IMG/VR virus record: IMGVR_UViG_3300017544_000005 | Location: 1-38,657 of that record | Reading direction: 5' to 3' (one strand) | From: a virus | Lineage: Duplodnaviria; Caudoviricetes | DNA: 38,657 nt | In this document: one piece after another, positions 1 to 38,657 of the stretch | Layout: every line of letters starts with the position of its first letter | Numbering within the stretch: the first letter of the stretch is position 1 | The notes under the pieces: generated by a model | What the model saw: the letters and a program-made list of their open reading frames with translations, nothing else | What the model was told of the DNA's origin: nothing | Databases searched by the model: none | Program-made: the position numbers and the translations under genes

Positions 1-635
1 ATTTCACGGGCAGCCACAAGGCTGTCGAGGAAATTGCGGTAATAGCCAGCGATTAGGCTGGCCTTGTCGCTGCCGTTGACGATAGCGCGGGCGCCCACTG
101 GGTTAGCGTTACCGGCGCCGAAAAAGTCAGCCAGCCTCTTGCCAGTGAACTTACCGTTGATCATCCCGTCGAACAGGATGCGGACAGCCGTGGCCATCTC
201 CAGCGCGGCGTCGGGGTTATCGCCAAGGCCGTACTTCTTATAGTTGTCTTTGCCGGTGATCTGCGCCAAGGCGCGGCCACGATATATCCAGCCGTCGTTG
301 GCGCCGGTATTGCCCATGCGCCCGCCATAGACCTTGTTTGCCAGGGCCTGCGGATTGCGCACATAAGGCTGGGCGGCAGCCACCGTGCTAAACCGCGACG
401 GCCAGACCTGCCTGATACGCGCCGCACTGGTATAATTCAGATTCTCTGCAACCGGCTGCATCTTGCCGCCGGTTTCGTGGAATGCCGTCGCGAGCACATA
501 AGCGGTCTGCTCGTCAGGCAGGCCTCGGCGCTCAGCTTCAGCCAAAACAGCCGACGTGCCGTCGACCTGCGCCTGCGAAAGACGACCGCCAAAAGGCGCG
601 CGCCTCGCATACGCGAAGAACGTTGTCTTGTTCAT
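1..635 (-). CDS. Endolysin, glycoside hydrolase family 19 (chitinase/lysozyme-like); 3' end runs off the window
   Basis: Not in the ORF track because it has no stop in the window. Manual translation from ATG 635 gives MNKTTFFAYARRAPFGGRLSQAQVDG...AYVLATAFHETGGKMQPVAENLNYT...NDGWIYRGRALAQITGKDNY. HET, ENLNY and YRGR..QITG..NY are GH19 phage lysin motifs. It lies downstream of the tail fibre genes. Confidence 0.88.
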   Translation of the reverse strand, partial: MNKTTFFAYARRAPFGGRLSQAQVDGTSAVLAEAERRGLPDEQTAYVLATAFHETGGKMQPVAENLNYTSAARIRQVWPSRFSTVAAAQPYVRNPQALANKVYGGRMGNTGANDGWIYRGRALAQITGKDNYKKYGLGDNPDAALEMATAVRILFDGMINGKFTGKRLADFFGAGNANPVGARAIVNGSDKASLIAGYYRNFLDSLVAARE

Positions 636-647
636 GTGGATGTCCTG

Positions 648-675
648 AAAAGAAAAAGCCGCCTCAGTGGGCGGC
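648..675 (-). terminator. Intrinsic terminator-like hairpin just upstream of the endolysin RBS
   Basis: Minus strand reads GCCGCC-cactga-GGCGGC followed by TTTTTCTTTT. Confidence 0.6.
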
Positions 676-684
676 GACTGTCAG

Positions 685-713
685 TTGCAGATTTTTGTTT
701 CTCGTCTTAGTCT
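685..713 (+). promoter_or_regulatory. Putative sigma70 promoter of the porin moron
   Basis: TTGCAG (685-690), 17 nt spacer, TAGTCT (708-713); GGGGAG RBS before ATG 741. Confidence 0.5.
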
Positions 714-740
714 CCGGCTCACAGGCTTGGGGAGACTGAA

Positions 741-1382
741 ATGAAGAGATTTCTTATCGGGGCGCTACTCGCTGGCGCGTGGGCAAATACGGCTGCCGCA
801 GAAGATTACGACTGGTCAGGCATCTACGGCGGTGTGAGTATCGGGGTTAGATGGTCGGACCGTGATTTTAGCGGACCCTTTGACGTCGACTACTGGAGCA
901 CGTCAGGCAATGGCGTGACTGGCGGCGCTTTCGTTGGGTACAATTTCTCTTACGGAAACTTGGTCTTGGGACCGGAAATCTCTGCCCTATTCACTAACGC
1001 GGACGGAGAAAGCAAGGAGCGCCGCTTTGGATTTGATGGGACGGCCAATTCGACCTTGAGAACGAAGGCAACCGCGTCGGTGAATGCCAGGGTTGGCTAT
1101 TCATTTGGTCGAATATTGCCATATGTAACCGCTGGGTATTCACGTGGATGGTTTGCGACTGACAGTTACACTAAAGCTTATCGCTTTGACGAAGTAGTTC
1201 ATTACCCATTTGAGCGGAACGGTTGGAATGTCGGTGTAGGAACGGATTGGGCTATCCTCGAACATGTGTTTGCTCGCGCCGAATATCGCTTCATCGATTT
1301 TGGCAAAGAAGACATCGGACATGGCTGGGAAGCCAAGTATCGACAACACGCTGCAACGTTAGGAATTGGCTACAAGTTCTGA
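741..1382 (+). CDS. Outer-membrane beta-barrel protein, Omp25/Omp31/RopB-like (moron)
   Basis: Signal peptide (MKRFLIGALLAGAWANTAAA), DWSGIYGG, GGAFVGYN, ARVGYSFGRILPYVTAG, GWNVGVGTDWA, RAEYRFIDFG and a C-terminal GIGYKF BAM signal. It is on the opposite strand to the phage genes. Confidence 0.9.
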   Translation: MKRFLIGALLAGAWANTAAAEDYDWSGIYGGVSIGVRWSDRDFSGPFDVDYWSTSGNGVTGGAFVGYNFSYGNLVLGPEISALFTNADGESKERRFGFDGTANSTLRTKATASVNARVGYSFGRILPYVTAGYSRGWFATDSYTKAYRFDEVVHYPFERNGWNVGVGTDWAILEHVFARAEYRFIDFGKEDIGHGWEAKYRQHAATLGIGYKF

Positions 1383-1811
1383 CGGGTTAGCCAGCAACTC
1401 AGCCGCTCGCGCCTCGCCAAAGAGATCAGTCGCCATTTGCACCAGTAACGGCCAAAGCTCGTGATCTGATCGGAAGGTATTTGCGGTCAGGAAGATTTGC
1501 CGGGTGCGAAAAGGCTGGGTTGCCATCGCCGCGTTGACCTGTTCGGCTTCGTTATCAGTCATGCGCTCCCAGAGCGTCACCGCTGGAATGACCGTGATTA
1601 TCGGGGCTGGTTCAGGTGCTGGCGGAATGTATTCGACCACCGTGCCGTTTTGCCATTTGCGAGCGCCCGAATTCTCGATGAACTCGCACCATTGGTCCTC
1701 CGTTATCTCAATGGCTGTCTCTGGATATCCGGAAGGCCATACATCGGAAGGGTAAAAGCCGACTGGGAAGCCGTTATCATCAAAAACGGCGCGATATACT
1801 TTCCGATCCAT
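1359..1811 (-). CDS. Tail fibre assembly/chaperone-like protein
   Basis: Directly follows the tail fibre gene. Start revised to MDRKVY (ATG 1811). GFYP...P..AIEITEDQW is typical of Tfa-like proteins. Confidence 0.6.
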   Translation of the reverse strand: MDRKVYRAVFDDNGFPVGFYPSDVWPSGYPETAIEITEDQWCEFIENSGARKWQNGTVVEYIPPAPEPAPIITVIPAVTLWERMTDNEAEQVNAAMATQPFRTRQIFLTANTFRSDHELWPLLVQMATDLFGEARAAELLANPSELVANS

Positions 1812-1812
1812 A

Positions 1813-2835
1813 TCAATAACCCTCTGCCCACCACTTAAAAGATTGTGATGCAATCCCCATAGCACCGTTAGCATTGTATCGGGGACGCCAAGTAATTCCA
1901 TTTGTGGCGACAGTGGAAGCTTGAACGGATATCATTTCTGTTGCTGTGCTGGCGGCGTTTGTAAAGTTCGCTCCGTGGCTAAGCACAGCGTTCGGCATCG
2001 TCGTTGCAAAAGGAGTGGTTGTATCTGACTGAGCCGCAGAAATCCCCCAAACCCGAATTGTGCCATCTGGTCGTTTTAAGTAGCCAGAGTTCGCGTTCCC
2101 GCTGAAAACACCACCCATTGCAGTCCACATCGCCGCACCTGTGGAAGAAGCGATAACGCTACGGGCGAGTGCCGTGAGTGCCGTCAGTCCGGCTCCGTTC
2201 GCTCCAGTCAGATAAGGCAAATGGTCAGCAGCTGCCGTTCCCGAAAGATTGAGCAACGCGATTGCTGCTGCACCTAGATCACTTAGAACGATATCCCCGT
2301 TTCCATCAGTCCGCAGAAACTTGCTTGCCGCCAGTGCGACTTGCTTCAGAGCGCCATTTTCATCGGTCTGCAAGATTTGCCGCGCCGCCAGCGTCAGCGC
2401 CGCCAGTTTTCCGAGACTGCCGTTCGGGTCCTGAATGCCGAAAGTAGCCGGATCGGCCAAATCCATCGTGCCGACGCCGGTGAATATCGGAACCATACCA
2501 GCAGCGCCGACAAGGGCTGCGAAGGCTTCAATGTTCCCGCTGGACAACAGGTCGATCATATTGCGGACCGCGCCCTGATACCGGCTACCGTCTGGCTGGA
2601 ACCGGATACGGAGAGGCAAGCCGGTTCCTGCCGCCGCTGGCGGGCATGGTAGAAACAGGGTGCCGCTATTCTGCCCAGTGATGGACGCGATAATCAGAAT
2701 GTTGCCGGACGGCGTGATAATGGCATCACCAGCCTCTACGGCTGCCGTCTGGAGCGCTGAGCCGGTCGTGGTGAAGTCCGCACTGCCAGAGCTCAGTGTT
2801 ACCGTGCCGATGTCATAATCAGGACGAATTGCCAT
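1813..2835 (-). CDS. Tail fibre / receptor-binding protein
   Basis: Gly/Ala/Thr-rich. N-terminal GTVTLSSGS..FTTTG, repeated LAALT/LTALT segments, C-terminal SGYLKRPDGTIRVWG fibre tip motif. Last gene pair of the tail operon. Confidence 0.8.
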   Translation of the reverse strand: MAIRPDYDIGTVTLSSGSADFTTTGSALQTAAVEAGDAIITPSGNILIIASITGQNSGTLFLPCPPAAAGTGLPLRIRFQPDGSRYQGAVRNMIDLLSSGNIEAFAALVGAAGMVPIFTGVGTMDLADPATFGIQDPNGSLGKLAALTLAARQILQTDENGALKQVALAASKFLRTDGNGDIVLSDLGAAAIALLNLSGTAAADHLPYLTGANGAGLTALTALARSVIASSTGAAMWTAMGGVFSGNANSGYLKRPDGTIRVWGISAAQSDTTTPFATTMPNAVLSHGANFTNAASTATEMISVQASTVATNGITWRPRYNANGAMGIASQSFKWWAEGY

Positions 2836-3095
2836 TATTCGGGGTCCTTCAAACTGCTCGCCATTTCATAGGCCGCTTCAAGGTCTTTGTTGCGCCGCTC
2901 TAGCTCGGTGCGGAAAGCTTCGTTCTGGGCTTCGAGAATGGCCATCTGAGCGCGCATCCCGGCGATCTCATTCGCGAGAAGCAGACAGCGATTTTTGTAA
3001 TAATCATTCAACGCCATAGCCTCGCTTGCCGCTGCCATCGGATCGATTTGCACGTGCGTAGGCTTCGCCGGTTCATTCACCGTCGTATCGGTCAT
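2835..3095 (-). CDS. Hypothetical coiled-coil protein in the tail operon
   Basis: 86 aa ORF with AAGGA RBS; TAATG coupling to the fibre gene. Confidence 0.7.
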   Translation of the reverse strand: MTDTTVNEPAKPTHVQIDPMAAASEAMALNDYYKNRCLLLANEIAGMRAQMAILEAQNEAFRTELERRNKDLEAAYEMASSLKDPE

Positions 3096-3114
3096 GTCGG
3101 ATTTTCCTTGGATG

Positions 3115-3462
3115 TCAGGTGTTATCGATCAACGCTGCAAAGCGGATCGTGCGAGTTGGGCCGGATATGTTGCGGATACGGACGTAGTTGTATGGCGGGC
3201 TAGTTTCGGCGCAGAAGGTATCGCGGTGTGGATGCGCGCCGTCAGCAGCAGTCAGAAAGACATATGGAAGCTTCTGGCTTGGGTTGCTGATTGCATAATC
3301 CTGTGCGCCACCCGCCGCCAATGTGACCGAACCATCAAGAACCTGCGCCATGACGCCCATATTCGGGAACATGCCGAGATATTGCGGGTTAGCCGTATCA
3401 ACGTCATAGCCCGGCTGTGAGACATAGACGCCAGCTGTTGAAAACCTTATCCGTGTCGTCAT
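3115..3462 (-). CDS. Small tail-tip accessory protein (S.PGYD family, copy 3)
   Basis: Coupled ORF (ATGA overlap); VSQPGYDV motif shared with its two neighbours. Confidence 0.7.
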   Translation of the reverse strand: MTTRIRFSTAGVYVSQPGYDVDTANPQYLGMFPNMGVMAQVLDGSVTLAAGGAQDYAISNPSQKLPYVFLTAADGAHPHRDTFCAETSPPYNYVRIRNISGPTRTIRFAALIDNT

Positions 3463-3896
3463 GTCGATGTCTTGTTGAGAGGGTTCTTGAAAATCAAAGC
3501 CCGAAACCGATAGTCGTAATCAGCAGAGGTCCCGCCGCTGCACGAAACCCATATCCCCGACGATGCGACACAAATCTGGAAGAAGTTGTTCATTTCAGTC
3601 GTCGCCGGGTTGTTGTCATTAGGATAAAAGACGCGGCCCAAACTGGTTGGAGTGATCGATGTGAACACATAAGGAACGTAGCCAAGGTTAGGGAAATGAT
3701 ATTCGCCCTGATAATACCGAAGTCCGCCATTGCTCCATTTGGTCAGTGTTAGATCAGCGATGGCATGCAATTTCAGATAATCGTTCCGACTGTCGAAAAC
3801 GCCCGGCTGTGTGCGGTCAGATGCATCATAGCCCGGTGGCGAGATGCGAAAGAGCATTTGGCCGCCGTTATCGCCAATGATCATGCGTGTGGTCAT
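3459..3896 (-). CDS. Small tail-tip accessory protein (copy 2)
   Basis: ISPPGYDA...FDS...VPYVF; ATGA overlaps at both ends. Confidence 0.7.
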   Translation of the reverse strand: MTTRMIIGDNGGQMLFRISPPGYDASDRTQPGVFDSRNDYLKLHAIADLTLTKWSNGGLRYYQGEYHFPNLGYVPYVFTSITPTSLGRVFYPNDNNPATTEMNNFFQICVASSGIWVSCSGGTSADYDYRFRALIFKNPLNKTST

Positions 3897-4348
3897 GCTT
3901 CAAACACCAGAATAGACACCCGAAGGGTGGGTGATGTTGTCCAGAACGTATTGTTCAGCGCTACGCGGTTACTGTAGGCCACCGCAGTTGCGACAGAGCA
4001 GTTGACTGTTACGAACCCCTGCCAATACAGGCATACCGCATCAGACGGAGGTGGCGAGGTGAAACCAGGCTGCCCCGGATGCGCATAGTAGAAAAGCGAT
4101 GTGTTACCGTTCCAAATCGCATGATACTGAACCGTGAATTTCGGTATGAACGAAAGCGCGTACGGGTAATTCCAAGAGAAATTAGCCGATGCATCGCCGT
4201 AGTATCTAAACTTAATCCCGCCGCCGTTGAACCAGTTACTATCGAATGTCTTGTACTGGTCTGCGAGCGAAGGCGTGGCGTCATAGCCTGTCTTGCTGGT
4301 GATTAGCCGGGGACTTGTGCCCCCGACCAAATAGACCCGTTGCACCAT
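3893..4348 (-). CDS. Small tail-tip accessory protein (copy 1)
   Basis: TSKTGYDA...FDS; AAGGTGAG RBS directly after the J-like gene. Confidence 0.7.
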   Translation of the reverse strand: MVQRVYLVGGTSPRLITSKTGYDATPSLADQYKTFDSNWFNGGGIKFRYYGDASANFSWNYPYALSFIPKFTVQYHAIWNGNTSLFYYAHPGQPGFTSPPPSDAVCLYWQGFVTVNCSVATAVAYSNRVALNNTFWTTSPTLRVSILVFEA

Positions 4349-4357
4349 GTCTCACCT

Positions 4358-6994
4358 TTAATCGCTGAAAATCAGGGTCTGGGCTGCCAGATTGAACACG
4401 ACTTTGTTGTCAGGCGAACGAAGGATACCCGCTGTCACATCACCGATATTGGCGACCTGAAGGGCCAAGCCGCCGGATATGAACGTGAGCGGGGCCTGAC
4501 TGTTCGTACCGTTGGTGACGATGAACTGATCAGCATTGATGACGACACGGCTTTGACCGCCGGTCAGCGCATCCAGAAAGATCGCTGCCGATGACGTGGA
4601 ACCGCCGCCCGATGCCGAGACACTGAGGCCTATACGAGCAAGAGCGCCGCCCGGTGTTGCTTCTACAGTCGTTCGGAACAGACCGGATGCCGAGAAGTTC
4701 CCCACGGTTGCCGTTAGCCCGGTCACAGCGTTAGCCGTGGCGGTCAGAACGCCGTCCATGGTGGAAACTTGCACCTGCAATAGATCGACAGCGCCAGCGG
4801 TCGCTTCCAGCCCTGTTACCGGGTCATTGACGACAGCTTCCAGACTTTCAATCCGGGTTACAATTGCCGAACCGGGGCCGATGGCGACTTCAATAGCCTC
4901 GGTATAAGAAGCCTTGAGACCTTCCGCTGTGACAGACATTTCCCGGCGAAGCGTCTGCTTGTCGAAATAATTGGCGCTGTCCTGCTCGGTTGCCTGTGCT
5001 CCGATACGGTCAAGCTCTTCCTGAACATATCGGAAGCTCTCACCGATCCATTCCCAATTCCGCTGAATGTCTTGGTTCAGCTGGTCGATATCGATTGGGT
5101 AGATGTCGAGCGGGCCAAGCCGGATATCCAGCGTGGTAACTGGTATCCAGTCCGACCATTCGAACGGTCTATTACCGGAATAGGTGTTGTACCGCGCCCT
5201 GATCTGATAGCCGGTGTTCGGCAACAGTGTACCGGGAGCGATAAGCATCGACCCGACATCAACCCGTTCCGTTCTACCGACATAGATCACGCCAAGGTCG
5301 AAAGCCGTGCGGACTTCAAACATAACCTGATCAACATCAGGCTGATCACCATCCCACGAAAGCAGAATAGCGCAACGGCGGTTATTCCCGTTGCTGTCCA
5401 CCGCTACCGCTGCAACTGCCGCGAAATCGACAATGGGCTGTGGCGTCGGGCGGATCGTGCCAGTCGGCGCGAAGACCGGCGGCGTGTAATCGGTATCCGG
5501 GTCCCAATCGTAATCGGATGGATCGACCTCAGTCAGATCGACAACAACGTCAAGATTGGCTTTGTCCGTCACGCCATCAACGCGCATCAGCTTGTTGACG
5601 TAGCCGTTACGCTCCGAAGTCCACGAAATCACATCGCCCGGTTCCAGCGTCCAATATGACGGCGGCAGAACGAACGTGTGACGACGGGCACGGCGAGCCT
5701 CATTCAAGGCTGCTTTCATCAGGCGTTGGACTTGACCAGACTGATAGACATAATCCATCGGCACATCGGTCAGCAGGCGTCTATTGCCGTCCTCGACCTC
5801 ATATGTGGCGTTATGGAGAGGCGGCGCTGCCTTGGTATTCCAGCCTTCATTCGGCTCTGGATAGGTCGCCGTGATCCCATTGACCGTCTCAGACAGCCCG
5901 AAGAACGGCGTAAACGTCTGCTCCTCGGTCGAAAGAATTTCGTCATCGGTGAAGAACGCCACCGGCGCATCAGGCTCTCCGACACGGATTTTGTAGATAC
6001 CTGCACTCTCGATCAGACGTGCATTGCCGCCCGTCAGGAGCTTATCGGTGGCATCGCCAATCGTCGTATCAACAGTGATTTCACCGCCGGTTACGAATTG
6101 CGGCTCTAAACCGTCAGGGCCTTGCACCTGCAAGCGGCACTTATTGACTTGCGCAATCCAGTCAGCGGCGGGCAAACGCGCACTGGTGACCGTCTGGAGG
6201 CCGTACAGCCACGTTCCTTGCTCAATGATCCCGCGAAGAACGTTGTAGACCTGAACTGCAAGCAGATCGTCGCCATCACCGCCCCATGTTGACGGGGTGC
6301 TCCAGCGCTGCGTACCGGAACCGCCTGCCGTGCTGTCCTTCGAGATGTCATAGAGCTTGCGGCCCTGTATCTCGAATTTGAACTGCGGGAACCCGGTGAA
6401 CAGTTCCTCATCGATCTGGGCCGTGACGATGGCATAGGCCACGCCTTTGCCGATGCGCTTGTTGCTGTATGGATATCTAGAGTTCGAAACCGTGTTAACG
6501 AGAAACGGATCAGCTACAGTCTGGGTGCCGTCGTACCACTTGATCCACAGGTGATTGTCGTCGCCGCCTGTCTTGTATTCTGTAACCGGAAAGCCCCAAT
6601 CGCCATAGGATGTATCGCTCGTGTCGATTGTGACGGGTTCGCCGTTCACCCACAATCCTGTCAGTTCGCGAATGGGATGGTCGGCAAGCGCGATTACCTG
6701 GGTGAAATAGGCGTTCGGCGTCTTGCCAGACTTACCCCACGTGTTCGCATAGACCAGTGAGCCAGCCGTGCAGGTTCGCCCAAACACGACAGAACGCGAG
6801 ACATCACCGCCCGCCTGTAGCTTGCCCTTTACGCCGCCTGCTTCCGGTGTCTTCTCGCCAGACAAAGCACGGGCCGCCAGTGAAAGGCCAACGCCAACAG
6901 CGATGCGCAACAGCGCGCCACCAAGTGCACCTGACAAAAAGGTAGACGAAAGCAGCCCGCCCACGATTGTGGACAAGCCAGTAAAAACAGCCAT
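4358..6994 (-). CDS. Tail tip / host-specificity protein (lambda gpJ-like central fibre)
   Basis: 878 aa. VFGRTCTAGSLVY, GVAYAIV, FEIQGRKLYD, LEPGDVI, an FN3-like region, a coiled coil and C-terminal INADQFIV are typical of J-like proteins. Confidence 0.85.
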   Translation of the reverse strand: MAVFTGLSTIVGGLLSSTFLSGALGGALLRIAVGVGLSLAARALSGEKTPEAGGVKGKLQAGGDVSRSVVFGRTCTAGSLVYANTWGKSGKTPNAYFTQVIALADHPIRELTGLWVNGEPVTIDTSDTSYGDWGFPVTEYKTGGDDNHLWIKWYDGTQTVADPFLVNTVSNSRYPYSNKRIGKGVAYAIVTAQIDEELFTGFPQFKFEIQGRKLYDISKDSTAGGSGTQRWSTPSTWGGDGDDLLAVQVYNVLRGIIEQGTWLYGLQTVTSARLPAADWIAQVNKCRLQVQGPDGLEPQFVTGGEITVDTTIGDATDKLLTGGNARLIESAGIYKIRVGEPDAPVAFFTDDEILSTEEQTFTPFFGLSETVNGITATYPEPNEGWNTKAAPPLHNATYEVEDGNRRLLTDVPMDYVYQSGQVQRLMKAALNEARRARRHTFVLPPSYWTLEPGDVISWTSERNGYVNKLMRVDGVTDKANLDVVVDLTEVDPSDYDWDPDTDYTPPVFAPTGTIRPTPQPIVDFAAVAAVAVDSNGNNRRCAILLSWDGDQPDVDQVMFEVRTAFDLGVIYVGRTERVDVGSMLIAPGTLLPNTGYQIRARYNTYSGNRPFEWSDWIPVTTLDIRLGPLDIYPIDIDQLNQDIQRNWEWIGESFRYVQEELDRIGAQATEQDSANYFDKQTLRREMSVTAEGLKASYTEAIEVAIGPGSAIVTRIESLEAVVNDPVTGLEATAGAVDLLQVQVSTMDGVLTATANAVTGLTATVGNFSASGLFRTTVEATPGGALARIGLSVSASGGGSTSSAAIFLDALTGGQSRVVINADQFIVTNGTNSQAPLTFISGGLALQVANIGDVTAGILRSPDNKVVFNLAAQTLIFSD

Positions 6995-7013
6995 TGATGT
7001 CCTCGGAGAGCGG

Positions 7014-7448
7014 CTAGAGCCGTTTCAAAAAGTGTCGTTCCTGCGCCGTGAAGCCATGGCGCTCGTAAAGTCGGGTTGTTACCGGATCGCCGCCCAGACC
7101 AACCATATTGATCGCCTGACAGCCCTTGGACCGTGCCCAAGCCTCATATTCGGCAAGCATATTCACCGCACCCCGCCCGCGACAGGCAGGATCAACCCAC
7201 CAGACAAGCTCCTGAGCGCAAAGCTCTAGGCTGAAGAAATGCTGATGAATGGTTGCGGCAAATATCCCCCGCAGCCCGCCGTCCATTTCCAGAACAAGAG
7301 CGAGTGAGTTTTCATCCGCAAGAACCCGGTCAATCGTCTGACTAGCCAAGGCCGCACTGAATGCCAGACCGACGCCGCTTTCAGCATGGAACCGCTTCAC
7401 CATCGACAGGATAGTCAGCCGATCTGAAACGACGGCCCGCCGGATCAT
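7014..7448 (-). CDS. GNAT-family acetyltransferase within the tail-tip operon
   Basis: MIRRA...D start, acetyl-CoA motif A WWVDPACRGRGA, motif B RLYERHGF. Confidence 0.85.
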   Translation of the reverse strand: MIRRAVVSDRLTILSMVKRFHAESGVGLAFSAALASQTIDRVLADENSLALVLEMDGGLRGIFAATIHQHFFSLELCAQELVWWVDPACRGRGAVNMLAEYEAWARSKGCQAINMVGLGGDPVTTRLYERHGFTAQERHFLKRL

Positions 7449-8122
7449 TGGTTAGCTGCCCTGACATTGGCACCGATGCGCTGTGCCGCCGCTGTCGTTA
7501 CCTTGCCCGTCTTCTGGCCCCAGAAATGTTCTCGTTCGCCAATGGTCGATGCATCAACGAAGAAATCATCGTCTGGGTCGCGCTTCTTCTGGTCTTCATG
7601 TGAACGGGTGCTCGGATTGTACCGCGTAAACTCGTGGCTGTGGCTGGCACAGGTGAGCGTTACACTGCCCTCCTCGCCTTCCTTCGGTGTCTTGATTTCG
7701 ATCTCATCAACAAAGCCGATGAAGCGGTTGACGGCTGGCGAGACCAGTTGCCGGGTGAGTGGCGAGAACAAGCCACGGTAAACCTCAACCTGTCCTTGCT
7801 TCAGATCATACCCGCGAACAATGTTTTCCACCGCCGCGTCAATCTGGTTCATCACAACCGAAATCGTCTGAACCGTCAGATTAGCGACACCTGGAATGTC
7901 GCTGATCGAAATCAGTGTACCGGAGCCTTCGAAGTTTCGCGGCTCGGCAAGCCCTGTATTCGGGTTGAGCATCATAGCTTGCACATCGCCAACATCCGAC
8001 CAGAAGCCGTATGAAAACGATGCGCCGGTGGAACGATCACGCGCTACAAGCCAGAGAAAGTCCCTCGCCACCAACTGGCGAGCTTGCAGAGCCGCGTAGT
8101 TTTCAGGTGAAAGGTTTCTCAT
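7445..8122 (-). CDS. Tail hub / baseplate protein (gpL or DUF2163-like position)
   Basis: Sits between Dit and the tail tip; FIGFVDEI and RSHEDQKKRDPDDDFF motifs. Confidence 0.7.
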   Translation of the reverse strand: MRNLSPENYAALQARQLVARDFLWLVARDRSTGASFSYGFWSDVGDVQAMMLNPNTGLAEPRNFEGSGTLISISDIPGVANLTVQTISVVMNQIDAAVENIVRGYDLKQGQVEVYRGLFSPLTRQLVSPAVNRFIGFVDEIEIKTPKEGEEGSVTLTCASHSHEFTRYNPSTRSHEDQKKRDPDDDFFVDASTIGEREHFWGQKTGKVTTAAAQRIGANVRAANQ

Positions 8123-8727
8123 CGGCTTTCAAACCCCTGAAACGTGATCACCCCTCGCCCGGTGGACAATTCCGCCGTGGTGTTGATCGAACCCGGCACA
8201 ATCGTCATCAGGCAGGACGGCTTAACCAGTGTCACAGCATCCCCGACCGCTGAGACCGGCCAGAGGTGCGGCCTAACCTCAACCGAAGCGCCTGATGCAC
8301 TGACAATCTGATGAAGATTGTTGCCGCCGATCTGGATGTAATCGCCAACGCTGGCGACATACCCAACAGGCAGGCCAGACAGGCCAACCGTCTTCCGATC
8401 AGTAGCGATAGACCCGACCGTAACCGCCGATACGCTCCCCATTCCTGAGCCTTTCGGATAGGCAATGGGATAACAGCGGCTTGTCGGCCTGCCCCGGAAC
8501 TGTTGCAACCCTCCTTCCAGCGCCTTCAACCGTGCCCGCCAAGCGTCCAATTCATTCGGGCGCATTGATCGGGATTGATATGAGGCCGTCCAGAGAGGCG
8601 AACCGAAGTCCTTGACGAAGGTCTGACCGATGGAAGTTCGGCTTGTTTCCTGCCGGTAAGCAAGATCAAATTCGACGCTCCAACCCGGAAAATCGGCAAG
8701 GATGTCGTAGGGATACGTGATCGCCAC
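8119..8727 (-). CDS. Distal tail protein (Dit-like)
   Basis: Follows the TMP with a TAGTG overlap (GTG 8727); G.P.W.A and GDYIQIG motifs. Confidence 0.7.
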   Translation of the reverse strand: MAITYPYDILADFPGWSVEFDLAYRQETSRTSIGQTFVKDFGSPLWTASYQSRSMRPNELDAWRARLKALEGGLQQFRGRPTSRCYPIAYPKGSGMGSVSAVTVGSIATDRKTVGLSGLPVGYVASVGDYIQIGGNNLHQIVSASGASVEVRPHLWPVSAVGDAVTLVKPSCLMTIVPGSINTTAELSTGRGVITFQGFESR

Positions 8728-11351
8728 TAGCCCCTCCAATTCCGGGTTGACTTGGCCTGTCTCATGGTCTGCACAACGCGACCGCTAAATTCGGCCTGTT
8801 GCTTGGCCACTACCTGCTCAAGACGGGCCACAGCCGCCACATCAGCCCCGCGCGCGTCGATCTGTGGGGCGAAGGTGATGGTGGGGGTGCTCGCACCAGC
8901 GCCGCTGCTCTTCAGCGTCGGCATAGTCGGCGCCTTCACAATGCCGCCGTCCGCAAACTTCAGCGCCTTGCCGTTATTGATGGCATCCAGCATCGGGCCG
9001 TACTTCTTCGTGGCCGCAGCATTGATGACATACTCGCCATTCGACAGCATAGCCGGCACCTTGTCGGCGCGGGGGCCGCCCGGGCCGCTGATGTAGCCAC
9101 CCGTCGCGGCCTTGACGATGCCGCCGTTGGCGAAGCCAAAAATAGACCCAAAAAGGCCGGTCAGACTCCCGCCGTTGCTGCCGCCCTTGAACAGGCTGGT
9201 GAACAGATCATCGAACGCCATATCCAACAGCTTATCGGCAATCTTGCTCAGCGCGTTGCTAAAAGCCTCAGCCGCCGACTTGCCTTCAACAAGGTCAGTC
9301 ACAATCCCCTTGAGCGCGTCCTTTTCCGTGGACTGCCACTCTTCCATTCGGGATTTGATCTTATCCTGCTCTTCGGCAAGCTTCGCAGCCTCCGCACTGG
9401 CCAAGGCCCACTGTTCCGCAGTCTGGGCTATTTCCTGCCTTAGCTGCGGCGTTATCGCTACGCCAGCCTTCTGTGCCTGATTCAGCAGTTCCTGCTCGGT
9501 GCGGGCCTTCTCCATCGCATAGCCATAATCATCCACAGTCGGATTAAGCTGGCGCTGCGCTTCGGTTTCAGCCACAAGGGCGGCGGTGCGGTCGGTGACA
9601 CGCTGAAGGTCACTGTCAAAGCGTTCTTCCGGCGTCCTTTTGGCACGCTTCTTTTTCTTCTTGTCGTCTGCGGGCGCGTCGATGCCGCCGCCATAGCCGG
9701 CAGTGGAAATACGGCTAGATTTCAAATCGTCAGATTTGGCTTCCGCCCTACGCTCGGCGGCCAACTGGTTCGCTCTCGCCGTAAGCGCATCAAGCGTAGC
9801 GTTCGCGCCATCAACGACCTTGCCGACATAATCCGTGGATTCTCGCGTCAGGGCGTCGCCATAGGCTTTGCCGGCTGCTTCACCAGCGCCGGCATATGTG
9901 TTGGTAAGGCGCCCTAAATCAACAGTACCTATGTCACCTAATGTTGGCGAAACACCTACCCAAGAATCCAGCGTATTCAGCGCATTGGAAACCGAGTTGA
10001 CCGCCCCAACAACCTTATTAACGCCAGCCTCGACCGCCTCAATCATCGCGTTCATCGCGTTAATCGTGGCTTCGGCTATTGCCTGCGGCAACTGCGTAAA
10101 CGTGGTAACGATCACGTCTTTCAGCCGAACGAACATCTCAATGAAGCCATTCACAAACGCCTTGCCGTAAGACAAAACGTCCGACATGCTGACGTTTACG
10201 CCAGCCAATGCCTGTGAAATGGCATTCAAAAGATCATTAAAATCCTGCTGGACCAATGACGCCACATCTGACGATGTCGTCGCAATCGCATCCCACATGG
10301 CAGACAAATAATCGCCCAGCGTGGCGACGCTGCCCTGAAGCGGCACAATTGTGTCTTTGAACTGCGTCACCGCATATGCCGCAGCACCTACGGCGGCAGC
10401 GATTGCAACGAAGGGATTGGCAAGGGCGGCAATCGTGCCGATCAGCGCACCGCGGCCGAATGTTGACAGCAATACAAGGCCAGCCGCTGCTGCGGCATTG
10501 GCTACGGATTCGATATTACCGGCCAGCGCACCGAGAACCTTATTGATGGTTTCGGTTACGCCATAGGCAGACGCTGTTTGACCGATGTATTGGGTAAGAT
10601 TGTTCTTCAGGGCGATAAAACTGTCGCCAATGGTCGCATTCGTAGCCTTGAACTGGGCTTCGATCGGCTTTTGAGCGTTCAAAATAGCCTTAAAGACGCG
10701 ATCCGAAGTCAGTTTTCCATCTTCACCCAGCTTCTTCAGGCCTGAAATAGAAACCTTAAATTCGTCTGCAATTGCCTTAGCAATAACAGGCGCGTTCTCT
10801 CGGATGGATCTAAGTTCGTCGCCCTGCAAGACGCCCGAACCTAATGCCTGACCAAGCTGAAGGATGCCCGCGGCCTGTTCCTGCGCCGAGGCGCCGCCCG
10901 CCTTGAATGCCTTGGATACCAAGCTCGTTGCTAAAGCGATTTCGTCTTCTGATTTTGCCACAGCCGACGCAGAACGAATAAGTCTAGCGTATAGATCGGC
11001 ATAATCAGTCAGGCTGGTGCGCGCGTCGTTGGCGCCCTTATTCAATTCCTCAAGGCTACGCGTCTGAACGCCTGCTGAAGTGGCGGCGGCGCGGATCATA
11101 TTGCCGGCCTGCGTCCACGCATCGGCGTAGCCAATAATCTCTCGCGTCCCAAGCCCCACACCGGCAATAGCGGTCGCGCTCTTCAGCGTGTCCGCAAAAG
11201 AAGCCGAAATATTCCGGTTCATCTGTGTAAAACGGCGCTCGATGCTACGGGCCTGCTTATTGGTCTGCCCCATGGCGCGGGCAAGCGCATTCTCATATTT
11301 CTTGACGTCAGCCGAAAGCTGGACGACAAGTCCTTCCAGACGTGTTGCCAT
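8727..11351 (-). CDS. Tape measure protein
   Basis: 874 aa, Ala-rich. Tape-measure N-domain (QLGQALGSGVLQGDELRSIREN), FANGG/ATGG repeats, GPGGPRADKVPAMLSNGEYV. Confidence 0.95.
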   Translation of the reverse strand: MATRLEGLVVQLSADVKKYENALARAMGQTNKQARSIERRFTQMNRNISASFADTLKSATAIAGVGLGTREIIGYADAWTQAGNMIRAAATSAGVQTRSLEELNKGANDARTSLTDYADLYARLIRSASAVAKSEDEIALATSLVSKAFKAGGASAQEQAAGILQLGQALGSGVLQGDELRSIRENAPVIAKAIADEFKVSISGLKKLGEDGKLTSDRVFKAILNAQKPIEAQFKATNATIGDSFIALKNNLTQYIGQTASAYGVTETINKVLGALAGNIESVANAAAAAGLVLLSTFGRGALIGTIAALANPFVAIAAAVGAAAYAVTQFKDTIVPLQGSVATLGDYLSAMWDAIATTSSDVASLVQQDFNDLLNAISQALAGVNVSMSDVLSYGKAFVNGFIEMFVRLKDVIVTTFTQLPQAIAEATINAMNAMIEAVEAGVNKVVGAVNSVSNALNTLDSWVGVSPTLGDIGTVDLGRLTNTYAGAGEAAGKAYGDALTRESTDYVGKVVDGANATLDALTARANQLAAERRAEAKSDDLKSSRISTAGYGGGIDAPADDKKKKKRAKRTPEERFDSDLQRVTDRTAALVAETEAQRQLNPTVDDYGYAMEKARTEQELLNQAQKAGVAITPQLRQEIAQTAEQWALASAEAAKLAEEQDKIKSRMEEWQSTEKDALKGIVTDLVEGKSAAEAFSNALSKIADKLLDMAFDDLFTSLFKGGSNGGSLTGLFGSIFGFANGGIVKAATGGYISGPGGPRADKVPAMLSNGEYVINAAATKKYGPMLDAINNGKALKFADGGIVKAPTMPTLKSSGAGASTPTITFAPQIDARGADVAAVARLEQVVAKQQAEFSGRVVQTMRQAKSTRNWRG

Positions 11352-11363
11352 AAGGGGTATCCA

Positions 11364-11969
11364 ATGAAGTGGGGAATGGTTTTAGGAATGACGGCGGCTG
11401 GCGTAGTTGCCACTGCGGGGGCGATGGCAAAGGATGTAGACCCTTCAGCCTACACACCATATACAAAGAAGGCTCACCCGAAGACCTTTAAGTCTTGGGG
11501 TAAATCCGGCATTGACAAAATCAACAAGTATATGAAAGAGGCAGCTATACGCGCTTCTCAATCGCCAAAATGCGATAACGTTGAATCATCAGACTTATCG
11601 GATAACAGAAGTGCGCCACCGAATAAGATCGTTATTTTTGTTGATTGCTCAAACGGGGAGAGATTTTACTTCGCGTCGTCCGACTTAGATTCACAAGGCG
11701 AAGCGGTTTCGCAGAAAGAAAAAACCGGAGCGTTTACAGACTCTGCTTATGTCGCACGATGCGAAGAGGCCATAAGAATGACTTTAAAGTTTCCGTCATC
11801 TATGGATAAAGACTGGTTTTCTACGAATGTTTATCGCGCTCCCACAGGGAACGTTGCGGTTACTTTTGATTTTTCCGCAAAAAATGGCTTCGGCGGCACC
11901 TTGCCCCAAAAAGCAAGGTGCGCTTTTGATGATCGCGGTATGCACCCGGTTGAGATTACGAATAGATGA
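11364..11969 (+). CDS. Secreted/periplasmic hypothetical protein (opposite-strand moron)
   Basis: Signal peptide ending in AMA|K, 4 Cys, lower GC than flanks, KFPSS..F and F.AKNGFGG motifs. It is inserted between the TMP and chaperone genes. Confidence 0.75.
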   Translation: MKWGMVLGMTAAGVVATAGAMAKDVDPSAYTPYTKKAHPKTFKSWGKSGIDKINKYMKEAAIRASQSPKCDNVESSDLSDNRSAPPNKIVIFVDCSNGERFYFASSDLDSQGEAVSQKEKTGAFTDSAYVARCEEAIRMTLKFPSSMDKDWFSTNVYRAPTGNVAVTFDFSAKNGFGGTLPQKARCAFDDRGMHPVEITNR

Positions 11970-12209
11970 TTACCCGTTGATCCAATCCCAAAGTTCATCG
12001 ACTTCAGAAGTTGACAACCCATTATCTTCCGGGCTGTTGGCCTTCACGTAGCCTTCCCACGCCGCCAGAAACTTCCAGACAGACATCTGGTCTACTTCTT
12101 GCGGTGTGAAGCCCATGACGGCACCACTTCCGTATATGTTGGCAAACCTGATCTTGCCGTTAGGTAGATCATCTAGCTCCCGGCCAGATTTGCCTCGTCT
12201 TGCTCCCCC
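11970..12209 (-). CDS. gpT-like extension of the tail assembly chaperone (-1 frame)
   Basis: The -1 frame is open from GGGGGAG (12203-12209) to TAA at 11970: ...IRFANIYGSGAVMGFTPQEVDQMSVWKFLAAWEGYVKAN...ELWDWING. Confidence 0.7.
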   Translation of the reverse strand, partial: GGARRGKSGRELDDLPNGKIRFANIYGSGAVMGFTPQEVDQMSVWKFLAAWEGYVKANSPEDNGLSTSEVDELWDWING

Positions 12210-12529
12210 ACCTTTTCTTCCGGCGCCCCCATAAGCGCAGCCGACAAAACCACCTGCGCGTACAAGATGCTTTCCATAGGCGGACGGGATTCAACGTATT
12301 CTTTTACCAGTTTCAGGGCATCTGTAGGTTTCAGCCCTCCGCCGATCAACCCGTAACGAACCACTTCCCGAATGTCGGCAACACGCCATTGACCACTCTG
12401 CAAACGGTTCAAGATAACGTAGGGGCCAGCGTCGCATGCCTCCTGAAGGTTTGCCAGTTCCCCCCATCCGAGACGGAACCTGTAGGTTCCGTCCCCGAAT
12501 TCCAGTTCAACTGATGCGTCCCTAGACAT
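12173..12529 (-). CDS. Tail assembly chaperone (gpG / GTA gp10-like)
   Basis: FGDGTYRFRLGWGEL..LQEACDAGP, GLIGGG; located between the tail tube and TMP. Confidence 0.85.
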   Translation of the reverse strand: MSRDASVELEFGDGTYRFRLGWGELANLQEACDAGPYVILNRLQSGQWRVADIREVVRYGLIGGGLKPTDALKLVKEYVESRPPMESILYAQVVLSAALMGAPEEKVGEQDEANLAGS

Positions 12530-12969
12530 TAGCTACCCGTGGGCTGAGAAGTGCGGACCATTTCGCCGTCAGACTGCATAGACACGTTCACTGTCGCACG
12601 CTCGCCGTTGTTGGCGCCAATCTCAAGGCTCTCGATGTGCATATAGCCAGTGTAGAAATAAGTCATGGCAGGGAATTCGATTTCGACCTGCACCTGCACA
12701 CTGTCAATACTTTCCCACCCGTCCATCCACGTTTCAATGGACTGCGACGCAAGGACACCTTCGCCAGATACGGACATGGACAGAGACGCCGCGTCGCGGC
12801 CAATCCAGTCTACCTTATCCGGGTCGTCACAGTCCGGGATAGAAACTTCGTTCAGATTTTTGGTAAGAGTCAGCGACCGCTGCGTCAGTCCGCACGGCGC
12901 AACATATTCGGTGCCGTCGTAAAGCTTGACGCGGATTTTGCCGCCCTTAATGGTAGTAGCTTGAGCCAC
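12529..12969 (-). CDS. Major tail (tube) protein
   Basis: GTG start at 12969 with GGAGGG RBS; APCGLT.RSL, PDCDDPD, SVSGEGV, MQSDGE motifs. Confidence 0.88.
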   Translation of the reverse strand: MAQATTIKGGKIRVKLYDGTEYVAPCGLTQRSLTLTKNLNEVSIPDCDDPDKVDWIGRDAASLSMSVSGEGVLASQSIETWMDGWESIDSVQVQVEIEFPAMTYFYTGYMHIESLEIGANNGERATVNVSMQSDGEMVRTSQPTGS

Positions 12970-12983
12970 GTGGCCCTCCATAC

Positions 12984-13006
12984 AAAAAGGCCACCCAAGG
13001 GCGGCC
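12984..13006 (-). terminator. Terminator-like hairpin upstream of the tail tube RBS
   Basis: Minus strand reads GGCCGCC-cttg-GGTGGCC followed by TTTTT. Confidence 0.55.
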
Positions 13007-13034
13007 ACGATATTCAGGATTATTGGCGCGGCAG

Positions 13035-13454
13035 TTAGGGCTGCTCGATCAACGCCGTGTAGCGGATAGCGGCGTGATTAATATCGCCGTCCTTGATGTA
13101 GTTGGTGCTTTCGTAATCGAAGTAGACCAACGCGTTTTCGGACAAGGTTGGTTCCCATCCTCGCAGCGCTTGGCGAACTGCGTTCGCAATATCGCGCATT
13201 TGTTTTTGGGGCGGATCAATCGACCAGACGTCAAGCTGGAAGATAACGTCATGCCCATATATGCAATCCGCATCATCGGCGGTCATCGACGATGCACCGA
13301 TACTCACATAAGGAAACAATGAAGGCGCAACTTCGCCGGCATCGTTCGTTGGCGGATTATCGTAAATCTTTGTACCAATCAGCGCAGCGACACCAGCGTC
13401 GGCGCGCAGGCGCTGTACGATGGCAACCTGTAACTCATAGATAGGATCAGCCAT
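13035..13454 (-). CDS. Tail terminator / completion protein (DUF3168-like)
   Basis: LQVAIVQRL.AD, IYDNPP, FPYVSIG, QLDVWS motifs; synteny. Confidence 0.85.
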   Translation of the reverse strand: MADPIYELQVAIVQRLRADAGVAALIGTKIYDNPPTNDAGEVAPSLFPYVSIGASSMTADDADCIYGHDVIFQLDVWSIDPPQKQMRDIANAVRQALRGWEPTLSENALVYFDYESTNYIKDGDINHAAIRYTALIEQP

Positions 13455-13920
13455 TGCCACCGCCTGCCGCAACTTGTTTTGCGGACTTGGTTATTGCGCG
13501 CGACACACGAGATTTCACGCTGCGGCTCTTGGCGCGCCATGACACATAGAAGAATGGCTGTTTTTTAACCGCGGGAATTTCCGCGCCCTTGAACATGCCG
13601 CCAGCAATATGCGCCGCGCTGCCAAATTCAACCAGGTGAGCATAACGGACCCTGCTATTGCCTGCATATATCGTGATGGTCATTTTACCATCTGCGGATT
13701 TTACACTGGCAATCTTCTGGCTGTATTTCGGCGCTTCTCCCCATGTCCAGCCTATGCTTTCGAGCAACTCGCCGCTATCGACAGGCACAAGATTCTGCAT
13801 CATGTTGACGATGTCTTGCGCGCCTTGCTCCATGGCTGCGCGTATGGCGGTTTCGGCGGCTTCGGGCAGGCGTTTAAGTTTTTTGTTAAGGCTGGACAAG
13901 CCAATTATCCTAACCGCCAC
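13447..13920 (-). CDS. HK97 gp10-like tail completion protein
   Basis: PVDSGEL.ESI, YAHLVEFGS, QPFF motifs. Confidence 0.88.
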   Translation of the reverse strand: MAVRIIGLSSLNKKLKRLPEAAETAIRAAMEQGAQDIVNMMQNLVPVDSGELLESIGWTWGEAPKYSQKIASVKSADGKMTITIYAGNSRVRYAHLVEFGSAAHIAGGMFKGAEIPAVKKQPFFYVSWRAKSRSVKSRVSRAITKSAKQVAAGGGNG

Positions 13921-14298
13921 CTAAGTAGCCTCCCCTTCAATCACCAGCATTTCGATATACTGGTTCCGCTCATCAGGATTGACGACGGTTTTTATGCCAA
14001 AGGTTCGGTTCGGCTCAGCCCCGGTAAGACCCGCGCGCGCATCATAAGCCCGCCAAGACGCAGTTATCTGCCGTGTGTCGGCGCTGCCGCGCACTGTCAG
14101 ATTATAGGGCTGCTGCGCCTGCATGCGGGCCGCGATGACGCTTTCCACGTTGCTGCCGAACTTAGGCGCCAACCTTGCCGGTATCGTGAATTGATCCACC
14201 CACTGGCCGCGAGTGCCGCCGTCAGGCGTGTCAATCTGCTCGCGGCGCTGGAAGGTCACCATACAGTTTAGCGACCCGGCGCCTTTGCGGTTTGCCAT
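13921..14298 (-). CDS. Head closure / head-tail adaptor (SPP1 gp16-like)
   Basis: AGSL...VTFQ, D..GG....W motifs; synteny. Confidence 0.82.
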   Translation of the reverse strand: MANRKGAGSLNCMVTFQRREQIDTPDGGTRGQWVDQFTIPARLAPKFGSNVESVIAARMQAQQPYNLTVRGSADTRQITASWRAYDARAGLTGAEPNRTFGIKTVVNPDERNQYIEMLVIEGEAT

Positions 14299-14468
14299 TT
14301 CCTAGCCTCGTCTCTGTTCGGTGTTTCCATGGCAACCGCCATGCCAGCGGCTATCGATCGCTTGGCACAAGGCGTTGGCACATTACCGACATACCCAGCC
14401 GGATAGCGGATCGTGACGGCGTGCTTGGCGACGTAATTGTAGGTGGCGGTGAAGCGGACCCAGGGCAT
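14268..14468 (-). CDS. Small hypothetical head-region protein
   Basis: MPWVRFTATYNY...YPAG...A.AAG.A; TAATG coupling to the connector gene. Confidence 0.6.
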   Translation of the reverse strand: MPWVRFTATYNYVAKHAVTIRYPAGYVGNVPTPCAKRSIAAGMAVAMETPNRDEARKWQTAKAPGR

Positions 14469-14791
14469 TATGACCCCGAACGCCACACCCGATATGGTGC
14501 CAACAGCGCCCGAACGTGACGCGGCAGAACGGCATTGCCTTCGGCATTCATGTCTGGCTCGCGGTTCTCGTACAGATCAGCCGCAACCAACAAGATCGCT
14601 GCCGTTATGGGCGGGGTTAACTCAATGCCATCAGGCAAGGTAGGCGTCGCGCCGGTAGCCACGATCTCACGGTCGACATATTCAACGACGATCGTTTCAG
14701 CAGCCGTCTGATATACAGCAAGCTCGTCGTCCTCGTCGTCGTGGAATATGCGCAAGTGCTTTTTCAGAAGCGTAAGGTCAATCAGGGCCAT
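14468..14791 (-). CDS. Head-tail connector (HK97 gp6-like)
   Basis: LKKHLRI..D.EDD, AILLVAADLYENRE, LLAPYR; GGAGG RBS before ATG 14791. Confidence 0.92.
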   Translation of the reverse strand: MALIDLTLLKKHLRIFHDDEDDELAVYQTAAETIVVEYVDREIVATGATPTLPDGIELTPPITAAILLVAADLYENREPDMNAEGNAVLPRHVRALLAPYRVWRSGS

Positions 14792-14799
14792 CTGGCCTC

Positions 14800-15390
14800 C
14801 TATGCCGCCAAGCGCCAAGCTCTGCGGACTTCTGTTCGTTTCTGTCCGTCAGGATGGCGCTCGACGCTCGGTCCATCATCATGATCCACGAGCGAGCGCA
14901 CCGGATAAATCACTGGCCTGCGCATGACTTGCTGCCAAGCATTTCCGATGGCGAAATCTGCTGCGCCGCTTGCCGGTATCTTCGACAGCACCGCCTCGAC
15001 CTTGCCCGCCGGGATCGTGTAGCAAACGCCATGAATAAGCTGGGGTAGCGTGATGCATTCCTCCCTCCACTGGTCAGCACGGCGGAGCAAATTGGCGATT
15101 TGCGTCTGGTATTGCGGCGGCCTGCCGGTGCCTAGGTAAAACGACAGCAAGTCATCTGGGCATTCATCCATCCAGCCTTGCGCCAAATTGCCAAAATCCG
15201 CCACAGGAAGCGCATCGTCCTCCATAATGACGCAACGCTCGCTCTGGACAGAACACCACTCCAGCGCCTTCCTATGGCCATGCAGCGCGCCATTCCCGAT
15301 CTCGTCCATGACAATATGCGCGTTCAGGCTTCTAGCGAGACGTTCGGCTTGGTCTCTGCGCTTGTAATGTGCCACGATGACGATCTTCAT
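14800..15390 (-). CDS. Glycosyltransferase, GT-A fold (GT25-like)
   Basis: G...GH..AL, VIMEDDA (DxD-type motif), HGVCY, D..IG, PSLVDH-like motif (RSLVDHDD). Confidence 0.72.
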   Translation of the reverse strand: MKIVIVAHYKRRDQAERLARSLNAHIVMDEIGNGALHGHRKALEWCSVQSERCVIMEDDALPVADFGNLAQGWMDECPDDLLSFYLGTGRPPQYQTQIANLLRRADQWREECITLPQLIHGVCYTIPAGKVEAVLSKIPASGAADFAIGNAWQQVMRRPVIYPVRSLVDHDDGPSVERHPDGQKRTEVRRAWRLAA

Positions 15391-16847
15391 TTATGCTTCC
15401 ACCAAGCATATTCCCGCCCGATACCCTCGGCTTTGAAAACCGTGTTGATACGCGGGCCGGTCTCGATCCTGTCAGCCCATTTTGAGTAAGCGACGTAATT
15501 GAACGTCGCCATGTCTCCGACCTCGTTACCGGCTCGCTCGACACTCAAGAAGCGCCGCGATGCGAGAGATTGCCAATCCTTCACCATGTCGTGGGCGAAC
15601 GCCATCACGGTTTGCCGATCCCCGCCGACCAGTCCAGCATTCAGCATCAGGCGATGGGTGTTCTTTTTCAGGAACGCTTGCAAATGACTGGCCGGATGGT
15701 TTGACAGCATCCACTGGTCAGCCAGCGTCTTATGTTCCGACCCGACATAAAGCCGTCCCGGTTCCATATGCTCCCACGGCTCTGCCAGCATTTCCACATC
15801 GGTGCCGTCCGTCGCCCATACCCACTCGGTTTCGGGATGGTCGCGCAGCCATTGATAGATATGCAGCCAGCGCAAGAAATACGGGTTCTGTTTCGATGGC
15901 TCAACCTTGGCAATTTCAGCGCCAGCCGGTGCCGTGTGCAGATGGTCGGCCAGAATGACCGCCTTACCGCCTTTGATGCTCTTGGCCCAAGCGGCCAGCA
16001 TGTCAGGCGTTGCCTGCAATCTCGTGCCGCGTTGCGGGTCAGCCGCTTCGGTCAGCATCGAAGTCAGCACCACATTCACCGGCTCGATCAGCGGAACATA
16101 AGCCGTATAGCCTGCATCACGCCGCCGGTTATGGATTTCGGCATTGCGCTTGACCAAGGCATCTCGATCAGCAGCAGGAACCGAACGCGTTACGGCCTCG
16201 TGTTCGTCCATGCTGTAGATCAGCTTTTCCGATCCGGCCACATCGGCAAAGGCCCATGAAGTCAGACCGGCATGGTAAATCCGCATGGCAAGGTCGGAAT
16301 GCTCATACATGCCCCGGCCATAGACCCAGTCAAAACCACCGATCTTCTCGATCACGTCGCGCCGGTAATACAACATCACCCCGCGCTGACCTGAATAGGC
16401 CACGTGGCGCGCATCCTGATGGAGGATGGTGATGTCCTTCAGTTTGCGCGGCCCCGCCAGATCAAGGAACTGATAGGCGAGATGCGGCTCCGGGCTGTTG
16501 ATATATGGCTGATGCCAGCTATCGGCTATGGGCCAAGCGTCGTCATCCCAGAGGAAGAACTCAGAACAACCTGCTTCCATCAAGGCGCGCAGGCAGGCGT
16601 TTTTCGCGGCAACGATGCCTTTGGATTGCTCGTGGTGTATAACTCGCGCCCATTCAGGGGCCGCCACAGGAATCTTGGAACCATCGTCAATAACAATAAC
16701 AACCGCACCAGACGGTAAGTGCTTCTTATGATTTTCCAGCGCTTGCGCCAGTACCGTGTTGCGATTATGGGTTGTTATAGCAATTCCGATGCGCGTCTTT
16801 TGCTCGCCAGCAGGCACAAAAGGCGTGCCGTTGATTATAACTTGCAT
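15387..16847 (-). CDS. Two-domain glycosyltransferase (GT2 domain plus a second GT-A domain)
   Basis: N-domain: IAITTHNR, IVIDDGS, GIVAAKN, FLWDDD, IGGFD, YEHSDL. C-domain: RW..IYQWL, WATDGTDV, LNAGLVGG, DMATFN. Start ATG 16847 with GAGGAG RBS. Confidence 0.88.
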   Translation of the reverse strand: MQVIINGTPFVPAGEQKTRIGIAITTHNRNTVLAQALENHKKHLPSGAVVIVIDDGSKIPVAAPEWARVIHHEQSKGIVAAKNACLRALMEAGCSEFFLWDDDAWPIADSWHQPYINSPEPHLAYQFLDLAGPRKLKDITILHQDARHVAYSGQRGVMLYYRRDVIEKIGGFDWVYGRGMYEHSDLAMRIYHAGLTSWAFADVAGSEKLIYSMDEHEAVTRSVPAADRDALVKRNAEIHNRRRDAGYTAYVPLIEPVNVVLTSMLTEAADPQRGTRLQATPDMLAAWAKSIKGGKAVILADHLHTAPAGAEIAKVEPSKQNPYFLRWLHIYQWLRDHPETEWVWATDGTDVEMLAEPWEHMEPGRLYVGSEHKTLADQWMLSNHPASHLQAFLKKNTHRLMLNAGLVGGDRQTVMAFAHDMVKDWQSLASRRFLSVERAGNEVGDMATFNYVAYSKWADRIETGPRINTVFKAEGIGREYAWWKHK

Positions 16848-16865
16848 GCCTCTCCTCACATCATA

Positions 16866-16894
16866 GAAAAGGCGGCCGGTTTCCCGGCCACCTT
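16866..16894 (-). terminator. Terminator after the major capsid gene
   Basis: Minus strand reads AAGGTGGCCGG-GAAA-CCGGCCGCCTT followed by TTCT (GNRA loop). Confidence 0.7.
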
Positions 16895-16901
16895 GTATTA
16901 C

Positions 16902-18110
16902 TTACGAACCAGCTTCTACTGCGCCCTTGACGAACGCTTCTGGTCGGTAAACCGCCAGAGCAAGACGCTCCTCGATGCGGATCGTTGCCATGTTCTTGAC
17001 GAAGTCGTCCTCGTTCTCGGTGGAGAGCAGCACTTCAACGCCCATGCGATCGAAGATCTGCGCGCCGAGATTGAACGCGCCGGTCAGGAACTGGCCTGCA
17101 GCCATTGCCTGCGTCTGAACGACAGGAATACCCCAGAGCGAAGGACCGATTGGCGACTGTGCGTTGCCAACGATATAGCGGCCTTCGTTGTCCTTGGTCA
17201 GTTCAATGCGAGCCCAGTCGGTCGGGTTCAGTACGAAACCGGATGCAGGGAACTCAGCAAGGATAACCTGCAGGACGGCAAGACGAAGACGGTCGATAGC
17301 CTGCTCATCTGCCGGCGCGAATGCCGGAGCAAACGCCGTAGCCTGCGGCAGAATACCGTTCAGGTTCTGGCCGGTACCGTCGCCGTTGAGCAGCTGCTGC
17401 TCTTCAACGAACTTCAGGCCATAGGTGCCACGCGCGTTGATGTAGCTCGCAAGTGCCGGAGCATCGTCGAGAATCTGACGGCTGGCCTTGAAGATATGGG
17501 CCAGAGTGCGAACCGGAGTGGTGACCAGATCGAACGTGAGATCCGACTTCGGCTTCAGGGTCGTTTCTGCGACAGGAGCGGCATTGTTCGTAAAGCCGGT
17601 TTCCTTCACATATTCGACGCTGTTGCTGGTCGTCTGACCTGCGGCCAGAAGATCACGGATCGTCATCTGTCGCTGCGGAGGCGTGATAATACCAGGGACA
17701 CGATGACCCGGCACCAGAGACGTTCCAGCCGAGCGGCCAGTGCCTACGGTGGTGTTACCAGAGGTGATATCCGCACGTTCTGCGCCGACACGGATGGAAC
17801 CGCGGAAAGCGCCGGTCTTGTCCATGTTCACGAACTTGTCGGAATTGACAAGCTGATCGCCAAGGCCGCCCGCGGTGGCGTCTTCGGTATGTTCACGCTC
17901 ACGAGCGGCGCGCTTTTCCAGTTCGCCAATGCGGGTCGTGGTGTCACCAAGCTCGGACAGCGCCTTATCGACCTTGTCTTTCAGATCGGTGGAAACAGTT
18001 CCGTGCTGCTGGAGCTGCGTGGTGAAATCGGTCGCGAGATTGCCGACCTGCTCTTTAATGGAGGCGAGCGAAGCACCCAGCTCGCCAATGCGTTCTGCTA
18101 GTTCAGCCAT
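16902..18110 (-). CDS. Major capsid protein, HK97 fold
   Basis: N-terminal coiled-coil delta domain; TIRDLL, EYVKETGFTNNAAPVAE, ASRQILDDA, LLNGDGTGQNL.GI, IEERLALAVYRPEAF. GGAG RBS before ATG 18110. Confidence 0.96.
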   Translation of the reverse strand: MAELAERIGELGASLASIKEQVGNLATDFTTQLQQHGTVSTDLKDKVDKALSELGDTTTRIGELEKRAAREREHTEDATAGGLGDQLVNSDKFVNMDKTGAFRGSIRVGAERADITSGNTTVGTGRSAGTSLVPGHRVPGIITPPQRQMTIRDLLAAGQTTSNSVEYVKETGFTNNAAPVAETTLKPKSDLTFDLVTTPVRTLAHIFKASRQILDDAPALASYINARGTYGLKFVEEQQLLNGDGTGQNLNGILPQATAFAPAFAPADEQAIDRLRLAVLQVILAEFPASGFVLNPTDWARIELTKDNEGRYIVGNAQSPIGPSLWGIPVVQTQAMAAGQFLTGAFNLGAQIFDRMGVEVLLSTENEDDFVKNMATIRIEERLALAVYRPEAFVKGAVEAGS

Positions 18111-18126
18111 AAATGGCTCCTTTGAT

Positions 18127-19242
18127 TTAGATTTTGAATGTCTTTGCTTCGGCAATCAGCCGTGTGACCGCTGCCAAAGCGGCAGCATCCGCATCGTCAT
18201 CAGGAGCCCCCTGATCAGACTTGAGGTAGAGCCGAGCGGCCCGCTCTGCCTCCGAATTCGAAAGACCAAGAAGACCCTTCAGGCCGTTCTCGAATTCGCG
18301 TTTTGTAATTTCTTCGCCGGAGGCCATCTTGTTGGCCAACAATTGCGCAGCTTCTGCCTTTGCGGCGTTGGACGCCTTTACGCGGCGAATGTAGTCCGGC
18401 TCGGTGTTCGCGCCCAGTCGGGCCAAGGTCTCGTCAAGTGTGGCAATACGGTCTGCCATACCCCGGTCGATCAGCGCCTCGGAGTAAAACACCCTGCCCT
18501 GACCAAATCCGTCTTCGACTTTGGATTTCGTGACGCCACGCCCATCGGCAACGCTCTGCAAAAACCGGCCATAGGAGCGGTTTACACTGTCCTGAATGTA
18601 GGCCAGCGTGTCCTTGCCGAGCGGTTCGGTTTCGTTGCCTTCGACCTTGTGCTTGCCTGCCGAAATGTAGGTGCGCTTGACGCCAGCCTTTTCCAATGCA
18701 GCAGAGATATCGTCGTGCGCCGTATAGACACCGATCGACCCTGCACGCCCAGACGGGGTAACGACGATTTCGTCGGCCGACGACGCGATCCAGTAGGCAG
18801 CGCTCGCAGCCAGCGAATTGACCTGCGCTATGATCGGCTTTTCACCGCCGCGCAGTTTGCGAATTTCCGTTGCGAGTTCGTCCGTGCCCGGTACCGAGCC
18901 GCCAGGACTATCAATATCAAGAACAACGGCCTTCACATCCTCGTTGGACAACGCCTTATGCAACTGGCGCTTTATGCCGGCATAGGACGTGCCGCCGCTC
19001 ATCGCGGAAAACAGGTCCATTCGGTCGGCCAATACGCCATAAACCGGGATCACTGCGACCTTGCCGTCAATTTCAGCGATTTCCTTCGCGCGAGCATCAG
19101 AAACAGCCGCTGCAAATTCAGGTGTGACGAGCTTTTCGCCCGCCACACGCGCCGCAAGAACATCAGCCAAAACGGCCAGTTTTTCGCGCTGAATCGCCCA
19201 CGGTTCGGCCTCGAAGGCCGTCAAAATGTGTTCGAATTTCAT
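18127..19242 (-). CDS. Prohead protease, S49 (SppA/ClpP-like)
   Basis: LDIDSPGG, AASAAYWIAS, GSIGV, ISAGKHK motifs. Confidence 0.93.
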   Translation of the reverse strand: MKFEHILTAFEAEPWAIQREKLAVLADVLAARVAGEKLVTPEFAAAVSDARAKEIAEIDGKVAVIPVYGVLADRMDLFSAMSGGTSYAGIKRQLHKALSNEDVKAVVLDIDSPGGSVPGTDELATEIRKLRGGEKPIIAQVNSLAASAAYWIASSADEIVVTPSGRAGSIGVYTAHDDISAALEKAGVKRTYISAGKHKVEGNETEPLGKDTLAYIQDSVNRSYGRFLQSVADGRGVTKSKVEDGFGQGRVFYSEALIDRGMADRIATLDETLARLGANTEPDYIRRVKASNAAKAEAAQLLANKMASGEEITKREFENGLKGLLGLSNSEAERAARLYLKSDQGAPDDDADAAALAAVTRLIAEAKTFKI

Positions 19243-19251
19243 GAATTTCCC

Positions 19252-20490
19252 TTATCCAGCGCTTGGCTGTACATCGTCCAGCGGAGGCCCGCCGTTGTGT
19301 CCGACCATGGACAGAGGCTGCATGGTGCCGTTGACGATCAATTCGTCGCCTCCGTCCATCTTGGGCTTGTTTTCGTAAGATCTGGCCTCGTTCGGCGTGT
19401 AAATGCCGTTCTGAACCATTTTCTGCAGGAACTCCGCCCGCGCCTGGCTATCGCCGCGCAGTAGGCCTTCCATGTTGAACTTTACGACGGTAGTTTTGCG
19501 GGTCTTCGCATCAAGCAAGTCTCGGTAGATCGCCGATTCAATACTTCTGAGCATGGGCGTGAGGCACGTCTTGGTGAACTGCAGGATCAATTGCTCGATC
19601 CCACTGCCCCAAGTCGTCGTGCCATTCGCGGCATGGCCAATCATGACAGGCGGCACACCGAAAATGCGACAAATCTGCTCGACGCTGTACTGCCTCGTCT
19701 CAAGCATCTGCGCATCTTTTGGATTGATAGTGATCTGCGACGGGGTTAGCCCCGCCTCCAGCACCGCGATTCCGCCTGCCTTGTCGGCGCCGGCGAAAGC
19801 CTGCAACGATTCAGCGATCTGCTTGCGCTGATCGGGCTTCAGAACCTGATCCGATGACAAGACGACCGAAGCCATCATGCCGTTTTTGAACATACGGCCA
19901 GACGTTTTTTCGCCAGCCATGGCGTTGCCGATCACATTGCGCTGCGCGGCAATAGGCGAAAGGCCACGATCACAGCCCGGCATGACCAATCCGCGGACAT
20001 GAAGCATGTCTTCTTCGCGGATTTTGCGAACGCCGCTCTTCTTGCCGTTTTTGTACTGTTCGGTGACTTCGTAGTAGCGGTTGTTCCTATCATCGCGCTT
20101 TACATCGACGCAAAGCGGATTGAACGGGTTCAGTGCTACCATCCGACCGCCGTTTTTCTTCTTTTCGGCGAAGAAATTGCCATCAAGGCAGAGGCAAAGG
20201 GCAGCCATACCCCAGAAATCAGACGCACTGTCATCCAGGTTCGGCAAGTCGTGCAGCAGTTCGTACAGCGGATTCTCACGATCGACGTCAACGCCATCGC
20301 CCTTGTAGACATTGCAGGGCAGCGTTTTCACGGCATTCGAAATCAGGTTCACGCACGCCCAGACAGCATCAAGCTGCATGGCGTGCTCATAAGTGACCGT
20401 CTCGCCGCTTGTCGTCGACATTCCAAAGAATGCGCGCCATGGGCCGGAAAGAAGCCCGAAAGGCTTCCCGACCCAAGTCAAAAGGCCCAT
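19252..20490 (-). CDS. Portal protein, HK97 family
   Basis: Start revised to ATG 20490 (MGLLTW, GGAG RBS); VWACVNLIS, GLSPI, DAQMLETR, ICRIFGVPP, LLRGD, TPNEAR. Confidence 0.95.
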   Translation of the reverse strand: MGLLTWVGKPFGLLSGPWRAFFGMSTTSGETVTYEHAMQLDAVWACVNLISNAVKTLPCNVYKGDGVDVDRENPLYELLHDLPNLDDSASDFWGMAALCLCLDGNFFAEKKKNGGRMVALNPFNPLCVDVKRDDRNNRYYEVTEQYKNGKKSGVRKIREEDMLHVRGLVMPGCDRGLSPIAAQRNVIGNAMAGEKTSGRMFKNGMMASVVLSSDQVLKPDQRKQIAESLQAFAGADKAGGIAVLEAGLTPSQITINPKDAQMLETRQYSVEQICRIFGVPPVMIGHAANGTTTWGSGIEQLILQFTKTCLTPMLRSIESAIYRDLLDAKTRKTTVVKFNMEGLLRGDSQARAEFLQKMVQNGIYTPNEARSYENKPKMDGGDELIVNGTMQPLSMVGHNGGPPLDDVQPSAG

Positions 20491-20498
20491 GGGCACTC

Positions 20499-22352
20499 CT
20501 ACCAGGTTATGGTGATCATGTTGTTGACGAAGTCGTCGATGTCGGCTGGTTCGATCGGTGTATCCATCGCCACACCAACTGCCATTGCCAAAGCGACTGC
20601 CGCGTCGATGCGCACTGACGCCTTTGTTTTGACGAACCACCGGTTGTCTTGCGGGTCGTGGTCGAAGGTAGCGCCCATCAAGGCAGTCATAAGGACGGGA
20701 TTGCGCCGCATCCGAATGCGGCCATCGATAATCATGTCTTCTAGCGCCAGAACCGAGCCCGGCATCCACAAGCCTTGCGGCGGCTGTAAGCCAGCAGCTT
20801 TTGCCGCTTCTACCTTTGCTGGCTCGGGACGTGCCCGAACCTTGCCGCCCTGCGGGTGTGCGACATGTTCAATGTCCAACCCGAGCGCTTCGACTTCCTC
20901 GCGGAACTTGTCGTAGGCATATCGGTCGTAGGCGATGGCCTTGATATCGAAAGCCTGATCGAGTTGCTGGACCCGCGAGGCAACGAAGTCATATCGAATT
21001 CGCTTGCCGGGCGGGGCATTCAACCAGCCCTGCTTTACCCAAAGCGAATACGGGGCCTTATCCGCCTGTTCTCGCGCTTCCAGCGTATCGGCTGGCGTCC
21101 AAGCCTCAACCCACGCATCAAACGTCGGCAGATTGACGGTAGATCCGTCTTCCCGCTCCATTTCCTTGAAGCCAGTAGGAACAACGCACGCAAGAACCGT
21201 CATGTCCTTGCTACCGGACAGGTCGACGCCCATGAAAACCGGTTTGTCAGCGTGTTCGGCTTCGGGATCGAAGTCATCCATTACGCTTTCAACGGTTTCG
21301 CGTGGCATCCATGCCTTGTCGGCATCGGTCCAGCAGCAGAAATGCAGCCGGAGAATGCCATTGAGCTTGCCCGGCATTTGCTTCGCCTGAGCAACAACAC
21401 CGGCAAGATATTCCTGAGTCAGGATAACGCCGAGAAGCGGATTGGCCTTCTTCCAGCAGGTTTCGTCCTTGAGCGGATCGTCGCCCTTGTCCAGCGCGCA
21501 GACGTAGGAAAACGTCGTGTCGTCGATCACCTCGCCGACATAGGTAAAATCCTCGTCCGGTGTTTGCGTGCCCGCTGCCACCTTGACGGCGTGCTCGTGC
21601 TCTTCCCAGCAAATGCTGTTTCGGTCGCTGCCCGAGTTCGTAATCATCAGCAGAAGAGGCTGACGGCGAAACTTGAAGCCGCGCTCAAGCATTTCCATCG
21701 TCGAGCGGTCGGGATGTTCGTGTACCTCGTCGCAAAGCGCAAAGTGCGGTCGCGGACCCGAGCCAGACTTGCCGGAATCCTTCGATATGGGGCGAAAAAA
21801 AGATTGCGACTTGTGATGCGCGATATTGAACTCGCGCCCAATACCTCCGCTGAACTTCAGTCGTTCGACCAGCGCCGGAGCCGCGCGAACCATTTTCACG
21901 GCGTCCTGAAACAGGATGCCGGCCTGTTCTTTCTTAGCGGCCGCAGCATAAATCTGGGCGCCAGCCTCCTTGTCAGCGATCAGCCCGTACAGACCGACAC
22001 CGCCAGCAAACGGCGACTTACCGTTGCCCTTGCCTTCCTCGATGTAGGCGCGACGAAAGCGGCGCGAACCGTCGGCCCGTTTCCAGCCGAAGAGCGACCC
22101 AAGCTTGAAAGCCTGTGAGGCATGCAGCTTGAACGGCTTGCCTTCAAACTGACCTTCAGAAAGCTTGAGACGCCCTTCAAAGAACCGAAACACGCGGTCG
22201 GCTGCGTCGTCATCCCAATACAGGCCGCGCTCGTGGCCGTGTTCGAGATCGTCGAAATGGCGGCGGCAGGCATTACGAACGTGAGGGCCGGCAACTTCTC
22301 TGCCATCAATGACAGCTTGCGCATAAGCGCTCACACGCTCAAGCGCAGGCAT
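20499..22352 (-). CDS. terL: Terminase large subunit
   Basis: Walker A GKGNGKS, Walker B LCDEVHEH, ITNSG coupling motif, nuclease GVDLS, RIDAAVAL. Exact start is uncertain (22352 or 22361). Confidence 0.96.
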   Translation of the reverse strand: MPALERVSAYAQAVIDGREVAGPHVRNACRRHFDDLEHGHERGLYWDDDAADRVFRFFEGRLKLSEGQFEGKPFKLHASQAFKLGSLFGWKRADGSRRFRRAYIEEGKGNGKSPFAGGVGLYGLIADKEAGAQIYAAAAKKEQAGILFQDAVKMVRAAPALVERLKFSGGIGREFNIAHHKSQSFFRPISKDSGKSGSGPRPHFALCDEVHEHPDRSTMEMLERGFKFRRQPLLLMITNSGSDRNSICWEEHEHAVKVAAGTQTPDEDFTYVGEVIDDTTFSYVCALDKGDDPLKDETCWKKANPLLGVILTQEYLAGVVAQAKQMPGKLNGILRLHFCCWTDADKAWMPRETVESVMDDFDPEAEHADKPVFMGVDLSGSKDMTVLACVVPTGFKEMEREDGSTVNLPTFDAWVEAWTPADTLEAREQADKAPYSLWVKQGWLNAPPGKRIRYDFVASRVQQLDQAFDIKAIAYDRYAYDKFREEVEALGLDIEHVAHPQGGKVRARPEPAKVEAAKAAGLQPPQGLWMPGSVLALEDMIIDGRIRMRRNPVLMTALMGATFDHDPQDNRWFVKTKASVRIDAAVALAMAVGVAMDTPIEPADIDDFVNNMITITW

Positions 22353-22353
22353 A

Positions 22354-22740
22354 TCAGTCAAGCAGATCATCCTTTTCCTCGCCCTCATCAGGCGTCGCGA
22401 CCTTGGACGCGTCAGCAGGCGTCGCACCCATCTGACCAAGCATCTGGCGCAGCAAATTCATCGCCTGCACACCAACTTCCTGCCCGGCCATGATGCGGCC
22501 CTGGATAGTCGAGGCCATACCGACCAGTGTACGATGCGATTCATTCAGCCACGGCAGCTCTTTCGCGAAAAGCTTCCACGCTGACTTCGCTTTGATCTCA
22601 GCGCTGTCCTTCAACCAGACGGGAGGAGCCCCAAGAGGGCCGTTTGCGGCCGGTTCGGCGCGGTTTTTGTACCGACCAGCATTGATTTTGTCGCGACCCT
22701 CGACCTTCGCTTTGCCGAGGGGATTTCTCGGCTTTGCCAT
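22354..22740 (-). CDS. terS: Terminase small subunit
   Basis: Immediately upstream of terL; PPVWL...AK.AW and MGATPADASKV (P27-like). Confidence 0.85.
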   Translation of the reverse strand: MAKPRNPLGKAKVEGRDKINAGRYKNRAEPAANGPLGAPPVWLKDSAEIKAKSAWKLFAKELPWLNESHRTLVGMASTIQGRIMAGQEVGVQAMNLLRQMLGQMGATPADASKVATPDEGEEKDDLLD

Positions 22741-22744
22741 GGAA

Positions 22745-22960
22745 TGAAATCCTTATGGGGTCATGTTTTGAATTGCAGATGCGTGCGCTGTCGGTCCCCG
22801 CCGGTCCGAGGCTGCCGCGTCTCTTGACTTTTTGACGCCCCCTGAGAGGGGTCGAGGGGGTGACCATCCATGATATCACATCGGTCGAGGGCCGTCAAGC
22901 AAAAAAGTAGAAAAAAGTGATGTTTTTCAACATTTTTTCGACCTTTCTTCATGCATCACT
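22745..22960. other. Putative cos / packaging initiation region
   Basis: Non-coding gap between the HNH gene and terS, as in HK97-like cos phages. Contains GGACCG-gcgg-GGACCG (minus strand, 22792-22807), GGTCGAGGG repeats and phased A/T tracts. The cut site cannot be determined from sequence alone. Confidence 0.55.
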
Positions 22961-23272
22961 TCAGCTGACCGGCCATCCGTCCGGTCCGAAACGAACGACG
23001 TCCTGCCCCAGCTCCTCGCGCTGTTTGATGCGGTCATGGCAGGATGCACAAAGGCTTTGGAGATTGTCGGGGTCGAAGAACAGCGCCTCATCACCTTTAT
23101 GTGGCCTGACGTGGTCACATACCGTGGCAGGCGTGACATCCTCTTGCTGTAGGCAGTAGGAACACAGTGGCGAGGCGTCTAAGTGGCGCTGCCGTAGCCG
23201 TGCCCACCGGGCCGTTTTATAAAGTTTTCTCCACAGCCTCGCTTCTGGCGATCTAACATCACCAGACCGCAT
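22961..23272 (-). CDS. HNH endonuclease, terminase-associated (HK97 gp74-like)
   Basis: Y...RW..LR, PLCSYC, DHVRPHKGD..LFFD..NLQSLCASCH; next to cos and terS. Confidence 0.9.
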   Translation of the reverse strand: MRSGDVRSPEARLWRKLYKTARWARLRQRHLDASPLCSYCLQQEDVTPATVCDHVRPHKGDEALFFDPDNLQSLCASCHDRIKQREELGQDVVRFGPDGWPVS

Positions 23273-23897
23273 GGCGCACCACATCGGACACGTGGGATTG
23301 AGAGATACCGAATTTGCGCGCTATCGATACTTGCACTTCACCAGCATCGTAATCTTCTCGTATCTTCTTTACAGATAGCCCAGACAGCTTTGTTGCTCTG
23401 GTGTTCTGCCCTTGCTCAGCATACGTTGCCCATCGACAATTGCCAGGCTCGTAGTTACCATCGTTATCTATACGGTCGATGGTTAACCCGTCCGGCTTCT
23501 CTCCCATATCTGCAACAAAGCAATCATAGCCCGATCTTTCGCCGTCGCCTTCAAGCCAACGGCGGCAAACTGATATACCCCTGCCGCCATAATCCTTGTA
23601 ATAAACTTGGCTTGGATATTTGCACCTGGCGATCATAGCACGATAACATCGGTACGTTGGCGACCATTTACCGCCAATCGTTTGTCCGTGCGTCTTTGAT
23701 CGCTCGCCTATTGCTTCGCGTGTACGGCACCCACAGCTATCCTGACCACCGTTCAGCTTAGATGTAGCTGTCGATCCAGTTTTCCCACAATCACAAACAT
23801 AGTTCCAATACGTGTTTTGGCCGCTACGATCGAAATTCTTTCCAGTAATAAGCAGTCGTCCGAATCGTTCGCCCGTCTTGTCCGATAATCTTCCCAT
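23259..23897 (-). CDS. Free-standing HNH homing endonuclease with C-terminal HTH
   Basis: GERFGRL, CDCG, SCGC, YGGRGISVC.RW, TIDRIDNDGNYEPGNCRWAT..Q..N, IARKFGISQSHVS. Start ATG 23897 with GGAG RBS. Confidence 0.88.
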   Translation of the reverse strand: MGRLSDKTGERFGRLLITGKNFDRSGQNTYWNYVCDCGKTGSTATSKLNGGQDSCGCRTREAIGERSKTHGQTIGGKWSPTYRCYRAMIARCKYPSQVYYKDYGGRGISVCRRWLEGDGERSGYDCFVADMGEKPDGLTIDRIDNDGNYEPGNCRWATYAEQGQNTRATKLSGLSVKKIREDYDAGEVQVSIARKFGISQSHVSDVVRHAVW

Positions 23898-23931
23898 GGC
23901 TTGACTCCATTGTTTGGGTTTGACCTCAAGT

Positions 23932-23963
23932 GAAAACAGCGGGGAGCCGTCGCTCACCCGCTG
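23932..23963 (-). terminator. Terminator-like bulged hairpin downstream of the tRNA cluster
   Basis: CAGCGGG-t-GAGC-gacg-GCTC-CCCGCTG followed by TTTTC. A second 10 bp hairpin lies at 23968-23998. Confidence 0.5.
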
Positions 23964-24013
23964 CCAAACATCTGCAAGAGGTCAAGAATTGCAGATGTCA
24001 TTCTGGTTTTGAT

Positions 24014-24089
24014 TGGTGCCCTAGCGAGGGATCGAACCCCGGACCATCCGCTTACAAGGCGGCTGCTCTACCATCTGAGCTACACGGGC
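24014..24089 (-). tRNA. tRNA-Thr(UGU), atypical (mismatched acceptor stem)
   Basis: 76 nt GCCCGTGTAGCTCAGATGGTAGAGC...CTTGTAA...GTTCGATC...CTAGGGC-A-CCA. Mismatches at 5:68 (G.A), 6:67 (T.T) and 27:43 (G.A). Confidence 0.8.
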
Positions 24090-24092
24090 AAT

Positions 24093-24147
24093 TGGTTGAC
24101 CTGCGACCGCAAAGGCGATCTCGCGGGCCAAGCCCTGGAACAGGTCG
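24093..24147 (-). ncRNA. 55 nt tRNA-like mini element ending in ACCA
   Basis: CGACCTG...CAGGTCA-A-CCA acceptor-like helix enclosing two hairpins; separated by 2-3 nt spacers from the tRNAs on each side. Confidence 0.45.
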
Positions 24148-24149
24148 AT

Positions 24150-24226
24150 TGGTTGCGGCAGGTCGGATTCGAACCGACGATCTTCTGGTTATGAGCCAGA
24201 CGAGATGACCACTTCTCCACTCCGCA
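24150..24226 (-). tRNA. tRNA-Met(CAU), initiator-like, with a 1 nt bulge in the acceptor stem
   Basis: TGCGGAGTGGAGAAGTGGTCATCTCGTCTGG-CTCATAA-CCAGAAGATCGTCGGTTCGAATCCGAC-CTGCCGCA-ACCA. The A11:U24 pair and overall sequence resemble tRNA-fMet. Confidence 0.82.
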
Positions 24227-24236
24227 TGAATTCAGA

Positions 24237-24803
24237 TGGCGGGGAGCAGCACCGAAATGCCCGGTTTATCTTCCGTTGCTCAACCCGCCGAACCAGCAGC
24301 CGGAGGAGAAACGGCGCTGGATTGAGAATGAACGGGCGCATATATTAACGTGGCAGCGTCCAAGCCACATCATATCGAAGCAACCAAAGACCGTGAGCCC
24401 AATCCGAAAGTCGGCATCACAATTCGTGCTGGCCCAATCGGAGTCGCCAGCCAAGTCTGCACGTCGCCATGCAGCTATCTTTGGTTGCTTTAGATGCAGC
24501 AAACGCACGACCCTGCAGTGGTCTTTTCAGCATCCGGGTTGCCATGGTTATCCCGACCACGATGTGCTCGCGCTCTGGTCCTGAAATGGGGCGCGGTAAG
24601 TCATCCGTATGGTGATGCTGCGTTTGCTGTAGGTGTTAACGGCCCATGGGTAACTGTGCTGCGCTAGCAGCGTCCATCGCCTGCCGTTAAGAGTTACCCG
24701 GTCATTCAGCGGTGGCGCCGTGCTAAAAGCCGTACCGCCACATAACGCCGGGTCCGTCGCCTCGCGCACGGAACAGTGCGGGGCAACCGCATAGCGGTTG
24801 AAC
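24237..24803. ncRNA. Large structured non-coding region (multi-domain RNA candidate)
   Basis: Nested 13 bp and 11 bp closing helices, many internal hairpins and an interleaved 8+8 bp pseudoknot; no convincing ORF. Confidence 0.55.
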
Positions 24804-24809
24804 CCCTTC

Positions 24810-24833
24810 ACTATACTCCGCACGAGATTGCAA
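24810..24833 (-). promoter_or_regulatory. Putative late promoter (-10 TATAGT, non-canonical -35)
   Basis: TATAGT at 24815-24810, just downstream of the putative regulator gene. TTGCAA is only 12 nt upstream, so it does not fit standard sigma70 spacing. Confidence 0.4.
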
Positions 24834-24843
24834 AAAGCGGCAG

Positions 24844-25749
24844 TTAGGCCGCAGATTTTTTCAATGCGGCCACAAGATTATCATTTGCCGCTATCAGCCG
24901 CCTTTTGCCTTGCCGCTCTTTTGTGCGCTGATGGCCACTCACCCCGATATCTGCCAGACTGCCCGCATCCATCGCAGCGTCCAGAACGTCCCGATCCCTG
25001 TCCTTCAACTCTTGAAGCGCTTCAAACCAAAGGTCGCGATCGATCATCGCAGACAGTGTATCTTCCCAAGATTCATCTCCTCCTCCAGCACACGTCGTCT
25101 TTCGCATACCGAGGAAACTATCGGCCACCTTGGGTGAGCCACACGGCAATCCTTTTGGATATCGCGTGAAAGTAACCTTCTCCATGTCGGTGTTTGCGTA
25201 GGCATCTGCGAGAATTCGGGCGGATTCCTCAGCGCTGTAATCCGTACCATTTCGGCGCTTTCCGGATGGAATATATCGATGCGGCAGTGTTCCAAGCATA
25301 TCTTTAAAATAGTGATTGCTGGCCTTGGTATCCTTCGGATCAGCTCCACCACCCGACGCACGGTCGGGTTTATCTTTCATGCCGAGCATTGCGCCCGCTG
25401 GCATGCGAATGTCTGCCTGTATAACTTCGCCGTCGATGCCAAGTACGTACCCGACCTCAGTTTGATTGCCATCGCTGAACCGCAGCTTGCCTATGCGGAC
25501 AATCTGTCCTTTCCCGTTCTTCTCGATATCGCCGGTTGCAACGTTTTGCATGATGGCTTGCACGGACGGTGTCTGTCGCCAGTCCCGCTCATAACGCATG
25601 TCGGCGACCTCCTCGGGGTCATTGTCATTCAAACCAGGCGCAACAGACCAATTCGTCTGCAATGGTTCTCGCTGGCCTTCTGGGCGATTGCGATACGCCA
25701 TAAGCGATTTCAACTGTTCTGCGAGTGATACGTGTCTTGTATTCTTCAT
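24844..25749 (-). CDS. Putative late-transcription regulator (C-terminal sigma region 4-like segment); ssrA-like C-terminus
   Basis: Last gene before the late region (the Q position). C-terminal ALQELKDRDRDVL...SLADIG resembles a degenerate HTH. ATGA coupling to VRR-NUC. Function is inferred from position. Confidence 0.45.
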   Translation of the reverse strand: MKNTRHVSLAEQLKSLMAYRNRPEGQREPLQTNWSVAPGLNDNDPEEVADMRYERDWRQTPSVQAIMQNVATGDIEKNGKGQIVRIGKLRFSDGNQTEVGYVLGIDGEVIQADIRMPAGAMLGMKDKPDRASGGGADPKDTKASNHYFKDMLGTLPHRYIPSGKRRNGTDYSAEESARILADAYANTDMEKVTFTRYPKGLPCGSPKVADSFLGMRKTTCAGGGDESWEDTLSAMIDRDLWFEALQELKDRDRDVLDAAMDAGSLADIGVSGHQRTKERQGKRRLIAANDNLVAALKKSAA

Positions 25750-26249
25750 GCTGCCTTCCCCTTCTCTTGTGCAAGCCACTCCAGAACCGCCGTAACGGCC
25801 TGCTCAGCGGCTTCTGTCGTGGTTGTGGCCCGAATGACCAGTACAGTGAAGCCAAGCCTCTCAAGCGCTGAGTGGCGGTCTTTTTGGGCTGGTGACAGTC
25901 GTCCCTGCCCGACCTTGTTCTCGATCAACAGCAACCGACCGTTTTCGGCATAGATGCGGAGGTCAGGTTCGCCACTGGTCATTCCCGTCGCAATTGCCTG
26001 AGCCTGAGCCCTTGGACCACGCTTGCTGGCGTTCATGTCTCCCGCCAGCAGGAACTGACGCTGGTACTGTGGCAGGCGACGCAGGCTGGCGACTTGTGCC
26101 GCCTGCAATTCCCATTCGAGCGGCAGGGCCGGCTTTGTCGTCACCTTCCCGGCCTTGGTAGTGATCTTGACGCGGGCGCCGTTGATGCGGACGGTTTGTG
26201 TTTTGGTGGCGGTTGTAGACGAAGGCGCGCGCGTGCGGTTGCGTGCCAT
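25746..26249 (-). CDS. VRR-NUC domain nuclease (resolvase-like)
   Basis: E.ELQ, GMTSGEPDL, LIENKVGQGRLSPAQ...H..L..LGF.V.V. Confidence 0.88.
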   Translation of the reverse strand: MARNRTRAPSSTTATKTQTVRINGARVKITTKAGKVTTKPALPLEWELQAAQVASLRRLPQYQRQFLLAGDMNASKRGPRAQAQAIATGMTSGEPDLRIYAENGRLLLIENKVGQGRLSPAQKDRHSALERLGFTVLVIRATTTTEAAEQAVTAVLEWLAQEKGKAA

Positions 26250-26399
26250 GTTAGCTCCTCGTGTTGATTGCGGTATGCCGTTGGTGGCGGCGTGAATCGG
26301 GACGGTGGCCCGATAGAAAGATGGAATGAGTCTCGAACGAATGTGTCAAGCGGAAAGTGGATGGCCGTCAGACAATGCGATTGTGCGCGCCTCGGTAAA

Positions 26400-26700
26400 T
26401 GTGGTGTTAATGGACAGGCAGAAAATGAGATGCCGAAAAACGGCGGTCGCATTAATTGTCCATTCTGCAACCCCTTTATATACAGACCCCATGAATCTAT
26501 ATAAAAAGGTACCTATTATATAATACGTGGATGAATGGATTTTATTATATATATAGAGATCAATCCATTGATTTCATTCATCTTTTTTACCTGATTTTTA
26601 TCCATCCAGAACCGATTAAAATCCGGGACAGAATTCGCTGATCGAATTTAATCCATGGACAGAATTGCTGCGGTGGATGGTTTTTAATCGGCCTATCAAA
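26400..26700. other. Putative replication origin (AT-rich core plus repeats)
   Basis: Very AT-rich stretch 26470-26620, direct repeats at 26620-26640 and 26650-26670, many TCCAT/ATGGA motifs; adjacent to the primase-helicase gene. Confidence 0.55.
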
Positions 26701-26727
26701 AACAACAAAACGGGGCCGAAGCCCCGT
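26697..26727 (-). terminator. Intrinsic terminator after the primase gene
   Basis: ACGGGGC-TTCG-GCCCCGT followed by TTTGTTGTTTTT. Confidence 0.85.
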
Positions 26728-26731
26728 CGTG

Positions 26732-29095
26732 TTAGTCCATCCAGACAAGCCGATTTGCCGGTCGCCCCCGCTTGGATTTCGCCTCCTGTTTTATCACCTT
26801 CCCAGTGTGAAAGAGTTCCTTCAATATCTCTTCCCGGCGGCGCCCCTCGATTGCTTTGCAACGATCGAACAAACGGCTTTCCGTGATGCCTTTGGTGCCT
26901 GCCTTGCGGATCAACCCCACAATGCGCTTGTAGTTTGCCTCACGATCATTGTCGGCCAATCGCTCTGTCACTTCGGCGATCATCGTAGCCGCGCACGTCC
27001 AGGCTACACATGAAGCCCACTCGAAATCTGTTTCAGTTATGACCGGTTCCGTCGGGTCCTTCCCAACCGCAACGATCAGCGCAAGTTTTATCGCGTTTTC
27101 AATGATGCGTCGTGCAAACGGTCGAGCCTCTGACGCCAGCAGCTTTTCTCGAGCGTCAATCGAATCCTTGACCGACCTGAAAAGAGTGGTCGCATCTGGT
27201 GTCCATTGAACGATGTACGGCTTGTTTTCTCCATACGCCGACACTTGAATATTCATCCCAGACAGATTGCCACGCTTCGCAGCCACGTTAATGCCAGCTA
27301 CCGATGCCATACGCTCCATCAGAAGATACGGCACCTCGCGAACATCACGGGACGGCTTTACGGCGTCAGGCTTATCGCCTGTGACATAGAATAGGATAAG
27401 GCGTGGCAGCAAGCCATCCTCGGCGCTTGCGCTACTGAGGGCGGCCCAGAATTGCTCTGGTGTTGAAGTGCCGTGAATGCATAGCGTGGGGTTATAAATT
27501 CTCTTCGGAGGAACACCGCGATAGGCCGCACCTTCGAAGAATGTTGACGACGCCGAGTAATAGTCTCGCAGATCCGTCGAAATTGCCCGTTGATGACTAC
27601 CTGCCTTTCGGTCTGTGATATCGCGTATGAAGCCACCGAACTCATCGATCTGGCAATTGACCGACGGATGTTTCTCCAACACCTCGCGCAATGCCGACGC
27701 CGACATTATGCGCGCAGGGCCGCTATAAGCATCGAATATGCCTTGATCTGCCATGAGTATACGCTTGATCTGCGATCGGGCGTGCTCCTTACCGAAGCCT
27801 GATTCAGCAAGTGCAACAGTGTACAGGTTTGGTCGTGTATCGCGAGAACCCGTCGAATATCTGGCACCAGCCAACGATGCCAGCAATGGCAACACAGCAG
27901 CCATGGCAAGCGTGCGTGATGGCTGTTCCGCGCTCGATACGATCCAGTCAATCATGTCTTCAACCAACCCACCCGGGTAGGTCAGGCTTTCCAGATCGGC
28001 GACAGCCTCCAGTTTGTATTCTGGAACATCATCATCGTCGGTCTCTGGAACCACTTCGTCTGCATCTACCGGATGGTCGCTATCAGCTACATCGTCGTCA
28101 TGACGATTGCGATATTTCTCAATAAGGCCGGTCACGCTCACCGGTGGGGTGCTGTCATCATCGTAGAATGACCGTTCAGGAATTTGTCGTGGTTGGCGCA
28201 CGCCAGCAGACAAACCGTTTTCGATCGTCTTGCAGCACTTAACCCAGTCCCGGCCCCACCCCCGCGCAACATCCTGCAACAATTGACGTGCCTCGTGTTC
28301 TGGCAAAGCGCCAGCACCGACAAGCGTACCAAGAGAAAATGCCGCTGCGTTTAAACGATTGTTGCGCCCAGCACCCATAGGCACAGACGCGGTTTCTTCT
28401 AGCTCCAGTTGAATCGCACGGTCGATATAGGCGTCGTTACCCCCGCGATCATAGGTGTAATCCGTACCGGTCGATGTAGGCGCCTTTGGCAAAACGAGGT
28501 CCAGAAGCCATTGCGGGGCGTCAGCCAACGGCGGTAGCCCAGGGCCAGAATAGTCGACCCATTTGTAAGTGCGGCCGTCTTCCATCATGCTCCCGGGAGC
28601 GACGACGTACCCACCCGATCCACGAACATCCAGCCCAGCGCCAAGTCGACCCCGATTGCGAACGCCAGGTACATATTTGAAATAACGATGCTCTCCACCG
28701 CCCGCAGTACGGGCTGTGGCTGTTTTGGGGAGTGGTCCGAACTTATCTTCAAGGACGGCTAGCGTCTCGAACCCGTCGATAATCTCGCCGTTCTCGTCCT
28801 TGTGCACATCGACGTCGAGCACCCATGCGCCCAATTGTTCGCCGGTCGGGATGCCAACCATTGCGCCGGGGTTACGGTCCCAAAGAATATTCGTCACGCG
28901 GAGGTTTTTTGTGGCGCCCTTGAAGCCATTGCTCAAAAGAGGTGTTTTGGCTTTCAGAACAACAATTTCGCCGGTTTCTTCGTCAAATTCGTTGGTTTCC
29001 TCGTCTTTCGCCCGACATGGGAAAACCGGGATATCGGCAGCGATATAAGCAAGCGCGAGGTCGCGTGACGGATCAGATGCAATAGTCATGTTCAT
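26732..29095 (-). CDS. Bifunctional primase-polymerase (Prim-Pol) fused to a DUF3987-like helicase domain
   Basis: PVFPC, GFKGAT, VLDVD, TAGGGEHRYF, DVRGSGGYVVAPGS, GRNNRLN; C-terminal AESGFGKE P-loop, IDEFG, DGLLPR. Confidence 0.9.
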   Translation of the reverse strand: MNMTIASDPSRDLALAYIAADIPVFPCRAKDEETNEFDEETGEIVVLKAKTPLLSNGFKGATKNLRVTNILWDRNPGAMVGIPTGEQLGAWVLDVDVHKDENGEIIDGFETLAVLEDKFGPLPKTATARTAGGGEHRYFKYVPGVRNRGRLGAGLDVRGSGGYVVAPGSMMEDGRTYKWVDYSGPGLPPLADAPQWLLDLVLPKAPTSTGTDYTYDRGGNDAYIDRAIQLELEETASVPMGAGRNNRLNAAAFSLGTLVGAGALPEHEARQLLQDVARGWGRDWVKCCKTIENGLSAGVRQPRQIPERSFYDDDSTPPVSVTGLIEKYRNRHDDDVADSDHPVDADEVVPETDDDDVPEYKLEAVADLESLTYPGGLVEDMIDWIVSSAEQPSRTLAMAAVLPLLASLAGARYSTGSRDTRPNLYTVALAESGFGKEHARSQIKRILMADQGIFDAYSGPARIMSASALREVLEKHPSVNCQIDEFGGFIRDITDRKAGSHQRAISTDLRDYYSASSTFFEGAAYRGVPPKRIYNPTLCIHGTSTPEQFWAALSSASAEDGLLPRLILFYVTGDKPDAVKPSRDVREVPYLLMERMASVAGINVAAKRGNLSGMNIQVSAYGENKPYIVQWTPDATTLFRSVKDSIDAREKLLASEARPFARRIIENAIKLALIVAVGKDPTEPVITETDFEWASCVAWTCAATMIAEVTERLADNDREANYKRIVGLIRKAGTKGITESRLFDRCKAIEGRRREEILKELFHTGKVIKQEAKSKRGRPANRLVWMD

Positions 29096-29655
29096 GCTGC
29101 CCTCTTCTGTTCGGCTTTGCGACGCGCGCGATCAAGCGCGCGGATGACGACCTGCGATGTGTTCGGTTCGTCAACCGTCCATTGCGCGACGCTGCCGGCC
29201 TTTCGCCATGCGTCCGTTACGAACGCCAAATCTCCAACCGTGAGCGCGTCCTGCATGTCATCAAACGAGTATTCTGCCCTGCGTGGTCGAACAGTGTGGA
29301 TACCGATTGGCAAAACTGCGCCCTGCATTTCGATGGGCGCCATGCCAAGTAAAAGAACCTGGTACTTTGATGCGTGGGCCAGTGCTTTATTGTATGGGGC
29401 CAGCGCATCGTTATCGTTGCCACCTCTATTTACAGTGTCAATGTAGGTCGCCAGATCGACCGGCTTGACCTCGACCAGAACAGTTGTCAGGGACGTTCTC
29501 AGCAAGAAATCTGGCGCCCATCCTTCAAGGTCGAATGGTTCGTAATCCCATTTCAACCCGACGAGATCGAAAAATGCGGCCCAACGGGCTTCGGTGCGTG
29601 AACGAAAGTGAACGCCAGCGTATTCTGTAGGGATGGCTTTAATAGTATATTCCAT
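29092..29655 (-). CDS. PD-(D/E)XK-like nuclease-fold protein
   Basis: FRSRTEARWAAFFD...WDYEP...PDF...VEVKP. Confidence 0.7.
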   Translation of the reverse strand: MEYTIKAIPTEYAGVHFRSRTEARWAAFFDLVGLKWDYEPFDLEGWAPDFLLRTSLTTVLVEVKPVDLATYIDTVNRGGNDNDALAPYNKALAHASKYQVLLLGMAPIEMQGAVLPIGIHTVRPRRAEYSFDDMQDALTVGDLAFVTDAWRKAGSVAQWTVDEPNTSQVVIRALDRARRKAEQKRAA

Positions 29656-29680
29656 CAATCTTCCTTATTGGAGCCTGGAG

Positions 29681-29869
29681 ATGTCCAAAGGACGGTATGA
29701 AATGAAGAGAATGAGCAACGGCAAATGGTCGGTCGTCGATACCGAAACCGACCACGTGGCCAAGCTGCAAGATTCCTATTTAAGAGACCTCGATATCGAT
29801 GAGGCCGAGGCGGCGACGGCACTAATGAACCGAATTCATGCCGCAGGTCTAAACGTCACGCCGCAGTGA
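29681..29869 (+). CDS. Small opposite-strand hypothetical protein (62 aa)
   Basis: GGAG RBS before ATG 29681; MSKGRYEMKRMSNGKWSVVDTET... Its 3' end overlaps the MTase 3' end. Confidence 0.55.
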   Translation: MSKGRYEMKRMSNGKWSVVDTETDHVAKLQDSYLRDLDIDEAEAATALMNRIHAAGLNVTPQ

Positions 29870-30843
29870 TTGTCGTTGGCGGCCATAATCTCTGTTGCTA
29901 GGAAAGCTTCGATGAAGGCCTGCGCTGCGGGCGCAACGATTGCATTGCCGTAACCGCGCAATCGTCCCACTCGGGCGGCAATCCCATGAGCCAGCGGGAA
30001 TGTGCCGGGTTCAACTGGCCGCCACTTTCCATCCCGGCAGAAGAGCCAGTCAGCATCTCGCCAGTGGCCGTTAGTCGGGCTGGGCCCGCGATGGCCGCGA
30101 AGTCCTGCAATCTCTGCTGGTTCTTCGTGCCGTCCTCCCTTTTCATAATCACCGGGCGCGCTTCCCGGTCGTTGCTGCAACTCGGGGTGGGCCAGGCCGC
30201 CTGGTGCGCCATCATCGGAAGCGTCATGCCGCCCACGCCCTTTGTTCGTGAACTCGATGTGCTCTCTCTCAGGTGCCTGGCATTTCGAGCTTGCTTCGTT
30301 TCCCAAGTCTCGTTCATTGTGTCGACAGTTCGCGGTGTTGCCCAATGTGCCAACCCAGTAGAGCCGCTGTCGGATATGCGGCGCGCCGAAGCCCGCAGCG
30401 CAGGTATCGACCGCCCCAAAGGCGTATCCCGTAGCTTCCATGTCAGCTTGTACAAGGTCGAGCCAAGCAAGGCCGTCTTTGCTCGCAACCTGCTCGCCAG
30501 CGACGACTGCAGGTTGGCACTGCTCGATAAGATAATGGAAGTGCGGCCAGAGGTGCCGCTCGTCATCAAACCCTGCTCCTTTGCCTGCCGCGCTGAAAGG
30601 CTGGCAAGGGCACGATCCTGTCCATATGGGCGCTTCGTCTGGCCACCCCGCTCTTCTGAGGGCGTGAGACCAGACGCCAATGCCGGCGAAGAAATGGCAC
30701 TGGCTGTAGCCGGCAAGGTCGGAGGGTCGAACATCGACAATTGATCGTTCATCAACTTCTCCTGGTGCAATGTGGCCGGCCTTGATGAGTTCGCGCAGCC
30801 AAGCCGCTGCCTTCGGGTCAAACTCGTTGTAGTAAGCTGACAT
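29836..30843 (-). CDS. C5-cytosine DNA methyltransferase, alpha subunit
   Basis: Start MSAYYNE (ATG 30843, GAGG RBS). Motif I FFAGIG, IV GSCPCQPFS, VI EQV, VIII PHIRQRLY, X LRGYGNAIV. Motif IX is not evident. Confidence 0.9.
   Translation of the reverse strand: MSAYYNEFDPKAAAWLRELIKAGHIAPGEVDERSIVDVRPSDLAGYSQCHFFAGIGVWSHALRRAGWPDEAPIWTGSCPCQPFSAAGKGAGFDDERHLWPHFHYLIEQCQPAVVAGEQVASKDGLAWLDLVQADMEATGYAFGAVDTCAAGFGAPHIRQRLYWVGTLGNTANCRHNERDLGNEASSKCQAPEREHIEFTNKGRGRHDASDDGAPGGLAHPELQQRPGSAPGDYEKGGRHEEPAEIAGLRGHRGPSPTNGHWRDADWLFCRDGKWRPVEPGTFPLAHGIAARVGRLRGYGNAIVAPAAQAFIEAFLATEIMAANDNHCGVTFRPAA
29898..30752 (-). CDS. Nested beta subunit of the C5-MTase (alternative frame, M.EcoHK31I-like)
   Basis: Open frame inside the alpha gene with its own AGGAG RBS before ATG 30752; WATP/WPTP repeats and GQLNPAHSRWLMGLPPEW (motif IX-like). 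Confidence 0.75.
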   Translation of the reverse strand: MNDQLSMFDPPTLPATASAISSPALASGLTPSEERGGQTKRPYGQDRALASLSARQAKEQGLMTSGTSGRTSIILSSSANLQSSLASRLRAKTALLGSTLYKLTWKLRDTPLGRSIPALRASARRISDSGSTGLAHWATPRTVDTMNETWETKQARNARHLRESTSSSRTKGVGGMTLPMMAHQAAWPTPSCSNDREARPVIMKREDGTKNQQRLQDFAAIAGPARLTATGEMLTGSSAGMESGGQLNPAHSRWLMGLPPEWDDCAVTAMQSLRPQRRPSSKLS

Positions 30844-30850
30844 GGCCGCC

Positions 30851-31168
30851 TCAGAATGGAGCTTCATTAAGGGCCGCACGCATCCCTCGCCCGCAGCCGG
30901 TCCATGCGGCTTTGACCAACATGCGCGCTTCGAGCTCGTCCATGTCCTTAAGGTCGGTCTTTCCCAACTCTTGAAGGTATGAACCAACCGCCTCGACGCC
31001 AGTATCAAGGGCGCGCAGTTCGTAAGGATCGAGCCTTTTACGATGCCGAATATGCTCGGCAATGTCGGCACATTCCTTGCACAGCCAGCGGATAGGTTCG
31101 CGGTCTGCTTGCACGCCGAGGCCGGTGGCGTGTCTCTGGCAAACAGCACACACATCGTCAGGCTGCAT
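30851..31168 (-). CDS. Small Zn-finger hypothetical protein
   Basis: ATG 31168 with GGAG RBS; CAVC...CKEC; ends in EAPF. Confidence 0.7.
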   Translation of the reverse strand: MQPDDVCAVCQRHATGLGVQADREPIRWLCKECADIAEHIRHRKRLDPYELRALDTGVEAVGSYLQELGKTDLKDMDELEARMLVKAAWTGCGRGMRAALNEAPF

Positions 31169-32195
31169 TTGCAATCTCCGCGTTGTTGTCGTTGGCCACG
31201 TCGAAGATGTTGTCTTGACGGTGATCAAGCGCCGCAATGTTCCGCACAGCCTGCGAAAAGTAGGACGGCTTTAGCTCGAACCCGATACCCTTACGCCCAG
31301 CAGCAACTGCGCCGTAAACCTCGCTGCCGATGCCCAAAAACGGTGTCAGAACGACGTCGCCGGGATTGCTCCACAGTTCGATGCAGCGCTCGATAACATC
31401 CAACTGCAAAGGCGAAATGTGCTGCTCGTCTTTCTCGTCGCGCGCCGATCGATATTGCAGGGTGCGTGTCTGGTTAATGTCCATCCAGACCGGCGATGCA
31501 TAACGCTGCCAGACTTCAATCGAGAACCATTTCTCGGCCCGTGCACGATCTTCGCCAGATGCCAGCCGATCCGCTAGTGCCGTAGGTTCGTTGCCATAAC
31601 CGACATAACGGTCGAACATGCCATCAACCGGGTCAGGATTATCGCCCGGCTTGCGGAACATCAGCATATAGTCTGCAAGGCCTTGCCCGCTAATGGTGCT
31701 GTCTTTGGTGATCTGCTTATGCAGAAGGCGAATGGATTTCGTGCGCTGCTGCGCGACAACTGGATCTTTCCAGATGCAAACTTCACTATGGAATATCCAT
31801 CCTGCATCCTCGTACGCACGAACGACCTCGCCGCGGAAGTCGCGCATGCCGATATGGCCATGTCTGATCTTGCTGGTTGGCAACTGCATACAATGCACTG
31901 CGTGGATTCTGCCCTGCATGGTCACGCGTAGCAATTCTTGGATCAGGTAGGCGTAGTGCTCCCAGAACCCATCGCCATCGTTGTTGCTGATGTCGCGATC
32001 GGAATTGCTGAACCGATAAAGCCCCTCGAAAGGCGGGCTATGGATGCCGAAATGCACCGTTCCCGTCGGTACTCCACGAATGAGCTCGCAAGCGTCGCCT
32101 TCATAGATGGCGTAATTTTCAGTGACGACTTGGCTGACGGCTTTCACCGCAGCGGTTTTCGTTTCGATAGATTGCTCGGTAAGTCTCTTGCTCAT
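31158..32195 (-). CDS. DNA amino-methyltransferase (N4-C/N6-A, beta class)
   Basis: Motif IV SPPF precedes motif I TPFLGIGSE; HISPLQLDVIERCI.LWSNPGD.V, GFELKPSYF. Confidence 0.9.
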   Translation of the reverse strand: MSKRLTEQSIETKTAAVKAVSQVVTENYAIYEGDACELIRGVPTGTVHFGIHSPPFEGLYRFSNSDRDISNNDGDGFWEHYAYLIQELLRVTMQGRIHAVHCMQLPTSKIRHGHIGMRDFRGEVVRAYEDAGWIFHSEVCIWKDPVVAQQRTKSIRLLHKQITKDSTISGQGLADYMLMFRKPGDNPDPVDGMFDRYVGYGNEPTALADRLASGEDRARAEKWFSIEVWQRYASPVWMDINQTRTLQYRSARDEKDEQHISPLQLDVIERCIELWSNPGDVVLTPFLGIGSEVYGAVAAGRKGIGFELKPSYFSQAVRNIAALDHRQDNIFDVANDNNAEIANAA

Positions 32196-32214
32196 GAAAT
32201 TCTCCTCGTGTCGG

Positions 32215-33615
32215 TCAGTGGGCTACGGCGTTGGTGGTGAGCCACGCCGGTATCTGCATAGGCTGTTGCGGGTTATAGTTCGGCTTGTCGCGCACAGCGC
32301 CACGAACCGCCTCGCTGGATAGGTCCGCCATGTGCATGACCATCGCAGCTGCCATACGTTCGGCATCGGCTTCCTTGCGCCGGAGATTGGCAACAATCGC
32401 GCCTTCGGTTTCTGCCGCGATGAAATGAACGTTGACTGGCTTCGTCTGGCCGAAACGCCAGAACCGCCGAACTGCTTGGAATATCTGCTCGAAGCTGTCG
32501 TTAAGACCGACGAAGCCGGTATCAGCGCAGTGCTGGAAGTTGAGGCCAAAGCCACAGATCGAAGGCTTGGACACTAACACTCGCGCCTTGCCGGATAGGA
32601 AGTCAGCAATCTTGCATTCCTTGTCGTCGTCCTTGTCCGATCCAGACAAGTTGATAGCGCCCGGTATAACCTTTGCAAGTGCATCAGCCTCGCTATTGAG
32701 ATTGCACCACCATACAAATGGCCTGTCATTTGGCGTCAGACGGGCAGCAAGCGCGACGCGTTCGCCTACGCTGTCTTTCCTCGCCGAAATGCGTTCCTGC
32801 ATCGTACGGGCTTCCATAGGGAAAAGTAGCCCTGTCTCGACGCTCGGCGCATATTCCACCTGCACCGTATGCTGGTCATATGTCAGCGGCGGCAGATCGT
32901 ATCCGGTGTTGTCATAACCAAGATCGGAAGGCTTGCGCAGCATCACAGACCATGACGCCATCCACTTCCAAAACTCGGTTTCAGCATGGCCTTTCAGACG
33001 CCATTTCTGTGTCTCGCCGCCATCGTGGATGAAGAACGTGGCCAGCATGTCGGTATATGACATGACGCCGAGAAACTCCGCGTGGTTGCCAAGCTCCATG
33101 AAATCATTCGGCGCTGGCGTAGCAGTTGCAGCCAGACGAAACGGGATTGCCGCGCATTCTTCAATCAGTCGATTGCGATACTTTCCGTCTGTGGACTTTA
33201 GGATTGAGCTTTCATCGATCACAACGCCACCAAATTCTTCTAGCGAGAAATGATCCATCTTCTGGTAATTTGTGACGTTGATGCCCTGCCCAACGTCCGA
33301 CTGCGATGCAACAATACGCGCCGGGATGCCAAACTTCGCGGCCTCGCGGATATGCTGTGCTGCAACTGCCAGCGGTGCGAATATCAGCGCTGGCTTGCCG
33401 GTATAGTCCGAGACATGCTCGGCCCACGTCAGTTCCATAAGCGTCTTGCCTAGCCCCGTGCCAGCGAATATGGCAGCGCGCCCACGACGCAAAGCCCACC
33501 GCACGATATCACGCTGATGTGGCTTTAGCGTCTGGCTTAGTTCTGGAATGTCAGTCATTCCCGTAGCGGGATCGGCAATAGCCTTCCCGTGCAGGAAACG
33601 CGCGTAGGCGTCCAT
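32215..33615 (-). CDS. SNF2-like (SF2) helicase/ATPase paired with the MTase
   Basis: GTGLGKT, IDESSILK, ATATPAPND, GFGLNFQ, QAVRRFWRFGQ. Start 33615 fits the GAGGAG spacing. Confidence 0.88.
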   Translation of the reverse strand: MDAYARFLHGKAIADPATGMTDIPELSQTLKPHQRDIVRWALRRGRAAIFAGTGLGKTLMELTWAEHVSDYTGKPALIFAPLAVAAQHIREAAKFGIPARIVASQSDVGQGINVTNYQKMDHFSLEEFGGVVIDESSILKSTDGKYRNRLIEECAAIPFRLAATATPAPNDFMELGNHAEFLGVMSYTDMLATFFIHDGGETQKWRLKGHAETEFWKWMASWSVMLRKPSDLGYDNTGYDLPPLTYDQHTVQVEYAPSVETGLLFPMEARTMQERISARKDSVGERVALAARLTPNDRPFVWWCNLNSEADALAKVIPGAINLSGSDKDDDKECKIADFLSGKARVLVSKPSICGFGLNFQHCADTGFVGLNDSFEQIFQAVRRFWRFGQTKPVNVHFIAAETEGAIVANLRRKEADAERMAAAMVMHMADLSSEAVRGAVRDKPNYNPQQPMQIPAWLTTNAVAH

Positions 33616-33674
33616 CCTCATCTCCTCGTGTTTCGTGGTGGTAACCCGCCAGTTGGTGGCTGGCGGGGTGTTGA

Positions 33675-33833
33675 TTATAGGCTGGATGCGCCGCCTTGCT
33701 GCACGGCAGCAATCGGGCGGACTAGGTCGGGAAACCAGTCGTCGTAGGTGGCGACGTCGATCATTGCCTCTTCCAATGAGTACATGTCATTGATGTACGC
33801 GTCATAGTCTGGCTCGTATTCGTGCGGAGCCAT
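33675..33833 (-). CDS. Small acidic protein (52 aa), not in the ORF track
   Basis: Manual translation: MAPHEYEPDYDAYINDMYSLEEAMIDVATYDDWFPDLVRPIAAVQQGGASSL. It fills the gap in the operon; the RBS is weak. Confidence 0.5.
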   Translation of the reverse strand: MAPHEYEPDYDAYINDMYSLEEAMIDVATYDDWFPDLVRPIAAVQQGGASSL

Positions 33834-33847
33834 TAGCCACTCGTAGC

Positions 33848-34030
33848 TCACAACAACTTCTCCATACAGACGCGAATAACCCCGCGCAGTTCATAGAAGT
33901 TGCGTGCTTCGTCGATGGCATTCAGAAGGTACTCGCGGTCCACTTGTTTCCTTGCCTCGTCCAGCCCCAACCCTTGCTCCCGCAAGCGTTTGATGCGCGG
34001 CACATAATCCGCGGGGTCTAGCTTCGCCAT
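33848..34030 (-). CDS. Small hypothetical protein
   Basis: TGATG coupling to the Gp157 gene; 60 aa, predicted helical. Confidence 0.65.
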   Translation of the reverse strand: MAKLDPADYVPRIKRLREQGLGLDEARKQVDREYLLNAIDEARNFYELRGVIRVCMEKLL

Positions 34031-34563
34031 CACGCCACCCTCACCGTAACACTCGGCTGCCCTTCGCGGAGCACCGCGCCCGGTACATCTTCGCCAGCAT
34101 CCAGCACGGCCTTAATCGCCGTCTTATCCGGCTCACGCTTTAGCTTCACGACGTTATCTGGCAGTAGGCTTTCATCCACTATCTCAACCCCTGCGCGTCC
34201 TTTGCCGACGGACACAGTCGCCTCCGGCAGGCTCACTTTTGTGAGGTCGGCGGCCTTCAACAGACGCAGTAACAAGGCCCGCATTGCGTCCTTGCGTCTG
34301 GCGTATCGTTCTTTTCGCGCAGCCAATTCCTTGGCGCGTTCGCCGATGGCCAGTACCATGCTGTTTGCGTCGCGCTCGATGGCCACGATCTTACCGAGCA
34401 CGCGGTAGGCGTCCGTCTCGCCTTCGATTGTGTCGGCGCGCAGTTCGTCGTCTTCTGCCAGTTCGGGGTATGCCGCAACCAAGTCGGCGAATTCCCGTTC
34501 CAGAACGGTGACATCATAGGCCAGATAGTTCTGTGCTTTCGCATTGTCAGCTTTGTTTTGCAT
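34030..34563 (-). CDS. Siphovirus Gp157-family protein
   Basis: DTIEGET, coiled coil, I.DESLLP, EPDKTAIK..L.AGEDVPGA.L. Confidence 0.85.
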   Translation of the reverse strand: MQNKADNAKAQNYLAYDVTVLEREFADLVAAYPELAEDDELRADTIEGETDAYRVLGKIVAIERDANSMVLAIGERAKELAARKERYARRKDAMRALLLRLLKAADLTKVSLPEATVSVGKGRAGVEIVDESLLPDNVVKLKREPDKTAIKAVLDAGEDVPGAVLREGQPSVTVRVA

Positions 34564-34653
34564 AATTGCTCCTCGTGTCGGTGGTTGGTATTGCTGCGAT
34601 AAGCAGCGGTAGGTAAGTTAACACGCCTCGCGGCGTATCCCGTTAACGGGTTG

Positions 34654-37452
34654 TCAAAATGGTATGTCGTCTGCCAGTATTTCTGCTAGTCCAGCGGACA
34701 TGGGCTCATTGTCATTACCAGCCCCCGTCACGTTGTCATTCGCAGCACCCGGCATGGCGTCGACCACTTCCCAGTATTTGCCGTTGGGCTTCACGATGAT
34801 TTCACCCGTAGGCAGCAATTCGTTCTGGCGCTCCATAAATTCCAGCACGGTTTTGGGGAACGGGGCCTGACCGCCGTGCTTTCGCCACCACCTGTCTGAC
34901 TTCGACTTAAAGAAGCCGGTATGAGCCGGGCCTAGCCATTCATTGATCGGCGACATGCCAACCCAGTAAGACACCTTCACGCTGTCCTGCTTGCCGCCCT
35001 TGCCTTCGTGGTATGCGAATGTGCGGCGTGTAACTTCCCGCGTCTCGGGCACGGCAACGCTCACAATCGGCGCGTCAGTTGCGTGGCTTTGCAGCTTCGG
35101 CGTTTCATCGAATTCATATTCATGGCCGCAACACCAGCAAATGCGCAATGAAGCATGCAGTTGCTCGTTGCAGGTCGGGCAGATCTTGATCGGGGCTTGA
35201 CCGTCGCCTTTTGTCGGTTTGCGTGGCTCGATCATATCGACCGGGCCGTGCTCTGCGACGTTGCCCGCAAAATCCATGTAACGACAGTTTGGCTTCAGGT
35301 ATCCAGCGATAGCCCCTCGGCGTTCTGCCGGCCCGACCGCTTCGGGATCAAACCGCGGCGGGTAAAGCACGCGAGTTCCGCGTCCGACGCGCTGCACATA
35401 ACGGCTTGCCGACTTGGTGCGCGCCATATCTACGATGAGGTCAATGCGCGGCACATTAGTGCCGGTAGACATGACGTTATCGTTGGTGATGCCCCATATC
35501 TCCCCCGCCTTGCATGCCTCGATAATCTTCCGACGCTCGTTTTTAGGCGTGCTGCCATGCAACACTTCACATGATTTGCCCATTGAGCGGACCATATCCC
35601 GCACATTCGTAGCGTGCTTAACGCCAGCGCAGAAGAATAGCGCAGTCCTGCGTTGCCCTTCCGTGTCAAAAACCTCTTCAAGAATGCGGCCATTGAGATC
35701 GTCCCGATCAACTGCATTCTGCAATGCGCCCTTCGCAAGATCATTCCCGCGCATCGGAACATGCGAAGTGTCTTGCTTGGTTTCAGTAGGCTTTGACGTA
35801 ACCGGCGAAAGATATCCGTCGTCAATGCCCTGCCGTATGCCGTATGTATAGACGACCTTATCGAACAGTCGGTCGTCGCCCTCATCGAGTCGTCCGCTGT
35901 CAAGGCGATAAGGCGTAGCGGACAATCCAACAATTTTCATATCCGGGTTGATCGACAGCAGCGCGTCGATAAATTGCCGGTACATGGTGTTTGCATCATT
36001 CGGCACTAAGTGAACTTCATCAATTGCCAGCACGTCTACATGGCCGATCTGCGCCGCCTTGTTATAAACCGTCTGTAATTGCGCAAACAAAATTTGCGCC
36101 CGCGCTTCACGGCGGCCAAGGGCAGATGCATAAATACCAGTTGGAGCAAACGGCGCGATACCGATCAGCTCGAGAAAGTTGCCCTCGACCAGTTCCACGA
36201 CATGAGTGCAGCAGCACAGCCGCATATCAGGCCAGCCGGTAATCAACTCGTGGAATAGCGTAGCGAGAGTCATCGACTTGCCGGTGTTGTGATGCACCAT
36301 GAAATCTTCAGTCAGATAAAGATGATCGCCATCCAGTGCGAACCCGTAGTAGTCGCCAACTCCTATCGGCTCGATATCGAAACCAGTTACAAGCGGATTT
36401 TTGATCTGACGACGAGGCTGCGCCTTCTGACGCGCAACTCTATTTGGAATCATATCAGTGTCGCCAGAAATAGAGACGCGCCAATATTGCCCTCCGCCGC
36501 CAGTCTGGCAGTATTTCATGCAAGGCGTAATATATGCTGCGAGCCCCAGGCTGCGCGCGACAAACGCTACATCGCGTGACAGATTTTCCGACTTCGATAT
36601 GAAGTCGAAATGATTATTCTTTGACAGGTGGCCGTCAGTATCCAGTAAGCCAGCAAGCACGTTTAAGCGAGTTTCACGGCTGCCCGTTTTATACATATGC
36701 GGGATGCTTTTCTGGTCGCAGACCATCCCCCAAATGCCAGCGGCCTCCAGATGCGCAACTAGTCGATTCCTAACGCTACGGCTGGCGTCATCATCAGGGA
36801 AAAATACTTGCCATGCCCTATTCCCAACCTTCTGCGTGACGCGGGGCTTTAGCCCGATGGATTCCACGTAGTCGCAAACCTCATCGAGGACTTCAGGGTC
36901 CATGTTAGTTATGCCGACACTATGTACGAGGCTTCCATCGCCAAGCATTGCCCCCACTATATAGGCGGGCACTGGAAGGTTATCATTCGCGACATAGTCG
37001 AAATCAATGCCAGTTCGCCACAGTTTACGAATGTGCTTCCAATATTTTGCCTTCGATAGGTATTCTTTTACAGTGACATTTTCGACCGTTCCTGCCGATT
37101 TATAAGAATTGGGATATCGTGCGGCTTTTTTGCCTTCATTGGTCGTCTTCAGACTTAGTATGTGATTTTCATTGACGACAAACGGATCGCCCTTAACCGG
37201 CGTGATGCGATACATCATTTCGCGACCGGATACGGTGCGTAACACTCGCCTCGGCTTACTATCGGGACCCATAAGATTATCGTTGACCGCCACGAGTTCG
37301 ACGGGCTTCGTGGTGCCATCATACATCAGAATAGGCGTGCCAGCGGCATGGCATCCAGTCGCCATGTCCAGCAGAGGATGCCCTGCCTCGGCTTTCCAAT
37401 AATCGAAAACGGCATCCACCGCCTCGCGCTGATAGTATCGCAATGCCATCAT
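34654..37452 (-). CDS. SF2 DEAD/DEAH helicase (RadD/YejH-like) with an intein and Zn finger
   Basis: LRYYQ.EAV, Walker A ATG|TGKS split by the intein, IDEVH, GLSATPYR, YVQRVGRG.R, CPTC...CWCC; C-terminal DDIPF. Confidence 0.92.
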   Translation of the reverse strand: MMALRYYQREAVDAVFDYWKAEAGHPLLDMATGCHAAGTPILMYDGTTKPVELVAVNDNLMGPDSKPRRVLRTVSGREMMYRITPVKGDPFVVNENHILSLKTTNEGKKAARYPNSYKSAGTVENVTVKEYLSKAKYWKHIRKLWRTGIDFDYVANDNLPVPAYIVGAMLGDGSLVHSVGITNMDPEVLDEVCDYVESIGLKPRVTQKVGNRAWQVFFPDDDASRSVRNRLVAHLEAAGIWGMVCDQKSIPHMYKTGSRETRLNVLAGLLDTDGHLSKNNHFDFISKSENLSRDVAFVARSLGLAAYITPCMKYCQTGGGGQYWRVSISGDTDMIPNRVARQKAQPRRQIKNPLVTGFDIEPIGVGDYYGFALDGDHLYLTEDFMVHHNTGKSMTLATLFHELITGWPDMRLCCCTHVVELVEGNFLELIGIAPFAPTGIYASALGRREARAQILFAQLQTVYNKAAQIGHVDVLAIDEVHLVPNDANTMYRQFIDALLSINPDMKIVGLSATPYRLDSGRLDEGDDRLFDKVVYTYGIRQGIDDGYLSPVTSKPTETKQDTSHVPMRGNDLAKGALQNAVDRDDLNGRILEEVFDTEGQRRTALFFCAGVKHATNVRDMVRSMGKSCEVLHGSTPKNERRKIIEACKAGEIWGITNDNVMSTGTNVPRIDLIVDMARTKSASRYVQRVGRGTRVLYPPRFDPEAVGPAERRGAIAGYLKPNCRYMDFAGNVAEHGPVDMIEPRKPTKGDGQAPIKICPTCNEQLHASLRICWCCGHEYEFDETPKLQSHATDAPIVSVAVPETREVTRRTFAYHEGKGGKQDSVKVSYWVGMSPINEWLGPAHTGFFKSKSDRWWRKHGGQAPFPKTVLEFMERQNELLPTGEIIVKPNGKYWEVVDAMPGAANDNVTGAGNDNEPMSAGLAEILADDIPF
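36286..37353 (-). mobile_element. Intein with a LAGLIDADG homing endonuclease (356 aa)
   Basis: Begins CHAAGTPILMYDG, block B VNENHIL, LAGLIDADG motifs GAMLGDGS and LAGLLDTDG, block F YYGFALDGDHLY, ends VHHN followed by Thr at +1. Confidence 0.95.
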
Positions 37453-38402
37453 GCTACCTGTTTGTTGTTGGGCTTGTTGTCGTTGGCCCCATCCACCCAA
37501 ATCTCACCCGTCGCCAAACGATAGGTAACCGTCTCCGCGACCTCATCGGCATCGATCTGCTCGCCATTTATCAGCCCACAAAGGTAGAGATGCGCCGGGC
37601 ACCCGTCGCGTTGCTCGTCGATCGACAAAGGCTTGTTCCAGCGCGCGCATGACATGTGGCAGTCGCCGCCATGCTCAGGCTGAACGTGGAGGCAGGTGCG
37701 GCAGTTCACACGCGGCTGCACTCCTTCGTGGCAGACACCACGATGTTTGCAGAACATGCATCCGAAGAACTCCGGGTCTTCGCTGATCCGGCTGGGTGGC
37801 TCGTCCGAAAACACGATGCGTTCGCAGCGTGCCAGCAGTCGAAGGCAGAACTCGACATCGTATTCGATGCGCTCGGCATAAAGCGTGTCGGTGTTCTTGC
37901 ACGACGCCAGATACAGGCAGCGCGTCAGGCCGAAAGCCTGCATCCCGAGTTGGCACTGGGCGTAGTGCAAAGGTTTGGCCTTCTGGCAGCCGTGCTTCTG
38001 AAGTTCCTTGATGCCCTTCTCGTTGCTCGACTTGAATTCCAGCAGGTGTTCGGTCTTCGGCGCTTCGGGTACGCCCATTGCCTTGCCGTCGCACTTGCCA
38101 CGGACGAACCCAGAAACCAGCCTGATTTTGTCCTGTTGTCCATAGACATCAACGCCGATGCGTTCGAGGTCGGCAACGAGGCGGTCTTCCTCGATATTGC
38201 CGGTGGCGAACAGTCGAAGCTGGCGACCCGAATGAACCTCGTGCGCTGAGACCCAGCGGAAGCCGTACCAAAGGGCTCGATCACATTCCGTGCCCGCCTC
38301 GCCCACGCTGATGCCCCACGAGTCCCAGGACTTAGCCTGGGCCTCGTAAGCAGCGTAGATGGCGCGGACGGTGCTGGATTCGGCTTTTGGGAGGGCGGCC
38401 AT
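37449..38402 (-). CDS. Cas4-like PD-(D/E)XK exonuclease (probable Fe-S cluster)
   Basis: ECDRALWY, GKCDG, LEFKS, HYAQCQLGM, CMFC..RGVC, plus NCRTC; start ATG 38402. Confidence 0.85.
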   Translation of the reverse strand: MAALPKAESSTVRAIYAAYEAQAKSWDSWGISVGEAGTECDRALWYGFRWVSAHEVHSGRQLRLFATGNIEEDRLVADLERIGVDVYGQQDKIRLVSGFVRGKCDGKAMGVPEAPKTEHLLEFKSSNEKGIKELQKHGCQKAKPLHYAQCQLGMQAFGLTRCLYLASCKNTDTLYAERIEYDVEFCLRLLARCERIVFSDEPPSRISEDPEFFGCMFCKHRGVCHEGVQPRVNCRTCLHVQPEHGGDCHMSCARWNKPLSIDEQRDGCPAHLYLCGLINGEQIDADEVAETVTYRLATGEIWVDGANDNKPNNKQVA

Positions 38403-38581
38403 TATGTTGCGCTCCCTTCCTGCAAATGCTCCACCCACTGTTGCGCCGCTTCCTGCGTGCTAAACGCACCAGATACGATACGTGAACGCATTCCTTCCGA
38501 AGTCGGATATGTCTCGATGACGCGATATGGCCGTGCGGTGTCCGGCGATACCTGCTTCATGACCATGAAGATGCTGTTCAT
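38402..38581 (-). CDS. Small hypothetical protein (59 aa), not in the ORF track
   Basis: GGAGGA RBS, ATG 38581, MNSIFMVMKQVSPDTARPYRV...; TAATG coupling to the exonuclease and ATGA coupling to the upstream gene. Confidence 0.65.
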   Translation of the reverse strand: MNSIFMVMKQVSPDTARPYRVIETYPTSEGMRSRIVSGAFSTQEAAQQWVEHLQEGSAT

Positions 38582-38657
38582 GCTGGGTAGTCCTCCACGG
38601 TATGGCCGAGGTGCTCCAGAATGTGCCGGTACACGTCATCTTCTTGGTAAGACACAC
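38578..38657 (-). CDS. 3' end of an upstream gene (partial)
   Basis: ...VSYQEDDVYRHILEHLGHTVEDYPA* ends with an ATGA overlap on the next gene. Confidence 0.45.
   Translation of the reverse strand, partial: VSYQEDDVYRHILEHLGHTVEDYPA

Follow-up and report, generated by a model that had tools for sequence, protein, structure and literature searches.

The window, the whole 38,657-nucleotide stretch of viral DNA analyzed here, is a partial 16-3-like Ochrobactrum/Brucella prophage whose integrase region lies outside it. It shares with Rhizobium phage 16-3 both a Cas4-helicase-primase arm and a siphovirus module, which places it among the 16-3-like temperate phages; its Cas4 is 70% identical to that of phage 16-3, and a Brucella pseudintermedia prophage encodes a near-identical one (98%). 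Reading all six frames, we found six ANDN and two GNDN peptides, every one of them in frame with a minus-strand gene of the 24.8-37.5 kb arm. Five proteins that handle DNA or are putative regulators, unrelated to one another, contain ANDN, and four copies precede an AA or VA end. These four are the C-termini of the 301-aa phrog_36072 protein, a putative sigma-region-4 late regulator (AANDN-x8-AA at 24844-24891, minus strand; AANDNLVAALKKSAA and stop), a C5 cytosine methyltransferase (AANDN-x8-AA at 29836-29883, minus strand; AANDNHCGVTFRPAA and stop), an N6/N4 methyltransferase (ANDN-x6-AA at 31158-31196, minus strand; ANDNNAEIANAA and stop) and a Cas4-domain exonuclease adjoining the helicase start (ANDN-x6-VA at 37449-37487, minus strand; ANDNKPNNKQVA and stop), giving the protein ends SAA, PAA, NAA and QVA. 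The helicase carries AANDN and GNDN in its tail (34654-34746, minus strand) and VANDN inside its intein (36979-36993, minus strand); the protein ends DDIPF, without AA, which we take to resemble the C-terminal tip of SSB. A 187-aa phrog_21138 protein ending KRAA contains an internal GGNDN (29410-29424, minus strand), and comparison with homologues places a second, degenerate site in the regulator, GLNDND, at about residues 39-44 (approximately 25618-25635, minus strand).

The first-pass annotation had given the positions and peptides of the four tails and the helicase tail and had noted the intein site, all of which hold, together with labels for the two methyltransferases, Cas4 and the helicase that our searches confirm; it overlooked the GNDN at about 29421. 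Its label of late regulator is weakly backed, with 4 of 77 homologues showing Sigma70_r4 (best E 0.0014), a Foldseek match to sigma region 4 at E 1.1 and nothing at E<=0.001 in fold searches. The near-identical architecture it saw in four unrelated genes is real. We expected 0.129 ANDN copies in the window and observed 6; across 5000 within-protein shuffles the count reached 3 at most, and the C-terminal architecture appeared in none, versus 4 observed. An unbiased tetrapeptide scan of the window proteome returned ANDN as the most enriched. The peptides are in-frame parts of long genes, not products of trans-translation, and copying of tmRNA DNA is ruled out, because a search of the window found no tmRNA and the spacers do not match tag-coding sequence.

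The motif is the head of the degradation tag of the host group. As had been stated for alphaproteobacteria, the tmRNA tags of the host group begin with ANDN in five of five cases, and the phage peptides carry the same AANDN head; the host tag is likely ANDNKAQGYALAA. The tag head is the part bound by the adaptor SspB-alpha. SspB is encoded in four of four hosts and in 24 of the 25 genus genomes scored, and a search of phage 16-3 for SspB returned none. In E. coli, ClpXP critically requires the terminal Ala-Ala (PMC10862746), and deletion of sspB in Caulobacter slows turnover of an ssrA-tagged protein (PMC9393093). The native Caulobacter tag, given in the latter report as AANDNFAEEFAVAA, has an A-ANDN head, a similar spacing and an Ala-Ala-type end, as in the phage, and works with SspB-alpha and ClpXP, the adaptor being encoded by the phage's hosts too. 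Unlike the native tag, the phage version is written into ordinary genes, mostly with TGA stops, instead of being added by trans-translation; it also occurs internally, N-terminally and doubled, on folded, functional proteins. Its spacer is free, lacking the aromatic and Leu residues of the native tag; the likeness to the host tag holds for the head and not for the spacer. We consider it probable that these putative genome-encoded SspB sites, together with ClpX-type ends, destabilize early phage proteins. A complex model of the SspB dimer with the Cas4 tail scored 0.60 versus 0.11 for the best control, with runs agreeing in at least 52% of contacts and a partner pLDDT of at least 47, and it weakly supports binding of this tail by SspB. 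Among solved pairs 116 of 157 attain the mark applied, and among mismatched pairs 2 of 215 do so, with only 18 of the 157 solved pairs and both mismatched passes lying at or below 0.60; since SspB structures have already been solved (2QAS, 2QAZ, 2NYS), the pass may merely reproduce those known structures.

We next turn to genomes beyond the window. The DNA pattern ANDN-x-[AV]A-stop is matched in 100 of 151 alphaproteobacterial genomes, versus 8 control matches; 93 of the 151 have exactly one match, which reads as the tmRNA tag, and additional copies are grouped in stretches of prophage size. Host genes themselves hardly ever have the full ANDN-to-[AV]A form. In IMG/VR, 106 of 124 ANDN pattern matches are in frame versus 28 of 116 for ADNN, and 55 are protein ends versus 3. 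All 55 come from loci with a GC content of at least 0.5; the 34 in-frame matches at low GC include no protein end. The commonest C-terminal carrier is the portal (18 of 55). Consequently, the observation that no virion protein ends in the motif is true in the window and does not generalize, and a restriction to non-virion proteins is ruled out. ANDE, the host-matched version in other phages, forms the protein end in 21 of 118 matches, and a scan of 16 of these 21 showed portal and Cro-like proteins among them; its in-frame share is no better than chance (45/118, p 0.48), so host-matched ANDE mimics remain a lead.

The codon patterns indicate that selection acts on the peptide and not on the DNA, as the first-pass annotation had argued. 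Among 101 related, redundant loci, ANDN occurs 561 times versus 3-61 times for its 11 permutations and 6, 34 and 5 times for AKDN, ANEN and ANDK. All 32 synonymous 12-mers are found across these loci, third-position transversion neighbors of the 12-mer are depleted, and synonymous divergence is 0.247 in the motif versus 0.237 and 0.229 in its flanks. We found no frame-independent nucleotide conservation of the kind that a DNA repeat or binding site would leave; free synonymous variation, a synonymous rate equal to that of the flanks and the 106 of 124 in-frame matches rule out a DNA motif.

At the same time, ANDN marks module-swap junctions. Two methyltransferase types exchange four different downstream tails at ANDN, the N6/N4 methyltransferase tail is found behind three different upstream clusters, and two ends of the alignments between the window and G001 fall at ANDN sites (37489 and 31193). 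Recombination at the shared 12-mer may thus swap tails between genes, and would spread the motif at least in part. These junctions are what one would expect if the motif were a by-product, the 12-mer serving as a recombination joint and the AA or VA ends being supplied by the overlapping start of the next gene and its ribosome-binding site. Many AA/VA ends do overlap these elements, and tails often contain GGAGG and ATGA/TAATG. Within the tail of the N6/N4 methyltransferase lie both the ATG and the ribosome-binding site of the DUF6511 gene that follows; the C5 methyltransferase tail runs antisense to the last part of a small gene on the plus strand, whose 3' end is at 29869. However, five clade genomes have AA ends on 85 of 427 genes and nine control genomes on 14 of 623, and this enrichment exceeds the effect of coupling: coupled genes end in AA in 60 of 209 clade cases versus only 4 of 342 in controls, and uncoupled clade genes are still enriched (25/218 versus 10/281). 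Translational coupling as the only source of AA ends is ruled out, and there is an excess of AA ends beyond it. Clade genes with ANDN end in AA more often (24/59) than other clade genes (61/368). Across six of eight other integrase-bearing alphaproteobacterial phages, AA ends are already found on 39 of 414 genes, a point against our preferred reading. A by-product accounts for the motif's spread but not for its retention, and it sits poorly with the free synonymous variation, the depleted transversion neighbors and the in-frame bias; we judge it highly unlikely.

Retention and position differ between carriers. Among 66 ANDN copies in the five clade genomes, 28 lie within 22 aa of the protein end, 24 are internal and 5 are N-terminal; of the 28 C-terminal carriers, 14 end in AA and 20 in [AVSTC]A, with Leu rare at position -3. 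The residue preceding ANDN in 85 clade copies is Ala in 48, as in the mature tag, and Pro in 22. The motif is present in 16 of 20 orthologues of the C5 methyltransferase and 8 of 8 of the N6/N4 methyltransferase. The Cas4 tail is an accessory, present in 13 of 100 orthologues and absent from 87, and a search for a PDB sequence match to Cas4 gave none; a Sak4-like protein lacks its tail in 43 of 78 orthologues. The helicase keeps the motif in 77 of 85 orthologues and ends PF, and an SSB-like protein keeps it in 89 of 89, ending WG or SK; these best-retained copies have no AA end, and doubled motifs are frequent in both proteins and in the regulator. The helicase intein has Hint and LAGLIDADG domains, and the L016 intein also carries an ANDN site. 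ANDN copies were also seen on an ISKra4 transposase and on the portal of a second prophage.

These distributions bear on a decoy function, by which abundant carriers such as the SSB-like protein would occupy SspB and slow host quality control or shield phage products, degradation being secondary. The well-retained, often doubled copies without AA and the 24 of 66 internal copies would suit a titrating role, yet a single small decoy gene would be enough for it, as many as 14-19 genes carry the motif, methyltransferases and the portal among them, and AA ends are enriched among ANDN genes, making titration as the primary function distinctly unlikely. The regulator raises a different question. Of 120 homologues, 111 have [AG]NDN no more than 22 aa from the end, 87 carry two ANDN copies and 62 end in AA, and A288, N289 and N291 are invariant across 77 aligned homologues; in its model (pTM 0.30) the C-terminal ANDN lies in the middle of a predicted helix, residues 274-300, and the N-terminal second site lies in a segment with pLDDT<50. 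An invariant, predicted helical site could mean that ANDN binds another host protein (ClpA, Lon or a non-proteolytic partner), or is structural in some carriers, the likeness to the tag being partly incidental; several proteases read tags, according to PMC8138137. But in most carriers ANDN sits in linkers or tails that are rich in Pro and Ala and belong to unrelated folds, and the predicted fit to SspB, though weak, also speaks against this explanation, which we regard as very improbable.

The trait is confined to the 16-3 clade. Phages 16-3, RHph_TM3_3_14B, NV1.1.1 and RHph_X2_25 share with the window the Cas4/helicase/primase module and the ANDN enrichment; the window differs from them in being partial and in belonging to Ochrobactrum/Brucella. 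ANDN-rich proteomes make up 6 of the 22 in our panel and track this clade, not host or lifestyle. A general trait of temperate alphaproteobacterial phages was first hinted at (3 of 5 with integrase) and then ruled out by the wider proteome comparison, in which eight other integrase-bearing phages have 0-2 ANDN copies each. Host SspB alone therefore cannot account for the distribution, and confinement to one clade leaves room for a phage-encoded reader of ANDN. The best candidate is p073 (from phage 16-3 and outside the window), which all five complete clade genomes and 82 of the 101 loci encode and which none of the other panel phages has; second is a beta-clamp homologue, also in 5 of 5 clade genomes. 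The p073 family has a small barrel and, besides an acidic linker, a conserved NV(I/V)xVDF motif resembling the SspB tail, a combination that suggests a possible phage adaptor or inhibitor of ClpX; one member reads EVINLDEYR, to be compared with the near-invariant VVSLDAFRK at the end of host SspB. The p073 model is a five-stranded barrel with a disordered tail. Among the Foldseek matches listed, the top query TM-score belongs to the Lon specificity factor 5YCQ (0.49, E 0.023); NusG KOW, PWWP and Tudor domains rank equally, none of those listed reaches E<=0.001 and SspB is absent from them, so that the barrel is generic. An Atlas look-up gave only clusters without names. Searches of Pfam and of PDB sequences gave no match, and hhalign against SspB found no sequence similarity (probability 1%); on these Pfam, hhalign and Foldseek results p073 is ruled out as an SspB homologue. 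A phage reader would also leave unexplained the identity of the motif with the host tag head and the copies on the ISKra4 transposase and second-prophage portal, and we consider it unlikely.

We return to degradation through host SspB, which we favor. Many unrelated proteins contain the head (A/P)ANDN, often placed so that a small-residue end such as AA or VA follows 8-15 residues later. ANDN would likely bind SspB, which would then hand the carriers to ClpXP and make them short-lived; weaker ends (AS, SA, VA) may be strictly adaptor-dependent. The most likely purpose would be clearance of portal left unassembled and of proteins for replication, recombination, methylation and excision that are leaky or spent; a threshold would arise when SspB-ClpXP becomes saturated in the lytic burst. 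Counting against this reading are the Cas4 and Sak4-like tails missing from most orthologues, the best-retained copies without AA, the many copies far from a protein end, the regulator site in a predicted helix with AA on about half of its homologues, and the tails that overlap the start of the next gene.

Parts of this arrangement have precedents. Natural ssrA-like ClpX degrons, as tabulated in PMC8138137, include cleaved RseA (VAA), Caulobacter CtrA (DPNEQVNAA) and MuA (RRKKAI). These ends, which ClpX reads, are genome-encoded as the phage tails are, RseA using SspB and MuA coming from a phage; they differ in being single proteins whose sequences, as listed there, lack the ANDN head, whereas here one motif covers about 8-19% of a proteome. 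The synthetic DAS+4 degrons described in the same paper join an SspB site to a weak end and give SspB-dependent turnover, and many of the putative phage degrons likewise end in AS, SA or VA. Pseudomonas phage pf16 engages the SspB-ClpXP pathway, encoding SspB itself with no ssrA-like element found (PMC5587285); phage 16-3, in contrast, has no SspB of its own and many candidate substrates. The AP-16-3 paper mentions neither ssrA, tmRNA, ANDN nor Clp, and phage ssrA mimics were not described in the literature that we searched.

One phage clade carries, in 5-19 genes per genome, the head of a tag whose complete architecture host genes nearly lack. If SspB reads the motif, this would be genome-scale short-motif mimicry of bacterial protein quality control and a layer of phage regulation unseen by promoter and repressor analysis; hundreds of natural degron variants would also become available for alphaproteobacteria, and 16-3-like prophages could be recognized by the motif in their sequence. 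A broader possibility, which we hold to be doubtful, is a proteome-wide proteolytic program in the 16-3 clade, with a two-part code (SspB site plus graded end), motif-driven recombination and p073 as a ClpX-binding switch; the host tag would then stand in up to a fifth of proteins as a tunable signal, proteolysis would join the lysis-lysogeny circuit and, as the ISKra4 transposase copy hints, further mobile elements might rely on such a device. The classic phage 16-3 and Sinorhizobium meliloti offer a system in which these ideas are testable.

The six-frame translation of the window contains the peptide ANDN (Ala-Asn-Asp-Asn, the head of the host tmRNA tag) six times and GNDN twice; every copy is in frame, on the minus strand, and lies within 24.8-37.5 kb. 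Composition predicts 0.129 copies of ANDN, and the C-terminal architecture (ANDN-x6-8-[AV]A) arose in 0 of 5000 shuffles. The feature is genuine and well beyond chance expectation, and the peptides and coordinates of the first-pass annotation were all correct on re-check. The window (38,657 bases, the whole virus record) contains a siphovirus tail, a head and part of an early arm; the integrase, repressor, Sak4 and SSB region is located past its end. For Cas4, identity reaches 98% with a Brucella (Ochrobactrum) pseudintermedia prophage and 70% with Rhizobium phage 16-3, and we infer the host from these Brucella/Ochrobactrum and Rhizobium phage relatives. High prevalence of 16-3-like prophages in Ochrobactrum has been reported (PMC5492332). 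The window also carries tRNA-Thr(TGT) and tRNA-Met(CAT), flanked by the genes for the putative regulator and HNH (24014-24226, minus strand), and two genes that by eye are glycosyltransferase-like separate the major capsid gene from the head-tail connector (14800-16847, minus strand).

Across 101 related loci (1.72 Mb, a redundant set collected with six seed peptides, one of them including ANDN), there are 561 copies of ANDN versus 3-61 for each of its 11 permutations, and near-variants are few (AKDN 6, ANEN 34, ANDK 5). The 473 distinct contexts include all 32 synonymous 12-mers, and synonymous divergence at the motif (0.247, where the zero non-synonymous rate is by construction) equals that of its flanks (0.237 and 0.229). 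Single-linkage clustering sorts the carriers into 51 clusters, of which some are short or spurious frames. In an IMG/VR sample, ANDN-x-[AV]A-stop matches proved to be in frame in 106 of 124 cases, compared to 28 of 116 when ADNN served as control, and 55 and 3 of these matches, respectively, form the ends of open frames of at least 60 residues; extrapolated totals are about 1100 ANDN, 310 ANDE and 160 ADNN stretches. Among the remaining ANDN matches are many true tmRNA genes carried by viral contigs. Such contigs, with ANDN-headed tags and many of low GC, are numerous (L143-L261). The earlier proposal that selection acts on the peptide, and not on the DNA, is upheld by the synonymous variety, the flank-like synonymous rate and the in-frame share.

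We clustered the DNA on either side of 339 C-terminal copies. Two methyltransferase types are each linked to the same four downstream tails, one tail follows three different upstream clusters, all with the junction at ANDN, and two ends of the window-to-pseudintermedia alignments coincide with ANDN; the 12-mer is thus, judging from these sequences, likely to be a crossover point. A small gene on the opposite strand (29702-29869, plus strand) overlaps the C5-methyltransferase tail with its 3′ end; the gene's stop codon lies directly against ANDN, and different alleles of the gene swap together with that tail.

Terminal Ala-Ala is enriched in the 16-3 clade: it closes 85 of 427 genes in five clade genomes, and nine control phages have it in 14 of 623. 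These and the tetrapeptide proteome counts rest on our own codon-based caller, used without formal validation, which called 99 genes in 16-3 versus 109 annotated CDS (typed in) and 14 ANDN genes versus 16. Because its host label seemed doubtful, phage Yong-M3-232 (OM868076.1; 10 of 78 genes ending AA) was kept out of both groups; it has 63% GC, the 16-3 module and an integrase, and its deposition as a Synechococcus phage may be wrong. Many clade tails overlap the ribosome-binding site and start of the next gene. A by-product of recombination and such coupling is nevertheless a very unlikely source of the motif and its ends: crossover explains how the motif spreads, but not why the peptide is conserved in frame, and AA ends are found in 60 of 209 coupled clade genes but in only 4 of 342 coupled control genes, with uncoupled clade genes still enriched (25/218 versus 10/281). 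Clade genes with ANDN end in AA more often than others (24/59 versus 61/368). Six other temperate alphaproteobacterial phages, two covered to 40 kb only, have AA ends in 39 of 414 genes; therefore, AA is a broader tendency and ANDN is not.

Of 22 proteomes, 6 have ANDN as their most enriched tetrapeptide (the window, the pseudintermedia prophage, 16-3, RHph_TM3_3_14B, NV1.1.1 and RHph_X2_25), and the other 16 contain 0-2 copies. Among 15 further alphaproteobacterial phage records, X2_25 alone is rich (20 matches). Consequently, the trait follows the 16-3 clade; eight of the ANDN-poor records have an integrase. The 55 IMG/VR protein ends belong to portal (18), methyltransferase (9), helicase (3), repair exonuclease (3), exonuclease VIII (2), baseplate wedge (2) and five single families, with 13 unassigned. 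The statement that no virion protein ends with the motif therefore holds within the window but fails beyond it, where portals lead the list and that of 16-3 terminates in ANDNQEDEAEAA. In other phages, some Cro-like repressors and portals end ANDE-x-AA (L268, L282, L296, L337 and L377), possibly a version matched to ANDE-headed tags, with an in-frame share not above chance.

In five host genomes, the tag is ANDNKAQGYALAA in two Brucella species, ANDNNAKEYALAA in Agrobacterium and ANDNYAEARLAA in Rhizobium and Mesorhizobium. The phage mimic keeps only the head, as first proposed, and an Ala-Ala-type end; its spacer is free. The DNA pattern ANDN-x-[AV]A-stop matches 100 of 151 alphaproteobacterial genomes (one unpublished, G045; tmRNA status confirmed for five only), 93 of them exactly once, versus 8 matches for a reversed control; single matches nearly always read as a tag that terminates in LAA or VAA. 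Extra copies in 41 family genomes concentrate in prophage-sized stretches. The pseudintermedia genome (G001) has 25 plain ANDN 12-mers versus 17 controls, 7 of the 25 within 22 kb of the prophage. A second prophage remnant there has portal and exonuclease-like frames ending ANDN-x6-AA (L140:17648 and 19082; C2, about 262-264 kb). The sole large exception to one pattern per genome is an alphaproteobacterial genome with 20 copies of an ISKra4-family transposase; this transposase ends ANDNISPRAAAMAIAA (L134:2245-2295, minus strand, and L135, in G011).

The proposal of hard-wired degrons survives in part, and several results count against its simple form. Methyltransferase tails are mostly kept (amino-methyltransferase 8/8, C5-methyltransferase 16/20), but Cas4 keeps the motif in only 13 of 100 orthologues, and the helicase (77/85) and SSB-like protein (89/89) have no AA end; a Sak4-like protein keeps it in 35 of 78. 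The 66 copies in five genomes divide into 28 no more than 22 residues from the end, 9 at 23-45, 5 N-terminal and 24 internal. Among 120 homologues of the putative regulator, 111 have the C-terminal motif and 87 have two ANDN, with ends AA (62), AS (20), SA (11) and VA (7). The regulator's C-terminal site sits inside a helix in a structure predicted with low overall confidence. The helicase intein (LAGLIDADG, about 36290-37360, minus strand), near the protein's start, is missing from most relatives. We take DDIPF on the helicase (34654-34668) and EAPF on DUF6511 (30851-30865) to be host-like, SSB-tip-like motifs, and QDNIF beside ANDN (31199-31216) to be clamp-motif-like; in relatives, ANDN and AA are separated by QLSLF or QPSLF, and a beta-clamp is encoded by the clade.

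The mechanism we favor, with somewhat better than even confidence, is that SspB, the host adaptor for ClpXP, would bind genome-encoded ANDN sites on phage proteins, and that ClpX-type ends of graded strength would limit the lifetime of early proteins and of free portal. The putative action is like that of the ssrA tag, but the motif is not the ssrA tag. SspB-alpha reads the head residues of the tag, and SspB is present in all 4 hosts examined and in 24 of the 25 genus genomes that were scored. In published work, ssrA-type tags combine an SspB-binding part with a ClpX-bound end, weak ends being adaptor-dependent (PMC8138137), terminal Ala-Ala is needed in Escherichia coli (PMC10862746) and turnover is faster with SspB in Caulobacter (PMC9393093). 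A predicted complex of the SspB dimer with a 34-residue Cas4 tail gives weak support for binding (0.60 versus 0.11 for the best control; contact agreement 52%, partner pLDDT about 48). Similar structures are already solved, and in the calibration a score this low belonged to 18 of the 157 solved pairs and to both mismatched pairs, out of 215, that passed falsely. Titration of the adaptor is an improbable alternative, and another binding partner or a structural role for ANDN is, in our estimate, highly improbable. No description of phage-encoded ssrA-tag mimics was found in the openly available main texts searched, and the AP-16-3 paper's main text contains none of the terms ssrA, tmRNA, ANDN or Clp.

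SspB was sought in phage 16-3 and is absent. A phage-encoded reader of ANDN is unlikely. The small clade-specific protein p073 (93-106 aa; homologue at L020:5592-5891, plus strand, in the pseudintermedia prophage), whose gene is located outside the window, is present in 5 of 5 complete clade genomes, 82 of 101 loci and no other panel phage. Homology comparisons ruled it out as an SspB homologue. Its predicted structure is a five-stranded barrel of generic KOW/Tudor/SH3 fold with an acidic disordered linker, and it has a conserved NV(I/V)xVDF motif; the best query TM-score among the rows listed is to a Lon specificity factor (5YCQ, 0.49, E 0.023). The C-terminal tail of SspB binds ClpX (PMC8138137). 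EVINLDEYR in one p073 member resembles the near-invariant host SspB end VVSLDAFRK, and p073 is, as a lead only, a candidate ClpX adaptor or inhibitor.
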